From Candidatus Kapaibacterium sp. (GTDB taxonomy: Bacteria > Bacteroidota > Ignavibacteria > Kapaibacteriales > UBA2268), in assembly GCA_963665665.1 (NCBI GenBank), contig OY762428.1, forward strand, positions 3,104,001 to 3,168,000: a stretch of DNA of 64,000 nt. Direction: 5' to 3'. The notes beneath the pieces are model-generated. The model saw only the letters and a list, made by a program, of their open reading frames with translations, was not told the origin of the DNA and ran no database searches. Made by a program: the position numbers and the translations under genes. Of the stretch, positions 1 to 64,000 are shown one piece after another. Each line of letters begins with the position of its first letter. Within the stretch, counting starts at the first letter, position 1.

Positions 1-216
1 CTGCTAAAATTGATAAGTCAACTATATAGTACTAAATAATACTAACGCATTAATTAATATTTTGATTCGCAGAAAGTTCCTTTCCGGCTAATCAGGCTTT
101 CTTATGTTTATTTTGTCCTGAATATGCTGAAAAGAGATTTTATTCTGTCTTTACTTTTCTTTTACAGTCATATTTATTATCTTTATTTAAAAATTAAGTT
201 AACCCTCGGAGGCACT

Positions 217-2268
217 ATGAAATATCTTATTTACTTTTTTATGTTCAATATTTTTGTTTTTTCTTCCAATGCCGAAGATTACTGGGAGAAGACATCAGGG
301 CCGGAAGGAGCAACAATTTATTCTATTGTGGCCGGTGACAACGGCATTCTGTATGCCGGCGCTTACAACAGGATTTATAAAAGCACGAATAACGGTGAAG
401 AATGGGCTGAGGTATTTTACGATTATCTGACAAATAATTTTACATCACTGATGATAAGTTCTGACGGTAATGTCCATGCCGGCTGCAGAGGATTTATTTA
501 TAAATCAACTGATAATGGTAATGAATGGAAAATGACCACCAGGAACCTTGATCATTTCGAAGCTACTGCTATGGCCGAAGGCAGAGACGGCGTTCTATAT
601 ACCGGTACGAACGGCTATGGAGTTTTTCGTTCCACTGATTCGGGAAATAAATGGGAAAAATACAATACAGGCCTTGACAGTGCTATGAAGGTGAGTGGTA
701 TTGCTATAGATAACGATAACAGAATATTTATCTCCACTAATGACGGCATTTATTACAGCGATAACGACGGTGAAAAATGGGTAAAAGATCTGAGCGTGAT
801 TGGCTCTGATGAACATTATATTGATATTAAGATTACTTCCACCGGTTCGTTGGTTGCGATTACAAAAGAAAGGGTGCTTCACATGCCGCCGGATCATCCC
901 TGGATTGATATTTCATCCGCTTTTGATTCAACATTATCTTTCACAACAATCGCTGTTGGAGATATGGGAATTTTTTACCTCGGTACCGAAAAAACTTCAA
1001 TTTTTAAATATTTCTCGGGTGTAACCGGCTGGCTGCCAATAGATGATGCTGCAAATCAGGAAATACTTTGTATTGCTCTCGACAGCGAAAATAATATTTA
1101 TTCCTCGGTAATCAGGGCGGGATTATATTTAATGAAAAGCAATGAAACAACTTTTTCCGGAATCGGAAACGGCTTTTCTCCATTCAGTATCAATTCTGTT
1201 GCTATTGATAATAATAATTACATATATGCGGCAACTCTTTCGGGCGGGCTTTTTAAATCGGAGGATGACGGCCTTACCTGGAATGTTTTGCCTGATTTGC
1301 CGATGATTGATATTAAACGCATAGTTTGTTCTGAATATAATAATTACCTTTATGCCGGTTCGGTGAGCGGCCTTTACATAAGTACTGATTCCGGCGACAG
1401 TTGGACAAAAAAATCAGATACTTCTATTGCATGCATTCTTCCGACAGGAGAAAACGAATTGCTTATTGGTACTGCTGCAAAAGGTGTTTTTAAAACAGAC
1501 GGGCTGGCTGATAACTGGACCCAAATAAACTCGGGTATAGATATATCTGCCATTGGATCTGTTGAAACTATAATTAAAACAACCGACGGTAGTTTGTTCA
1601 TGGGTATGAAAGGCTATCTTGGCGGCGTGTACCGTTCTGATGATAACGGGGAAACATGGTTGAAGAAAGACCTTGGGCTTGGTTCCCTGAGCGCCAGCAA
1701 GCTTCTTGAAGTGAGTGAAAACCTGATTTTGATTGCCACAATGGACGGGCAGGTTCTGAGAACTACTGATAAGGGTGAAATGTGGGAATGGTATTCACAG
1801 GATATGCTTGCTACTCTTGTGCATGACCTGATAAAAACCTCTCAGGGCAGAGTTTACGCAGCAACATACGGGCATGGCGTTTATGAATTAAACATCGGGA
1901 ATAGAAGATGGATTAATTATACTGATGGTATGGATGTACCAACGGCAACTTCTCTTGCAGAAAACAGCGATGGTTATATTTTCGCCGGAACAGTAATTGG
2001 CGGAGTATACAAAAGTATCCTTCCCGGTGTTGGTGTTGATGAAAAGGGAAATGAGAAAGGTTTGGTATATCCAAACCCGGTTGAAGATTTCCTTTATATT
2101 GATTCTGATTACTATAGCAGCCTGACAATAGCAGATTATTCCGGCAGAACAATCGGGGTTTACAATTATCGGAAAAGAATTGATTTCTCACAATTCCCCT
2201 CCGGATTATATTTTATCAGGGTGGAAATTGATGGCAGAACCAAAGATTATAAAGTAGTAAAAATGTGA
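217..2268 (+). CDS. Secreted BNR/Asp-box beta-propeller protein with T9SS type A C-terminal sorting domain
   Basis: Repeated SxDxGxxW Asp-boxes; C-terminal VYPNPV...SGLYFIRV...KVVK motif. Start moved from 124 to ATG 217 (GGAGG upstream, signal peptide MKYLIYFF...). Confidence 0.85.
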   Translation: MKYLIYFFMFNIFVFSSNAEDYWEKTSGPEGATIYSIVAGDNGILYAGAYNRIYKSTNNGEEWAEVFYDYLTNNFTSLMISSDGNVHAGCRGFIYKSTDNGNEWKMTTRNLDHFEATAMAEGRDGVLYTGTNGYGVFRSTDSGNKWEKYNTGLDSAMKVSGIAIDNDNRIFISTNDGIYYSDNDGEKWVKDLSVIGSDEHYIDIKITSTGSLVAITKERVLHMPPDHPWIDISSAFDSTLSFTTIAVGDMGIFYLGTEKTSIFKYFSGVTGWLPIDDAANQEILCIALDSENNIYSSVIRAGLYLMKSNETTFSGIGNGFSPFSINSVAIDNNNYIYAATLSGGLFKSEDDGLTWNVLPDLPMIDIKRIVCSEYNNYLYAGSVSGLYISTDSGDSWTKKSDTSIACILPTGENELLIGTAAKGVFKTDGLADNWTQINSGIDISAIGSVETIIKTTDGSLFMGMKGYLGGVYRSDDNGETWLKKDLGLGSLSASKLLEVSENLILIATMDGQVLRTTDKGEMWEWYSQDMLATLVHDLIKTSQGRVYAATYGHGVYELNIGNRRWINYTDGMDVPTATSLAENSDGYIFAGTVIGGVYKSILPGVGVDEKGNEKGLVYPNPVEDFLYIDSDYYSSLTIADYSGRTIGVYNYRKRIDFSQFPSGLYFIRVEIDGRTKDYKVVKM

Positions 2269-2634
2269 TATGTTTGTTGAATTGCATTATTTTTTTATAG
2301 ATTTAATTGTGAAAACAGGCTTTGAAAATTTGGATGCCTGCATTTCGGTTATTTTTTTGTGAATTTTTATATTCATATCTGGCCTGATAAATATATGATT
2401 TCAAAATATATAGTAATGATCAGAAAACCAGGTGTTAGTTTGATTGAAAGTCACAGTAAAGAATTTAAAAAAAATAGTAAAAAATTATTTGTATATATTA
2501 CAAAAACAGCTTAAATTTGTATCTCTGTTTGAGACGGTGATGTGAACATTGAAATAAAAAATATTTGCAGGAAATAATAAAAATTATTAAATTGCATTCC
2601 TGTTGAAAACAGACTGAACGAATTGAAAATTTAA

Positions 2635-2707
2635 TGCCCTGTGGTGTAATTGGCAACACGTCTGACTCTGGATCAGAAGAGTTCAGGTTCGAGCCCTGAC
2701 GGGGCAG
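2635..2707 (+). tRNA. tRNA-Gln (anticodon CTG); CCA not encoded
   Basis: Acceptor stem TGCCCTG/CGGGGCA, D-arm GTGTAATTGGCAACAC, anticodon arm TCTGA-CTCTGGA-TCAGA, T-loop GTTCGAG. Confidence 0.95.
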
Positions 2708-2719
2708 CTCAAATAAAAT

Positions 2720-2753
2720 AAAGGACTTAGCAAAACACTAAGTCCTTTTTTTT
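2720..2753 (+). terminator. Intrinsic terminator after tRNA-Gln
   Basis: AAAGGACTTAG/CTAAGTCCTTT stem followed by T-run. Confidence 0.8.
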
Positions 2754-2917
2754 ATTATGGAAAATTATATTACAGGATGATGTTTTAATTAATTGGATAT
2801 GCTGAATAATTTTTTCAACCTTTGTATCTTTTTCGTAATTTAACATCAGGTTATAATATCATATATTTTGAAAATGGAATTAACTAAAACAGATGTATCA
2901 CTATTCGTGGAAAAAAA

Positions 2918-3682
2918 ATGAAAAACGTCACTACTCTTTTAATGCTGTTCGTTTTGCTTATTATCACATCCTGTTCAGATGACAGTACGTCGGTATCAAC
3001 CTCGGATAATTTAATTAATTTTTCGAAGGGCAATTACTGGATTTTTGATACTTACTCTGTTGATAAAGATCTAAACAGAACCGGCCAAAAATATCGTGAT
3101 TCTATTGTAGCAGAGACAAATGAAACTTTCCAGGGAAAGGATTCATGGTTTTTTGTCAGATACAGGGACAAAGCAAATTACGACACACTGATTCTTTCTG
3201 TTGAAGAAACCAAAGTTTATCGCTACCTGCGGCCTCATGAAATTGATCTGCCGGGATTCAGTGCCCAGTGGATATCATTCGCGGAATTAACCGATACATG
3301 GTTTGTTACAAGATCAGACGTTCTTATAGATGTAGAATATGAAAACTTTACAGACACATCTACTGCAAACTATATTGTTAATGGTTACAACGACGGGCAG
3401 GATACTGTTTTACTATTTGAAGATAACAATGCTATAGGTACGAAGTTCAGAATTAAAAATGATATGTCTGTTTCTTTCAGCAAACCCAATAGCACATGTG
3501 ATTTTAAGCTCACAAGAGCTAAACAAACAACATACAGCTTGTCCAAAGAAACCGGGATAATCAGAATTATCAAGCATCCGTATTTGAAAAAGGTAACAAG
3601 CTATTGCGATGAAATTCCCGGCAAAGAAGAATGGACAGACGGAGAAGTAAGTGAGATAATGGGATATCATGTTAATTTCTGA
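2918..3682 (+). CDS. Lipoprotein of unknown function
   Basis: Hydrophobic N-terminus with lipobox-like ITSC, then SDD; GNYWIF motif common in FCB-group lipoproteins. Confidence 0.7.
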   Translation: MKNVTTLLMLFVLLIITSCSDDSTSVSTSDNLINFSKGNYWIFDTYSVDKDLNRTGQKYRDSIVAETNETFQGKDSWFFVRYRDKANYDTLILSVEETKVYRYLRPHEIDLPGFSAQWISFAELTDTWFVTRSDVLIDVEYENFTDTSTANYIVNGYNDGQDTVLLFEDNNAIGTKFRIKNDMSVSFSKPNSTCDFKLTRAKQTTYSLSKETGIIRIIKHPYLKKVTSYCDEIPGKEEWTDGEVSEIMGYHVNF

Positions 3683-3729
3683 AATCAAACTTCAGCTGTA
3701 ACAATAGAAAAACAAATTCTTAAAATATT

Positions 3730-3757
3730 TAAAGCCGGCCTTTCGGGGTTGGCTTTA
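3730..3757. terminator. Hairpin between convergent genes, probable terminator
   Basis: TAAAGCCGGCC-TTTCGG-GGTTGGCTTTA stem-loop. Confidence 0.55.
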
Positions 3758-3895
3758 ATTATTATATGTGGTCAGGAATCCGGTAAATTTTTCATGCACT
3801 AACAACCGGGGAGTATTATTATCGGGATTATCAGCGTGGGCAGTACTTTCTGATAGACATCGGTAATAGTAACTAAGAATCATGAATCAACCGGT

Positions 3896-4648
3896 TCAGT
3901 TCAATTCTCTATTTTCACTTTCTGAATTATACTTTACAATCTCAACCCAGTTAATATCCCCATCTTCGGAACAGTATTCGATAGCAAATTCTCTAACAAA
4001 TTTAGTTATCATTTTGGCATAAGATTTTAAAAATTCTTCATTTCTTTCTTTGGCTTTATGTCCCAGGGGATAAATAAGGTTTGTATATAGATTATCATCT
4101 CCCGATATAAAAGCCCAGAAATCCTGTCCGCAGAATTTATAATAGTTATCTTTTTTCAATGGAGTCTTGTCCTTTCCGTAACAACAACCATTTACTGGAA
4201 TAACATTGATAGTTGAATTACTTGTTTTTAAAATTCTGGAAGCAGTATTAAAATCAGAAATCATTTTTTTAATTTGGCTGCTATTTCCCCAATTAGGGCC
4301 TGATTTTATTGAAACTATATATCTGATTGTATCCTTATCAAATTCCAGGTCGATTCCTCTTGCAGATGATTTCCAACCGCCGTAAACTTCGCCGCAAATA
4401 AATATTGCCAGTTCTTCTAACCAGTCTCCGAATAATGTTTCTTCATTTGATGATATGAAAGCATCAGTTATACTACGTATTAATTGTTCAGGGGTTTGTA
4501 AATGTTTAGCCTTAAAAAGATAAGGGTTTTTTCTCTTCAAAACTGTCTTCAATTCTAAACTATTAATCTTTTGAATTCTCTTATCATGAAAAGAAGAAAT
4601 ATTTTGTTCAACGTATTCAACTACTTTTGAAATTTTTATGGGCTTCAT
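3896..4648 (-). CDS. Type II restriction endonuclease (EcoO109I/PmeII-like PD-(D/E)XK family)
   Basis: KNPYLF, EETLFGDWLE, GIDLEF...SIKSGPNWGN, CGQDFW motifs; overlaps the methyltransferase gene by 32 bp. Confidence 0.75.
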   Translation of the reverse strand: MKPIKISKVVEYVEQNISSFHDKRIQKINSLELKTVLKRKNPYLFKAKHLQTPEQLIRSITDAFISSNEETLFGDWLEELAIFICGEVYGGWKSSARGIDLEFDKDTIRYIVSIKSGPNWGNSSQIKKMISDFNTASRILKTSNSTINVIPVNGCCYGKDKTPLKKDNYYKFCGQDFWAFISGDDNLYTNLIYPLGHKAKERNEEFLKSYAKMITKFVREFAIEYCSEDGDINWVEIVKYNSESENRELN

Positions 4649-5528
4649 AATTAACTCCGGGTTCGAATAGAACTAATTCACGCTTTTCAAATTTATTTTT
4701 CACAATATTATAATAATCCTCAAGAATTTCAATACCTATTGAATTTCTACCCATTCTTTCAGCAACAATGTTGGTTGTTCCGGAACCCATGAAAGGATCC
4801 AAAACAGTATCTCCAGGTAAAGTAAATAATTTAATAAACCATTCCGGCAAAGATTCCGGAAAAGCAGCGCTATGATTTTTATTATTACATTCGGTAGCAA
4901 GATGAAGAACATTTGTGGGGTATGCCATATCTCTGTGCAGCCAATTAGAAATGTTTTTTCCAAAACCACTTCCCACTTTGGATTCGTCTCTGGTTTTATC
5001 CGTATCGCTTAAATTTTTGAGTCTTGTTTTCGCCCAATTGCCAACAGGCACCATAACAGCTTCCTGATACATGTTAAATTTTTTTGATTTATTAAACTGT
5101 AATAGCCTTTCCCATGAATCCCTAAAACGGTTAGGCCATTTTCCCGGATATGAGTTTTTCTTATGCCAGATGAACTCCTCTGTCCATAACCAACCTCTTT
5201 TCCTCATTTCGACTATTAATTCAAGAACATAAGTTGATCTTTCACCGTTCTTTACTTTTTCTTTAATGTTTAATATAAAAGTACCATCCTGTTTTAAAAC
5301 TCTTTTAAATTGATCTGCTTTTCCCATGAACCAGGAAACATATTCTTCTGGTTTAATACCGCCATAAGTATTCTTTCTTTGATCGGCATACGGAGGTGAG
5401 GTAAAAATTAAATCTACACTTTCATCAAGGATTTTATTTAAAATATTCTCGCAATCTCCAAGATATAAGTTAGTTATACTTTTTCCTGTATCAAATGTAT
5501 CAGTCATATAAATATTATCTATTATCAT
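4617..5528 (-). CDS. Beta-class amino DNA methyltransferase, probably N4-cytosine
   Basis: Motif IV TSPPY precedes motif I DPFMGSGT; HSAAFPESLP. Start may be ATG 5507. Confidence 0.9.
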   Translation of the reverse strand: MIIDNIYMTDTFDTGKSITNLYLGDCENILNKILDESVDLIFTSPPYADQRKNTYGGIKPEEYVSWFMGKADQFKRVLKQDGTFILNIKEKVKNGERSTYVLELIVEMRKRGWLWTEEFIWHKKNSYPGKWPNRFRDSWERLLQFNKSKKFNMYQEAVMVPVGNWAKTRLKNLSDTDKTRDESKVGSGFGKNISNWLHRDMAYPTNVLHLATECNNKNHSAAFPESLPEWFIKLFTLPGDTVLDPFMGSGTTNIVAERMGRNSIGIEILEDYYNIVKNKFEKRELVLFEPGVNYEAHKNFKSS

Positions 5529-5980
5529 TTATTCAAAATAAAATATTAAATATATACATATCATTTTCTTAAACAAAATTTTTTTTCTTAGCAAAAAAAT
5601 TCTTAGATTGCACGACTGTAGGTTGACGTTAAAGTATATGCTTTAGAATTTGAGAGTTAGGAAAAAAGATGCGGCAGATATCACGATATGAAAAATACAT
5701 GGCTTCGGTAGAAGAGCACGCAGTATTTCCCAAGTTCAACCTTCCAAAAACCAGGGCAAGCAAAATAGTTCAGTTTAAGCATTACCAAACAGATGCCCCC
5801 ATCTGAATTTTGCCATATGGCCTCTGGTATATACCCGGATTTGGCCGGCAATATTAACATTTCACGCAGCATAATGAGACAATTGATCTTAATAATCCAC
5901 AAGGATTATTAATTATTGGGATAGATAATTGAAAAATATTAAGCATAGCTTATTAATTTATAAACACAGGAGATCTTACA

Positions 5981-6904
5981 ATGACTAAGGATTTTTTGAA
6001 AGTTTCAGACTTCAGCACAGAGGAAATTCTAAAAACCTTTGATATCGCACTTGACATGAAAAATGACCGCATGAAATATTCTGAAGCCCTTAAAGGCCAG
6101 ACTCTTGCGCTCATATTTGAAAAACCTTCACTCCGCACAAGAACTACATTTGACGTTGGTATCCAGCAGCTTGGCGGATATTCCATATATCTTTCTCCCG
6201 CGGAAATCAACCTTGGTAAAAGGGAATCAGTTTATGACGTTGCCAAAAACCTTGAAAGAATGGTACAGGGTATCATGATCCGTACATTTGCTCATTCAGT
6301 TGTTGACGGCTTGTCAGAATATGCAAAAATTCCGATTATTAACGGCCTTACCGATTATACTCACCCATGCCAGGCAATGGCTGATTTCCTTACAATCAAA
6401 GAATATAAAGGCGATTTCAAAGGCCGTAAACTTACTTATGTTGGCGATGGTAACAATGTTGCTCATTCGCTCATGCTTGCAGGCGCCCGCCTTGGTGTTA
6501 GTGTTACAGTTGCTTGCCCCATGGGATACGAACCAAACATGAGAATTTATAACGAAGCTACTGCAATAGGTAAAGAAACCGGCTCTGAAATAGTAGTTAC
6601 AAGCTGTGCCAAAACAGGTGTTAAAGATGCTGATGCTGTTTATACAGACGTTTGGGCATCAATGGGACAGGAAGAAGAAGCTGCTGAACGCAGGAAAATA
6701 TTCCTTCCTTACCAGGTAAACGAAGACCTTATGGCAAATGCAAAATCAGATGCTATCTTTATGCACTGCCTGCCGGCACACCGTGGCGACGAAGTAACTG
6801 ACGGTGTAATTGATGCTGACAATTCTGTTGTATTTCCGGAAGCAGAAAACAGGCTTCACGCACAGAAAGCTATCATGTATCAGCTGATGAAAGATGTTAA
6901 ATAA
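5981..6904 (+). CDS. argF: Ornithine carbamoyltransferase (ArgF/ArcB)
   Basis: FEKPSLRT, HPCQ, GDGNNV, DVWASMG and HCLP motifs. Confidence 0.95.
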   Translation: MTKDFLKVSDFSTEEILKTFDIALDMKNDRMKYSEALKGQTLALIFEKPSLRTRTTFDVGIQQLGGYSIYLSPAEINLGKRESVYDVAKNLERMVQGIMIRTFAHSVVDGLSEYAKIPIINGLTDYTHPCQAMADFLTIKEYKGDFKGRKLTYVGDGNNVAHSLMLAGARLGVSVTVACPMGYEPNMRIYNEATAIGKETGSEIVVTSCAKTGVKDADAVYTDVWASMGQEEEAAERRKIFLPYQVNEDLMANAKSDAIFMHCLPAHRGDEVTDGVIDADNSVVFPEAENRLHAQKAIMYQLMKDVK

Positions 6905-6930
6905 TATTAGCAAAGCATCACGAGGTTAAT

Positions 6931-7872
6931 GTGCAGAAAAAAGCTTTAATAGCAGTTGGCGGGAACTCTCTGATCCGTGCGGGTCAGAGAGGCCGCATAC
7001 CTGAACAGTTCGATAATGCCCTTGCCACGGCACGCAGCATCGTTAAGATGATCGGGCTTGGCTGGGATATGGTAATTACACATGGGAACGGCCCCCAGGC
7101 CGGAGCCGCTCTTCTTCGTTCGGAAAGAGCAGCTTCGGAAGTTTACAGGCATACTCTGGATATGTGTGTAGCTACCACGCAAAGTGAAATAGGATATATA
7201 TTAACCAGGGCAATGGAGCAGGAACTTCGTGCCCAGGGTATTAATAAATCGGTTACAACTATACCCACAATGGTTGAAGTTGATCCCGAAGACGATGCAT
7301 ATAAAAATCCCAGCAAGCCGATTGGCCCTTTTTATTCCGAAGAAGAAGCTGAATCTATGAAAAGGCAGTTCAACTGGGATATTGTTGAAGATGCTTCAAG
7401 AGGTTACAGGCGTGTTGTTGCATCCCCGGAACCCAAAAAAGTAAACGAACTCGGAATCATTCGCAAGATTATTGATCTTGGTATTATAGCCATTGCTCTT
7501 GGCGGCGGCGGAATACCTGTTATCAGGGACGAAAATGCTAATATTACCGGATCTGAAGCCGTTATTGATAAAGACCGCAGTTCAGCTTTGCTTGCTAACG
7601 AATTGGATGTTGATCTGTTTATCATATCGACTGATACCGATCAGGTATATTTGAATTATAAGAAACCTGACGAAAAAGGATTAAGGAACATAAGCGTCGA
7701 TGAGTTGGAAGAATATGCCAAAGCAGGCCATTTTCCTGCCGGATCGATGGGGCCCAAGGTGGAATCCGCCATCAGGTTTGTCAGGAAATCCGGTAAAAAG
7801 GCAATCATAACATCTTATGAGTATCTTGATGCCGCTTTGGAAGGCAAGGCGGGAACGCATATCCTTCCGTAA
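6931..7872 (+). CDS. arcC: Carbamate kinase
   Basis: AVGGNSL, THGNGPQ, PSKPIGPFY, RRVVASPEP, GGGGIPV, AVIDKD, GSMGPKV. Confidence 0.95.
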   Translation: MQKKALIAVGGNSLIRAGQRGRIPEQFDNALATARSIVKMIGLGWDMVITHGNGPQAGAALLRSERAASEVYRHTLDMCVATTQSEIGYILTRAMEQELRAQGINKSVTTIPTMVEVDPEDDAYKNPSKPIGPFYSEEEAESMKRQFNWDIVEDASRGYRRVVASPEPKKVNELGIIRKIIDLGIIAIALGGGGIPVIRDENANITGSEAVIDKDRSSALLANELDVDLFIISTDTDQVYLNYKKPDEKGLRNISVDELEEYAKAGHFPAGSMGPKVESAIRFVRKSGKKAIITSYEYLDAALEGKAGTHILP

Positions 7873-7989
7873 TTCAAGGATTTCAGGGTGTGGAAAAATT
7901 CATATCCAATAAAATTGGTAATTGATAAAAAGTTGAATAATTTGCTATGATACAGAAAAGCAATTTTCAGATTTATAAAGGGAATTAAT

Positions 7990-8907
7990 ATGAAATTGGA
8001 ACATATTGTCGAATCCCAACAGTTTACGGTTCCGCTTCTTATGGACCTGTTTGAACGTACAAACCAGATGAAAAAGATTGTGGCACGTGGCGGCACAAGA
8101 GACTACGAGAACAAAATACTCGCTACTCTTTTCTATAAGCCTTCCACAAGAACACGTTTTTCTTTTGAATCTGCAATGTACCGTCTTGGAGGAAAAGTCC
8201 TGTCAACTGAACAGGCAAGGGAATTCTCATCTGAAGTAGAGGGAGAGAATCTTGATGATACTATCAGGATAATTTCCAATTATTGTGATACAATTATTCT
8301 CCGCCACCATGAAGAAGGCGGAGCTAAAAGGGCTGCGGCTGTTTCACCTGTTCCAATTGTCAATGCAGGCGATGGTTCGGGCGGGCAACACCCCACACAG
8401 GCATTGCTTGACCTTTATACAATTTATAACGAATGCAAAACTCTCGACGGCCTTTCCATAGCTTTTATCGGTGCTTTGGATCTTGGAAGGACAGTACGTT
8501 CACTGGCCTACTTACTCGGGAAATTTGACAGGATAAAACTTTATTTTGTTGCTCCGGAAGAGCTTCAAATAAATAAAGATATACTTGAATACCTTGACGA
8601 ACGAGGCGTTGCTTATACTCTGGCAAACAGCACAAAAGGAATTCTCGAAAAAGTTGATGTAGTATATCAAACCAGGATTGACAGGGAAAGGCTTAAAGAT
8701 AAAAACATGGACCTGTCTGTTTATAATATTGACAGGGAATCACTGAATATTATGAAGTATGAATCTATCATTCTTCACCCTCTTCCCCGTTCGGTTGAAA
8801 TTGACCCGGGGATCGACCACGATCCGAGGGCGGCATATTTCCGTCAGGCAGAAAATGGTTTGTATGTACGCATGGCCTTACTTACCATGCTTTTTGAAAA
8901 TGAATAA
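7990..8907 (+). CDS. pyrB: Aspartate carbamoyltransferase-family protein with atypical active-site residues
   Basis: PSTRTR, NAGDG, HPTQALLD, GRTVRSL, HPLPR, YFRQA motifs. Deviations: FYKP, SSEVEGE, GALD, TRIDRER (see findings). Confidence 0.75.
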   Translation: MKLEHIVESQQFTVPLLMDLFERTNQMKKIVARGGTRDYENKILATLFYKPSTRTRFSFESAMYRLGGKVLSTEQAREFSSEVEGENLDDTIRIISNYCDTIILRHHEEGGAKRAAAVSPVPIVNAGDGSGGQHPTQALLDLYTIYNECKTLDGLSIAFIGALDLGRTVRSLAYLLGKFDRIKLYFVAPEELQINKDILEYLDERGVAYTLANSTKGILEKVDVVYQTRIDRERLKDKNMDLSVYNIDRESLNIMKYESIILHPLPRSVEIDPGIDHDPRAAYFRQAENGLYVRMALLTMLFENE

Positions 8908-8931
8908 TTAATATTGAAATAAAGGAAGATA

Positions 8932-10143
8932 ATGAAAACGCAGGATTTTATTCAGATAGAAAATGATTTTGGCGCTCATAACTACCATCCTCTGGACGTA
9001 GTTGTAAAAGAAGCCAAAGGTGTTTGGGTAACTGATGTAGATGGGAAAAAATACATGGATTGCCTTGCAGCATATTCTGCTGTGAACCAGGGGCATTGCC
9101 ACGAAAAAATTTATGAAGTATTTGTTGAGCAGGCAAAACACGTTACTCTTACAAGCCGTGCTTTCCGCAACGACAGGCTTCCGATGCTTTATAAGAAACT
9201 TAATGAAATGACAGGCTATGGAATGTCATTACCAATGAACTCGGGCGCTGAGGCAGTTGAATCTGCAATTAAAGTTGCACGCCGCTGGGGTTATGACGTA
9301 AAGGGCGTTGAAAAAGATAAAGCAGAGATAGTTGTAGCTTCCGGAAACTTCCATGGCAGAACAACAACTATTGTTGGTTTTTCTGACGATCCTTCTTCTT
9401 ATGCCGGTTTCGGCCCTTATTGCAATGAAGCATTCCCCATGCATGAATATGGTAACCTTGAAGACCTGAAATCAAAAATAAATAAAAATACTGTAGCAGT
9501 AATGGTTGAGCCTATTCAGGGCGAAGGCGGAATCGTTATTCCTCCGGACGGATATCTGAAAGGTATCGCAGAAATTTGTAAAGAAAACAATATTCTTTTC
9601 ATTTGCGATGAAATCCAGGCAGGCCTTGGCCGCAGCGGTAAACTTTTTGCCCACTATTACGAAGATGTCAGGCCGGACATCGTCATTATCGGTAAAGCTC
9701 TTGCAGGTGGTTTTTATCCCGTTTCGGCAATTCTTGCAAGCAAAGATGTTATGCTGGTGGTAAAACCCGGCGAGCATGGCTCCACATTTGGCGGTAATCC
9801 TCTTGGTGCTGCTGTAGCTATTAAAGCACTGGAAGTAATTGAAGACGAAAAACTCGTTGAAAGGTCTTATGAAATGGGCGAGTATTTCATGGGCAAACTT
9901 CGTGCAATTGACAGCCCGCATATTTCACTTGTTCGCGGACGCGGCCTCTGGATTGGTTTCGTTCTCGACCGCAAAGCCCGTCCTTACTGCGAAAAACTTA
10001 TGGATGAGGGTATCCTTTGTAAAGAAACGCATGAAAATATTATTCGTTTTGCTCCTCCTCTCGTTATTAGCAAGGAAGATATTGACTGGGCATGTGAGAA
10101 AATCGAAAAAGTTGTTAAAGAACTCGATAGCGTAGAGTTTTAA
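8932..10143 (+). CDS. rocD: Ornithine--oxo-acid aminotransferase
   Basis: GAHNYHPL, YSAVNQGHCH, LTSRAF, MNSGAEAVE, EPIQGEGG, DEIQAGLGR, GKAL (PLP Lys), HGSTFGGNP. Confidence 0.95.
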   Translation: MKTQDFIQIENDFGAHNYHPLDVVVKEAKGVWVTDVDGKKYMDCLAAYSAVNQGHCHEKIYEVFVEQAKHVTLTSRAFRNDRLPMLYKKLNEMTGYGMSLPMNSGAEAVESAIKVARRWGYDVKGVEKDKAEIVVASGNFHGRTTTIVGFSDDPSSYAGFGPYCNEAFPMHEYGNLEDLKSKINKNTVAVMVEPIQGEGGIVIPPDGYLKGIAEICKENNILFICDEIQAGLGRSGKLFAHYYEDVRPDIVIIGKALAGGFYPVSAILASKDVMLVVKPGEHGSTFGGNPLGAAVAIKALEVIEDEKLVERSYEMGEYFMGKLRAIDSPHISLVRGRGLWIGFVLDRKARPYCEKLMDEGILCKETHENIIRFAPPLVISKEDIDWACEKIEKVVKELDSVEF

Positions 10144-10194
10144 TTAAATAAAGATATATAATTTTTCTAATTAATTTTTTGTTTAAGGAGTTTA

Positions 10195-11520
10195 ATGATG
10201 GAAAAGAAAAGAGTTATCATCATCGGCGCAGCCGGACGTGATTTCCACAATTTCAACACAGTTTACAGGAATGATGAAACAACAGAAGTAGTAGCTTTCA
10301 CAGCTGCTCAGATTCCGGATATCGACGGACGTATGTACCCACCGGCACTTGCAGGCGAACTTTATCCCGCAGGTATTCCGATCAAAGCCGAAGAAGAACT
10401 TGAAGCTCTTATCGAAGAATATAAAGTAGACGAATGCGTTCTTTCATATAGCGATCTTCCTTACGAAACAGTAATGCACATTGGATCTCGCGTTATGACA
10501 ACAGGCGCAAAATTTTCGATGCTCGGCTCATACCCGACTATGATCAAATCAACAAAACCTGTTGTATCTGTTACAGCTATCCGTACAGGTTGTGGCAAAA
10601 GCCAGACAACACGTGCGGTTGTTCGCGCACTTCTGGATCAGGGCAAAAAAGTTGCTTCTATCCGTCACCCTATGCCTTACGGCGATCTTGAAAAACAGAA
10701 AGTTCAGCGCTTTGCAGAACTCGAAGACCTCAAGAAACACGATTGCACAATCGAAGAAATGGAAGAGTACGAACCACATATCGCTATGGGCAGTATCATT
10801 TATGCCGGCGTAGATTATGAAGCAATCGTTCGCGAAGCAGAAAAAGAAGCTGACGTAATCGTTTGGGACGGTGGAAACAATGATATGCCTTTCTACAAAC
10901 CAGACCTTTCAATCGTTGTTGTTGATCCGCTTCGTCCGGGCCACGAAATTACTTATTATCCCGGTGAAGTTAACCTTCGCATGGCTGATGTTGTTGTTGT
11001 TAACAAAGTTGACTCTGCATATCCTGAAGATATGGAAGAAGTTCTCGACAATGTTCGCGAATACAACCCGACAGCAAAGATCATCCTTGCTGCTTCTTCA
11101 ATTATGGTTGACGACCTTGACGCTATCCGCGACAAAGAAGTTCTCGTTGTAGAAGACGGCCCGACCCTTACACACGGCGAAATGGATCTTGGCGCAGGTA
11201 CAGTAGCAGCACGCCGCTTTGGTGCAGCAGCTCTTGTTGATCCTCGTCCTTACACAGTAGGCAAACTTACCGAAACATTCGAGAAATATCCTGAAATCGG
11301 TATCCTTCTTCCTGCTATGGGTTATGGCGAACAGCAGATGAAAGACCTTGAAACAACTATCAACAATACAGAATGTGAAGCTGTTGTTATCGGAACTCCG
11401 ATCAACCTTGGCCGCTTCATCAAAATTGACAAACCGAATACTCGCGTTTATTATGAACTGAGCGAAATCGGTTTCCCGACAATCAAATCAGAAATTAAAG
11501 ACTTTGTTGAAAAACACTAA
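10195..11520 (+). CDS. arcE: Arginine synthetase ArcE-like P-loop protein (family usually annotated GTPase or cyclic 2,3-diphosphoglycerate synthase)
   Basis: GAAGRDFHNFN, QIPDI, RTGCGKS P-loop, RHPMPYG, TIEEMEEYEPHI, WDGGNND, EDGPTLTHG, LPAMGY. Recalled as matching the Thermococcus ArcE family; operon context with argF/arcC supports it. Confidence 0.7.
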   Translation: MMEKKRVIIIGAAGRDFHNFNTVYRNDETTEVVAFTAAQIPDIDGRMYPPALAGELYPAGIPIKAEEELEALIEEYKVDECVLSYSDLPYETVMHIGSRVMTTGAKFSMLGSYPTMIKSTKPVVSVTAIRTGCGKSQTTRAVVRALLDQGKKVASIRHPMPYGDLEKQKVQRFAELEDLKKHDCTIEEMEEYEPHIAMGSIIYAGVDYEAIVREAEKEADVIVWDGGNNDMPFYKPDLSIVVVDPLRPGHEITYYPGEVNLRMADVVVVNKVDSAYPEDMEEVLDNVREYNPTAKIILAASSIMVDDLDAIRDKEVLVVEDGPTLTHGEMDLGAGTVAARRFGAAALVDPRPYTVGKLTETFEKYPEIGILLPAMGYGEQQMKDLETTINNTECEAVVIGTPINLGRFIKIDKPNTRVYYELSEIGFPTIKSEIKDFVEKH

Positions 11521-11541
11521 TTTGATTTGATTGAAAAAATT

Positions 11542-11573
11542 GCCCTGCTTCATCCCGAGGCAGGGCTTTTTTT
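11542..11573 (+). terminator. Intrinsic terminator closing the arginine operon
   Basis: GCCCTGCTTC...GAGGCAGGGC stem followed by T7. Confidence 0.8.
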
Positions 11574-11639
11574 ATTTTAAATATTTGCGGGGATTGATTA
11601 TTTTGCCTTAATTCATTTTTACGAATTTTCGCCTTTAAA

Positions 11640-13205
11640 TTGATGAATACTACACCTAAAACCTCAATCTTAATTTTTTCGGTATCCGCCCTGTTATATT
11701 TGCTTGTCGGCATTAATTATGGTGTAAATATATATGCCGAAGGCCTGGCCCTTTTCGGAGCGGATATGGTATCAAAAGGATATATTCCATACCTGGATTT
11801 CTGGACAATTTATACGCCGGGACAGTTTTACCTTCTGGCAGGTTTTATGAATATATTTGGATGGGACATTCTTGCCGGAAGATTGCTAACAGTATTATTA
11901 ATAATTTCTTCCGGAGTTATTCTTACTCTGCTCGGAAAAAAGTTATCATACCAACGAATGTATTATTTACCATTTATTTTAACGGTTATCTGGTTTGGGC
12001 TTGTTCCGTCGTGGTCCAGGTCTGTACCATCTGCATTATTCCTCTCACTGCTTTCAATTTTTACTTACCTGAAGTTCAATGATAAAAATGCGGGCTTGAT
12101 CCTGCCGGGTGCTTTGGCCGCGATGACAGGATTTTTCAGGCATGACTTCGGGCTTTATGTGCTTATTGCAATAATTGCAGGAAATTTTGTATTTAATAAC
12201 CAATGGAAAACAATTATTAAAAAATCTTTTTGGGTAGTTATTGGTTTTATGATAGTATTGATACCTATTGCTGCCTATTTTCTGTCGAATGTACCATTCG
12301 ATATCCTGAAGGATCAATTAGTAGATACACCCCGTGAAGTCTTTGCTGATTACAGATCGCTTCCATTTCCTGTATTCGAAATATTTTCCAATCCCCCGGA
12401 TAGTTTAAGAGAATTAATCATAAAATGCTGGCAGGCTGTTGTTTTTTTAATCCCAATAATTTTTATTATTTATGGATTCATATACTATTTTAAAAACAGG
12501 AATTCCGAAAAAGGAGCTGGCATATTTATATTTGCTCTGCTTTCCCTGCTTATGTACAGCCAGTGTATTATCCGCTCAGATACCGAACACCTTACCCCGT
12601 CAATTGTAATAGCTTTTCCGCTTATAGTATTTGCCCTGATAAGGGAAGGAATAAAAAAATCAAGAAAAATTTTGATTTTTATTTCAATCGCCTTCATTGT
12701 ATCATTTCCTTTAATGAAAAAAACCATACTTGTCCAAAAGATCATAAGGGGAAATTCTGTAGAAATTGTTACTGACAGGTCAAATTATATTAAAGCAGAA
12801 CCTGTCTTTGCAAATGATTATAACGATATAATTGACTATATCCGGAAGCACAGTTCAGAAAATGATATAATATTTTCCGGATGTATAAGACATGACAAAC
12901 TTCTTATTAACGATGTGATGATATATTTTCTAACAGCAAAGAACAGCGCTTCATTCTATCATGAGCTCCATCCGGGAGTAACAACAACTCTTGAAGTGCA
13001 GGATAGAATTATTGATGAGATCAGCAAAAATAATCCGGCACTTATCATATTAAGTCGTCAGGATGCTGTTCAGGAACCCAATAAGTCCTCTGAAAGCAGC
13101 GGAGTAACATTACTTGATGAATACATTTCAGACAGATACCGTCATGTTTTTGAGAAAGGCGCGTACAGTATTCTTGAAAAAAGAACTAGTTTAAACGAGG
13201 ATTGA
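11640..13205 (+). CDS. Polytopic membrane protein, GT-C/ArnT-PMT-like glycosyltransferase
   Basis: EG...PYLDFWTIYTPG first loop, many TM segments, FRHD motif, soluble C-terminal domain. Confidence 0.6.
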   Translation: MMNTTPKTSILIFSVSALLYLLVGINYGVNIYAEGLALFGADMVSKGYIPYLDFWTIYTPGQFYLLAGFMNIFGWDILAGRLLTVLLIISSGVILTLLGKKLSYQRMYYLPFILTVIWFGLVPSWSRSVPSALFLSLLSIFTYLKFNDKNAGLILPGALAAMTGFFRHDFGLYVLIAIIAGNFVFNNQWKTIIKKSFWVVIGFMIVLIPIAAYFLSNVPFDILKDQLVDTPREVFADYRSLPFPVFEIFSNPPDSLRELIIKCWQAVVFLIPIIFIIYGFIYYFKNRNSEKGAGIFIFALLSLLMYSQCIIRSDTEHLTPSIVIAFPLIVFALIREGIKKSRKILIFISIAFIVSFPLMKKTILVQKIIRGNSVEIVTDRSNYIKAEPVFANDYNDIIDYIRKHSSENDIIFSGCIRHDKLLINDVMIYFLTAKNSASFYHELHPGVTTTLEVQDRIIDEISKNNPALIILSRQDAVQEPNKSSESSGVTLLDEYISDRYRHVFEKGAYSILEKRTSLNED

Positions 13206-13327
13206 CGATTATGATTACAGCAATTCTAATTGTTCTTTATAACCGGAATTGAGCATGTAACTATGAAAACTTTCAAAGAATTAACTTAATATCGGGTATA
13301 ATGTTAATATTATTTTAAACCTGATTT

Positions 13328-16300
13328 TTAATGAGCCATTTTATCGAAGCCGTTTCGTGCTCTTTTTACAAGTAGATGAACTCTGTTATCTGTATTTGCT
13401 TCGCTCATACCGGAATCAATATCAAGGAAGAGTATACTAAGTTCAGGGTCAATATCTTTCAGTGGTTTTTCCATGCCTCTTGCTATCACGTGGTTGGCAA
13501 TGCAGCCGAAAGGCTGAAGGCAAAGTACATTTTTAATATTATCTTCTGCAAATGCCAGTATATCGCCTGCAATCATCCACCCTTCTCCAAAATAGAGGTT
13601 CACCAGGTTCATTACTTTCGAGGCATTATCAGCTATGTGCTCAATATCATGCCATGGTTCATAATAATTGAATTTCTTCAGAACAGTATCAAATTTATTA
13701 AAGCTGTGCATATAATATTTTTTAATGATACCGGAAAGCATCGCGGATATGGGCTTACTGTCCGTAAGGGCTTTGTTTTTAACTTTCACGTTTACAAACC
13801 ACTGAATGAAAAGGTTTATCAGCGGGGGAGTAACAACTTCTATTCTTTCTTCAACCAGGCGGTCTACTATTTTAAAATTCCCGGCCGGATTATATTTAAC
13901 AAAAATTTCCCCTACCAATCCTATCTTTGGCACATTTTCGAATTCAAGTTCCACGGAGTTGAACTCATCAACTGCATGGCTCAGAAGATTCAAAAGGCCC
14001 TTCAGATCGCTGTCTTTGATATAATCAGCTGCCATATCAGAATATTTATCGGATATTTTTCTGGCAGAGCCCCTTTGTTTTTCACGCGGGGCTATTGAAT
14101 GATACATCCTGGAGAGTGAATCCCCGAAAAGAACTCCGATGGCCCCTTTGGATATAAGTTTTAAGGCGCTGGATTTGAATCCCGGCTGCTCATTCAATCC
14201 AAGGTCAATAACAGAAGCAGCAATAACCGGAATATTCTCATACCCGGCACTTACCAGGGATTTTTTCAACAAAGGTAAATAGCTCGATGCCCGGCACTGG
14301 CCACCGGTTTGTGATATGCCAACAGCAAGGTTGTTCAGATCGTATTTACCGGATTTTATTGCTTTCAGGATGTCTCCGATAACGAGAGTTGCAGGATAGC
14401 ATATTTCATTGTTCACATATTTCAATCCAAGCTCAACAGACGTGTCATCAGATTCAGGCAAAACTTCAACATCATAACCCATCGCGCTGAATGTTGCTGT
14501 TATATATGCAGAATGAAAAGGGGAAAAGAATGGAACAATTATCTTTTTCTTCCTGTCTTCTTCCTGGAAAAGTTTGGTGGTTTTTCTGGTATAACCCTTC
14601 AGGGAATTATCGTTCAAATCTTTTAACCGGATTGATTCTGCAAGAGAGCGTATTCGCAAGCGTAAGGATCCCGAGCCGGTATGCTCGTCAATCCTGATAA
14701 CTGTATGATTTTTTCCCCGGGATTCAAGTATTTCCCTCGTTTCGTCTATTACTATTGTATCCGGCCCGCAACCAAATGAATTAAGCTGAATATATTCAGC
14801 GCCGGGCAGTTTGCTAATATGTTTGGCCGAACGGTATATTCTGTTAGGATAAGCCCATTGGGTTAGTACCTGGATGTCTTTCACGTCGTCGCCGGACAGG
14901 TCAAGGGCATCTTCGGTAACTACATCAAGCCCGAAATCAACGATCATCTCGGGTATATTGTGATTAACAAGGGTATCTATATGATAAGGCCGGCCTGATA
15001 GAACAATGAATCGTTTGTTTCGGCTGATATTATTTACAATTATTTCATTTCCTTTTTCAAGGAGTTTATCCCTGTATTCCTGCTTTGCCTGTAAGGCTTT
15101 GTTAAAAGCTTTGTTAATTACTCGCGGAGTAATACCAAGGGATGATAAATATTTTTTGCAGGAGCGCTTCAATAATTTCAAGTCTTTGAAACTTACTGTT
15201 GGAGTGTCAAAATGGATATTGTGTTTTTCCGGGTTAACGGCTTTTCTTATTAAGTCAGGGTAGCCTGAAACTACAGGGCAGTTATACGCATTGATTGCTG
15301 TTTCTTCTTCTTTTGTTTCGTATATCACCATTGGATAGAAAATACGGTCGACTTTCTTTTCAATCAGCCTTATTATGTGCCCGTGTGCCAGTTTTGCCGG
15401 GTAGCATATATTATCGGACATAACGGTTCCGGCACCGAGATCGCTGATCTCGTTATTAGATTTTCCGGAAAGAACAACTTCGAATCCGCACTCTCTGAGC
15501 AGTGTAGCCCAGAATGGAAAATTTTCGAACATATTCAAAGCTTCAGGCAGGCCAATCCTTGCAATAGCAGGCTGTTCAGGTTTCATCGGCCTTGCGAAAA
15601 GAAGTTTATATTTATATTCTGTCAGGTTGAAACCTCTTTCTGTTCGCCGGCCTTTCGAGGAAAACAATTTCTCGCATCTGTTGCCGGTATAGAACACGTT
15701 ACCGTTGGCAAATTTCAATCTTGTAATGCCGCACTGGTTTTCACATCCGGAGCAGGTGATTTTCCGGGTAGTGAATTCTGGTACCTGCTTAAGGTCGGAA
15801 ATTTTATTTATTGATTTGGCTTTACAAATTTCCGCCTGCCCCGCGGCATAAAGTGCTGCCCCGTAAGCTCCCATTAATTCCGAAATATCCGGGCAGGTAA
15901 CCTGCCTGCCAATTTTATTTTCAAATGCTTTGTGTACTGCCGGGTTTTTGAACGTTCCGCCCTGAACAATTATATTCTTACCAAGAACATCCGGGTTGTG
16001 AATTCTTAATACCTTGTGCAGGCAATTATCGATAACAGAATAAGCAAGCCCTGCTGATATATCTTCGATTCCGGCGCCCTCGCGGAAGCTTTGCTTAACT
16101 TTTGAATTCATAAATACCGTGCAGCGTGTTCCCAGGTTGCAGGGGTCGGTGGAATTACAGGCAAGGGCGGCAAATTCATGGACGGGATGCCCGAGCGAAT
16201 CAGCAAAAGTTTCTATAAAAGATCCGCATCCTGAAGAACAGGCTTCGTTGATCTCAATATTTTTAATAATACCATTTTCCACATATATTGCTTTCATATC

Positions 16301-17590
16301 CTGTCCGCCGATATCCAGAATAAAAGATACCTTTTCGGAAAATTGCTTTGCAGCAGTGAAATGGGCTATTGTTTCAACAACCCCGTAATCCAGGTTGAAA
16401 GCAGAGCGGATAAGCTCCTCGCCATAACCTGTTACAGCCGAGGAGTAAAGCTCAATATCAGCTACAGACGGATACTCTGTAATTAATTTTCTGATACCAT
16501 TTTCCACAGCGGCAACCGGGTCGCCGTCATTGTTGGCATAATATTTAAAAGCGATATTTCCTTTTCGGTCAGTCAATACAATTTTTGTTGTGGTAGAACC
16601 TGAATCAATACCAAGAATACAGTTGCCGCTTTTTAGTTTGGAAATATCCATTGTAGGAGCTTTTACGGAATTTCTATTTTTCAGCCATTCCTTCTTTTCC
16701 TCATTGCTTTTAAAAAGCGGTGTCGCCCTTTTTTTGACTGCCCCGGGCCTTACAGAGCAACGGTTCATTCGTTTGCAGATATCATCTATTGCTATCCTGA
16801 AACTATCATTTCCGGATGCAATTGCAGCACCGTAAGCAGGAACTAATTGCGGCGATTCAATATTAATTATATTTTCTTCATTCAGCCGGAAAACATTCAG
16901 CATTGATTTACGGAGATTTGAAATAAATGACAAGGGGCCGCCGGAAAATATCACTCCCGGCCTGACATCATTTCCTTTCATTAAAGTATTCTTGATCTGG
17001 AGCGCTATTGCGTTAAATACTGATGCAGCAATATCAGGCAGTGAAATCTTTTGGCTTAGCAGGTTCTGAACATCTGTTTTTGCAAACACTCCGCATCTTG
17101 ATGCAATCGGATATACTTTTTCGGATTTATCCGCAAGGCTGTTCAGCTTAGAGACGGGCATTTTCAGCAATGTTGCAATCTGGTCGATGAAAGCACCTGT
17201 TCCGCCGGCACATGAACCATTCATTCGCAGATCATGGCTGCCGTTGGAATTAAGAAAAATAATTTTTGAATCTTCTCCGCCAATATCTATCAGTGTTCTT
17301 GCCTCGGGATGCCTCGTTGTTACAAATTCTGCCGAAGCTATCAGCTCCTGAACAAAGGGTATTCCGCTTTTCTCTGACAGGCCCATACCTGCACTGCCAG
17401 TAATTGCAAGCGACATTTCCTGCCCGGAGAATTTCTGCAATGCTTTATTTATTATAGTATTAACCGTGGACTTAATCCTGCCGTTATGCCTGTTATATTC
17501 CGAAAACAATACTCTGTCCCGGCTGTCAGTAATAACAGCTTTTGCCGTGGTCGACCCAATATCAAGTCCAAGTTTAAGTCCGGTTAACAT
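13328..17590 (-). CDS. Acyl-CoA dehydratase activase-related fusion (two BcrAD/BadFG ASKHA ATPase domains, DUF2229, dehydratase-like tail)
   Basis: GLDIGSTT and GIDSGSTT, DIGGED and DIGGQD, CAGGTG and CSSGCG, RCGVF and RCTVF, NSFGCG, QPFGC. ATG 17590 chosen as start. Confidence 0.85.
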   Translation of the reverse strand: MLTGLKLGLDIGSTTAKAVITDSRDRVLFSEYNRHNGRIKSTVNTIINKALQKFSGQEMSLAITGSAGMGLSEKSGIPFVQELIASAEFVTTRHPEARTLIDIGGEDSKIIFLNSNGSHDLRMNGSCAGGTGAFIDQIATLLKMPVSKLNSLADKSEKVYPIASRCGVFAKTDVQNLLSQKISLPDIAASVFNAIALQIKNTLMKGNDVRPGVIFSGGPLSFISNLRKSMLNVFRLNEENIINIESPQLVPAYGAAIASGNDSFRIAIDDICKRMNRCSVRPGAVKKRATPLFKSNEEKKEWLKNRNSVKAPTMDISKLKSGNCILGIDSGSTTTKIVLTDRKGNIAFKYYANNDGDPVAAVENGIRKLITEYPSVADIELYSSAVTGYGEELIRSAFNLDYGVVETIAHFTAAKQFSEKVSFILDIGGQDMKAIYVENGIIKNIEINEACSSGCGSFIETFADSLGHPVHEFAALACNSTDPCNLGTRCTVFMNSKVKQSFREGAGIEDISAGLAYSVIDNCLHKVLRIHNPDVLGKNIIVQGGTFKNPAVHKAFENKIGRQVTCPDISELMGAYGAALYAAGQAEICKAKSINKISDLKQVPEFTTRKITCSGCENQCGITRLKFANGNVFYTGNRCEKLFSSKGRRTERGFNLTEYKYKLLFARPMKPEQPAIARIGLPEALNMFENFPFWATLLRECGFEVVLSGKSNNEISDLGAGTVMSDNICYPAKLAHGHIIRLIEKKVDRIFYPMVIYETKEEETAINAYNCPVVSGYPDLIRKAVNPEKHNIHFDTPTVSFKDLKLLKRSCKKYLSSLGITPRVINKAFNKALQAKQEYRDKLLEKGNEIIVNNISRNKRFIVLSGRPYHIDTLVNHNIPEMIVDFGLDVVTEDALDLSGDDVKDIQVLTQWAYPNRIYRSAKHISKLPGAEYIQLNSFGCGPDTIVIDETREILESRGKNHTVIRIDEHTGSGSLRLRIRSLAESIRLKDLNDNSLKGYTRKTTKLFQEEDRKKKIIVPFFSPFHSAYITATFSAMGYDVEVLPESDDTSVELGLKYVNNEICYPATLVIGDILKAIKSGKYDLNNLAVGISQTGGQCRASSYLPLLKKSLVSAGYENIPVIAASVIDLGLNEQPGFKSSALKLISKGAIGVLFGDSLSRMYHSIAPREKQRGSARKISDKYSDMAADYIKDSDLKGLLNLLSHAVDEFNSVELEFENVPKIGLVGEIFVKYNPAGNFKIVDRLVEERIEVVTPPLINLFIQWFVNVKVKNKALTDSKPISAMLSGIIKKYYMHSFNKFDTVLKKFNYYEPWHDIEHIADNASKVMNLVNLYFGEGWMIAGDILAFAEDNIKNVLCLQPFGCIANHVIARGMEKPLKDIDPELSILFLDIDSGMSEANTDNRVHLLVKRARNGFDKMAH

Positions 17591-17979
17591 TCCCTGCTCA
17601 ATTAAAGCTAACAATGAAACGAATTTACCTATTTATTCTCTTATTTTCAAAGTATAAATTCATTTTGAAAAAATTAACTATATAAATATATTAACCATCT
17701 GGTTAATAATTTTGCAATTTATAAAAATTTTGACAAATATTTTAAGCAATTTTTCTACTGTCAGCAATAATATTTTTCCAAACCTGCCTGCCGTGGGACG
17801 GAAGAGAAACATCAGGACGAGTTGTTCCCTTATGTGGTGGTTATTAATATTTGCAAATTGTTGCCCAAAAAGCGGGCTGGCATTGCAAAAGTAATGAATC
17901 AATATATCGGTACATTTTCAGCTTTCCTGTGCAGGATATTGTTTTTTTTAAAATTATTATAACAGCCGGCGGAATTGAA

Positions 17980-19203
17980 TCAATAATTAATTGTCATCAG
18001 GTAAAGCCGGTTATTAAGAATTCCCAATGTTTCATATCTTCCTTCACGCCAATTATATCGGGGGTCGATTGTTGCATCGACCATCATTCCTGCAACATTC
18101 ATCTTTCTGTCCAGGTATTGCATAACCAGTGAAGTGGATGTACAATAGGCGATAGTTCGGCTTTTGGGTTTAACGGCAATATCTTTTTGCCAGGTTAGAC
18201 CGGTATAAACATCATATCTGCGTCCATTGATATTTACAAAGCAGTCGATCCTGCATCCCACATAATAAAGTTCAGAACCGTCATAGGTAAAATGAGGATA
18301 GCCTGTATCTTCGCCCCCGGCATATTCCGTTGCGTTCAGAACAACAATTTCCTCGCCTTCGTATTCGGCGCTGAAAGCCATCATTGGGAGTTCAGGATGG
18401 AGGATAAAATTAGCAGCTACAGGATATGGCCTGGTAATCAATGGTTCATAGTATTCATCAGAGAACAAAACTCCCTGTGTTTGCCCGCTCATGGATGAAG
18501 CCAGGCATCCGGCAACAGTACCATAAAGGTTAATTGTCAGTTCGCGAATATTAATATAGGGGTCTGTTATTGATTCCTCCCCTTTGTAAACCTGCCATGA
18601 AAAGCCGTTTCTGCCGGCATAAACAATTCTGCCGTCGTACCAGAATCCAGCAACTATTACGGTATCATAAGGAATGCTTTCCTTGCCGTTCACATTGATC
18701 ACGTAGCCTCCGGCCCTTTTGCCGATGAAAGCAATTCTTTCGGAATTATTACTCAGGTAATAGCGCCCGAAACGCTGATACACTCTGATTACACGGTTTT
18801 TCCAGACTATGTATTCATCCCCGGCTTCATAATAGGAATAAACAAGATGCTGGGAATTCGGGCTGAATTCCATCGCTCCGGGATCCGTTCCTGGAAGAAT
18901 CATTACAGAATCATCGGTAACAAGATACCATTGTACATTATCCTTGGCAAAAAATGCCCAGCGTTCGCCGTCCGGAGAGAATACCGGGTAAGTTAACTCG
19001 GCGTAGGATTCAGAACGGATACCGTCAATGATCAGACGGTACTGGCCGGTAAATGGCTTTGTAACAGCCCACCAATGGTGAGTTGTATCCATTCCGATAT
19101 TATGAATTTCCTCTGTTCCGTCCAGCAGCAAATAATCACGGCTCAGATCTGCCCGCAATTCAACAAATGATACAAATATTAGCAGAAAAAATATTAATCG
19201 CAT
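17980..19203 (-). CDS. Secreted TolB/WD40-like beta-rich protein of unknown function
   Basis: Signal peptide; FSPDG, FSPNS and FTYDG blade motifs. Confidence 0.55.
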   Translation of the reverse strand: MRLIFFLLIFVSFVELRADLSRDYLLLDGTEEIHNIGMDTTHHWWAVTKPFTGQYRLIIDGIRSESYAELTYPVFSPDGERWAFFAKDNVQWYLVTDDSVMILPGTDPGAMEFSPNSQHLVYSYYEAGDEYIVWKNRVIRVYQRFGRYYLSNNSERIAFIGKRAGGYVINVNGKESIPYDTVIVAGFWYDGRIVYAGRNGFSWQVYKGEESITDPYINIRELTINLYGTVAGCLASSMSGQTQGVLFSDEYYEPLITRPYPVAANFILHPELPMMAFSAEYEGEEIVVLNATEYAGGEDTGYPHFTYDGSELYYVGCRIDCFVNINGRRYDVYTGLTWQKDIAVKPKSRTIAYCTSTSLVMQYLDRKMNVAGMMVDATIDPRYNWREGRYETLGILNNRLYLMTINY

Positions 19204-19269
19204 AATTTACAGTATTAAGCAACACATAATCAAATAAAGATACGAAAAAAAGGGTTTGCCTGAAAATAT

Positions 19270-19773
19270 TTATTTTTTTCTGAATACGGCTTCAAGAAGA
19301 GCGTTGTGTTCTTTCCATGCTTCAGCACAATTTTTCCTATTGAATTTTGAGCTGCTAAGCCTGCAAATTGGTGGTGTTGGGATCAGTTCGCGGCATACAA
19401 CAGGCCGTTCTGAATGATTCAGGGAGCATCCACTGCCAGTCAGGAATGCACATTCTCCTCTTCGCAAAGGATCAAATGATCTTTCCGCTCCTTTTCTTGC
19501 AGTTCTGAGATAATAGAGGGATTGGGGAAGTGCGTTGCATTGTGTCGGTGTTTCGTAAATATCAACAGCAAACATTCCGGTATTCAGAAGGAAATATATT
19601 TGTTCTGAATTTAATTTTTCGGATTTGATTTTAATATTAAATTTTCCGGGTCTTTGGGATTGATTTTCTAAAAGCAAACTTATAAAACTTTTAACTTCCT
19701 CGGGAAATATCTGTGCTCCGCCTGCCTTGCAGCACAGGCCTCCGCATTCGGCGCATATTTCCGGAATTTCCAT
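19270..19773 (-). CDS. YkgJ-family CxxCxxxCC cysteine-cluster protein
   Basis: CAECGGLCC...CAFL...GC...RPVVCR. Confidence 0.8.
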   Translation of the reverse strand: MEIPEICAECGGLCCKAGGAQIFPEEVKSFISLLLENQSQRPGKFNIKIKSEKLNSEQIYFLLNTGMFAVDIYETPTQCNALPQSLYYLRTARKGAERSFDPLRRGECAFLTGSGCSLNHSERPVVCRELIPTPPICRLSSSKFNRKNCAEAWKEHNALLEAVFRKK

Positions 19774-20363
19774 CAGGTATATAAATTTTTGATTTTGTCA
19801 TACCTGAATGCAGTTGATCTGCCGGATGTTTCCCATTCTTTCAGGCTAATACCTGAATTATCTTTTTCAGACAATAAAGGATTATCTATCGGCCATTTTA
19901 TTCCTATATCAGGATCATTCCAGGAAATACTGCCCTCGCCGGGTTTATTCCAGTAGGCAGTGCATTTGTATTGAAGCTCAACAATGTCCGAAAGGCAGCA
20001 GAAACCGTTTGCAAATCCCGGTGGCACCCAAATCTGGCGCATATTTTCCGAACTGATCTCGATACCGAACCATTTACCAAAAGTAGGCGATCCGGGCCTG
20101 ATATCAACCTCGACGATATATGCCTTGCCGGCTGTTACTCTGATCAGCTTTCCCTGGGGCGGGTCGAATTGGAAGTGCATACCCCTAAGCACGTCTTTAA
20201 CCGAACGGCTATGGTTGTCCTGAATGAATTTAGTATTTACCCCGAGTTCCTGCAGGTCGGAATCCCTGAAGCTTTCCATAAAAAATCCCCTGCTATCCCT
20301 GAAAACCTTAGTATCAAATATTTTAAGCCCGTTCAGTTCTTCGCCGATTAATTCCAATGCCAT
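19773..20363 (-). CDS. rfbC: dTDP-4-dehydrorhamnose 3,5-epimerase
   Basis: DSRGFFME, QDNHS, LRGMHFQ, QGKLIRV, DIRPGSPTFG, PPGFANGF, WNDPDIGIKWP, LSEKD. Confidence 0.95.
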   Translation of the reverse strand: MALELIGEELNGLKIFDTKVFRDSRGFFMESFRDSDLQELGVNTKFIQDNHSRSVKDVLRGMHFQFDPPQGKLIRVTAGKAYIVEVDIRPGSPTFGKWFGIEISSENMRQIWVPPGFANGFCCLSDIVELQYKCTAYWNKPGEGSISWNDPDIGIKWPIDNPLLSEKDNSGISLKEWETSGRSTAFRYDKIKNLYT

Positions 20364-20604
20364 TTCAATTTCTTCATTGTTTTAAAAGAACAAAAATAGT
20401 AAAAATTCGTGAGAACGGGGAAGGAAGAATATATGCCTGAAGCAAGCTTGGATATCTTTTTCAAAATATCCATAGTAGTCTCGGAAGCATGGGGAGAGGA
20501 AGAATTATTTACGGGGTCTCACAAAACTTCCTGTTTCAATAAAAATGTCCAACACCATCGGTGCCGGACATCTGAATCAAATTTATCCGATTGGCCGGAA
20601 TAAA

Positions 20605-22005
20605 TTATATATTCACGGCTTCGTCGTAGGCCTGCGCTGCTGCTTCCATCACTGCCTCGTTAAGCGTGGGGTGGGCGTGGATAGTTTTGAAAATTGTTTT
20701 GGCTGTAGCGTCAAGGCTTCTTGCCAGGCCTATCTCGCCGATCATTTCAGTAACTTCCGGCCCGATCATGTGAGCGCCAAGCACTTCGCCGTATTTAGCG
20801 TCGAATACAAGTTTCACAAAACCTTTTGCCTCGCCTATTGCATGGGCCTTTCCGCTCGCCGTGAAGGGGAATTTTCCGATTTTCACTTCATGGCCGGCTT
20901 CTTTGGCTTTTTCTTCTGTCAGGCCTACGCTGGCTACCTGGGGCTGGCAGTATGTACAACCGGGAATATTATTATAATCAACGCCTTCGGTTTCATGGCC
21001 GGCAATAATTTCGGCACAGGCAATACCTTCGGCGCTGGCTTTATGGGCAAGCCAGGGCGGGCCGGCTACATCGCCGATAGCATAGACGCCGTCAATATTG
21101 GTACGCATCTTTTCATCAATTTTAATAAATCCGCGGTCAGTTTCAATTCCAAGCTCTTCAAGGCCGATATTCTCGATATTTGCCTGGATGCCAATTGCAT
21201 TAAGCGCCAGTTCAGCTTTAATGGTTTCCTCTTTGCCTTTTTTCTCGACAACTATTTCCACACCGTCACCAACAGCTTTTGCTGATAGTACCTTAGCACC
21301 GGTCATAATTTTCATTTTTGCTTTCTTGAAGTGTCGGGCAAGCTCTTTGGAAACATCAACGTCCTCGATAGGAAGAATTCTGTCCATCATCTCAATAATT
21401 GTTACCTTAGTACCAAAGGCGTTATAGAAATAAGCGAACTCAATACCGATAGCGCCAGCACCCATGATAACCATTGATTCCGGAATTTTCTTCTGTATCA
21501 ATGCTTCCGTACTTGTAAGAATTTTCTTGCGGTCAACTTCAATGCCGGGAATCATTCTCGGACGGGCGCCGGTGGCAATAATGATATTCTTTGCTTTGAT
21601 AGTATCGGTTACTTTGCCGTCTTTATCCATAACTTCCACTTCATTCGGGGAACTAAGTTTGCCCATGCCTTTCACATGTTCAACCTTATATTTCTTGAAT
21701 AAAAACTGTACGCCGCCTGACATCTTGGTGGCAACGTCGCGGCTGCGCTTTATTACAGCAGGAAAATCAACATCAACTTTCTCGATGCTGAAACCAAAGT
21801 TTTTCGATTCATTCAAAAAGTGCATATATTCTGCATTTTTAAGTAATGCTTTGGTTGGAATACAACCCCAGTTCAGGCACACGCCGCCAAGAGCTTCTTT
21901 TTCAACACAAATTGTTTTCAGTCCGAGCTGAGAAGCGCGAATCGCGGCAACGTATCCACCGGGGCCCGATCCGACAACAACTACATCTGCTTCATGCTTA
22001 TTCAT
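20605..22005 (-). CDS. lpdA: Dihydrolipoyl dehydrogenase
   Basis: GSGPGGY, GGVCLNWGCIPTK redox disulfide, GAGAIG, LAHKA, HAHPTLNE. Confidence 0.97.
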   Translation of the reverse strand: MNKHEADVVVVGSGPGGYVAAIRASQLGLKTICVEKEALGGVCLNWGCIPTKALLKNAEYMHFLNESKNFGFSIEKVDVDFPAVIKRSRDVATKMSGGVQFLFKKYKVEHVKGMGKLSSPNEVEVMDKDGKVTDTIKAKNIIIATGARPRMIPGIEVDRKKILTSTEALIQKKIPESMVIMGAGAIGIEFAYFYNAFGTKVTIIEMMDRILPIEDVDVSKELARHFKKAKMKIMTGAKVLSAKAVGDGVEIVVEKKGKEETIKAELALNAIGIQANIENIGLEELGIETDRGFIKIDEKMRTNIDGVYAIGDVAGPPWLAHKASAEGIACAEIIAGHETEGVDYNNIPGCTYCQPQVASVGLTEEKAKEAGHEVKIGKFPFTASGKAHAIGEAKGFVKLVFDAKYGEVLGAHMIGPEVTEMIGEIGLARSLDATAKTIFKTIHAHPTLNEAVMEAAAQAYDEAVNI

Positions 22006-22235
22006 ATTTTTACCTTTTAATATTATTTATAATAAAATTATACGATATTCAGTTTTATCAAATTCAAATATTTTCAAAAATAATTCTATTAAACCTGAAA
22101 AAAAAATTCAGGAACATGTTTAAAACTTATCAGGCTAAAAAATATTTTGCAATTTTTGTAACTATTTTGTAAAAATCTGTGTAGTTTATTTAATTGTAAA
22201 AGATAAAAATTGATTGACATAAAATGGAATTCATT

Positions 22236-24983
22236 ATGAAAAAGATTATCACCTTATTAATTACTCTCTCGACAGTTTTGATTTTTGGCAGAATGCAGAT
22301 ATTTGCCGAAGCTCCTAAGATAAGCCTTGATAATGATTACGGGGAGATTCAACGGCAGTTCAACAAATGGCTTGATACTGCCGACTACATGAATGAAAAA
22401 GGCTGGAAAAACTATGCCCGCTACCTTTATAATAATAGTTTTTATGTTGATAGTAAAGGAAAGCTGGACGTTGAAAGGTTCAGGTTTAACCAGATTGAAC
22501 AGAAAAACAGGAATGACCGTATCCTGGATGATGCCGGGTGGATACCAGCCGGTCCGGGTTACTATGCCCCTTCTTATGATACGCTTTCCGGGCATGGTAT
22601 TGGCAGGTTGAACTGTGTTACTTTCCATCCTGATGACCCGAACACATTTTGGATTGGCGCACCCGAAGGCGGTATCTGGAAAACAGTTAATGCCGGGCAA
22701 AGCTGGATGCCGATGAATGAAGGCTTAACAACTCTTTCTGTTTCTTCAATAGCAGTAGACCCCAATAATACAGATGTAATCTACCTTGGCAGCGGTGATT
22801 TTGATCAGGAGAAAGCTTATTCGTTCAGGGCTCACGGAGTATTCAAAACAACTAATGGCGGACTGAATTGGGAAGAAACCGGGCTTAACATCAATACTCC
22901 CGGATTTAACAGATCTTCAGTCAGGGATTTAGTTGTTTCCCCTGATGGGAACAGCATTCTTGCCGCCTGTTACTTCGGTGTCTGGAAATCACAGGACGGA
23001 GGAATGACCTGGGATACAACTCTTGACTGGGCTATTTGCGATATGAAACAGCATCCCCAAAGAAAAAACGAAGTTTATGCAATGACTCATTTTTCCTGGA
23101 GCCGTGGGCAGGGTTCATGGATAATGAAATCAACGGATTTCGGCGATTCCTGGGAACAGCTCAGCTTTAATACAACCGACAGTATTATGTACGGCAGGAT
23201 GGAAATGGAATTCTCGAATGCTGATCCGGAATACTTATATATACTGTGTGTAGGAGAGCAAATTAACCGTAGAGGTTTTCACGCTCTTCATCGATCAACA
23301 GATGGAGGCGATACATGGGAAATGATGTCTGATATTAATAGCTCTCCGAATATTATGGCATGGTACGACGGTGTTGCGAACGGTGGTCAGGGTACTTATG
23401 ATGTAATGCTGATAACAGATCCTGATGACCGAGATAAAATTTATGTTGGAGGTGTTAATGTCTGGGGATCGGAAGACGGCGGAGCTACATGGAATATTGC
23501 CACACTCTGGCTCAATGCCCTTGGCCCAAGCCTTCACGCGGATCAGCATTATGGTGCTTACCGGCCGCTGGACGGATATTTTTACATCTGCAATGACGGA
23601 GGTATTTACAGGACAAAAGATATTATTCCCGGGAAAACAGAATGGATTACGGAAGTGGTTGATAAAAGCAACGAAGGAGTCAAGCCCGACGCTCCAGTAA
23701 GAAGATTTGAAACAAAGTGGGAAAATATTTCCGGCAATATGGAAATTACCCAGTTCTACAGGATGGGACTTTCGAAAAATCATGCAAATTACGTAACTGC
23801 AGGGGCGCAGGATAATTCCTGCTACTACCTGAACAGTAATGAGGACTGGATTAACTACATACCCAACTATGACGGTATGGAGACAATGATAGATTATACC
23901 AATCCTGACAGGATATTTGGCGCCTGGCAGTTTGGCGGGCTTTGCCGTTCCGAAGACGGAGGTAAAACGGTAGATAAAAACATTACTTATGAAATTAATA
24001 ACTCCGGGGAAAGAGGCCAGTGGATAACACCTTACGCCATGGATCCGAATAATCCCGATATTATATACGGCGGCTACAGGAACCTGTGGCGGACAACCGA
24101 CGGCGGCGATACATGGCTGAAAATATTTAACGTGGATGAATATATCCAGGAAACAGGAAATACCAATGGTATGAGCGATATTGAAATATCCCGAACCGAT
24201 CCGGAAAGGATCATTATTTATAAATCGCCTTTTTATAACTGGAATCTCGATACTACTTTTATCCATGAAATGTATATGAGCAGGGACGGCGGAAATTCAT
24301 TTGAACCAGTTACTCAGTTACTTCCGGAATCAATTAATTTAGTAAACGATATTGAAATTGATGACGATGACAGCGACCATGTATGGATAGTAGGTACTGC
24401 CGGAAGCCTGGGCGGAGTTATGTACGAATCGAAAGACGGCTGCCAGACATGGGAAAACAAGAACAAGGCTATGATATTTCCCGGAGCGAATTATGCAGTT
24501 GTACTCGACAGCAGAACAGATGAAAATGTGGTCTACGTAGGCAACGAGGGTGTGGTGTATATGACATCCGACAGTATGGACAAATGGGAAACCTACAGCA
24601 AGGACCTGCCACTATCAAGGGTTTACGAACTGGAAATAAATTATCCCTCCGAAAGAATTTATGCCGCCACATACGGCCGAGGCGTATGGTACGCACCGCT
24701 ATTCGATCCGAATGTATCGGTAGATGATAATCAATCCGGTGAAAGCAGCCTGAAAATAAGCCCCAACCCTTCGAAGGACAGGATAGAAGTACAGATTGCA
24801 AATAAGAAAACAACACCGGCTTTGGTTTCTATCATTGATATTAACGGCAGGAGAGTCAGAAATTACAATATGAATATTGAATCCGGGCAATTTACCATCG
24901 AACACGGCTTAAACCCCGGAGTATATTTTATTAATATCACTATTGGCAGTAAAATTATGTCAAGCAGGTTTGTTGTTCAATAG
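22236..24983 (+). CDS. Secreted BNR/VPS10-like beta-propeller protein with T9SS C-terminal domain
   Basis: Many KTxxGGxxW and SxDGGxxW boxes; C-terminal SPNPS...PGVYFINI...RFVVQ. Start 22224 or 22236. Confidence 0.85.
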   Translation: MKKIITLLITLSTVLIFGRMQIFAEAPKISLDNDYGEIQRQFNKWLDTADYMNEKGWKNYARYLYNNSFYVDSKGKLDVERFRFNQIEQKNRNDRILDDAGWIPAGPGYYAPSYDTLSGHGIGRLNCVTFHPDDPNTFWIGAPEGGIWKTVNAGQSWMPMNEGLTTLSVSSIAVDPNNTDVIYLGSGDFDQEKAYSFRAHGVFKTTNGGLNWEETGLNINTPGFNRSSVRDLVVSPDGNSILAACYFGVWKSQDGGMTWDTTLDWAICDMKQHPQRKNEVYAMTHFSWSRGQGSWIMKSTDFGDSWEQLSFNTTDSIMYGRMEMEFSNADPEYLYILCVGEQINRRGFHALHRSTDGGDTWEMMSDINSSPNIMAWYDGVANGGQGTYDVMLITDPDDRDKIYVGGVNVWGSEDGGATWNIATLWLNALGPSLHADQHYGAYRPLDGYFYICNDGGIYRTKDIIPGKTEWITEVVDKSNEGVKPDAPVRRFETKWENISGNMEITQFYRMGLSKNHANYVTAGAQDNSCYYLNSNEDWINYIPNYDGMETMIDYTNPDRIFGAWQFGGLCRSEDGGKTVDKNITYEINNSGERGQWITPYAMDPNNPDIIYGGYRNLWRTTDGGDTWLKIFNVDEYIQETGNTNGMSDIEISRTDPERIIIYKSPFYNWNLDTTFIHEMYMSRDGGNSFEPVTQLLPESINLVNDIEIDDDDSDHVWIVGTAGSLGGVMYESKDGCQTWENKNKAMIFPGANYAVVLDSRTDENVVYVGNEGVVYMTSDSMDKWETYSKDLPLSRVYELEINYPSERIYAATYGRGVWYAPLFDPNVSVDDNQSGESSLKISPNPSKDRIEVQIANKKTTPALVSIIDINGRRVRNYNMNIESGQFTIEHGLNPGVYFINITIGSKIMSSRFVVQ

Positions 24984-25445
24984 ATTAAATTTTTATTCAT
25001 CCGATCACTTTAAGTGATCGGGTGAAACCGAATCATATCAAATTTAAAAAAAGTAGCCACTTCATATTTTCCTCCTTCCCAAGCCCCGCTTGGGAAGGTA
25101 ATTTTCCCGTAAAGTTTTACTTTTGAATTGCGAAGTCAAGTTTCAAAGGAAAGCTAAATTACCAAGTAAAACATGGTAATGAAGGAAAATATTCAAAAGA
25201 GCATTAAAAGGGTGAAAATTTAAGGTCTCGGGATGGGTAAATGTATTTCTACTGCAAATTTTATCTAACCTTTTTGTAACGCATCTTCAATTATTTTTGT
25301 TCGTGGTTGTTTTACGGGTTTTTTGGGAATTGGTTGATTATGTATGTATCTGAATGCTGCAAGATAGTTCGTAGTATAAATTAGATATTGAAGAAAATAT
25401 GCTGGATTTACTTTGCACAAAGCTTTACAAAATAATTTTGTGTCT

Positions 25446-26057
25446 TTATTCATAATCAATCATTTGTTTAATATATTCCTTTTTGTTAAGATTCAGAAAG
25501 TCATTAATCGTTAAATTATCTGGATTTTCCGATTTCAATTTCCTCATTTCGTCTTTACCTTCTTTTTCATTTCCCAAAAGTATCAATGAAAAGGCACGAT
25601 TAAGTCTATTTGCAAACAAAAACTTTACTTTTTCGGGATCATCTATTCTTTCATCATATAACTCAATACTTTTTCTATAATATTGTTTTGCGGTTAAAGA
25701 GTCTCCCATTCTATCATATAGCATACCTGCAAATGTCCATGCTTCAGCCAGGTCCGGTTTTATCTCTATAACCTTATTACTTGCCTGTAATGCTTTATCA
25801 TATTGTTTTTTATTTAAGTAAAGAGTGGTCATATTGGAATATAATATGTGATAATTTTCATCAATCTCAATGGCTTTGTTAAATAGAACTAATGCTTTGT
25901 CATAATCTCTGCGTTGCATTAATTGAACAGCTTTGTTATTTAATTCAATTGCTTTAGGATTTACTTCATATCCTTTGCAAGATTGCAAAATCGAAATAAT
26001 AATAAAAAGAATAATTGTTAATCTTATTCCATTTATTATCTTCAAAATAAAATTCAT
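25446..26057 (-). CDS. TPR-containing lipoprotein
   Basis: LQSC lipobox; TPR patterns (ALVLFNKAIEID, AEAWTFAGMLY). ATG 26057 has AAGGAG upstream. Confidence 0.75.
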   Translation of the reverse strand: MNFILKIINGIRLTIILFIIISILQSCKGYEVNPKAIELNNKAVQLMQRRDYDKALVLFNKAIEIDENYHILYSNMTTLYLNKKQYDKALQASNKVIEIKPDLAEAWTFAGMLYDRMGDSLTAKQYYRKSIELYDERIDDPEKVKFLFANRLNRAFSLILLGNEKEGKDEMRKLKSENPDNLTINDFLNLNKKEYIKQMIDYE

Positions 26058-26882
26058 ATTATATCTCCTTTTGATCAATTTTCCACCCATCTGTAATGAA
26101 TTTTATATCGTTTGGTTCCAAACAGACAGCAATTCTGCCTTTCTCTAATTCAATATTTTCCATGTCTATATGCTAAATATTTTGTAAATGGAAATAATCT
26201 TTTCTATCAATATCAAAACCCAATATACAAAAAAATATGAATTAGAATTAGGGTATATCAATTAATAATGAACTGAGAAAATAAATTCTAATCTTGGTGA
26301 AATATCACTATTATATTCTCTTTTCAGATTAGTGCAAAATGCCGATTTATATAGCCACCTGCTTTAGCTCCTGGTAAGCATTTGAGAATTTATCAGCCGG
26401 ACTTCAGTCCTTTAGATGATATGGGTTAAAAACCGAATAACTAATTCTTTATCTTTCGGGATGTCTCTTTTTTCTAAAAAGTATTTTAAAACCACCCCGC
26501 CCTTCGGGCATCCCTCCGGCGTAGGGGAATCGCCTTAATTTATAATTATCATTAAGTTAATTTCCCTCCCGTGGAGGGGATTAAAGGGGTGGTTCATCGA
26601 TAATATAAAAAAATTGTAAAATAAAAATGCTTGTTATGCTATTAAAAGTCAGCCTCCTGTTGGGATGTAGATTTGTTCAGAAAAGCATTTATGTATTCCC
26701 GTTAATTGGGTGTAAGTTTATTAACTCATCGGATGACTCGGAGTCATCCGATGAGTGATACCCCCCCACCTTTCCTCATAAATAATTACAAAATACTTTT
26801 AAAATCAGCTCTTTAATTATAACACTGCCGAGGCCGTAGATTGCCCGCGTTAATATTTCAAAACATTAGAAAAGGATATATT

Positions 26883-27704
26883 ATGTGGATAGAAATATTT
26901 CGCGCTGGAAAACATACCGACAACGGCGGCCTGACAGCCGAGTTTTCCGAAGCTGATATTGATGAGATTGTCAGAAAGTATAATGCAAAAGACCCGGCGG
27001 AGCAGGCGCCGCTCGTAAAAGGCCATCCGGCACTGGACAGCCCGGCGCACGGATGGGTGGAACGCCTGGCAAGGCGCGGCGGAACAATGCTTGCACGTAT
27101 AAAAAATTTCTCCGATGAGATTGTGGCGGATATCAACGCCGGGAGGTTTCGCAGGGTATCGGTTGCTCTCTACCCGGATATGACTCTGCGCCACGTGGGT
27201 TTGCTTGGCGCTGCCGCCCCGGCAGTGTCAGGACTTCGCCCCGTTCGTTTCTCGGAGTTCGATAATATTAAAGAATACAACTTTGATATTAACCCGGCTC
27301 CGGAGGACGAAGAAAAGGGCGAGCTGCGAACGGAAATCGAAAAGCTGAAGAAAACCGCCCGTCTGAAGGAATTCCGCGAATTTGCCTCCAGGCAGAATAT
27401 AAGCCCGGCATCCGCTGCCAGGCTGGTAGATGCGCTCGAAGCTGCCTACAGGGCTGATGAAGCAAACACCGGGGGCGGAAAATCGGCTGTTGATACAGTT
27501 AAGGAATTCGCGCGAGAATTCAGCAAAGGCCCGGAGTTCGGAGAAATGAAGCAAAGCGCCCCGGCAAACAGGCTGCCGGCGAGAGATTTTTCAGGAACGA
27601 ATACTCCCGAACAGAGAAAGGCACTGCACGAAAAGGCCGTCAACCTGATGAATGCCTCGCCCTGCCTTTCATACGAGGAAGCGCTGCTAAGGGCGTGGGG
27701 GTAA
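26883..27704 (+). CDS. Mu-like prohead protease/scaffold (gpI-like)
   Basis: WIEIFRAG, APLVKGHP...SPAHGWV, RRVSVALY, LRHVGLLGAAAPAVSGL; helical scaffold tail ending SYEEAL. ATG 26883 follows AAAGGA. Confidence 0.85.
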   Translation: MWIEIFRAGKHTDNGGLTAEFSEADIDEIVRKYNAKDPAEQAPLVKGHPALDSPAHGWVERLARRGGTMLARIKNFSDEIVADINAGRFRRVSVALYPDMTLRHVGLLGAAAPAVSGLRPVRFSEFDNIKEYNFDINPAPEDEEKGELRTEIEKLKKTARLKEFREFASRQNISPASAARLVDALEAAYRADEANTGGGKSAVDTVKEFAREFSKGPEFGEMKQSAPANRLPARDFSGTNTPEQRKALHEKAVNLMNASPCLSYEEALLRAWG

Positions 27705-27857
27705 ACGTATTAACCTTCAGAAGGTGGAACCTTCGGAAGGTTGTGCAAAATGACACTCTAACACCAGGGCTCGTCGGGATATCCTTTCAAACCTCTGTCC
27801 TAGGTCCTGCCTGGGATAGTATAAACTACAAAAGCGTTGCTAAGCAGGGGCTTAGCA

Positions 27858-27909
27858 ACGAGAAGAAGAACCTCCCCTTAAATCTCCTCCAATGGAGGGG
27901 AATGAAAAA
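27858..27909. repeat. 52-bp repeat, copy 1 (copy 2 at 29096-29147)
   Basis: ACGAGAAGAAGAACC(T/A)CCCCTT...CAATGGAGGGGAATGAAAAA, about 45 bp upstream of both the capsid and cement genes. Confidence 0.85.
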
Positions 27910-27953
27910 AGATAGATAATTCAGGAACTAATTTAAAATAACAGGAGAACAAA

Positions 27954-28901
27954 ATGTCAACAGCAAGAATAGACGAACTGAGAATGATCGATCCCGTGCT
28001 GTCAACGGTAGCACAGGGATATACAAACGCCGCCATGGTATCAACGAAACTCTTCCCGATAGTGGAAGTAAGCAAACTGAAGGGCAAGGTTCCCGAATTC
28101 GGCAGGGAATCCTTCCTGATACGTGATACTGTAAGGGCAATCCGCGCGGCATCAAACAGGATAGCCCCTGCCGATGTGAACATGATAGAATTTCAGACGC
28201 AGGAAAGAGATATTGAAACAGCGATCGATTACCTTGAGGAAGAGGAAAGCCCGGACTTCCTGCGATACGAGCAGCGCCTGACCCGTGACCTTATGGACAT
28301 ACTCCTGCTGGAAAGAGAAAAACTGGCCGCTGACCTGGCGCAGGATACAGGTAACTACGGCAGCGGGTTAACGAAGACTCTGGACGATAGCAACTGTTTC
28401 GATGATTACAGCCTGGCTATTGATCCCGTGGCGATAATAAAACAGGGGATGATAGCTGTTCGTGAGAAAATTGCAAAGTACCCGAACACAATGGTAATGG
28501 GAGATTCAGTTTACAACGCGCTTACCTCTCATCCGAAAATAATCGAACGGGTAAAATACGCAGGTATCAGCAAAGTTGATGTCGGCGTGTTCAGGGAATT
28601 GTTCGGTATAAAGGATATTCATATCGGCAGGGCTGTGCAAACCGAAGACGGCGCGACATTCAGCGATATATGGCAGGATAATATCATTATGGCTTATACT
28701 GATAAAAATGAAAGGGGCAAACGCAGCGAGTTCAATCCGAGTTTCGGCTATACCTTCAGACGTAAGGATATGCCAGAGGTGGACAGCTACTTCGAGAACG
28801 GCGGCAAGCTGAAAGTTGTCCGCGCCACGGAAAATTATACTATAAAGATCACTGCTCAGGACGCGGCATATCTTATAACCGGTGCTGTGCTGTACGGGTA
28901 G
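27954..28901 (+). CDS. Major capsid protein (HK97 fold, Mu-like prophage type)
   Basis: LRMIDPVLSTVAQGYTN...LFPIV...GKVPEFGRE...RAIRAASN; PNTMVMG, HPKIIER, PSFGYTF; position after the protease. Confidence 0.85.
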   Translation: MSTARIDELRMIDPVLSTVAQGYTNAAMVSTKLFPIVEVSKLKGKVPEFGRESFLIRDTVRAIRAASNRIAPADVNMIEFQTQERDIETAIDYLEEEESPDFLRYEQRLTRDLMDILLLEREKLAADLAQDTGNYGSGLTKTLDDSNCFDDYSLAIDPVAIIKQGMIAVREKIAKYPNTMVMGDSVYNALTSHPKIIERVKYAGISKVDVGVFRELFGIKDIHIGRAVQTEDGATFSDIWQDNIIMAYTDKNERGKRSEFNPSFGYTFRRKDMPEVDSYFENGGKLKVVRATENYTIKITAQDAAYLITGAVLYG

Positions 28902-28987
28902 GGATTGGTCTAAAGGAGACGGTTCTATCCAATTTGTCATTTTGAGCGATAGCGAAGAATCCATTCTTCAACATTTCTCATCAGGAG

Positions 28988-29093
28988 AAGAACCTCCCCT
29001 ATAATCCCCTCCTCCGCGAAGAGGGGATAAGAAATAAATATGTAAAAATTCCCCTCTCGAGGGGTGGCAGCGAAGCTGACGGGGTGGTTCTTT
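28988..29093. repeat. About 105-bp REP-like composite repeat, copy 1 (copy 2 at 32357-32461)
   Basis: AAGAACCTCCCCTATAATCCCCTCCTCCG...AAAATTCCCCTCTC.AGGGGTGGCAGCGAAGCTGACGGGGTGGTTCTTT present twice. Confidence 0.9.
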
Positions 29094-29189
29094 ATACGAG
29101 AAGAAGAACCACCCCTTTGATCCCCTACAATGGAGGGGAATGAAAAACAGAATGAATAAATCAAATAACTACAATCAAAGGAGAAAATT

Positions 29190-29534
29190 ATGTCGGCAAA
29201 TACAAAAACATATCAGCCGGTACAGGCTGTAAGCGTAAAGGCAGCGGAAGACCTTCCGGGGTTTCGTTTCGTATCACATCTCGGATCGGTATGCGCCGCA
29301 GGGGCGAAATCACTTGGCGTACCCGAGGTATCCTGGAAAGAAGACGAACAGGCGGCGGTGATAACTCTTGGCACTATTGCCGTTGAAACATCGGAAAGTA
29401 TCAGTGCCGGTGCGAATGTTACATCCGATTCCGAAGGAATGGGCGTTGTTGCTACTGAAGGAGATGCTGTTAACGGCAGGGCGCTGGATTCATGCTCCGA
29501 ACCCGGTTTTGTAAAAATATTACTTGTGCCATAG
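29190..29534 (+). CDS. DUF2190-family capsid cement/decoration protein
   Basis: 114 aa, small-residue rich; FRFV...AGAKSLGV...VITLG...AGANVTSDSEG...NGRALD. Confidence 0.75.
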   Translation: MSANTKTYQPVQAVSVKAAEDLPGFRFVSHLGSVCAAGAKSLGVPEVSWKEDEQAAVITLGTIAVETSESISAGANVTSDSEGMGVVATEGDAVNGRALDSCSEPGFVKILLVP

Positions 29535-29542
29535 GTGACGGC

Positions 29543-29983
29543 ATGGCATATATCAGCGAATCAGATTTTTTAAAAGAATTGTCTTCGGAGGAGCTTGCCC
29601 GGCTTACGGGCGACCCCTCCGGGGCAACGATTGACCACGAGCGCACGGGAATTGCGATAACACGTTCCTGCGCGGTGATTGATACCATGCTGCACGGCAA
29701 ATACGGCGTACCCTTTGCAAGCCCGCCGGAGATAATAATAAAGATTGCGGCTGACCTTGCGGTGGCGCATTTGCTTGAGTTTTATTACAAGTCATCGAGT
29801 TTGCCTCCTACAATTGCCTGGCGCAAGGTGAATGCCATGAACCTGCTGAAGAAAATTGCCGCAGGGGAAATTATCCTGACGGGATATACCGCTACCTCAG
29901 ACGCTCCCCCGGCAATAGTCTGCAGAACCAGGCAGCAGCGGCTGTTTTCGGATGAAGTACTGAACAATTACGGAGATGATTAA
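29543..29983 (+). CDS. Mu gp36/DUF1320-like head-tail adaptor
   Basis: MAYISESD...EELARLT...IDTMLHGKYGVP...IAADLAV...AMNLLKKIAAGEI. ATG 29543. Confidence 0.8.
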   Translation: MAYISESDFLKELSSEELARLTGDPSGATIDHERTGIAITRSCAVIDTMLHGKYGVPFASPPEIIIKIAADLAVAHLLEFYYKSSSLPPTIAWRKVNAMNLLKKIAAGEIILTGYTATSDAPPAIVCRTRQQRLFSDEVLNNYGDD

Positions 29984-30272
29984 AATGAAAAGCAAAATTC
30001 AATATATAACAAGATACGGTGTGTGGATGCTGATTGGCTTATTTACCTTCCTGCTTCTGATGCCACGCTCCGCCGAGCTGAACACACTGCTGCTTATACT
30101 CCTGATCGAGTTCACGGCAATAGGGCTGTCGGGCCTTGCGGCTTATGTTTACACCAGGGTTGATTTCACCCGGGAATACACCCGCCACGAGCTTGGGTTG
30201 ATTTTTCTTGGCGTGCACATCTGCGCCGGCCTTACCATGACGGGAGTGTATTTTACGCAGTTTATGGTATGA
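29976..30272 (+). CDS. Small three-TM membrane protein, putative holin
   Basis: Three hydrophobic segments in under 100 aa, upstream of the CHAP lysin; function inferred from context. Confidence 0.5.
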   Translation: MIKMKSKIQYITRYGVWMLIGLFTFLLLMPRSAELNTLLLILLIEFTAIGLSGLAAYVYTRVDFTREYTRHELGLIFLGVHICAGLTMTGVYFTQFMV

Positions 30273-30350
30273 GTAGGGGTTTTAGAGATTTTCTCAACCA
30301 CCCCTTTTTTCCCTCCTTGAAAAGGAGGGGAGAAGAAACGAATATAAAAA

Positions 30351-30548
30351 ATGAGGCTGCCTCGAAAGCCTGAAAAGCGGTCATTTCCCGACAAGCCGGG
30401 ATCTTCGACTGAGCATGGTGAAGAATCCATAACCCGCATGAATACTGGATTCTTCACTTCGCTCAGCCTGCCCTCAGCCTGCCCCGATGTGTCGGGGATT
30501 TATCGGGGAATGACAAATTTCCAAAAATCGGAATAGTGAGGCATCCCG
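30351..30548. repeat. About 190-bp MITE-like composite element, copy 1
   Basis: Near-identical to 31598-31784; begins ATGAGGCTGCCTCGAAAGCC, ends GAG(G/A)CATCCCG; contains a GTCATT...GAAGAATCC/GGATTCTTC...GAATGAC palindrome. Confidence 0.9.
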
Positions 30549-30595
30549 TTTAGGGGAGATAGAAGTATTATTCAAAAAAACATAAGAGGTAAAAA

Positions 30596-31180
30596 TTGAA
30601 AACAAATATGCTAATAATATTGATATGGCTGCTGCCGATGATAGGTGATGCTGCTGAAAAATATGAACTGAGATGTCTGCCGGGATTACTGGAAGAATCC
30701 ATGAAAATTGCTATTGATCAGGCCGGGACGCTTGAAAGCGGAAAGAACTCCGGCGCTGTGGAAAAATACCTGGAATCGGTAGGGTTGAAACCCGGAAACC
30801 CTTACTGTGCTGCCGGACAATACTACTGCTTTCTGAAAGCCGCGCGGAAGCTGGGATTGAGCATAAGATCAATACCAATTCCGCGTACAGGCCTGGCAAA
30901 TGCAATTTTCAATCATGCAAAGAAATACGGTAGAAAGGTTCCTTACAAACCAGCAGTTCACGACCTTCTGATATACAGGAAAGGCCGTACCCGCTTCGGC
31001 CATGTGGAAAGGATAATAGAAACGGGCCGCGCAGGCTGGGTGAAAACTATTGCATTCAACGTCAGCAGTATTGTTGATGGCAAGAAGCGGGAAGGAGTGT
31101 TTATCCGCAAAAGGAATATTTATCATCCGCTGGCGGCTATGTTCGTGCGCGGGCTTGTAGGATTCAGGGAAAGGGATTGA
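30596..31180 (+). CDS. CHAP-domain peptidoglycan hydrolase (putative endolysin) with signal-peptide-like N-terminus
   Basis: E-x-GKNSG...YL...GNPYCAA (catalytic Cys) and GHVERI (His); TTG start after AAGAGGT. Confidence 0.75.
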   Translation: MKTNMLIILIWLLPMIGDAAEKYELRCLPGLLEESMKIAIDQAGTLESGKNSGAVEKYLESVGLKPGNPYCAAGQYYCFLKAARKLGLSIRSIPIPRTGLANAIFNHAKKYGRKVPYKPAVHDLLIYRKGRTRFGHVERIIETGRAGWVKTIAFNVSSIVDGKKREGVFIRKRNIYHPLAAMFVRGLVGFRERD

Positions 31181-31181
31181 C

Positions 31182-31541
31182 ATGATAAGGAAGATATGTG
31201 AAAACCACCCCATGGACAGCGATTATGACAACGGAAGAATACTTACGAATCAGGGTAGTTTTCCCGGTAGGAATAAGCAGATAAAACTAAAGTCCTGGGA
31301 AATTTCATGGGACGGCGCAGCTGGAACTTTGGACGGAACGATTAATATATACGCTTCCAATTCGGGGCACAGTGAATCCCGAATTCAAAGCATCAACGTC
31401 GGCAGTGCATCAAACACAGACGACTGTGTTCTTGATGCTCCGATAGTTGATTCGGAATTCATTCGCTTTGAATATACTGCGCATTCTATCACTGCCGGAA
31501 CGCTGAACATTGTGTTGTTTTATGATTCGATTAATCCGTAG
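31182..31541 (+). CDS. Hypothetical beta-rich protein in the phage module
   Basis: 119 aa ORF starting 1 nt after the lysin stop; alternating beta-strand pattern. Confidence 0.55.
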   Translation: MIRKICENHPMDSDYDNGRILTNQGSFPGRNKQIKLKSWEISWDGAAGTLDGTINIYASNSGHSESRIQSINVGSASNTDDCVLDAPIVDSEFIRFEYTAHSITAGTLNIVLFYDSINP

Positions 31542-31563
31542 GGGCGACCCTTGTGGTCGCCCT
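31538..31563. repeat. GTAG-type REP, copy 1 (identical copy at 32313-32338)
   Basis: GTAGGGGCGACCCTTGTGGTCGCCCT: GTAG tetramer plus hairpin, at or just after stop codons. Confidence 0.9.
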
Positions 31564-31597
31564 CATCTAAGATTCTGGGATAAGAACCACCCCTGTA

Positions 31598-31784
31598 ATG
31601 AGGCTGCCTCGAAAGCCTGAAAAGCTGTCATTTCCCGACAAGCCGGGATCTTCGACTGAGCGTAGCGAAGAATCCATAACCCGCATGAATACTGGATTCT
31701 TCACTTCGTTCAGCCTGCCCCGATGTGTCGGGGATTTATCGGGGAATGACAAATTCCCAAAAATCAAAATAATGAGACATCCCG
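31598..31784. repeat. About 190-bp MITE-like composite element, copy 2
   Basis: As copy 1 but without the 11-bp TCAGCCTGCCC duplication. Confidence 0.9.
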
Positions 31785-31868
31785 ACTTAGGGGTGGTTGG
31801 GAAAATATTTGGTGATTCGGAGACTTTCCATAAACGAGATGTTGAAATAATATAAACCATAAAGAAAT

Positions 31869-32306
31869 ATGAAGAAAACAATACTAATATCGCTTCTGTC
31901 CTTCGCCTTAGGGATATTCACCGGATTATCCTTTGTCGAAAAAGGTAGTGTATCAGTGCAGGAAAAAATTGTTCGCGACACGGTTATTAAAACCATAAGG
32001 CCCGAGCCGCTGGTAATTGAAAAAGTAAAAGCCCGGAAGGTATTTATCCGCGATACTGTTATTGTGTCAAGGCCATACATAGCAATTGTGGATACTGTTG
32101 TGAGAAAGGATACTGTCCGGGCTGAGTATGAATTCCCGATGAACCTGTTTAGCTTAGATATACGCCGCGCCGCCGATTCCGTGAAGATAGAAACAATTAC
32201 CATCAGCAAGTACATAAAAGAAAGTCGCCCCTGGTGGGAGTTGCCTTTGTCGGTGGCAGCCGGAGCCGGAATCGGATACCTGGCAGGCAGTGCGGGTAGG
32301 GATTGA
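31869..32306 (+). CDS. Membrane-anchored phage protein, possibly spanin/Rz-like
   Basis: N-terminal TM, repeated RDTV/KDTV motifs, C-terminal WW plus Gly-rich hydrophobic helix. Confidence 0.45.
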   Translation: MKKTILISLLSFALGIFTGLSFVEKGSVSVQEKIVRDTVIKTIRPEPLVIEKVKARKVFIRDTVIVSRPYIAIVDTVVRKDTVRAEYEFPMNLFSLDIRRAADSVKIETITISKYIKESRPWWELPLSVAAGAGIGYLAGSAGRD

Positions 32307-32571
32307 TATTCTGTAGGGGCGACCCTTGTGGTCGCCCTAATTTTAGATGAGGGGAAAAGAACCTCCCCTATAATCCCCTCCTCCGTGAGGCGGGGATAAG
32401 AAACAATTATATAAAATTCCCCTCTCTAGGGGTGGCAGCGAAGCTGACGGGGTGGTTCTTTTTTACTCAAAGAAAGATGGATTCTTCAGTCGCTTCGCTC
32501 CTGAAGCCTGCCCCGACCTGTCGGGGAATGACCGCAGAATGAATAAATTAACTACAAACAAAGGAGAAAAA

Positions 32572-33708
32572 ATGAAAACGGCAAAATACCTTACAAGTGA
32601 AATATTTAAACAGAACTCGGCATATTATATGCACAGGGATATACTGCCCAACCCGGATAAAATTCTTGCCAGGAATGGAGGAAGCAGCGGCATATACGCT
32701 GATCTGAAGAACGATCCCCACGTTTGGAGCTGCATACAGTCACGCAAGAGCGGCCTGCTCTCGCTGGATTTCAATATCGTTCCGAACGGAGTCTCATCCG
32801 GTGTGCAGAAAGAAATTGAAAAGATAATAGCCGGGCTGGATATTCGCAGCCTCCTATCGGACATACTCGAAGCGCCGCTGTTCGGCTGGCAGCCCTTAGA
32901 AGTGATATGGAAAAGGCATGAAGAAAATAGCAGAATGATAATACCGGACAGGATAGTCCCGAAACCGAGGGAATGGTTCTATTTCAACAGCGAAGGGAAG
33001 CTTTACATGCGCCAGCCCGGCAGTATCGACGGCGAAGCTGTGCCGGAAATGAAACTGCTGCTGCCACGCCATGCCGAAAGCAGCGAAAACCCCTACGGCA
33101 GCGCCCTGCTTGCAAAATGCTACTGGCCCGTTACATTCAAGAAGGGTGCCATGAGATTCTGGGTAAACTTTGCCGAGCGCTACGGAATGCCGCTGCTAAT
33201 CGGGCAATATACGCGGGGCGCAACAACAGCCGAGGCCGAAAAACTGGCTGGCGAACTTGCCTCCATGACCGAGGACGCTGTGATAGTAACCCCATCGGAT
33301 ATTGACATAAGGATGCAGGAAGCCGCCCGGACGGGATCGGCGGAACTATTCAGGGAACTGATAAAAATATGCAATGCCGAAATATCCAAGGCGCTGCTTT
33401 CGCAAACGCTGACAACGGAACTGGACCGCGGCTCCTACGCCGCCTCCGAAACGCACTTCCGCATACGCCGCGAGGTGATACTGGCAGACCTGCGCCTTGC
33501 CGAATCGGTAATAAACGAACTGATAGGCTGGATATGCCGCCTGAACTTCAGCAGCGCGGGACAGCCTTTATTCCGGGGCGTGGTGAACGATTCGGATAAT
33601 AACGCCCGCGCAGAACGCGACCTGAAACTGTGCCAAACGGGGCAGGTAAGCTTCACAAAGAAATACTGGATGGATACTTACGGCTTCCGCGAAGAAGATT
33701 TGGAGTGA
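32572..33708 (+). CDS. Portal protein, Mu gp29/DUF935 family
   Basis: LPNPDKIL, DPHVWSCIQSRK, ILEAPLFG, NPYGSALL, FAERYGMP, CNAEISKALLSQTLTT, GSYAASETH. ATG 32572 follows AAAGGAG. Confidence 0.9.
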   Translation: MKTAKYLTSEIFKQNSAYYMHRDILPNPDKILARNGGSSGIYADLKNDPHVWSCIQSRKSGLLSLDFNIVPNGVSSGVQKEIEKIIAGLDIRSLLSDILEAPLFGWQPLEVIWKRHEENSRMIIPDRIVPKPREWFYFNSEGKLYMRQPGSIDGEAVPEMKLLLPRHAESSENPYGSALLAKCYWPVTFKKGAMRFWVNFAERYGMPLLIGQYTRGATTAEAEKLAGELASMTEDAVIVTPSDIDIRMQEAARTGSAELFRELIKICNAEISKALLSQTLTTELDRGSYAASETHFRIRREVILADLRLAESVINELIGWICRLNFSSAGQPLFRGVVNDSDNNARAERDLKLCQTGQVSFTKKYWMDTYGFREEDLE

Positions 33709-34282
33709 GGGGCGGGGGAGTATTTGTTCTACCTTCCGTCCTTGCAGGCAGAATTAAGGACTGTCTCCGTATTAGATAAAAATTTTAAAATTTGAATAAT
33801 ATAGCCACGTGCTTTAGCTCGTGGATGGGAGTAATAATTACTCAACCTCAGGGTTAACCCTGAGGCTAAATAATGGCTTAAAAGAACTACTCTTATCTCC
33901 ACGACTTGAAAGTCGTGGCTATTTCCATCCTTCCAAAGTTGTACCTGGAAAGGAATTTATCCTGTAAAGTTCTTCTTGGGAATTACCGAAGCGCAGAAAT
34001 AATCAAACTGCATTGCGAAGCCGGGGCTTCGCAACGAGGTGAATAAAAGTCTTGGCTATTTGGAAGAATATTTTGGAAAGTTATCATAAGATGTCCAACA
34101 ACTTTTTGGCGTTGGACATCTATTCCAAATAGCTTATCGGGTGGGATAAATTGTTGAATATGGCCCGTTCAAAAACCATAAATATCAAGATAAATTCTTA
34201 TTTCTTTCAAAAATATTTATTATATTACCTTCAGTGATATTATCATAACCCTTTGGCATTTATAATATATTTGAATCATATC

Positions 34283-35308
34283 ATGAATAATCGGGAAAAT
34301 ATTGATTCCACTCTGTTCGCGGAGCTGTCGGCGATAATCGAGCAGGGAAAGCAGCAGGCGGCAGTCAGGGTGAACAGCGTAATAACAGTTACCTACTGGC
34401 ATGTCGGGAAAACAATAAACGAGCATATATTGCAGTATAAAAGAGCCGAATACGGGAAAGAAATTGTATCATCAGTCTCGATACAATTAGCGGAACAATA
34501 CGGAAGAAGTTTTGAACTCCGAAATTTACGTAGAATGATGCAGTTTGCAGATCTGTTCCCTGATGTTAAAATTGTGTCGCCACTGGCGACACAATTAAGC
34601 TGGTCGCATTTTATTGAGGTACTAAAGATAAAAGATGATAAAGCCCGATTATATTATTTGGAGAAATCAGCAGAATCAACATGGAGCAAGCGCGAACTCC
34701 GCCGCCAGATTGAACGCAAAGCTTATGAACGCTCGGAAATTGCAAATACACAGATAATAACAACAGCGGATGAATTCTCGGAAATATCCGGAGTTTTTAA
34801 AGACCCGTATTTTCTTGATTTCCTGGGGCTGAAGGAAGGCTATCTTGAAAATGACCTGGAGTCGGCTATAATCAAAGAACTTGAGAACTTTATTTTGGAA
34901 CTTGGCAGGGGATTTTCATTTATTGAAAGGCAAAAGCGAATTATTCTTGATGGCAAAGATTTTTATCTTGATCTGTTGTTTTTCCATCGTAAGCTAAGAA
35001 GGCTGGTTGCCATCGAGCTTAAACTGGGCGAATTCAAACCAGCCTACAAAGGACAAATGGAGCTTTACCTGAAATGGCTGAACAGATATGAAAAGCAGGA
35101 AGGAGAGAACACGCCTATCGGCCTGATTCTGTGCGCCGAGGCAAGCAGGGAGCAGATTGAGCTGCTGGAAATGCACAAGGACGGCATTATGGTGGCGGAA
35201 TACTGGCCGGAACTTCTGCCAAAAGAAATGCTGGAACAAAAGCTCCGGAGCATTCTGATTGAAGCACGGCAGCGTTTGGAGAATATGAAATTGGAAAGGG
35301 AATATTAG
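34283..35308 (+). CDS. yhcG: YhcG/DUF1016-family PD-(D/E)XK nuclease
   Basis: YWHVG, RAEYG, NLRRM, LSWSH, KDPYFLDFL, FILELGRGF, DLLFFH, IELK, GQMELYL, PIGLILC. ATG 34283. Confidence 0.9.
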   Translation: MNNRENIDSTLFAELSAIIEQGKQQAAVRVNSVITVTYWHVGKTINEHILQYKRAEYGKEIVSSVSIQLAEQYGRSFELRNLRRMMQFADLFPDVKIVSPLATQLSWSHFIEVLKIKDDKARLYYLEKSAESTWSKRELRRQIERKAYERSEIANTQIITTADEFSEISGVFKDPYFLDFLGLKEGYLENDLESAIIKELENFILELGRGFSFIERQKRIILDGKDFYLDLLFFHRKLRRLVAIELKLGEFKPAYKGQMELYLKWLNRYEKQEGENTPIGLILCAEASREQIELLEMHKDGIMVAEYWPELLPKEMLEQKLRSILIEARQRLENMKLEREY

Positions 35309-35798
35309 GCATGTTTTATCATCCAAAAATTCAAACCGGCTGTCGGGAGTCTCTAAAGAGGTTAATTATTATGTTGTTTATATTAAAAAATTTCCCACAC
35401 CAATATATCTGAACTATGAAATATAGTCTTGCCTGACATCCCCAAGGCCCTCCCCTTTGGTGAGGCGTGATACCTTTCAAGGATTTTGGAGGAAATGAGA
35501 ATTTCATGCCATGCTTATGGGAATTTAGATTTATAAAAAAATGGCAATAATAGTTGATTTAATTATTGCGAAAGAAAAATTTGCCCCAAAAACCAATAAA
35601 ATTTTAGCCTTTTATTAACGCATTTACTATCTTTGTATTTTACTGGCATTATGTCGGTATTTTTTGGTTTGATATGCTTGTGCAAAAAACCATAAAGGGG
35701 TGATCCCCAAAATTTGAAATTAAGATCAGGCCGGAATTTGACGGCCTTTGAAATTGATGATATTTTACATTTTTTAATAACGATGTTAGGAGCATTAT

Positions 35799-37868
35799 AT
35801 GGCTGATAAAAAACCATTCGTGCCATTCGTTAGCGCGGACACGAAAATGCCTGAATTTACACTGAAAGCCTTGTTGATAGGCTTGGTTCTGGCAGTTGTC
35901 CTTGGTGCAGCGAATGCGTATCTTGGCCTTAAAGCAGGTATGACTATAGCGGCTACTTACCCGGCAGCTGTTATTGGTATGGCTTTGCTTAAAGTGCTGA
36001 AAGGTTCCATCCTTGAAGAAAACATGACCCGTACTGTTGGTTCAATCGGTGAATCAGTTGCAGCCGGTGCGATTTTCACATTGCCGGCGTTTTATATTGC
36101 CGGTATCTGGGATCCGTTCATGACACTTGAAAATTACATTACTGCTACACTGATTCTTGTGTTTGGCGGTATTCTTGGTATTATGTTCGTAGCTCTTCTC
36201 CGTCGTGTGATGGTTGAAGACGCGGATCTTCCTTTTCCGGAATCTGTTGCTGCTGCCGAGATTCACAAAACAGGACGCAGTTCCGGCGGCGGGTCCAAAT
36301 TCCTATTTGGCGCAATGATAGGCGGCGCTGTTATTAAGATCATGACACAGATTCACCTGATCCCTCATATCTGGGAAAAATTTGTTGTATTCACAAAACA
36401 GACTATTACCGGTACGCCAATTTCCGGACAGGGCGGTATGCTTCTTAGCTCTCCCGGTATCAGCCCTGCTTACATGGGTGTTGGATATATTATCGGCCCG
36501 AAGCTGGCATCCCTTAACTTTTCAGGTGGTATGATAGCATGGGGCCTTCTTGCTCCTATGGTGCTTTACTTCCTTTCACCAACAGCCGAATTCCTTAATG
36601 AATGGGCTCAGATGATAGTTGCTTCTAAAGGTATTCCTTTCGAAGAAGCACACGCGAAGGTTAGCGACCCGTCATTCCAGATCATTGAAGTATGGAAATA
36701 CATCGTTCGCCCGATTGCTATCGGCGGTATGCTTGTTGGTGCTTCTTTCACTCTCTGGAATATGAGAAAAAGCCTTATTGCAGGTATTGCACGTTCAGTG
36801 AATGACGTGAAAAAAGCTGCACAGGGCGCAGGTTCTGACGTTGAACGTACAGAAAAAGACCTTCCGTTCCCATGGATTATGATTGGTATCCTTATCGTTG
36901 CTATTGCAACTTTCCTTATTACTTTCATGATATTTAAAACAACATTTATAGTAGCTTTTGTTGCTGCTACGGTTATGATAGTACTTGCATTCCTTTTTGC
37001 AGCAGTATCAGGTTACCTGGTTGGTATTATGGGTTCATCGAACAACCCGATTTCCGGACTTACTCTTACGGCATTGGTTGTAACGGCCCTTATTCTCGTT
37101 CTCCTTGGTGTGAATGCTGAATCAGGTGGTGTTGCTGCTGTATTGGGTGTAGCTGCCATCGTTTGTGTTTCTGCAGCTGTTGCAGGCGAGATGCTTCAGG
37201 ATCTTAAAGCCGGTCATATTCTTGGCGGTACTCCCCGCAAGATGCAGATCGGTGATATCGTTGGTGTTATCCTTTCCGGTGCTGTAATGTTTGCAGTACT
37301 TGCATTCCTGAACGATGGTGATATAGCTATCGGTAAAGTAAACGGCTATGAAGGTGGTTTTGGAAGCCGTACTCTTTCAGCACCACAGGGCGGCCTTATG
37401 GCTATTCTTGCTAATGGTATCGTTGGCGGCGAAATGGCATGGCCTCTGATTATAGTTGGTATGCTTATGGGTATTGGCTTTATCCTTATGCAGGTTAAAA
37501 GCCCGATGCTTGTATCAGTTGGTATGTACCTTCCGCTCGAAACAACATTTGCCATATTCGTTGGCGGCCTTGTTAAGGGCGTTGTTGAAATTGTTAACAG
37601 GAAAAATCAGTTTAATCTTGCACAGAAATCCCGAATCGAAAATGTCGGTGTACTGCTTGCTTCCGGTTTTATTGCCGGTGAGGCATTGATGGGATTGATC
37701 TTTGCAGGCCTTGCTGTATTTGATATTATTCCTGAAGCTGTATGGCCGGGCGCTCCGTTCATACTTAGCCTTGTTGTTCTTGGTATTATTGCCTGGGTTA
37801 TGATCCAGATACCTGTTAAGAATGCAGGAAGTCCGGACGAACCGGCACCGCCGTCAGCAGGACACTAA
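35799..37868 (+). CDS. OPT-family oligopeptide transporter
   Basis: EFTLKAL, ANAYLGLKAG, LPFPE, GSSNNPISG, LQDLKAGH.LGGTP, APQG, VGMYLP, ASGFIAGEAL. Confidence 0.93.
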   Translation: MADKKPFVPFVSADTKMPEFTLKALLIGLVLAVVLGAANAYLGLKAGMTIAATYPAAVIGMALLKVLKGSILEENMTRTVGSIGESVAAGAIFTLPAFYIAGIWDPFMTLENYITATLILVFGGILGIMFVALLRRVMVEDADLPFPESVAAAEIHKTGRSSGGGSKFLFGAMIGGAVIKIMTQIHLIPHIWEKFVVFTKQTITGTPISGQGGMLLSSPGISPAYMGVGYIIGPKLASLNFSGGMIAWGLLAPMVLYFLSPTAEFLNEWAQMIVASKGIPFEEAHAKVSDPSFQIIEVWKYIVRPIAIGGMLVGASFTLWNMRKSLIAGIARSVNDVKKAAQGAGSDVERTEKDLPFPWIMIGILIVAIATFLITFMIFKTTFIVAFVAATVMIVLAFLFAAVSGYLVGIMGSSNNPISGLTLTALVVTALILVLLGVNAESGGVAAVLGVAAIVCVSAAVAGEMLQDLKAGHILGGTPRKMQIGDIVGVILSGAVMFAVLAFLNDGDIAIGKVNGYEGGFGSRTLSAPQGGLMAILANGIVGGEMAWPLIIVGMLMGIGFILMQVKSPMLVSVGMYLPLETTFAIFVGGLVKGVVEIVNRKNQFNLAQKSRIENVGVLLASGFIAGEALMGLIFAGLAVFDIIPEAVWPGAPFILSLVVLGIIAWVMIQIPVKNAGSPDEPAPPSAGH

Positions 37869-37905
37869 TCTGATTAAGATTAGTTCTGATAAGATTAATA
37901 TTATC

Positions 37906-37938
37906 AAGCCCGCTTTTCAAATCGAAAGCGGGCTTTTT
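37906..37938 (+). terminator. Intrinsic terminator after the OPT gene
   Basis: AAGCCCGCTTT...AAAGCGGGCTT followed by T-run. Confidence 0.8.
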
Positions 37939-38071
37939 AATTGTTGGTCTTGTATTCGTGTATGTTGATAATAGCTGTGTTTAACAGTCAGGAATAAGGC
38001 GTTTACTCAGCTTTAAATTTTCTGTTACTATTCAGCTGAACTTTGGGAATCTGGAAAAATTGTATAAAGCG

Positions 38072-38160
38072 GTCATTCTGAGCGCCAGCGAAGAATCCAT
38101 TCTTCAATAATTCTTTAAGAAGAAGATGGATTCTTCCCTCGCTGGCTCGGTCAGAATGAC
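38072..38160. repeat. Complete GTCATTCTG...CAGAATGAC palindromic REP-like element outside the phage module
   Basis: GTCATTCTGAGCGCCAGCGAAGAATCCAT...ATGGATTCTTC...CAGAATGAC; same family as the pieces near 28936, near 32477 and inside the 190-bp repeats. Confidence 0.8.
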
Positions 38161-38432
38161 ATTTCTCTGTATTTTTTTTCAATAACAGCAATATATTTTA
38201 CCAACCTGAGTAGAAACAATTTTCTTAATACTTTTTGAAAACACATTCTAATCACAAATCAATAATAATTGAACATTATACTTATTATTTCTTGATTTTC
38301 TCAATATTAAATGATATATTCCAATCAGATTGTTTAGGAAGTACACTTTCTCATCCCGGACATGTCCCTGTTCCGGGTTTTCAGGCATTTTGTATAATTA
38401 ATTATTCCTGTCTCACCATATTTGGGTGTATT

Positions 38433-41225
38433 ATGAAACCTAATAACTATCTTTCACTAATGATACTAATTGTTCTATTTCTTCCTGTTGGCTTGAAATC
38501 CTTTGAATTAACAGGAGATATGAAATACCTAATGCAAAACAGCAACTGTGGAAAGGAATTCTGGATAGCGCTTCCGCAGAACGAAGATCCGAGAGCTTCC
38601 ATTTCCCAGGAAGGCCTGGAGATCATTGTTACTTCCTATAAAGACACAAAAGTAACCCTTGAATATCCTTCAACCGGATTTGTAAGAACCAAGGATGTTA
38701 TTGCATATCAACCAACTGTTTTCACAAGTGAGGACTCTGATGTTCAGTTCAACTGGGTGGTTACCGAAAGTGAAACGGTGCTGGACAAAGCAGTGCATAT
38801 AATTGCGGACGACCCTGTTTTCGTATTTTCAATAAACGTCAAAAGATGGAGCGCCGAAGGATATACTGCCCTGCCAATCAGAAGCTGGGGCACTGAATAT
38901 CTCCATTGCAGCTACTTTGACGACCACGAGAACAATCGCGACCGTGGCAGTGGATTTATAATTGTTGCTGCTGAAAATAATACTCAGGTAAATATCCAGC
39001 TTAACGGTGCTGGTGCAGGTGTGGCAACAACCGTCGGAGGACGTGAAATAGGCGATGCCTTTTCCGTAAAGCTTAATAAAGGGCAAACATACATGGTTCG
39101 CGGAGACGGCTCCACTTACGGGCAGTTCGACCTAAGCGGCTCCGAAATAACTGCCAGCAACCCGATAGGGCTGATTTCTTTCCACATGAGATGTCCTATG
39201 CCGTCAAATCCCGCACGCGATCTTTACAGGGATAATCTGTCGGAAATGCTCCCGCCCGTATCACAATGGGGTAAGCAGCATGTATCAGTCCAATTCTCAA
39301 GAACGAAAAACGGAAGCCGCGAAGGCGACGGAGATAATTTCAGGGCTATGTCAGGGGAAGCTTCCAACAATGTTTCATGTGTTTACATGGAAAAAGGCGG
39401 TGGAAGTATTATCGGACAGCCGGAAATGAAAATCAATAAAAAAGGCCAGTTTTTCGAGCCATTCAACATTATGACTATTGACAGGAGAAACAATAAACTT
39501 ACATCAGTTCGGGGAGTTTCTCATTGGAGTGGCGAAAAACCATACATGCTCAATCAGTATGCATGGTCTTATCAATGGGACGGAGACTTAAGCTGGGATC
39601 CGCTTCAGATAGTAATACCCCCTGTTGAGCAATATGTTTCCAACGCAATCTTCTGTACACCTTCTTCAAGGCTAAGTTTTAACGATAATGAGCTAAACCT
39701 CTTTGTTATCGGCGATCCTGACGATCCGGACAAAGCACTGCTTAAATCAGTAAAGCTTGACGGCAAACCAATTTACGAATCAACTCCCGGAATTATTACC
39801 AACAGAATTACAGGTACCGATATTTACTGGGTTAAGCTTTTTGTTGGTCCGGGAACGCACAGTGTTGAATCGAATACAAAATTCGGAGGATATCTGACCG
39901 GTTTCAGGGCGTATTATTCTTACGGATGGCCTATAACCATGGGTACCAACACAATTGACGAACTCGACGAGGTACCTCCTGTATTTGAAGTTGATGAAGA
40001 CTGTGGTAATTACTTCGTTAAAGTTACAGAAAGAACCAAAGGCGAACCATATCCGGAACAGGAAGACCGGGGGATCAGCCGTGTTGTCCTGATTGAAGAC
40101 AGCTCCTATAATTTTAATTTCGAAATTCTTAACGAAGAAAGTTTTATTCCCCAGCATAAGATCACCGAAGTAAATTTTGTACTTGAAGTGATTGATCCCA
40201 TGAAAGAAGCTTTTGCCGTTTTTGCCGCTTTGGACAAAGCAGGAAATTACAGAATAGATTCTATTCGCTTTTATCCGGAAACTGTGGTACTTGAACCGGA
40301 AGAAGTTGTTATGCAGCCAATTCGTGCCGGAACTTCGATAAGTGATACCGTTAAAGTCATGAATACATCGGACAAGAACCTGACGATTAATGGCATTGAA
40401 ATGCAAAACGGAAGTAAATTCTTTATTAAAAACAGCCAGGATTATGTTGGCCTTGCTTTCAACTCCGGAACTGATGTTGATATTATTATTGATTACATCG
40501 CTCCTCTTGAGGACATGAAATCTGATGATATCGATACGCTGATAGTTCACACGGTTTGCTTCGAGTACAAGTATCAGATATCCGCCTCGGCTTTGATTAA
40601 TAATATCATGGTGGAAGATTTTGATTTTGGCAAACATGAAGTTAATACAAGCGTTTGCATAGAGGATATAAATAACGACGGACTGAAAATCACAAACTCC
40701 GGCGAATGGCCCCTTCTTCTGAAATCCCTTGAAGGCGCTGCCGATCCGTTCTTTGTTGAAATTAATTCTCCATCTTTGCCAAAAGTACTTGAACCTGGTG
40801 AGGAAATATATTTCAAATCAATATGCTTCTTCCCTAAGGACAGCGGCAGTTTCAGCGCCGAACTAACGTTTACATCCGATGCTATGAGCGGCGACAGTGT
40901 TATCAGCCTTACCGGGCTTGCATTCAAAGTAGATACTACAGGTATTATAGATAATCCTGCCGGCAGCTCCGATATCAGTGTTATCTCTATGCCTGTGTAT
41001 TCAGATATTCTTGAAATTGGTTTGCCTGAAATACCGGCAGGCGAGATCAACTTGTCAATATTCAACATAAACGGAATAAACACCGGCATTAACAGGAAAG
41101 TCATGATTCAGGATTCGCGTCAGGCTGTAAATATCAACACCGGGAAACTTCCCGACGGAGTTTATATTATTCAGGTTTCTGCCGGATCGAGAACATATAC
41201 TGCCAGATTTATAAGATTGAGATAG
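38433..41225 (+). CDS. IgGFc-binding-domain protein with Ig-like repeats and T9SS C-terminal domain
   Basis: GKEFWIA, ALPIRSWGTEY, IVAAENNTQV, LNKGQTY, DLSGSEITASNPI, EMLPPVSQWGK, YSYGWP; tail LPDGVYIIQV. ATG 38433 gives a signal peptide. Confidence 0.8.
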   Translation: MKPNNYLSLMILIVLFLPVGLKSFELTGDMKYLMQNSNCGKEFWIALPQNEDPRASISQEGLEIIVTSYKDTKVTLEYPSTGFVRTKDVIAYQPTVFTSEDSDVQFNWVVTESETVLDKAVHIIADDPVFVFSINVKRWSAEGYTALPIRSWGTEYLHCSYFDDHENNRDRGSGFIIVAAENNTQVNIQLNGAGAGVATTVGGREIGDAFSVKLNKGQTYMVRGDGSTYGQFDLSGSEITASNPIGLISFHMRCPMPSNPARDLYRDNLSEMLPPVSQWGKQHVSVQFSRTKNGSREGDGDNFRAMSGEASNNVSCVYMEKGGGSIIGQPEMKINKKGQFFEPFNIMTIDRRNNKLTSVRGVSHWSGEKPYMLNQYAWSYQWDGDLSWDPLQIVIPPVEQYVSNAIFCTPSSRLSFNDNELNLFVIGDPDDPDKALLKSVKLDGKPIYESTPGIITNRITGTDIYWVKLFVGPGTHSVESNTKFGGYLTGFRAYYSYGWPITMGTNTIDELDEVPPVFEVDEDCGNYFVKVTERTKGEPYPEQEDRGISRVVLIEDSSYNFNFEILNEESFIPQHKITEVNFVLEVIDPMKEAFAVFAALDKAGNYRIDSIRFYPETVVLEPEEVVMQPIRAGTSISDTVKVMNTSDKNLTINGIEMQNGSKFFIKNSQDYVGLAFNSGTDVDIIIDYIAPLEDMKSDDIDTLIVHTVCFEYKYQISASALINNIMVEDFDFGKHEVNTSVCIEDINNDGLKITNSGEWPLLLKSLEGAADPFFVEINSPSLPKVLEPGEEIYFKSICFFPKDSGSFSAELTFTSDAMSGDSVISLTGLAFKVDTTGIIDNPAGSSDISVISMPVYSDILEIGLPEIPAGEINLSIFNINGINTGINRKVMIQDSRQAVNINTGKLPDGVYIIQVSAGSRTYTARFIRLR

Positions 41226-41421
41226 TTTTTTTTATATGCGGATTTTCATAAACTCATCGGGTAACTAATTGTAAGCCGATGAGTTTTTTTATTTTTAGCA
41301 AAATGAAGATTCCGAAAGCACAGGGGATTGCTGCTAAAGCATGAACCATTGCCATGAATACAAAAACACAAGCTTAAGATTTTGCCTGAGCTTGTGTTTA
41401 AAATGGGAATTTATAAAGATA

Positions 41422-42261
41422 TTATAGTTTCTTCAAAGCCATCGAAATATTTTTTATTCCTTCGAAAGCCGGCAGAGGCAGGGAAATATTACCTGCCGGA
41501 ACATCGGATTCTCTCGGGTTTATCCTGATCAGCTTTGCATTTCGGCGTATGGAAGAAGATTCTGACTGATAGCGAACCGTAGGAACTGCTTTGCCGGCGC
41601 CAATTTCAATTATAACAAGTTTTTTGCCCTTTAATGAATCGAGCCAGTCATACATCCTTTTTTCCTGGAGGTCCGAACGGTATGAAAGCCAGCTCCAATC
41701 GCCAAACATGAGAATATTTGGCCTTGCCAGTGCGCCGCAATGCGGACATTTTGGCAGCGGGTCGGCTGCGAGCATAGTACTTTCGTCTACGTCGATATTT
41801 ATATCATCGCCCCGCCATATTTCCTTGGTGCATGGTTCCGAACACTGAAAACTATGAATGGAACCGTGGCATTCCACTATTTTCTCCCTGTCGAAGCCTG
41901 CTTTCTGAAATTGTCCGTCAACATTGGATGTAAATGCAAAGTAACCATCAGGTTTTTTATCGCAAATCTCTCTTAATATTCTGAAACCGTCATGCGGGTT
42001 GGTATCCCTGTATAAATGCAACCTGTGGCCGTAGAAACCCCATGCCAGGTTCGGATTTGTTTTGAACCACCTGGGATTGGCCATTTTCGTGAAAGAAATT
42101 CCTGCTTTCTCGAGTGGTGGGTATGCTTTCCAGAATCCTTCATCACCCCTGAAATCGGGCAGGCCCGAATCAACACCGATTCCTGCACCGGCAAGAACAA
42201 ACAAAGCGTCAGCCTGTTTGATTTCGCGGGCAGCTTCTTCAATAACACCCTGTATATTCAT
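41422..42261 (-). CDS. Sir2-family NAD-dependent deacylase
   Basis: GAGIGVDSGLPDFRG, TSNVDG, ECHGS, Zn-binding CxxxC and CxxC, RPNILMFGD, INP. Confidence 0.9.
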   Translation of the reverse strand: MNIQGVIEEAAREIKQADALFVLAGAGIGVDSGLPDFRGDEGFWKAYPPLEKAGISFTKMANPRWFKTNPNLAWGFYGHRLHLYRDTNPHDGFRILREICDKKPDGYFAFTSNVDGQFQKAGFDREKIVECHGSIHSFQCSEPCTKEIWRGDDINIDVDESTMLAADPLPKCPHCGALARPNILMFGDWSWLSYRSDLQEKRMYDWLDSLKGKKLVIIEIGAGKAVPTVRYQSESSSIRRNAKLIRINPRESDVPAGNISLPLPAFEGIKNISMALKKL

Positions 42262-42682
42262 TTGGCCCTCCGAAAATAGTAGTTTCAATAAAAGATAAAA
42301 ATCAAGTAATCAATGTTCGTGTTCCCGGGGCTGCCATCACAATTTTAACAAATAATCATTTCGCCTGTAAAATAATACTGAAAAAAATAATATTATAAAA
42401 GACTTATTTTTTTGAATATTAGTGAATATGATAGGATTATCTATCAATTTTTTGGTTTCCACCTTTAAAATCATTGATGTATAAAAACTTAATAATATTA
42501 GGCAATCCAAAGAAAAAAATTACTATGTAACCATAATGTTGTAGAAATTTAAAATCAAAGCCGGGATTAATTTTAATGAATTAAATTTGCTGACATGAGC
42601 CCAAAAACAGAATTGTTTTGATACAAACAATTAAAATGCTAAATTCCGTTCGGAACATAATAACAACCTGCGATATTGAAAA

Positions 42683-43609
42683 ATGACTGAAACAAAATTA
42701 TTTAAAGAAATTGCTGCGCTGGAAACAGAGCAGAGAAATCCAGTATCATCGAATATTGATAAAGCTTCTACAAGAGAAATTCTTGAAATAATTAATTCCC
42801 AGGATATGCTGGTGTCAAGAGCTGTTAGTGCCGAAATTGAGAATATTGGCAAAGCCGTGGACGGAATTGTTGATGCTTTCAGGGCAGGAGGGCGACTGTT
42901 CTATTTTGGCGCGGGTACCAGCGGAAGGCTCGGGGTGGTTGATGCATCCGAATGCCCGCCAACATTCGGAACTGACCCCGAAATGGTACAGGGAATTATC
43001 GCAGGCGGCAGAGAGGCTATGTTCGTTGCACAGGAGGGGGCAGAGGATTCCGAAGAAAACGGCGGAAATGAACTTGAGGAACGTGGAATTGACAAACCGG
43101 ACGTTGTTTGCGGAATTGCCGCTTCCGGCAGGACGCCCTTTGTGAAAGGAGCCGTGAACGGCGCCAAGGAAAAGGGAATTTTCACAATAATGATATCCAC
43201 GGTGCCAAGGCACAAAGTAATTTCCCTCGGGATAAATGCCGATGTTTATATATGTCCGGATGTAGGCCCGGAAGTTATCACAGGCTCAACAAGAATGAAA
43301 TCCGGAACAGCGCAGAAAATGGTACTCAATATGCTTACAACAGCGGCAATGGTTCGAATGGGGAAAACTCACGGAAATATTATGGTTGACCTTCAGCTGA
43401 CAAATGCCAAGCTTGTGGAAAGAGCGAAGAAGACAATAATGACGATTTGCAATGTTGATTACGCTACTGCCGGGGATCTGCTTGAGAAATCCCAAGGGCA
43501 TGTAAAATCAGCCCTTGTAATGTCTCTTGGGGGAGTTGACTATAACAAAGCAAAGGAGTTGCTGATAAAAGCCAAAGGATTTGTCCGGGTGGCTATTGAT
43601 ATGGCCTGA
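42683..43609 (+). CDS. murQ: N-acetylmuramic acid 6-phosphate etherase
   Basis: TEQRNP, GAGTSGRLG.VDASECPPTFG, EGAED, AASGRTP, GPEVITGSTRMKSGTAQKMVLN, NAKL. Confidence 0.97.
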   Translation: MTETKLFKEIAALETEQRNPVSSNIDKASTREILEIINSQDMLVSRAVSAEIENIGKAVDGIVDAFRAGGRLFYFGAGTSGRLGVVDASECPPTFGTDPEMVQGIIAGGREAMFVAQEGAEDSEENGGNELEERGIDKPDVVCGIAASGRTPFVKGAVNGAKEKGIFTIMISTVPRHKVISLGINADVYICPDVGPEVITGSTRMKSGTAQKMVLNMLTTAAMVRMGKTHGNIMVDLQLTNAKLVERAKKTIMTICNVDYATAGDLLEKSQGHVKSALVMSLGGVDYNKAKELLIKAKGFVRVAIDMA

Positions 43610-43665
43610 TAGGCAATCAATATTCAGGCCCAGTTATAAAATTTTGCAAAAAGCAATAACAGGTA

Positions 43666-44337
43666 TTACCTGCCTTCAACTACCAAAATTTCCACTCTCC
43701 TGTTTTTTCTTCTGCCTTGTTCCGTATCATTTCTGGCAAGAGGGTTTGTTGCCCCACGGCCTGTAGAAAGGATAAGTCGCCTGCTTAACCCTTTACTTAA
43801 CAGATAATTTACAACATTTTCAGCTCTGCTTTGGGATAATCTGAAATTTTTAGAAGTTGATAATGTATTATCAGAATATCCGACGATTCTAATTTCATAT
43901 CCCTCGTTGGCTTTACAGAATTCAATAATTTTATCTAAGTATTCGATCAGTGCCGGGTACATATCAGTATCTTCAGTCTTTTGATATGGAAATTTCTCGG
44001 TTTTTTCGATAATAAGTGTGTCGGGTGTTTTGATCTCAGTTTCTACTAATGGATATTCTGTAATTTCTCCGTCAATCATTTCTTTGCTGGGGGATGAACT
44101 TAATACCATCGCCACAGGTTCTGACTTATGAATATGAGGCATTCTACTGTCTTCACCTGTTTCAGGCGGCTCCAACAGTTTTATTGAAGTATCTGCTTCT
44201 TTCTTTTCATTATCGGCGGTTTCAGGCGGCTCCAACAATTTTATTGAAGCATCTGCTTCTTTCTTTTCATTATCGGCAGTTTTGCATGATGAAAGAACTA
44301 AGATAGAAAGTATGATTAACGTCAATATTTGTCTCAT
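43666..44337 (-). CDS. OmpA-C domain lipoprotein with duplicated 20-aa linker
   Basis: LSSC lipobox; GYSD...NFRLSQSRA...GRG...N...GRRKNRRVEI. Confidence 0.85.
   Translation of the reverse strand: MRQILTLIILSILVLSSCKTADNEKKEADASIKLLEPPETADNEKKEADTSIKLLEPPETGEDSRMPHIHKSEPVAMVLSSSPSKEMIDGEITEYPLVETEIKTPDTLIIEKTEKFPYQKTEDTDMYPALIEYLDKIIEFCKANEGYEIRIVGYSDNTLSTSKNFRLSQSRAENVVNYLLSKGLSRRLILSTGRGATNPLARNDTEQGRRKNRRVEILVVEGR
44161..44280. repeat. Two 60-bp in-frame tandem repeat units
   Basis: 44161-44220 versus 44221-44280, 3 mismatches; encodes TADNEKKEAD(A/T)SIKLLEPPE. Confidence 0.95.
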
Positions 44338-44404
44338 TATAATATTCTCTGATTAATTGATAGTAAAAAGCCACTTTATAATTAATGTCATTATCAGAAA
44401 CACC

Positions 44405-44917
44405 TTAATTTTTCATCACTAAAATTTCCACTCTTCGGTTTTTTCTTCTGCCTTCTTCGTTGTTATTTTTTGCTATAGGCTGAATTGGCCCCCTTCCTGT
44501 AGATAATATGTGCTTTTTGCTTATTCCTTTGCTTATTAGATAATCCGTTACTTTTTTTGCTCTTATCTTCGATATTTCATAATTTTTTTCCATTGATAAC
44601 GAGTTGTCGGAATGTCCGATTATCCTGATTGTATATCCGTGGTTTGTTTGCAGGAAGCCGGCTACTTTATCTAAATATTCGATCAGAGAGTCATAAAGGT
44701 TACTGTCCTCAGGTTTATCATAATAGAAAATTTCAATTTTTCCGATAACAATTGGAAGTGGCATTGTGATTTCAGCAGACTTTTGTGAAACGGGTTTTTC
44801 GCTGATATTATCCAGTTTTTTTACTTCGCTGCCGGAATGGCTGCTATCTGATTCTGTAGTCTTGCATGATGTAAGTATCAAAACCGTAAGTAATATTAAG
44901 GTGGAAATATATTTCAT
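44405..44917 (-). CDS. OmpA-C domain lipoprotein, paralog of the neighbouring gene
   Basis: LTSC lipobox; LIEYLDK, GHSD, ILSTGRG, GRRKNRRVEILV shared with 43666-44337. Confidence 0.85.
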   Translation of the reverse strand: MKYISTLILLTVLILTSCKTTESDSSHSGSEVKKLDNISEKPVSQKSAEITMPLPIVIGKIEIFYYDKPEDSNLYDSLIEYLDKVAGFLQTNHGYTIRIIGHSDNSLSMEKNYEISKIRAKKVTDYLISKGISKKHILSTGRGPIQPIAKNNNEEGRRKNRRVEILVMKN

Positions 44918-45005
44918 GTTCTTATCCCGGTAAATTCAATATCATGATTTTTAGTAATATAAATATCATTAAAATAATATACAAACAAAGATTTGCAATT
45001 TTTTA

Positions 45006-46013
45006 TCAACTCCATTTTGATTCAAACCACAAATAGGCCTTAGGATTGGTCATTTCAGGTGTAAAAGTAAATTTAAAATGGTGAAATCCCATAAATGTTT
45101 CTATCAATCTGATTTTTTGGTTTCCGCTAACAAGGTTTATTTCATTGTCGTGGTAAACAGGTTCCGGAATCATGGGAATAATCCCTGCAATATTATCAAT
45201 TAGAAGGTTGCTGCTGATCATTTTATCGATTAGAATCTCGGTTTTTCTTTTCTGGATAAAATCAAAACTGTTATTGATAAAACATTCCACCCCGATTCTG
45301 TCCGATAGATTTCCGCCAACAATGCTAAGCTGCAATGAAAATACATCGAAAAATTTATTATATAAAGAAACAAATTGTAACAGATTATCTATTCCGGTTT
45401 CGGAATATCCTGACAGGGTTAGAAAACTTTTAATATTCCCGGGATTAACCGAAGATATTAAAAGCCTGACTGCGTTGTTTTTACGGCCAAGCATTATGCC
45501 AATGCAATTCAGATTAGATTCCGGGGGCATAGCTGATACTATCGTTGATATTTGCTGAATGGTATTGGGATTGATTTCAGAACTTTCTTTTCCCATGGCT
45601 TTGCTTATGGCAGTGAAATAGTCCTTTGTTATATTGAAATTTTCCTGGTTTATACCCCAGAAATATGAAGGGTAAGGCACAAAATCATTCTTTCCGGTAT
45701 CGTATTCATACCAGGTGAAATCAATATGATCCTTAAGTTCACTTGAAAAAAGTAAATTTGCTTTCAGATCAGTGTGTTTTGCGATATTATCTGAATGAAG
45801 AAGATTAACGGAGTTCCTGCCCAGCTTTGATAAAGATAATAGAAGGTCAGCCCCCGGAGTGCTAATATTGCATGGGAATTCAAAACCCGATAAAAAATAT
45901 GCTAATTCGGCAGGTAAGCGGGAAGATAAATCAAATATTGCTTTTCTGCTTTTTGAAGAAATTGTATTGCAAATCCGCCGGAGAGGCGCTTCTATGTAGT
46001 CCGAAAGAACCAT
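45006..46013 (-). CDS. Hypothetical protein, putative ABBA-fold aromatic/peptide prenyltransferase
   Basis: GFE, ADLL, WYEYD, PYPSYFW, IGIMLGR, VRL, RIGVECF, HHFK, KAYL pattern, recalled from proteins in cyanobacterial RiPP clusters; not verified by search. Confidence 0.45.
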   Translation of the reverse strand: MVLSDYIEAPLRRICNTISSKSRKAIFDLSSRLPAELAYFLSGFEFPCNISTPGADLLLSLSKLGRNSVNLLHSDNIAKHTDLKANLLFSSELKDHIDFTWYEYDTGKNDFVPYPSYFWGINQENFNITKDYFTAISKAMGKESSEINPNTIQQISTIVSAMPPESNLNCIGIMLGRKNNAVRLLISSVNPGNIKSFLTLSGYSETGIDNLLQFVSLYNKFFDVFSLQLSIVGGNLSDRIGVECFINNSFDFIQKRKTEILIDKMISSNLLIDNIAGIIPMIPEPVYHDNEINLVSGNQKIRLIETFMGFHHFKFTFTPEMTNPKAYLWFESKWS

Positions 46014-46167
46014 AATTATTCATTTCCAAAATTTTTTTTAGCTTAAATTAAAAATTTTCGTGATTTTTTTTACATTTTTCTTTATATTATTAAAAGTTAA
46101 ACTGAATATAAAATCCGAAAGACTATACTTTTGAAATTCCATTTACTAACAATCACGAGAGGATACA

Positions 46168-46629
46168 ATGGCAAAAATTGAATTCAAAGACCTCGAACAG
46201 AATGCAGAACTTGATGCCGATGCAATGAAAAAAGTTGTAGGCGCAGGCCTTTACGACAAATCAACCGGTGTATATGGAAATACCGGACATAAGCATGGCG
46301 GTGATGCTACAAATCAGGGCGATCAGGCCGGCGGAGCCGGTGGAGCCGGTGGAAGTTCGCGGGGTTCAACCTGGGGCTGGAACCAGGGCGGCGGCGGCGG
46401 AAGCGCATCGCAATCTGCCGGTGGCGGCGGCGGTGGCTGGCTTAGTGCCGGCGGCGGCGGTTCCATTACTAATTCCAATGCTACAGGCGGAGCCGGTGGT
46501 GGTGTAACTGATATTGGCGCTGTAGGCGGTGCCGGCGGTGCCGGTGGCGCTGCTGTAGGAGCTATGGGCGGTGCTGTATCAGACCAGATTACTAATTCTG
46601 TCAGCATCCCGGTAACTATGAATATCTAA
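46168..46629 (+). CDS. Gly-rich protein with double-glycine-type leader (precursor/subunit 1)
   Basis: Leader MAKIEFKDL...ELDADAMKKVVGA; GGAGGAGG core; ends IPVTMNI; GAGGA RBS. Confidence 0.75.
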   Translation: MAKIEFKDLEQNAELDADAMKKVVGAGLYDKSTGVYGNTGHKHGGDATNQGDQAGGAGGAGGSSRGSTWGWNQGGGGGSASQSAGGGGGGWLSAGGGGSITNSNATGGAGGGVTDIGAVGGAGGAGGAAVGAMGGAVSDQITNSVSIPVTMNI

Positions 46630-46653
46630 GTTCATTTAAAGATGATTTTTTAT

Positions 46654-46687
46654 ACCCGGGATATTAGTATTCCGGGTTTATTTTTTT
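46654..46687 (+). terminator. Probable intrinsic terminator after precursor 1
   Basis: ACCCGGGATA-TTAG-TATTCCGGGT stem followed by a T-rich tail. Confidence 0.65.
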
Positions 46688-46700
46688 AACTGGAAAAAAA

Positions 46701-47189
46701 ATGGTAAGAATTATAGCAATCATTGTATTACTGGCAATTACAGTTCTTGCTTGTGATGATGACAGTACATCGGCGAAGCCAACAGGGCAGGATACTTTAA
46801 TAGCAACAATCAGCGGTTCAAAAGTTCTTGAATTTTCAGCACAGGGAGTGAACGTGAATATTTACCCTCAGGATGGTTTTGATCTTGCGCTATATTCCGG
46901 AACCATGATTGAAAATACAAGCCATATTTATTCTGTTTATTTTGCTCTTATCGACAGTAGTGATACTTACACTTTCGATTTGGCCGGCAGCGAAGGTTTT
47001 ACCCGTTTTGAATATGATATAGGTATGGCCGGGGCAATTGTTTATGGCGACAGCATAAGTGGAAAAGTGGTTGTTTCTGAAGTTACAAAAGATTATATTA
47101 AAGGCAGTTTTGATTTCGAGGCGGTTAATAATAACGGTTCCGGAAAAGTAAGCATAACAAACGGCTATTTTGTTCGTTATAAAAATTAA
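46701..47189 (+). CDS. Beta-rich lipoprotein of unknown function (DUF6252-like)
   Basis: VLAC lipobox; C-terminal SGKVVV...IKGSFDFEA...VSITNGYF. Confidence 0.7.
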   Translation: MVRIIAIIVLLAITVLACDDDSTSAKPTGQDTLIATISGSKVLEFSAQGVNVNIYPQDGFDLALYSGTMIENTSHIYSVYFALIDSSDTYTFDLAGSEGFTRFEYDIGMAGAIVYGDSISGKVVVSEVTKDYIKGSFDFEAVNNNGSGKVSITNGYFVRYKN

Positions 47190-47219
47190 ATACATTGAAA
47201 AACCTGAAGCGGAGTATAT

Positions 47220-47639
47220 ATGGCTAAGATTTCTCTTCACGACCTTGACCACAAGAAAGAAATAAGCAGCGAGGAAGCCGACAGTATTATCGGAGGAAGC
47301 AATAACTATGGCATGGCTGCCAATACAGGAAGCAAAACCGGCGGGAATGCAACTAATAACGGCGATATTGCCGGAGGCGCAGGAGGGGGCGGAGGAAGCG
47401 CCACAGGTAATACTTATGGCAACAACACGGCCGGATTTGGCGGATCGGCTAACCAATGGACTCCGTTTGGTTCAATTGCCGGATCGAATGTAACCGGCGG
47501 TGCTGGCGGTTCTGTAACAAACATTGGTGCCAAAGCCGGAGACGGTGGTGCGGGCGGAAATGCCGTGGGTGCTGAAGGCGGGGCTGTAACTGACAATATT
47601 ATCACTGAGATAAATATTCCGGTAACGATGAATATTTAA
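47220..47639 (+). CDS. Gly-rich protein with double-glycine leader (precursor/subunit 2)
   Basis: Leader MAKISLHDL...EISSEEADSIIGG; paralog of 46168; ends IPVTMNI; GGAG RBS. Confidence 0.75.
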   Translation: MAKISLHDLDHKKEISSEEADSIIGGSNNYGMAANTGSKTGGNATNNGDIAGGAGGGGGSATGNTYGNNTAGFGGSANQWTPFGSIAGSNVTGGAGGSVTNIGAKAGDGGAGGNAVGAEGGAVTDNIITEINIPVTMNI

Positions 47640-47834
47640 AATATTATAACTTAGACGTGATTGTTTTTAAGTATTTCAAATTTCCTGTCGATTAATTCAT
47701 AAAATGGGCATTTGCAAGGAGTGTCCTGCTATGGATAATAATTATATTCCAATGAAACATTAGCCTGATAGTATCGTATAATAACCACCCGTCCGTTTTT
47801 AGTTATTTGTTTGGTTTAATTTGTCAGGTTATTT

Positions 47835-50075
47835 ATGAATAAACGCTACTTAATTATCGCGGGTATTTCTATTTCGCTGATAGCAATGGAAATTTCCTGG
47901 ACTCGTATTTTTTCTGCCGAATTCTTCTATACCTTTGCTTTTTTGATATTATCTACGGCTGTTCTCGGCATAGGGCTCGGAGGGCTTGCTCTTCGATATG
48001 TTAAAGCATTCAACCGTGACGTAGTGGCAAATCTGTCTATGTCATTGTCAGGTTTGTTTATTTTGCTGGGGCCTGTTCTTGTATTTCAGATAAATCCGGA
48101 ATTCACAAAGATATTTGCCGGATTAACTGATTTTCTGAAGGTATTCAGTTCCGGAATAATTCTCGGGCTTCCCTATTTCTTTGGGGGTATGGCACTCAGT
48201 TATTTATTTAAGAAAAATTACAGTGATATGCCCAGGATGTACATGTGGGATATGGCCGGTGCGGCATTTGGAGTAATAATTGCTATTGCTGCAATGAATA
48301 TTTGCGGCACTCCGAGGGCTGTAACATATACTGCTATGCCCATTTTATTTGCCGGGCTTATTGCATCCGGGAATTGGCAAAAGATTATTCCTGCAATATT
48401 AATTATTGCAACTGCAATTGGCGGATTCTTTTCTGAAGATATGCTTCAAAAACAAAACAGGCAGGAAAGAGCAAAGGTTATTTATACTCATTGGGATGCA
48501 ATGGCGAAAGTAAAAATGTACGATTTCGAAGGCCAATACAGGGGGCTGAATATTGATAATGTTGCCAATTCACCGGTTTTTCCGTTTGACGGGGAAATTG
48601 ACAGGCCGGATTCTTTGAAGTATCATTTCAATATTAATGTCGGAAATTTGATTCGTATGTTCGATTCTTGTAGATTTCTTTCGCTTGGCGCCGGTGGCGG
48701 CGGTGATGTCCTAATGGCATTGCAGGAAGGCGCTGCCGAGATTCACGCCGTAGAGGTGGTTCCGCATATTAATGATATGATGACAGAAGGGATGCTATCA
48801 GAATATACCGGCAATATGTATAATTTACCACAGGTGAAAGTTGTAACAGAAGATGCCCGGGCTTACAGCCGAATGTTCGAAAATAAATTTGATATAATAT
48901 ATTCTTTAAGTTCCAATTCCTGGGCTGCACTTGCCTCAGGGGCATTTGCCCTTGCCGAGAATTACCTGTTCACCGAGGAGGCTTTCCGGGATTACTGGAA
49001 TGCTTTAAGCGATAAAGGGTTTATGAGCATGGAACATCAGTTCTATATGCCGAGAATTGCAACAATGGTGGAACAGGCGCTTTGGAAAGAAGGGGTTGAC
49101 GATCCTGACAAACACTTTGCTATATATCATCTTCCGCACATGAGAAGAATGCTTCTTCTGCTTTCAAAAAGAGAATTGACTCCTGAGCTTTTGGCTGCTG
49201 CTTACGGTAGTTCTGTACCAAACAGGAGGGACTATAAGTATTTACTTTATCCGGCAGCTGATTCACTGAAAGGCAACCTGATAAACAGGATAGTTACCGA
49301 AGGCTGGGAAAATGTACAGGATTCTGCACATGCAGATATTTCTCCATGTTCCGATGACAGGCCATTCATAGCTCAGCTCGGTTTGTGGAAAAATTTCAAA
49401 TCTGACAATATGGAACAACTGCCGCAATACGAATTTATGGGTTATCCGTTGTCCAAGCTGATCATTTTAATGATATTGGCATTAGCGCTGATAATTATAC
49501 TACCGTTAAATTTAATACCTTTTGCGTTTAAATCTTCAAGGCTCGGGATTCGGCCATGGATGTATTTTTTTATGATAGGTATGGGATTTATGATAATAGA
49601 GGTGATATTAATTCAGCAGTACTCCCTGTTTATCGGGCCATCTGTATGGAGCATTATTACCGTGCTTTTCACCATGCTGATTGCTTCCGGTATCGGCAGC
49701 CGCTATTCGGAAATGTTTGCTGATAAAATTGTGTTCATGGCAATAATTGCCTGGGTAGCGCTCAATATTCTTGTTTTTACAAACCTGTTCGGAGTTTTTG
49801 GCGGGCTTCCTTTAGTACCGCGTATGCTGATTTCAGCAATAATGATAGCCCCGGGTGGTTTTTTCATGGGTATGCCTTTTCCAAAAGCTGCACAGAAAGT
49901 CGGTGAAAATGTGGACTGGGGCTTTGCCGTGAATGGTATGGCCTCGGTTCTTGGTTCTACCGGGATACTTCTGGTAGCATTCGAGTTCGGATTTGATATA
50001 TCACTTGTTGTGGGCGCCTTGTGCTATTTAATTGCTATGTTTTTATCGGGTTTTAATAAACCTGTACAGGCATAA
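47835..50075 (+). CDS. Membrane-fused spermidine-synthase-like SAM-dependent transferase
   Basis: N- and C-terminal TM bundles; central LGAGGGGD, AVEV, EDAR, FDII, ENYLFTEEAF, DDRPF. Confidence 0.75.
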   Translation: MNKRYLIIAGISISLIAMEISWTRIFSAEFFYTFAFLILSTAVLGIGLGGLALRYVKAFNRDVVANLSMSLSGLFILLGPVLVFQINPEFTKIFAGLTDFLKVFSSGIILGLPYFFGGMALSYLFKKNYSDMPRMYMWDMAGAAFGVIIAIAAMNICGTPRAVTYTAMPILFAGLIASGNWQKIIPAILIIATAIGGFFSEDMLQKQNRQERAKVIYTHWDAMAKVKMYDFEGQYRGLNIDNVANSPVFPFDGEIDRPDSLKYHFNINVGNLIRMFDSCRFLSLGAGGGGDVLMALQEGAAEIHAVEVVPHINDMMTEGMLSEYTGNMYNLPQVKVVTEDARAYSRMFENKFDIIYSLSSNSWAALASGAFALAENYLFTEEAFRDYWNALSDKGFMSMEHQFYMPRIATMVEQALWKEGVDDPDKHFAIYHLPHMRRMLLLLSKRELTPELLAAAYGSSVPNRRDYKYLLYPAADSLKGNLINRIVTEGWENVQDSAHADISPCSDDRPFIAQLGLWKNFKSDNMEQLPQYEFMGYPLSKLIILMILALALIIILPLNLIPFAFKSSRLGIRPWMYFFMIGMGFMIIEVILIQQYSLFIGPSVWSIITVLFTMLIASGIGSRYSEMFADKIVFMAIIAWVALNILVFTNLFGVFGGLPLVPRMLISAIMIAPGGFFMGMPFPKAAQKVGENVDWGFAVNGMASVLGSTGILLVAFEFGFDISLVVGALCYLIAMFLSGFNKPVQA

Positions 50076-50094
50076 TGAAATATTAGGGTAAATC

Positions 50095-50132
50095 AAAAAA
50101 GCCTTCCGGACATTTTGGACGGGAGGCTTTTT
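50095..50132. terminator. Bidirectional terminator between convergent genes
   Basis: AAAAAAGCCTTCCG...CGGGAGGCTTTTT. Confidence 0.75.
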
Positions 50133-50211
50133 GTTTGCCAGCTGAAAAAATTATGATGGAATTAATGGCTTATGAATTTATGGATATTGTGAATCTGCCG
50201 ATAAGCAAGTA

Positions 50212-50844
50212 TTATCGGAAATCGATAATTTCAACTCCTTCGGGCGGAGTGAATTTAAAACTGTTGCTACTGATATTACTGTTTACATTTAAATTTTCAA
50301 TTATCCATTTCAGAAAATCATTATCTGATTCGATACCTACCGCGATTATCGAGAGGTCTTTCTTCGAAAGCCATATTTTAACCCTGCGAATATCATTTAT
50401 TGCTTCATCTTCATTATCAGGTTCCAGTTCCAGGAAATAGACGCTTCCCCTGCCGGATTCAGTCATCGAGGTAAGGCCAACGGGGTAATACTTTTCAAGA
50501 AAAATAAAAAAGAACTGCTCCAGGCCGGCATCAGCACTTTCTGCATCATAATCGCTGATAACTACATTTTTATCTGTTTTTGAATAGTTCCATATTGTTT
50601 CACCGTCGCATACTATCCGGCGTGTTCCAAGAAGCAGGTTGTATTTATTCCCACGTACCGCCTTCAGCTTTCCTTTCAGCCCGGGTTCACTTTCCAGCGA
50701 GAAATCAACAGAAACAGATTCAATTTCACCGTATTTGGCAATCAGGTTGTTGTAAACATCGTCTTTGTCCGGTTCAAGGGCAAAAACCGGTAAAATACTA
50801 TTCAGCAGCAGAAGCAATCCCGTAATAATTGTTTTTTTTATCAT
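50212..50844 (-). CDS. lolA: Outer-membrane lipoprotein carrier LolA-family protein
   Basis: IVCDGETIWNY...NVVISDY, LEP, FKFTPPEGVEIIDFR. ATG 50844 gives a signal peptide. Confidence 0.8.
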   Translation of the reverse strand: MIKKTIITGLLLLLNSILPVFALEPDKDDVYNNLIAKYGEIESVSVDFSLESEPGLKGKLKAVRGNKYNLLLGTRRIVCDGETIWNYSKTDKNVVISDYDAESADAGLEQFFFIFLEKYYPVGLTSMTESGRGSVYFLELEPDNEDEAINDIRRVKIWLSKKDLSIIAVGIESDNDFLKWIIENLNVNSNISSNSFKFTPPEGVEIIDFR

Positions 50845-50848
50845 AATA

Positions 50849-51679
50849 TTAATTATCCCTGATCTTTGCATCGACTTTACCCCGAACACCTGAATATTTT
50901 GTAAGCTCGGCCCCGACATATCCTATCAGTATTTTTGTGGCTACCTTCACCGGAATTTTCCTGTCATCATCAGTAAGCCACACAAGAATTTTACCTTCGC
51001 TTTTAAACAGCCCGCCTTTAACAACCATTGGCTCGACAACTACGCATTTAAACTCTCCGGCTTTTACTTCAATTGTCTGCCTGCCCCGAATTTTCACTCC
51101 GAGCTGGTAAGTAGAATCCTTGTAGAAATTCTTCAGCATAATAGTGCTGTCCTTTGGAATATTTTTCAGGTCCATAGTCCGCACGTAAAACAAAGCAGAA
51201 ACAATATCATGAACATAGGGCGGGATATCAAAAGTATCGGTTTTCTTTTTATTGCGGGTATATGCCTTATGATTTTGCTGGTCGAAATCGGCATACATAT
51301 CTCTTTTATATTTTCCTTCGCGAATATGCTGTTCGAAAAGATAGGGGAATATCCCGCCAATATCAATTACAGTCCTGTAGGCGTCTTTCACCCGGTATAG
51401 CATATCAAGAGCTGGAAGAGACCTTACCTCGAAGCGGATATCATAGCATTTTCTGCCGTCGATAACCACAGGTTCCGGCAGAATATGGAAATATCCCGTT
51501 CCGGCAGTAATAAATTTGTAACCAACATCGTATTCAAGTTTCTCTCCAAGTCCGAATGCTTCGTTCGGAACGTAGCGGTACGAAGGAGTTTCAAAGTCGG
51601 ATTTTTCCTGTGCAGTAGAAAGGGAATGAATTCCGGCCACAGAAAATATTATCAGTATTATTTTAAAAATTTTATGCAT
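50849..51679 (-). CDS. DUF3108-family secreted protein
   Basis: GEKLEY, YRVKD, HDIVSALFYVR, VKAGEFKC, VWLTDDDRKIPVK. Confidence 0.8.
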   Translation of the reverse strand: MHKIFKIILIIFSVAGIHSLSTAQEKSDFETPSYRYVPNEAFGLGEKLEYDVGYKFITAGTGYFHILPEPVVIDGRKCYDIRFEVRSLPALDMLYRVKDAYRTVIDIGGIFPYLFEQHIREGKYKRDMYADFDQQNHKAYTRNKKKTDTFDIPPYVHDIVSALFYVRTMDLKNIPKDSTIMLKNFYKDSTYQLGVKIRGRQTIEVKAGEFKCVVVEPMVVKGGLFKSEGKILVWLTDDDRKIPVKVATKILIGYVGAELTKYSGVRGKVDAKIRDN

Positions 51680-52196
51680 GATAATTATCTTTATTAAAAA
51701 AATTAATTTACATTATTCTTTGCAAACCGGCAAGATTAATTTTGAAGTATAGATTTTGACGGTTATCAATTATATTTTCACATTTTTCTTTTTTGCCAGG
51801 GTATGCAGTGCTTGTTTTAAATTCCTGATGATATATTAATCCTGTTTCAACATTCAGCCTGCTCCCTTTTTTACCTGACGGCTGAAGAAAAAGAAATTGT
51901 CGATCCTTATATTATAAACGGTTGAAATTTCCAAAGGTTCATAATTTTCAAGTGAAATTATGTAATCGGCTCTTTTAATTGAGGCCCTTAATATTATTCT
52001 TTTGCCATTAGGAACGAAATTCCGAGAGTTTTTTTATGCCGGCATCCAAAGCTTCAAAATAAATTATTGAAGGCATATTTTAACACGCGTACATATATAT
52101 CCGGCGCATCCCGGGTAAATATTCTTCCGGTAAATTTGAACACGGGAGTCAAATAATTTTATAATTTCCGGGCTTCTGAAAAGAAAGATTTCAACT

Positions 52197-52496
52197 TCAC
52201 GAAATATTGATTCCTTTCATTATAAGCTGTTCCTGCAGGTGGTTCTTAAGCACCCTGCCCCGATAGGTTAAGCGTGAGAAGCTGCATTCCCGACCGTTCA
52301 GAATAGTGCCGCGCAAAAAGCCCTGCTCAATAAGCCGGCGGGCGCCTCGGTATATATCCTGATCGCTGTATTTATTCAGTAATTTATTTGTTTCCGATAC
52401 AGATTCGAGAATAAGATAAAGTAACTCATCGGAAAATTTTGGTTCCGGTTCCATGTCGTCGAAAAATGGCTGTTCAAATTCAATACTTCCTATCAT
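52197..52496 (-). CDS. Small winged-helix-like protein
   Basis: LIEQGFLRG...RLTYRGR winged-helix tail; ATGA overlap with the upstream S24 gene. Confidence 0.5.
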   Translation of the reverse strand: MIGSIEFEQPFFDDMEPEPKFSDELLYLILESVSETNKLLNKYSDQDIYRGARRLIEQGFLRGTILNGRECSFSRLTYRGRVLKNHLQEQLIMKGINIS

Positions 52497-53071
52497 TGAT
52501 TTCCTCCCGGTTCAATTCCAATAACTTTAGCAAAAATTCTGAAATTCCTGCATTTTTCAATCGGGACGGGCGGGTATTTGCGGTTTTCGGATACAAGATA
52601 CTTTCCGTTTCGTTCCACGATATATTTTTTAATAAACAGCCTGCCGTCCACTTCTGCAATTATTATATCTCCGCTTTTGCACTTCTTTCCCGGTGCTATA
52701 ATTGCCTTCATGCCTTCGAAAATTCCTGCTCCCTGCATTGAATCCCCGTATATCATGCATTCCTTCAGCTCTGAAATATTGATATTTTCAGGTATGCCGG
52801 GCATTTCAGTTTCTGAATAAGACAGGCGAAAGGGACGCAGCGGGGCATTGAGCCCGAGTATCGTGCCTGTCAGTATGTATTCCGCGTCTTCTTTGGCGTT
52901 TTCAAATGCATCCGACCCGCGTTGCAGGCATTCCCTGCTTAGTATTTCAAGCCTTTCAATATCAGGCCTGCCCGATTCGGCACCGCCGAGCAGGTATTTC
53001 CTGCTTAAGCGGTATATATCGGCATCCGGGGCCATTGCTGCCCAATCCCTGAATTCAGCCTTAGTCATCAT
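52493..53071 (-). CDS. S24 (LexA/CI-type) peptidase with unrecognised N-terminal helical domain and no HTH
   Basis: YGDSM (Ser), GDIIIA, LFIKK (Lys), LVSENRKYPP. ATG 53071 overlaps the end of the HTH gene (ATGATGACTAA). Confidence 0.8.
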   Translation of the reverse strand: MMTKAEFRDWAAMAPDADIYRLSRKYLLGGAESGRPDIERLEILSRECLQRGSDAFENAKEDAEYILTGTILGLNAPLRPFRLSYSETEMPGIPENINISELKECMIYGDSMQGAGIFEGMKAIIAPGKKCKSGDIIIAEVDGRLFIKKYIVERNGKYLVSENRKYPPVPIEKCRNFRIFAKVIGIEPGGNQ

Positions 53072-53483
53072 TTTTCTTTCTCTGGTTAAGAATGTCGCCT
53101 GCAACGGCGCTTATCAGTTCCAGCTTTTCGTCCATACTCATTTTTTTTGTATCCAGGCTGGCACTGCCAATCGGGATAACCTTATCGTTATGAAATACTT
53201 CACTTTCTTCAAGGCGTTCTTTCAGTATTTTGCCGGCACGGTTGGCAGCAAAAATACTTTCCTCGCCCGTAAGTATAAAAACCGGGTTTATACCTTTGCG
53301 GTAGAGCTTAACAAGAAGTTCCGGGGGAACTCCGGAACGCCCGTTTTCGTAATTGCGGATCTTGTCCTGGCTGACATTAAGCAATTGGGCAAACTGCGAA
53401 GCCGACAGCTTCACGCCCTCGTTGAATATGTTTACCCTGATTTCCCGCAGCCTTCTGCCAATTTCTATTCCTATCTTATCCAT
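53061..53483 (-). CDS. XRE/CI-like helix-turn-helix regulator
   Basis: IGRRLREIR...FAQLLNVS...IRNYENGR...INPVFILTGE. Confidence 0.85.
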   Translation of the reverse strand: MDKIGIEIGRRLREIRVNIFNEGVKLSASQFAQLLNVSQDKIRNYENGRSGVPPELLVKLYRKGINPVFILTGEESIFAANRAGKILKERLEESEVFHNDKVIPIGSASLDTKKMSMDEKLELISAVAGDILNQRKKNDD

Positions 53484-53518
53484 ATTTTATAAACTATTTT
53501 TAAAATAAACAAAAATAA

Positions 53519-53599
53519 TTTACTTGGAATATAAGCAATATATACATATATTACAAGTAAAAATTACCAAAAATAATTGTATATATTACATTTGTAATA
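53519..53599. promoter_or_regulatory. Candidate operators in the divergent promoter region
   Basis: Inverted repeat TTTACTTGGAATATA-N13-TATATTACAAGTAAA (53519-53561) and palindrome TATTACA-TT-TGTAATA (53584-53599). Confidence 0.45.
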
Positions 53600-53616
53600 A
53601 AATAAGGTAAAAAATC

Positions 53617-53856
53617 ATGCAACAATCAAAGCAAAATGCAAGTGCTGCCGACAGGCTGGAGAAGGCCGGGGAAATTCTCGGGAGTGCCCTGAAGGAAGCC
53701 GAGAGCAAAAAGCTGATAAGCCCCACTTTAAGGTCGGACCTTGAGTTTATAATTGGCGATTTTCTGTTTTCATCAAGCGGGAACGATGCTGAAATCAACT
53801 TTCTTATGTTAAACAATAATGGCTGGGAGCCTGACGGTTATGAACAGTGTTTTTGA
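53617..53856 (+). CDS. Small hypothetical protein
   Basis: 79 aa, AAGG RBS, overlaps the Mor-like gene. Confidence 0.5.
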   Translation: MQQSKQNASAADRLEKAGEILGSALKEAESKKLISPTLRSDLEFIIGDFLFSSSGNDAEINFLMLNNNGWEPDGYEQCF

Positions 53857-54106
53857 TCAGATACGCGAAGATGAGCTGACTGACGATTTGAAGCTGGTAT
53901 CAAAAGTTGTAGGAATTGATGCTGTAAGAAAAATATTGAAAGATTTTGGCGGCCTGAGTTTTTACATCCCAAAGCTAACACGGCTGGATGGTTTCGTGGA
54001 CAGGTACATGAAGCAAAACAGGAATAAAACAGCCAAGCAGATAGCTTTGGACCTTGGCGTGTCCGAGCATTACCTGCGCAGTGTCAGGAAAAGGTTTGGT
54101 AATTGA
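53840..54106 (+). CDS. Mor/C-family transcription activator (phage Mu type)
   Basis: DL...VVGIDAVRKILKDFGGLSFYIPK dimerisation motif plus C-terminal HTH (KQIALDLGVSEHYLR). Start 53840 (GGGAG upstream) or 53819. Confidence 0.8.
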   Translation: MNSVFDQIREDELTDDLKLVSKVVGIDAVRKILKDFGGLSFYIPKLTRLDGFVDRYMKQNRNKTAKQIALDLGVSEHYLRSVRKRFGN

Positions 54107-54128
54107 CAATAGAATACAGGATAGAAAA

Positions 54129-54455
54129 TTATCTCATTGATATTCCGAGGTAAGCATGAACCATGCATGCCCAGTCGCCAATGATTTTTCTGTCATCAGT
54201 CAGTTCTTTTCGCCAGTCGGTATTTTGCCCGGCCTGGCTCATGTTTCTTGCAAGGGCATCAATATTTGAAATAAGGGCGTTATGTGCAGCCGTTCTGTAA
54301 CTGTCTTTTTCTTTTTTATCATCAACAGAAAGAAAGGCCCAGTCAGTCCTTATTCTGGCATATTTAACTACAGAATCGAGCAGTTCAGTTTTCAGGTAAT
54401 CATTATCAGATTTCATAAGGGAATTGTAAATATCAACAACTGAATCCAAAAGCAT
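54129..54455 (-). CDS. Conserved hypothetical helical protein (DUF3232-like)
   Basis: RTAAHNALI...LAR...W...DRKIIGDWAC; AAGGAG RBS. Confidence 0.55.
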   Translation of the reverse strand: MLLDSVVDIYNSLMKSDNDYLKTELLDSVVKYARIRTDWAFLSVDDKKEKDSYRTAAHNALISNIDALARNMSQAGQNTDWRKELTDDRKIIGDWACMVHAYLGISMR

Positions 54456-54690
54456 GTATTTCTCCTTGACATAAATTGTACATCAGGAAAAAGATAATAA
54501 TTAACCATTACCATGCAAGTTCTTTTTAGTTAATAATTTATATTTTTAAATACTGTAATTTTAGTGTTGATATACTTATTGTTCCGGCAAATTGATTTTT
54601 AATTGCTGAAAATGGATTAGTACTGACGAATTACCTGATAGCCCGGATAGATAAAATAATCGAGCCTGCCCGGGGGAAAACCATAATCAG

Positions 54691-55143
54691 CTAAATGAGT
54701 GAATGTACCACGTGGCGTACTTTGCCCTGTATGGTGAAAGACATTTCCGGGCTTATCTCAATTGGCAGGAAACGGCTGTTTTCCGATTGCAGATAATAAA
54801 CACCTTTTTTTTCAATCAGCCTTTTTACTGTCAGCTCACCGTTCAGAGACGATATAACGATATCGCCGGGGCTGGCAGTATTACATTCCTCAACGATGAG
54901 TATATCCCCGTCGAATATATTTATATCTATCATACTTTCGCCGTTAACCCTTACAAGATAGAAATTATCCTGGTTTCCTGGCAGAAGGTATTTATAAAGG
55001 TCGAGGTCGCCGACATTATTTACCCCGGGAATTTTTCCGGCGGGGAATGCTGCATCGAGCAGGGGAGCTTCGAAGCGAAACCTCCTTCCTATCGAACCAA
55101 ATTTATCAGCCGATAATTTTTTGCTTTTATAAGAAACTTTCAT
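54691..55143 (-). CDS. umuD: UmuD-like S24 autoprotease, catalytic dyad intact
   Basis: PAG cleavage site, VRVNGESM (Ser), DGDILIV, TVKRL (Lys); no DNA-binding domain. Confidence 0.7.
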   Translation of the reverse strand: MKVSYKSKKLSADKFGSIGRRFRFEAPLLDAAFPAGKIPGVNNVGDLDLYKYLLPGNQDNFYLVRVNGESMIDINIFDGDILIVEECNTASPGDIVISSLNGELTVKRLIEKKGVYYLQSENSRFLPIEISPEMSFTIQGKVRHVVHSLI

Positions 55144-55168
55144 TTGAAAATATGTGTATTCTTGTTCT

Positions 55169-55597
55169 CTAAATGCTGTGAATTACTTTAGTTACAACAC
55201 CAACCGGTTTCAGGCCGATATTTTCTTCATTGATTTCCAAAGGCATAACACTGCTGTCCGGAGCTTCCAGGTATGGCCAGTGCCTTCCTTCCCTGTATAT
55301 TTTGATAGTGAACGATCCATTGACAGATACAACCACAATTCTTCCGTCGGCTGCTTCTATTGCTGTATCAACAACAAGTATATCTCCGTCGGATATATCT
55401 AAGTTATAACCGTCAATACCACTTATCCTTGCAAAAAAAGTAGCCTTCGGATGTTCTATCAGAAGGTCGTTCAAATCAATTTCCTTGTCGATTTTATCAT
55501 CAACAGGTACAGGTATTCCTGCTGAAACAGACATGTTAAAGAATGGCATTTTAGCGCCGGAATAAGGCTTGAAGCCAAATACCTCAACGATTTCCAT
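55169..55597 (-). CDS. UmuD-like S24 protein lacking the catalytic serine
   Basis: VSAGIP, IDLNDLLIEHPKATFFAR, DGDILVVD, FTIK; GIDG replaces G(D/E)SM. Confidence 0.75.
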   Translation of the reverse strand: MEIVEVFGFKPYSGAKMPFFNMSVSAGIPVPVDDKIDKEIDLNDLLIEHPKATFFARISGIDGYNLDISDGDILVVDTAIEAADGRIVVVSVNGSFTIKIYREGRHWPYLEAPDSSVMPLEINEENIGLKPVGVVTKVIHSI

Positions 55598-55748
55598 TTT
55601 ATTGTCCCCTTTTGCTGCTAATAATACATGCCGCTAATGCGACACATTAAGTATTATAATATAATGGAAAAGGCAGCACTTATGCAAATTTTTTTTTCGG
55701 GTAGTAATTTTTTTTTAATAATTGTTTCAATTTTTTAGAAATAGAATG

Positions 55749-57248
55749 TTAGTGTGCCCAAATCGGCTGCACGGCAGGATCAATTCCCAGAACGGCCGAA
55801 CCTATGAAATAGAAAAATGTTGAAATAATTAATGCACCGGCAAGGTTTAATATCAGCCCTGCGCGTGTCATATCGTGAATTTCCAAATATCCCGAACCGA
55901 ATACGATAGCATTGGGCGGAGTAGCTATTGGAAGCATGAAAGCACATGAAGCGGATATTGTGGCAGGTATCATCAATAGCAGAGGGTTAATGCCCATACC
56001 TATGCCAACAGATGCAAGTATCGGCAGCAGAGTCTGGGTTGTTGCCGTATTTGAAGTAAGCTCGGTCAGGAATGTCAGTATCAGGCATGTCAGTATTATT
56101 ATCAGGAAAACCGGAGCATCACTTAGGGCACTGAATTGATTTCCGATAATTCCCGAAAGCCCTGAATGCTGAAATCCTTCAGCAAGGGCAAAGCCGCCCC
56201 CGAAAAGCAGGATGATTTCCCAGGGAACTGAGCGAATCTGTTCCACACCTACGATACCGCTACCTTTATTTGTGCTGTCCGGAAGAATAAATAGCAAAAC
56301 AGACATAGCAACAGCTATAGTTCCGTCGTCCACAAGGCCGTTTAACCCGATCAGGTTAGTCCATCCGTAAATGGTAATAGCGCCAATATTAATATTTGTC
56401 CGGAAAGTCCAAAGCAAAGCAGATAGTACAAAAACAAACATTACTTTTTTCTCATTAACGCTCATAGCCGGAAGAGAAGTAAACGATCTGTCGTTGTTTA
56501 AATTAATATCACACAGTTCTTTCCGATGTAAAAACTTTGTAAGTATAAGCCATATCAGCCCCAGCATAGTAAGGCTTAAGGGCAGCGCAAAAATCAGCCA
56601 ATGGCCAAAACTGATTTCGGGGGCTTCCGGAAAAGTGGAATGATATATCTGGTTGAATGCAAGATTGGGAGGCGTTCCGATAAGTGTGGCTATACCTCCG
56701 GCAGAAGCGGAATAGGCTATGGCAAGCATTAGCGGCGTACCAAAGGAACGGGCTTTGGAAGCATTCCCCGCTGCATGTGTTACTGCTATGGCTACCGGAA
56801 ACATCATAACCGCCGTGGCAGTGTTTGAAATAAACATCGAAAGAAAAGCTGTTGCGATCATGAATCCGAGAATTACAACTGCCGGACTCTTTCCGGTACG
56901 GTTCAATATGAAAAAAGCAATACGTTTGTGAAGGCCGGTTTTCTGCATGGCCGAGGCAATTATAAAACCACCGAGGAAAAGTAAAATCACAGAATTGAAG
57001 TATTCTGCGGCAGTTTCTTTGCCCTTCATAATTCCAAGCAATGGGAAAAGAACAGCCGGCATCAGAGATGTTGCACTGAGCGGAAGGGCGTTTGTCATCC
57101 ACCATGTGGCCATTAATACTCCAACAGCTGTCATATCAGAAGCTGGCTTGCTATCAGAAACAGGAAATATTATCAAAAGAATGAACAATATTATACCGAG
57201 GAAGAACCCTGATCGTGAAATTTTTCTTGCTTTATTTTTGTTTTCCAT
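55749..57248 (-). CDS. DASS/SLC13 sodium:dicarboxylate or sulfate symporter
   Basis: LFLGGF, LSMFISNTAT, GTPPN, ILLFGGG, TELTSNTAT, FMLPIATPPNAIV. Confidence 0.93.
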   Translation of the reverse strand: MENKNKARKISRSGFFLGIILFILLIIFPVSDSKPASDMTAVGVLMATWWMTNALPLSATSLMPAVLFPLLGIMKGKETAAEYFNSVILLFLGGFIIASAMQKTGLHKRIAFFILNRTGKSPAVVILGFMIATAFLSMFISNTATAVMMFPVAIAVTHAAGNASKARSFGTPLMLAIAYSASAGGIATLIGTPPNLAFNQIYHSTFPEAPEISFGHWLIFALPLSLTMLGLIWLILTKFLHRKELCDINLNNDRSFTSLPAMSVNEKKVMFVFVLSALLWTFRTNINIGAITIYGWTNLIGLNGLVDDGTIAVAMSVLLFILPDSTNKGSGIVGVEQIRSVPWEIILLFGGGFALAEGFQHSGLSGIIGNQFSALSDAPVFLIIILTCLILTFLTELTSNTATTQTLLPILASVGIGMGINPLLLMIPATISASCAFMLPIATPPNAIVFGSGYLEIHDMTRAGLILNLAGALIISTFFYFIGSAVLGIDPAVQPIWAH

Positions 57249-57391
57249 TGCAATTCCCGTTTTTTTATCTGAATAAATATATCAAAACGTGCTCAAAATG
57301 CAAGGAAACTGTTAATATTATTTGTTAACAATTGCAGTTTTTTTAAATTGTTCTTTTAATATGCAGCGTAAATAATTTTTAATTTGTAATT

Positions 57392-59680
57392 ATGTCAAGA
57401 TTCAGATTTCAAATAATAATATTACTAATAATACTATTGGGGATTTCCCGGCTGTATTCAGGCGGGAGGATCTGGCATGATGCTTTGAAACGTATCGATA
57501 CAGTGGACTTTGGAGTTCATTATCCGGGCCAGTACAAGGATCATTACTTCTATATAGCAAATGACGGCCCTGAAAAACTAATGCTCGGAGCGGTCGATCC
57601 TTCATTTCTTATTGGCAGGACTCCGTCGCATCCTTATGATTTTCCGGAATTTCAGAAGCAGACAAGCGGCATAATTGAACTTGACCCCGGAGATACTGTT
57701 GCTATCATAATCAGGTATTTAGCCGAGCCTCCGCCAAAATTAGCTACCTACCCGCCGGGGAATAAAGAGGCCCGACTGCTGATGGGACTTTACGACCCGG
57801 TTAAATATCCTGACGGCGTGGATGACAGGTCGCAGCTTGATACTGTGCGGGAATATATAATGGTTGCCAAAAAGACAATTCAACTATTGGATACTTACCG
57901 TGATGCTATTGATTTTGATTCTGTTTATGTAAATCCGCCAAATTCTTTTGAAAAAAACTGGAAAATAAAAAACAATGCTGATCAATCAATATCAATAAGT
58001 AATATTGATTATGGAATTTTTACTCCTGTTCCTGACGGGGAGGAGTTTGAGTTTCCGGAAATAAGCGTATCGGCTCCGATACCATCAGGGCAGACAATAG
58101 GCGGATTGGTTAGCTATCATCCGCTGAACAGGGGCTCGGATAGTGCTTTTGGCAGGATAATATATATAGCCCCGGAATCTGATACAAGCGATACGGCAAT
58201 AACAATATTCAGGGGATTCGGAGTTCAGCAGGAAATGAGGCTGTTTGAAACGGATACAAAAATTGATACCCTGAATTTCGGAGACCAGGACAGAATTTGC
58301 CTTAATGCCGGAAATGTCAGGGTTGGTACAAATGTCAGAATCAAGGGCAGCCTGGTGAACAAAGGGAATATTCCTTTTCATGCGCTTAGCCAAATAGTAA
58401 GAAATTATTACGATAATGAATTATCCGGGGCTTTTTCATTTATAAGTGGTTTTGATTTAAGCCGGAACGACATTTTAACAGACGAGAAAACGGATTTTGA
58501 AATTCAGTTTCTGCCTGATAGTGCCGGTGAGTTTTTTGCCCGCTATATTATCGGAAGCGATATCAAAGAACGTAATATCTGGGGGATACCCGCTGAGGCT
58601 TCAAATGTTATTGTATATATCAGAGGGCGTGGCATAAACCCGAAAATTTCAATTCCGGATACTATTGATTTTGGTAATATTGTTGTGAATCCGCCATATT
58701 GTTCTGCTGACAGGGACACGGTAATAAAAATTTTGAATACCGGCAACGAAGAATTGCTGATAAATAACCTGGATATTACTACCGGTGATTTTGGTTTTAT
58801 TCCGGGTAATCTGTCGATCCCGCAGTATTCAGCCGGGTCAATGACATTTACTTTCAGCTCAGGGGCTCTTGGCGATTCAGAATCAAAATTCAGGCTGTTC
58901 ACAAACGAGAACGCCGGTTTTAATGTTCATGAAATTATTCTGAAAGCAAGGGGGGTATTGCCACTTGAATCAAGTATATCCATTCCGGATACCAGGTCGG
59001 CCCCCGGAAGGAATATCAGTATTCCGATTATAACCGAAGGAAGTAAGCTGGGGAATGCCAGGAATTTTGAGGATACTGTCAGCTTTGATCCTACTTCTCT
59101 GCAATTTCTCCGGACTGACCCCATAGGAACTGCTTCAGAGGGGGCGATAATAAGCGCTGATCCTGATAATTCCAAAGGCCTGCTGTATCTTTCAATGAGA
59201 ATTCCTTCCGGAGGATTTTTCCGGAACAAAGATACATTGATAAAGATTCAGTTCAGAACATATCTCGGAGACAGGATTTCATATCCTGTTGCATTTTCCG
59301 AGCCCCGAATCGGGGATGATAAATGCTCGCACGTGATAAATTTAAACAGTGATAACGGAAGTTTTTCAATAGATTCTGTTTGCGGGTTGTCGCTTAAGGT
59401 TTATACCAAAGACGGAGGTGTTTTTAAATTTGATATGCCATCTCCGAATCCTGCAGATGAATATATTAATCTAAGTTTCGAGACAGCTTTCAAATCAAGA
59501 ACAAGGATTTCAATTCATAATTCTTACGGCGAAGAAGTAAGGTCTATCAATAACAGTGTTCTTCCCGGTGGAAGATATGAATGGAGTGTGGATCTTTTGG
59601 GCCTGCCTTCAGGAACATATTATTGTGAAATGTCCGCGGGGATTTTCAGGCAGCAAAGGATTTTTGTGATAAAAAGGTAA
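57392..59680 (+). CDS. Secreted multi-Ig (ASH/choice-of-anchor D-like) protein with cohesin-like domain and T9SS C-terminal domain
   Basis: Repeated DFG...N.G...L motifs; PSPNPA...LPSGTYYC...IFVIKR tail. Confidence 0.75.
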   Translation: MSRFRFQIIILLIILLGISRLYSGGRIWHDALKRIDTVDFGVHYPGQYKDHYFYIANDGPEKLMLGAVDPSFLIGRTPSHPYDFPEFQKQTSGIIELDPGDTVAIIIRYLAEPPPKLATYPPGNKEARLLMGLYDPVKYPDGVDDRSQLDTVREYIMVAKKTIQLLDTYRDAIDFDSVYVNPPNSFEKNWKIKNNADQSISISNIDYGIFTPVPDGEEFEFPEISVSAPIPSGQTIGGLVSYHPLNRGSDSAFGRIIYIAPESDTSDTAITIFRGFGVQQEMRLFETDTKIDTLNFGDQDRICLNAGNVRVGTNVRIKGSLVNKGNIPFHALSQIVRNYYDNELSGAFSFISGFDLSRNDILTDEKTDFEIQFLPDSAGEFFARYIIGSDIKERNIWGIPAEASNVIVYIRGRGINPKISIPDTIDFGNIVVNPPYCSADRDTVIKILNTGNEELLINNLDITTGDFGFIPGNLSIPQYSAGSMTFTFSSGALGDSESKFRLFTNENAGFNVHEIILKARGVLPLESSISIPDTRSAPGRNISIPIITEGSKLGNARNFEDTVSFDPTSLQFLRTDPIGTASEGAIISADPDNSKGLLYLSMRIPSGGFFRNKDTLIKIQFRTYLGDRISYPVAFSEPRIGDDKCSHVINLNSDNGSFSIDSVCGLSLKVYTKDGGVFKFDMPSPNPADEYINLSFETAFKSRTRISIHNSYGEEVRSINNSVLPGGRYEWSVDLLGLPSGTYYCEMSAGIFRQQRIFVIKR

Positions 59681-60429
59681 TGAAAAGATTAATCTGCATA
59701 TTATTTTTCTTAATTGTTCCGCCGCTACTGAACGCGCAGGGATTTGACTGGCAATATTCATCAAGGCTTCCTGCCGAACAACCTGATATATTCGTTGGAA
59801 TAGGAGTATCTTACGGCTTAGATGAGCACTATGGAAGCTTTTCGTTTTTCGAGGATTATTTCTGCGGAAAATACGAGAACGGAAACGGTAATGGTATTGC
59901 TATTGATTTGAATATTGAAAAATGGATTGGTGAAAATACTGCGATATTTATTGAAGCCGGATGGAGGAAACTGACTGCTGATTTCATCAGCCGACAGGTT
60001 TATGAAATGATAGATGAACCTCTGATTACAGAATACGCATATAACAGCAGTATTTCGGTTGTAAGGATCAATCCCGGGATAAGATACCGGCTGTTTGATT
60101 CAAAATTGTCTGTAGGTGCAATTTTAGGTATTGAATATTTTATTAGTGAATCTTCTGATTTTAGTGAAAAAGTCATATCGCCGGATTGGTATCATTTTGA
60201 CACCGATCCGCCAAGCCAGGAAAGGGTTCTTACAGCCGGCAGGCTGAAAGGATTCAGCTCGATTATAGTTAATCCCGCATTGCAGCTTGCATACGGCCTG
60301 AACCTGGGGCGTGGAAAATATGCAACGCCTTACTTCAGGGCCGAATTCCCAATCAACAGTTTTATTTCCGGTGAAGATTGGAGGCGATATTCATTAACTT
60401 TTGGAATTTCTGTTAAATTCGGGCTCTGA
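59680..60429 (+). CDS. Outer-membrane beta-barrel protein
   Basis: Signal peptide, alternating beta pattern, C-terminal FGISVKFGL; TAATG-coupled to the upstream gene. Confidence 0.65.
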   Translation: MKRLICILFFLIVPPLLNAQGFDWQYSSRLPAEQPDIFVGIGVSYGLDEHYGSFSFFEDYFCGKYENGNGNGIAIDLNIEKWIGENTAIFIEAGWRKLTADFISRQVYEMIDEPLITEYAYNSSISVVRINPGIRYRLFDSKLSVGAILGIEYFISESSDFSEKVISPDWYHFDTDPPSQERVLTAGRLKGFSSIIVNPALQLAYGLNLGRGKYATPYFRAEFPINSFISGEDWRRYSLTFGISVKFGL

Positions 60430-60453
60430 GCTTTATTAAAGCAGGCCGGGATT

Positions 60454-62943
60454 TTAATAATTCATTGAAGCAGAAACCGATATGCCGAATTTTCCTGAGG
60501 CGAGATTTCCTATGCCCCACCTTGTATCAACCGACATATAAAACACATTGCTTATAAACATTGGTATCCTGGCCAGGCTGAAACCTGTTTCGATGTAATA
60601 ATCAGAAAAATCAGGGACATAAAAAATTCCTTTGTCGTAGGAAAATGAACCGGCGCTTAAAGCAAGTATAAAATCGATACCGCGTCCCTTATATAGCGGA
60701 AGCCCGCATATTCTCCAAAGGTAATCGGCAGTATTGTACCTGATGTGGACAGTTCTGAAATCCGTACCGCCGTAAGTTCCGTCGGGGGCGGATGTAAAAT
60801 GCCCGAATTTCGAAATGATGGATAAGTCTGTTCTCATCCGGAATTGATACTGAACAGGAGTTTCGGGCGAAGCATTTCCTTCGTGAATAAGAATCTCAAG
60901 GTTGAGAGGTGCAAAGCCATAATTAAAAGTAGGGATCAGCAGGTATAGTTTGCCTTCAATAATTCTGAATCTGCTACTGTGGTCGTTTTCTCCATAGGTG
61001 AATTCCAGTGAGAAATCAGAATGAAATTTCCCGGGAATGAAGAATATATCATTCTGAATCAATCGCAAGCCTGTAGTTATTGTTTTGTATTCACCCTGGT
61101 TGATATCAGGGTTGTCGCGCCATGTTTCCGAACTCAGTATAGAATTGTTTGTTTTCTTTTTCAGAGTGAAATGATTCGATTTCTCGAAGCGGCTGAAAAC
61201 ATTCACACGTTTGTATCCTGCATTAAAGCCAATATTCCATCCGTCCTTACGGAAATAATCATAATAGTCTTTGTGGCGAAGCAGGGCAACAACAGAATTC
61301 AGAAAGCGTGAATAAGATCTTTCTGTTGTCATAATATCGTCGGTTGAAAATATTCTTGATGACATTTCCAGAAAGAAATTGTCGGAATTATACAGGCCTT
61401 TCCTGAATTCTATATCGGCAAAAAATCTTTTCTGGCCAAAGCTCCAGTATAAATTGGAATTAACGAGCATAATGTCGCCAATATTGAATTTTTGCCTGAT
61501 GCCCGAGCTAACACTGACTACCCTGTTGAAATCAAAATATGGATAAACGTGATAGCCAATTTCATCTTTCTGATTTTTCGTGTATTTAATTTTTTTTGCC
61601 TGGCTTAAAATAGCAATTTCCTGCTCATCAAGCCCTGCAAGTGAATTTCTTTCCCAGAAATCATCCGAAAGAGTATCAATACTTACTGTGTCCCGTATGA
61701 ATTGATCTTCTGCAAATATTTCCTCCGGGATCTTGCTATTCGAAATTGCATGAACCATGATATTATCAAGTTTGATATCAGTTCTGATTTTAAAATAATC
61801 TGTTAGAAACCTTACATCTGCCCCGGCCCTGAAGGTTGTATATACCGGAACGCTGATTCCCGGTTCAACCTCCGAGAGTTTCATGAATATCCTGAAATCA
61901 TCGAAAAGTGTAATTTTTGTTGATTTTGAAAGTTGTATATCTATTTCCCGAACAATATAATCATCTTCTGTAACTATGAAATTACCTTTGAAGCCCGGAT
62001 GCATTTTTGATAAGGGAGCAAACTCTATTTCAATATAATCGCGCCCACTGCTGGAATATGCCTTGGTAATAATATATTTGTAATATTCAAGTGCATTGTC
62101 TGCGAGGGGTGAAGGTATCTCGAGATTAAGGATTTTAACCTTATCATTATAGAAATTCAGTAATCCGTCTATCTCGCTCAGGTATTTATCCGGCTGAAAG
62201 TCGGCAGCCTGCCTTTTATAGATAATATCAAGAAAGGTTCTGTCATCAGAGGAACGATAGTAAATGTTCGAAAAAGACTCAATAAGATAATTCTTTTTAT
62301 AATCCTCCGGTAATATCGATCTTGGGCGGGTGATTTTGTAGTTGCTGCCGCTGGCATTGACTATCCCCCAGACAGTTCCGTCCAGATTAATTGAGAACTT
62401 AGTGTAAACCAGTCCCTGAAGTGTTTTCATCAATTTAAATTGATTATTCTTTTTTCTGATGATTCCCGTAATAACCGAATCGGGGTGATACTTTGCAGAG
62501 CCGTCATATTTTAGCGGGGCTTTTACATCAGGAAGTAATTTTATATCATAAACAGAATCAGATTCCGCAAATTCAATATATGCATCCCAAAAACCGATTG
62601 CCCTTATTTGTAGCCGCCCGGACTTATCAGGGAAAGGCAGCCTGTAATATCCATCGCTTGTGGAATAAGTTCTCAGGCCATTTGATAAACATAATACTTC
62701 AGCTCCTCGAACTGGTTTGCCGGTATTAGAATTAAAAATTTTTCCACCTATTACAGAGGCATGAGAATATCCGGCAATATAAAAAAATAGGATTAAGGAT
62801 TGTATAAGCAGGTATACGGGTTGGTGAATGCGAATATTCCTTGAATGTTTCCCAACCCGAATTAACTCAGGTACGGGAATTATTAGTTTTTTACTGCTTA
62901 TTCTTTTCTCCACAACTATCTTCCGGCCAATTTCATCATTCAA
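60454..62943 (-). CDS. DUF5686-family outer-membrane protein with carboxypeptidase-regulatory-like N-domain
   Basis: GKIFNSNTGKPV.GAEV...DGYY...AIGF; IPSPLA.NALEYYKY; DFNRV; DYYDYF. True start probably downstream of 62943. Confidence 0.7.
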   Translation of the reverse strand: MNDEIGRKIVVEKRISSKKLIIPVPELIRVGKHSRNIRIHQPVYLLIQSLILFFYIAGYSHASVIGGKIFNSNTGKPVRGAEVLCLSNGLRTYSTSDGYYRLPFPDKSGRLQIRAIGFWDAYIEFAESDSVYDIKLLPDVKAPLKYDGSAKYHPDSVITGIIRKKNNQFKLMKTLQGLVYTKFSINLDGTVWGIVNASGSNYKITRPRSILPEDYKKNYLIESFSNIYYRSSDDRTFLDIIYKRQAADFQPDKYLSEIDGLLNFYNDKVKILNLEIPSPLADNALEYYKYIITKAYSSSGRDYIEIEFAPLSKMHPGFKGNFIVTEDDYIVREIDIQLSKSTKITLFDDFRIFMKLSEVEPGISVPVYTTFRAGADVRFLTDYFKIRTDIKLDNIMVHAISNSKIPEEIFAEDQFIRDTVSIDTLSDDFWERNSLAGLDEQEIAILSQAKKIKYTKNQKDEIGYHVYPYFDFNRVVSVSSGIRQKFNIGDIMLVNSNLYWSFGQKRFFADIEFRKGLYNSDNFFLEMSSRIFSTDDIMTTERSYSRFLNSVVALLRHKDYYDYFRKDGWNIGFNAGYKRVNVFSRFEKSNHFTLKKKTNNSILSSETWRDNPDINQGEYKTITTGLRLIQNDIFFIPGKFHSDFSLEFTYGENDHSSRFRIIEGKLYLLIPTFNYGFAPLNLEILIHEGNASPETPVQYQFRMRTDLSIISKFGHFTSAPDGTYGGTDFRTVHIRYNTADYLWRICGLPLYKGRGIDFILALSAGSFSYDKGIFYVPDFSDYYIETGFSLARIPMFISNVFYMSVDTRWGIGNLASGKFGISVSASMNY

Positions 62944-62991
62944 AGATTTCGTTCTGATGATTTGTTATACAATATAATAGCAAAGCGAAAG

Positions 62992-63498
62992 TTATTCCTC
63001 GGCGGGCCTTACAAATAATTCATCCACTTTGAAAGACTTCGCCATTTTTTTCATCTCATTCCGGCTCATATATTTCATAACCATGAACATGAAAGTTGCT
63101 TTGGCATAAGGGATTTTCATGTATAGCATAGTATACGGGAATTTTGAATCAGAAGTCATGTAAACAGACCTGAAACCATCAATATTGAATGGATCGGATT
63201 TATCCATATTCTTAATATGTTTCAGGTTGTTAAAATCAATTATATCAGCAATTTTTATTTTCAGTTTACCTTCCTTGCCGGCAAGTGAAGCCGAGTACAT
63301 GAAGAATTTTGTACCTTTTGCGCCTTCAGTGTCAAAATCAACAGGTTTGAATCCAACAGGATGATTGTCCTTAATCCACTGTTTAAAATCTTGAAATGAA
63401 AGTTTTTCTGAAAAATGATTAACGGCAAAAGCCGTAGACAAAGCTATAAGAAATAACGGGAACAAAATAATTTTTTTCAACACAATAAACCTGTACAA
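62992..63498 (-). CDS. Secreted hypothetical protein
   Basis: Signal peptide ending AFA; no recognised motif. Confidence 0.55.
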   Translation of the reverse strand: MYRFIVLKKIILFPLFLIALSTAFAVNHFSEKLSFQDFKQWIKDNHPVGFKPVDFDTEGAKGTKFFMYSASLAGKEGKLKIKIADIIDFNNLKHIKNMDKSDPFNIDGFRSVYMTSDSKFPYTMLYMKIPYAKATFMFMVMKYMSRNEMKKMAKSFKVDELFVRPAEE

Positions 63499-63501
63499 TC
63501 A

Positions 63502-63999
63502 TCAGTTAGTAAAATTCTTATCCACAATAGTAAGCCTTCCGGGGTATGAAATCATTCCCAGGCTGGTTTTTACAGTTGGTTTGGCATCAAGTTTCAGCCT
63601 GGCAGCACTGCCGTCAATACCGCCCAGGGCAAGTGCCAGATTAACAATACCATCGTAACCTTTGTTGCCAAAAAACTGAAACAGGTCCAGCCCGACGCTT
63701 AGCGGGATAATCTCTTTCTGGCCCGTCCCGGGAATTACGAATTCACGTCCGATATCACCATGAACTGTTTCAACTTCGTCAATATATAATTTCCAGTCGA
63801 AACCTGTAACGGTGGCAGGGGTTGATTTTGTGTTTTTCCCGCCGGTGTTCGGATTTTTGGCAGCAACATTAAGCATGAAGTCAGCCGGTAATTTTTTGCT
63901 TGTAAAAGATTTTGTCAGGCCAAGTCCGTCTGTTATCGAAAAGTCTGAAATATTTTTCTTTTTGTCTAAATTAATTCCTGCCAGCCTAAAATCCGAGAC
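63502..63999 (-). CDS. LEA type 2/WHy-like protein, 5' end beyond the window
   Basis: Frame stays open to the window edge (VSDFRLAGINL...); AKNPN...FDWKLYID...IPLSV motif. Confidence 0.65.
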   Translation of the reverse strand, partial: VSDFRLAGINLDKKKNISDFSITDGLGLTKSFTSKKLPADFMLNVAAKNPNTGGKNTKSTPATVTGFDWKLYIDEVETVHGDIGREFVIPGTGQKEIIPLSVGLDLFQFFGNKGYDGIVNLALALGGIDGSAARLKLDAKPTVKTSLGMISYPGRLTIVDKNFTN

Positions 64000-64000
64000 T

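Follow-up and report, generated by a model that had tools for sequence, protein, structure and literature searches.

The 64,000-nucleotide stretch analysed here (the window), from the genome of a Candidatus Kapaibacterium sp., carries at 26883-33708 a module of phage head and lysis genes, all uninterrupted, all on the + strand and mostly preceded by SD-like sites. The head genes come first, i.e., a Mu gpI-like head maturation protease/scaffold (26883-27704; phrog_976, E 6e-46; 70/80 related loci), the major capsid protein of the Mu gpT/HK97 fold family (27954-28901; phrog_1005, E 7e-88; PF03864), a cement/decoration protein (29190-29534; PF09956, E 1.3e-5; phrog_673; 69/80 loci) and a Mu gp36-type head-tail adaptor/head completion protein (29546-29983; PF07030, E 1.4e-17; phrog_195; 60/80 loci). 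They are followed by a holin-like small membrane protein (29976-30272; 47/80 loci), in whose translation three hydrophobic stretches are seen (3-TM) and whose 43% identical paralogues adjoin CHAP in both prophages of the source genome, and by a CHAP-domain peptidoglycan hydrolase with an N-terminal signal/anchor (30596-31180; 60/80 loci), which matches PF05257 below the cut-off (E 1.5e-4) and has a 50% identical prophage paralogue that matches endolysin PHROGs. Next come a conserved 119-aa beta-sandwich resembling the XepA N-domain (31182-31541; 46/80 loci) and a spanin-like protein (31869-32306; 49/80 loci), modelled by AF2 with an N-terminal TM helix, a beta domain and a C-terminal TM helix, and 44% identical to paralogues within prophage lysis cassettes. 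The AF2 model of the beta-sandwich (pLDDT 91) has PBSX XepA as its top structural match (Z 10.4, rmsd 2.9, 105 residues aligned; YomS, Z 8.5), and the protein may be an accessory component of the lysis cassette. The Mu-type portal is encoded last (32572-33708), matches PF06074 over positions 3-336 of 336 (E 2.5e-93), and has only two other portals beside it in the source genome.

Profile matches and coordinates thus bear out the intact head-plus-lysis set described in the first-pass annotation. The absence of terminase, Mu gpF, tail and mobility genes, also claimed there, holds for the window ORFs of at least 90 aa, among which no match to terminase, MuF, tail, transposase, integrase or replication families was found. 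The module is not a near-identical copy of an active Mu-like phage: the nearest cultured phage capsid (BcepMu-like) is 42% identical, and the best IMG/VR match is 47% identical.

The spacers of the module (249-327 nt) are, as had been noticed at first sight, filled with repeats; these are short, host-wide hairpin repeats, with 2 to 129 copies per spacer elsewhere in the genome. The protease-capsid spacer (27705-27953) contains repeat families D1, D6, D8 and D10 and has 2 matches elsewhere, and the capsid-cement spacer (28902-29189; hairpin repeats of families D5, D9 and D15) has 88. Short-read contigs break at the latter, approximately 200 nt of which are duplicated 5′ of the portal gene, where the spacer at 32307-32571 (D5, D7, D9 and D15; 129 matches) shares repeats with 28984-29187. 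One copy of a 124-nt repeat lies in the spacer at 30273-30595 (D2-D4; 37 matches) and a second in that at 31542-31868 (D2-D4 and D7; 43 matches). Because the ORFs at 30351-30536 and 31598-31855 fall inside this 96% identical repeat, they are probably not real genes.

Dispersed partner genes and a common upstream element

It had been predicted that partner modules would be dispersed in the chromosome, and this proved correct for the terminase and the Mor-type gene, whereas no tail cluster was found anywhere. The orphan large terminase gene lies 1.39 Mb from the module, and the Walker A, Walker B and nuclease motifs of the protein are invariant. At E 1e-40, terminase is present in 118/130 family genomes, a count that includes prophage paralogues. 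The gene stands alone in 15/15 loci examined, adjoins the module in 5/80 loci and, in one genome, is located directly 3′ of the Mor-like gene.

The Mor-like small protein, a candidate late-gene activator, is encoded 20 kb downstream of the module (53819-54106, + strand). The ORF seen in the first pass is thus real and has the phyletic pattern of the module, but its assignment to Mor stays below the Pfam cut-off (PF08765, 18.1 bits against 24.9); a profile of its orthologs has Mu Mor (1rr7) as its top PDB match (E 0.006). It is present in 114/130 family genomes, always as one copy, and is paired with a repressor-like HTH/S24 cassette. The divergent neighbour encodes an HTH protein of the Xre/cI type (53061-53483, - strand; PF13560, E 7e-8), whose ortholog adjoins the Mor-like gene in 7/7 relatives' loci. 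Directly downstream of it is the gene for a protein with an S24 peptidase domain of the self-cleaving LexA/cI type (52493-53104, - strand; PF00717, E 3.7e-17); an S24 match follows the HTH gene in 5/7 of these short loci.

Upstream of the protease gene, a promoter-like region (26791-26851, + strand) combines the element AAATACTTTTAAAATCAGCT with a Bacteroidota-type -7 box (TAGATTGC) 37 nt downstream. This arrangement, with the spacing fixed at 37 nt, recurs in 32/45 protease-upstream regions of relatives, and in a search of the whole 5.46-Mb genome with a composite model of element and box, the module site ranks third of 11 sites. The element reaches at least 10 bits upstream of 7/15 terminases versus 34/524 control upstream regions (Mann-Whitney p 1e-4). 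Upstream of the source genome's own terminase, the element scores only 7.4 bits and the region fails the composite model. One putative regulatory element, as defined from these upstream sequences, thus precedes the head operon as well as many of the terminase genes.

The search for tail genes and other missing parts was negative throughout. In the source genome, tblastn with all prophage proteins revealed no third copies of tail genes, a third MuF gene was likewise absent, and a small terminase could not be recognised; there was no orphan tape measure in this genome or in five complete relatives, and a screen of GC-outlier ORFs yielded no conserved tail gene. Within this context, it might be asked whether the heads borrow tails, i.e., whether the gp36 adaptor docks onto the tails of infecting or resident siphophages with Mu-like heads, much as happens with the capsid-forming PICI satellites. 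The purpose could be the spread of host DNA or a defence in which the phage is sabotaged. Two prophages of the source genome do carry long tails together with a homologous gp36 adaptor (phrog_195), a portal 41% identical to that of the module, protease and lysis genes, and the adaptor gene is under selection (dN/dS 0.12) although no tail is encoded. However, tape-measure-bearing prophages (PF10145, used as a control; 0-4 copies) are patchy, occurring in 30/130 family genomes (23%), whereas the module is near-universal (86%), and therefore the helper would usually be missing from the genome; sheath genes occur in 5/130. In addition, no integrase, replication or helper-sensing genes adjoin the module in approximately 100 loci, and the terminase is unlinked, unlike in cf-PICIs. 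Tail borrowing is thus an unlikely explanation.

Phyletic pattern, selection and descent

Far from being absent from close relatives, the capsid gene is present in 112/130 family genomes, nearly always as a single copy (90/100 high-quality family genomes; 50/55 genera). When the other genera of the family are compared with genomes of sister families, the capsid gene is found in 33/36 versus 1/24, the terminase in 33/36 versus 1/24 and the Mor-like gene in 33/36 versus 3/24. All three are absent together from g57 (two genomes), g3 (three genomes) and g26 (one genome); the only terminases in g3 are prophage-type, with at most 40% identity. At the thresholds used here, 11 genomes have the Mor-like gene without the capsid gene, and nine have the capsid gene without the Mor-like gene. 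A few copies contain stops (one capsid gene, two Mor-like genes and one terminase, the last with a premature stop).

The rearranged order, in which the portal follows the lysis genes, is also a family trait, being identical from protease to portal in 49/49 other loci that hold both ends. The module is therefore not an assembly chimera, and in a relative approximately 95% identical, from a different study, contigs reach into the module from both sides.

In two pairs of species with both flanks in common, every gene of the module has a dN/dS within 0.025-0.26 (0.16 and 0.12 for the protease/scaffold, 0.044 and 0.025 for the capsid protein, and 0.058 and 0.041 for the portal). Elsewhere in the set, the values are 0.098 and 0.053 for the terminase, 0.057 and 0.058 for the Mor-like gene and 0.127 and 0.057 for the HTH gene. 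The module, then, does not evolve neutrally, and the proposal that its genes are kept by host selection is supported by these values together with near-universal presence in the family. The missing tail, MuF and transposition genes are what neutral prophage debris, with decay still to come, would also look like; nonetheless, such a reading is scarcely credible and was rejected in the light of the selection and distribution data, including intact frames in at least 100 genomes spanning rpoB identities of 66-81%.

The capsid tree agrees with host taxonomy: 5/5 multi-species genera are monophyletic (SH-aLRT 99-100; 0/200 shuffles as good), and distances correlate with those of rpoB (Mantel r 0.62, p 0.0004, n=17). 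Of the congruence expected for capsid and portal, only the capsid part was recovered, since the Mantel correlation was not significant for the portal (r 0.30, p 0.08, n=13); nor was it for the terminase (r 0.17, p 0.29, n=10). The GC content of the module (0.48-0.50; genome mean 0.386) is above that of the flanks in 36/43 loci and tracks it across 0.27-0.49 (r 0.87, 43 loci). This tracking, together with the host-wide repeats in the spacers, is consistent with long residence in the hosts. The module flanks differ between genera and in some within-genus comparisons, and therefore the module may have been relocated in the past.

These variable flanks and the elevated GC, as well as the classification as viral of a few 5-7 kb IMG/VR contigs with 41-47% identical capsids, could also point to a mobile satellite or defective prophage that moves horizontally among members of the family and owes its apparent conservation only to success. 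Nevertheless, this is very improbable: the module is single-copy, its genus-level clades agree with host taxonomy, its GC is ameliorated to each host, and its dS in the two species pairs (0.26-0.87) is read as equal to that of the shared flanking host genes (0.49-1.14). There is no mobility gene, the recurrent 371-aa neighbour family being histidine kinases, and with essential parts at unlinked loci the set cannot move as one unit. As judged from the sequences, three unlinked loci (the head-lysis-portal operon, the solitary terminase and the Mor-like gene with HTH/S24) agree in their phyletic pattern, and all of them are intact and subject to purifying selection.

A candidate DNA-packaging particle and its relatives

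It is highly probable that the system is domesticated and functional. Our slightly favoured view is that the host owns the system, a multi-locus remnant of a Mu-like phage passed on vertically, and that the Candidatus Kapaibacterium-type family maintains it to make capsids. The best reading of the product is a host-owned, multi-locus, probably tailless particle that would package DNA and be released by lysis; that it is indeed DNA-filled and lysis-released has a little more than an even chance of being right, whereas true gene transfer between cells is a tentative suggestion, with appreciably less than an even chance. Thus, the term "domesticated" appears well supported, and "GTA" denotes a candidate function. 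The set is a strong candidate for a gene-transfer-agent-like particle that is new and arose independently, in an uncultured bacterial family.

A stress signal might remove the HTH/S24 repressor-like proteins, perhaps through SOS-type self-cleavage of the S24 protein. The Mor-like activator would then bind the conserved element, which lies immediately 5′ of the -33 region, and in part of the population would switch on both the terminase gene and the head-lysis-portal operon. Procapsids would form on the portal with the protease/scaffold, and the terminase, with its intact ATPase and nuclease motifs, would fill them with DNA, most likely that of the host because there is neither a small terminase nor a phage genome to recognise. 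The portal would be closed by gp36 and the shell stabilised by cement, and the holin, CHAP lysin and spanin would lyse the producer and let the particles out. Since no tail is recognisable, DNA delivery, if any, would depend on a short tail that has escaped recognition, on borrowed tails or on the recipient's own uptake.

It is also conceivable, though rather unlikely, that the capsid serves altruistic lysis/eDNA release, DNA disposal or as a protein/nucleic-acid container, the particle being a by-product or a storage shell. Lysis genes that are no less conserved than the head genes, and the failure to find a delivery apparatus, would fit such a use; so would the source genome, in which the module is without the fibre-like and ConA-lectin-like genes found within the operon of many lineages. 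In those lineages, however, the same genes favour target binding, and particles bearing their products could attach to cell surfaces, while an intact portal, adaptor and terminase with conserved motifs favour DNA packaging over an empty shell.

In RcGTA-type gene transfer agents, phage-derived structural genes, lysis genes included, are fixed across a whole lineage under purifying selection, with no replication/integration module. GTAs are reported to have a GC content slightly above the host background, and RcGTA itself is of HK97-like siphophage origin and controlled by the host proteins CtrA/GafA. The RcGTA type of Alphaproteobacteria is described as having a multi-locus "genome" (PMC5026251). 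The Kapaibacteria set resembles it in lineage-fixed structural genes that are under purifying selection and split over unlinked loci, in having lysis genes and no replication/integration module, and in GC slightly above background. It differs in that its head has an independent, Mu-like origin (Mu portal, gp36, gpI/gpT-like), its host belongs to the Bacteroidota/FCB lineage, its apparent control is by a Mor-like activator and an HTH/S24 cassette, no tail genes or recognised small terminase were found, and its function is a putative one. With Mu/BcepMu-like phages it shares the portal (PF06074), gp36 (PF07030), protease/scaffold and capsid families and the Mor-type late-activator candidate; however, it has no transposase, MuF, small terminase or tail genes, its portal gene comes after the lysis genes (before the protease gene in Mu), its terminase is unlinked, and it is inherited vertically with the host.

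FpGTA and GTA-like packaging in gut Oscillospiraceae and Ruminococcaceae, recently recognised, were found through packaged host DNA (PMC12946183). Like the candidate system of the Kapaibacteria, FpGTA is a GTA-like capsid system outside Alphaproteobacteria, but the two differ in phylum and phage ancestry, and host-DNA packaging has been measured for FpGTA, whereas the Kapaibacteria set is seen in its genes. The cf-PICI satellites similarly combine head, portal, protease, adaptor and packaging genes without a tail. They are mobile islands with an integrase, regulators, replication genes and the terminase inside the island, whereas here mobility genes are lacking, terminase and regulator are dispersed, and distribution follows host phylogeny. 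PBSX, an SOS-induced defective prophage, packages random host DNA into a killing particle with a full contractile tail. In B. subtilis PBSX, XepA is a lysis-cassette protein (PMC6834076). Both PBSX and the Kapaibacteria set appear to be host-kept phage remnants with a XepA-fold protein in the lysis cassette, but PBSX is confined to a single locus and a single species group, and its head is of a non-Mu type.

Head and putative lysis genes of the module

The nine-gene head-plus-lysis module that the first-pass annotation had proposed at window positions 26883-33708 does consist of nine real, uninterrupted genes on the + strand. In order, these encode a Mu gpI-type protease/scaffold (phage protein family phrog_976, E 6e-46), the major capsid protein (phrog_1005, E 7e-88), a cement protein, a Mu gp36 adaptor (PF07030, E 1.4e-17), a short holin-like protein with three TM segments, a CHAP hydrolase, a conserved protein of 119 aa, a protein with both an N- and a C-terminal TM helix, and a Mu-type portal matched by the whole PF06074 profile (E 2.5e-93). 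Thus, of a Mu-like head module, the portal, gp36, gpI-type protease/scaffold, and gpT-type capsid are present, whereas MuF (PF04233), which was sought beside the portal, is absent. The supposed lack of terminase, MuF, tail, transposase, integrase, and replication genes also held, as none of the window ORFs scanned gave a match. MuA/MuB transposition genes and a complete late region were found neither among these ORFs nor beside the module in related loci, and replication or integration genes were found neither among these ORFs nor at approx. 100 related loci. The GC content of the module (0.48-0.50) exceeds the genome mean (0.386).

The spacers described as filled with repeats are 249-327 nt long and carry hairpin repeats. 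Because these repeats are found at 2 to 129 other places in the 5.46-Mb single-contig genome, they are host-wide elements rather than phage sequence. Two ORFs (30351-30536 and 31598-31855) lie inside a 124-nt duplicated repeat and are probably spurious. A further stretch of approx. 200 nt is duplicated with 87-98% identity upstream of the cement gene (28984-29187) and the portal gene (32353-32570); the duplication takes in the last 34 nt, including the ribosome-binding site, so that the two genes share one leader.

Within the putative lysis cassette, the CHAP protein scores below the Pfam cut-off, and its prophage paralogue matches endolysin PHROGs. For the holin-like and spanin-like proteins, TM topology was read from the sequence and from an AF2 model, in which the beta domain of the 145-aa spanin-like protein is framed by an N- and a C-terminal helix, an architecture that fits an envelope-spanning role. 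The 119-aa protein, encoded between the holin-like/CHAP and spanin-like genes, is confidently predicted to form a beta-sandwich (pLDDT 91); its model, of XepA-like fold, is best matched by the N-terminal domain of PBSX XepA (Z 10.4, rmsd 2.9, 105 residues aligned), followed by SPBc2 YomS (Z 8.5), and a Foldseek search against the PDB gave only weak jelly-roll/CBM matches. XepA and YomS are both described as proteins of prophage lytic cassettes (PMC6834076). The predicted likeness to these proteins is moderate and does not in itself establish a function.

The source genome also carries two prophages, approx. 89% identical to each other (86-92% in blocks), at contig positions C1:2898951-2939791 and 4382451-4416034 (loci L001-L006; C1 is the contig of the source genome). 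On one strand, they encode terminase, Mu portal, and MuF, and on the other protease, decoration, capsid, gp36, a TM protein, CHAP, and a spanin-like protein, behind which come tail genes and a tape measure of 1722 aa. Since the prophages share the layout in which the lysis trio follows the head genes, this layout is native to this phage group, and only the position of the portal is odd in the module, whose order had been taken for rearranged. In total, the genome has three Mu portals (two in prophages and one in the module), two MuF genes, both in the prophages, with no third PF04233 copy, and three large terminases. The prophages additionally carry ParB, PAPS-reductase, and methyltransferase genes, and their late region contains T9SS cargo genes that resemble host genes (697 aa and 453 aa).

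Several other genes of the window may be mentioned for completeness. The portal gene is adjoined by a YhcG/DUF1016 PDDEXK nuclease gene (34253-35308) with at least 12 scattered paralogues in the genome (28-35% identity), and a pair comprising an EcoO109I-type restriction endonuclease and an N6/N4 DNA methylase lies in a low-GC patch at 3896-5528. A large T9SS-secreted protein of the BNR/sortilin type is encoded at 22224-24983, on the protease side of the module. Similar genes are found there in several genera (for example, L020:11698-15189, L068:4771-8700, and L069:11288-15217 in relatives) and are directly adjacent and divergent in three loci; this proximity may be due to chance within a paralogue-rich family.

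Conservation and inheritance across the family

The comparison of 18 loci cut from relatives, and then of 80 more, revealed the same genes in the same order. Synteny, which had been suggested as a check, was borne out: all 49 loci with both protease and portal have a single order, i.e., protease-capsid-cement-gp36-TM-CHAP-119aa, a variable slot, spanin, and portal. The slot accommodates genes missing from the source genome, namely those for a fibre-like protein with weak matches to tail-fibre PHROGs in 14/80 loci, a ConA-lectin-like protein in 5/80, and a 98-aa protein in 16/80. In one genus (g66, loci L058-L061), the module is in two parts, one with the protease, capsid, and cement genes and the other with the genes from gp36 through spanin, approx. 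6 kb off on the opposite strand, or elsewhere. The flanks differ between genera and in some comparisons within a genus, and no integrase or replication gene is adjacent to the module in any locus examined. It should be noted that contigs of an approx. 95% identical relative from a second study run into the module from both flanks; these short-read contigs stop at the spacer repeats and therefore provide no independent confirmation of the joins. The joins are confirmed by the conserved order in other genomes, which speaks against a chimeric assembly. A look-up of data sets containing the module yielded no RNA run. At 8/80 loci (L070, L072, L081, L087, L088, L093, L096, and L107), a histidine kinase or hybrid kinase is encoded within a few genes of the module. 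Phosphorelay control of gene transfer agents (GTAs) is known; the kinase genes may be there by chance.

The source genome is the sole representative of its genus in the collection searched, and the capsid gene is present in 33 of the 36 other genera of its family vs. only one of the 24 genomes from the other families of the order. Family-wide, it occurs in 112/130 genomes, 90/100 high-quality genomes, and 50/55 genera, almost always as one copy with 38-62% identity to that of the source genome, and one copy contains a stop. The genera g57 (two genomes), g3 (three genomes), and g26 (one genome) lack all three loci, i.e., the module, the orphan terminase, and the Mor-like gene discussed below; the terminases of the g3 genomes are of the prophage type only. 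At the thresholds used, Mor was found without capsid in 11 genomes and capsid without Mor in nine, many of these being incomplete assemblies. The same genomes give a clear contrast between prophage and domesticated genes, as the former are found in 23% with a variable copy number vs. 86% with a single copy for the latter.

Selection was assessed in two species pairs in which the module is bordered on either side by common host genes. The dN/dS values of the module genes (0.025-0.26, with dS 0.26-0.87) indicate purifying selection and may be set beside those of the common flanking genes in the same pairs (0.035-0.23, with dS 0.49-1.14), the dS of the module being similar to that of the flanks. 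Congruence with the host phylogeny, which had been suggested as a check for both capsid and portal, was found for the capsid. All five multi-species genera are monophyletic in the capsid tree (35 rows, SH-aLRT 99-100), none of 200 label shuffles were as good at genus monophyly, and pairwise capsid identities correlate with those of rpoB (Mantel r 0.62, p 0.0004, 17 genomes, after dropping genome G008, from which no rpoB ORF was recovered). The correlation with rpoB was not significant for the portal (r 0.30, p 0.08, n=13) or for the terminase (r 0.17, p 0.29, n=10). An earlier test, restricted to a single genome for each genus, could resolve little (Mantel p 0.05, 0.015, and 0.09). At the 43/80 loci with capsid, protease, portal, and 4 kb or more of flanking sequence, the GC content of the module tracks that of the flanks over hosts ranging from 0.27 to 0.49 (r 0.87), exceeding it by a median of +0.024. 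Taken together, the particle genes are phage-derived, fixed in the host chromosome, vertically inherited, and under purifying selection, with their GC content ameliorated to each host.

An orphan terminase and the search for a tail

The first-pass annotation had supposed that further modules might be dispersed in the chromosome, as in known GTAs. For the terminase, this was borne out: a third large terminase (C1:1737833-1739224, GC 0.557) stands alone between genes for a T9SS-secreted VWA protein and a beta-lactamase-family protein, 1.39 Mb from the module. Its orthologs (39-56% identity) occur in 33/36 genera vs. 1/24 genomes outside the family and are solitary among unrelated neighbours at 15/15 loci examined. 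It adjoins the module in 5/80 loci, where it follows the portal (three loci) or the 119-aa gene (two loci). The Walker A, Walker B, and nuclease motifs are invariant, and dN/dS is 0.098 and 0.053. As its parts are unlinked and no replication or integration gene was found among the window ORFs scanned or at approx. 100 related loci, the gene set would be unable to propagate itself.

An orphan tail cluster, on the other hand, was not found. When all ORFs of prophage 1 were compared with the genome by tblastn, the only genes with third copies were those for protease, portal, terminase, and lysis proteins, and no orphan paralogue of a tail gene appeared. The tape-measure family PF10145 matched both prophage tape measures in the source genome and no third protein, and none of five single-contig module-bearing relatives had a match above the cut-off. 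Family-wide, PF10145 is found in 30/130 genomes (0-4 copies, including genera without the module), and the sheath family PF04984 is found, patchily, in 5/130; these counts also illustrate the distribution that ordinary prophage genes have in these genomes. Apart from a screen for GC outliers (23 high-GC ORFs compared with Pfam, 15 of which were then compared with PHROGs), the search covered two families of tail proteins and a single tblastn of the genome, so a tail that is short or of a novel type may have been missed. A 281-aa high-GC ORF gave a weak tail-fibre match, and fibre-like and lectin-like genes lie within the operon of some lineages. A pair of 429/416-aa ORFs with a weak "major tail protein" match was rejected as a candidate, as it belongs to a 9-copy family found in only 10/36 family genomes. 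This family, which also includes a 304-aa member, has a high GC content (0.53-0.56), nine matches in the source genome (C1:2118616-2119905, 1351435-1352685, 3453483-3454397, and six more; L152, L153, and L155), and 13 copies in one relative, and it may be mobile or diversifying.

Candidate regulatory locus, shared upstream element, and relation to known systems

The Mor-type activator gene that had been noticed approx. 20 kb from the module is an ORF at window positions 53819-54106. Its reading frame and location stand, and its match to the Mor family falls below the Pfam threshold for PF08765 (18.1 bits vs. the 24.9 cut-off, profile positions 26-93 of 107). The best PDB match of a profile built from its orthologs is Mu Mor (1rr7, E 0.006). 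This Mor-like gene is present in 33/36 genera vs. 3/24 genomes outside the family and, always once, in 114/130 family genomes; its dN/dS values are 0.057 and 0.058. A divergent HTH gene faces it in 7/7 relatives' loci and is followed by an S24 peptidase domain in 5/7; the arrangement in the window is the same, with the HTH gene at 53061-53483 and the S24 peptidase-domain gene at 52493-53104. In one genome, the Mor-like gene lies directly upstream of the terminase. Just past the Mor-like locus, there are two more stand-alone S24 peptidase genes (UmuD/LexA-like; 54691-55143 and 55169-55597), giving three S24 domains within 3 kb.

In relatives, a Bacteroidota-type -7 box (TAnnTTyGCA) is found upstream of the protease gene. 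Both motifs are present in 45 sequences, and in 32 of these the element AAAnnnTTTTAAAAnnGTTT starts 37 nt ahead of the first position of the 24-nt scoring window containing this box. A matrix of the element was trained on those 56 of 68 protease-upstream regions with a clear -7 box, and it scores at least 10 bits upstream of 7/15 terminase genes vs. 34/524 upstream regions taken from these loci as controls (Mann-Whitney p 1e-4). In the source genome, a composite promoter model gave no sites at the first thresholds used; it later gave 11 sites genome-wide, mostly inside genes, with the module promoter ranking third and no new phage-like target for the regulon among the 11, and the upstream region of the genome's own terminase fails the model. 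The top-ranking site, above the module promoter, is at C1:1149914 on the minus strand, 274 nt upstream of a 204-aa ORF (1149026-1149640).

Among known systems, a capsid-forming PICI satellite (cf-PICI) has an integrase, a replication module, and a terminase in one mobile island, whereas here no integrase or replication gene is adjacent to the module in any locus examined and the terminase is unlinked in most genomes. The nearest analogue is RcGTA, the example from Alphaproteobacteria: in its gene organisation, the Kapaibacteria system resembles a multi-locus GTA. It has the genomic properties of a GTA, except for a tail, which the searches made did not reveal; as a GTA, its particles would package random fragments of host DNA too short to span the coding set and would deliver them to recipient cells. 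It is possible, although we would rather bet against it, that this is a further independently evolved GTA. No earlier one would then derive from a Mu-like phage, come from Bacteroidota/FCB (here Kapaibacteria), or lack a recognisable tail, and in it a retained phage switch (HTH/S24 repressor-like proteins and a Mor-like activator) would coordinate at least three unlinked loci via a shared promoter element.

The phage-particle systems known to have been domesticated independently amount to a handful, each of which has altered views of horizontal gene transfer in its hosts. No description of the Kapaibacteria capsid system was found in the searchable literature on GTAs and prophages of Kapabacteria, on GTAs of Ignavibacteria, or on Mu-like GTAs of Bacteroidetes (supplements lay outside the search). 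The system spans a whole uncultured family that, judged by record titles, is common in sediments, groundwater, bioreactors, and mats, and it would differ in having kept a phage-type regulatory switch rather than being wired to host regulators. The apparent lack of a tail raises the question of whether a tailless, DNA-filled capsid might take part in gene exchange or whether the host makes some other use of capsids; the compact set of approx. 12 genes is suited to heterologous reconstitution. The phage ancestor is also different. The closest capsids of cultured phages are those of BcepMu-like phages (42% identical), and the best IMG/VR matches (41-47% identical) lie on contigs of 5-7 kb.
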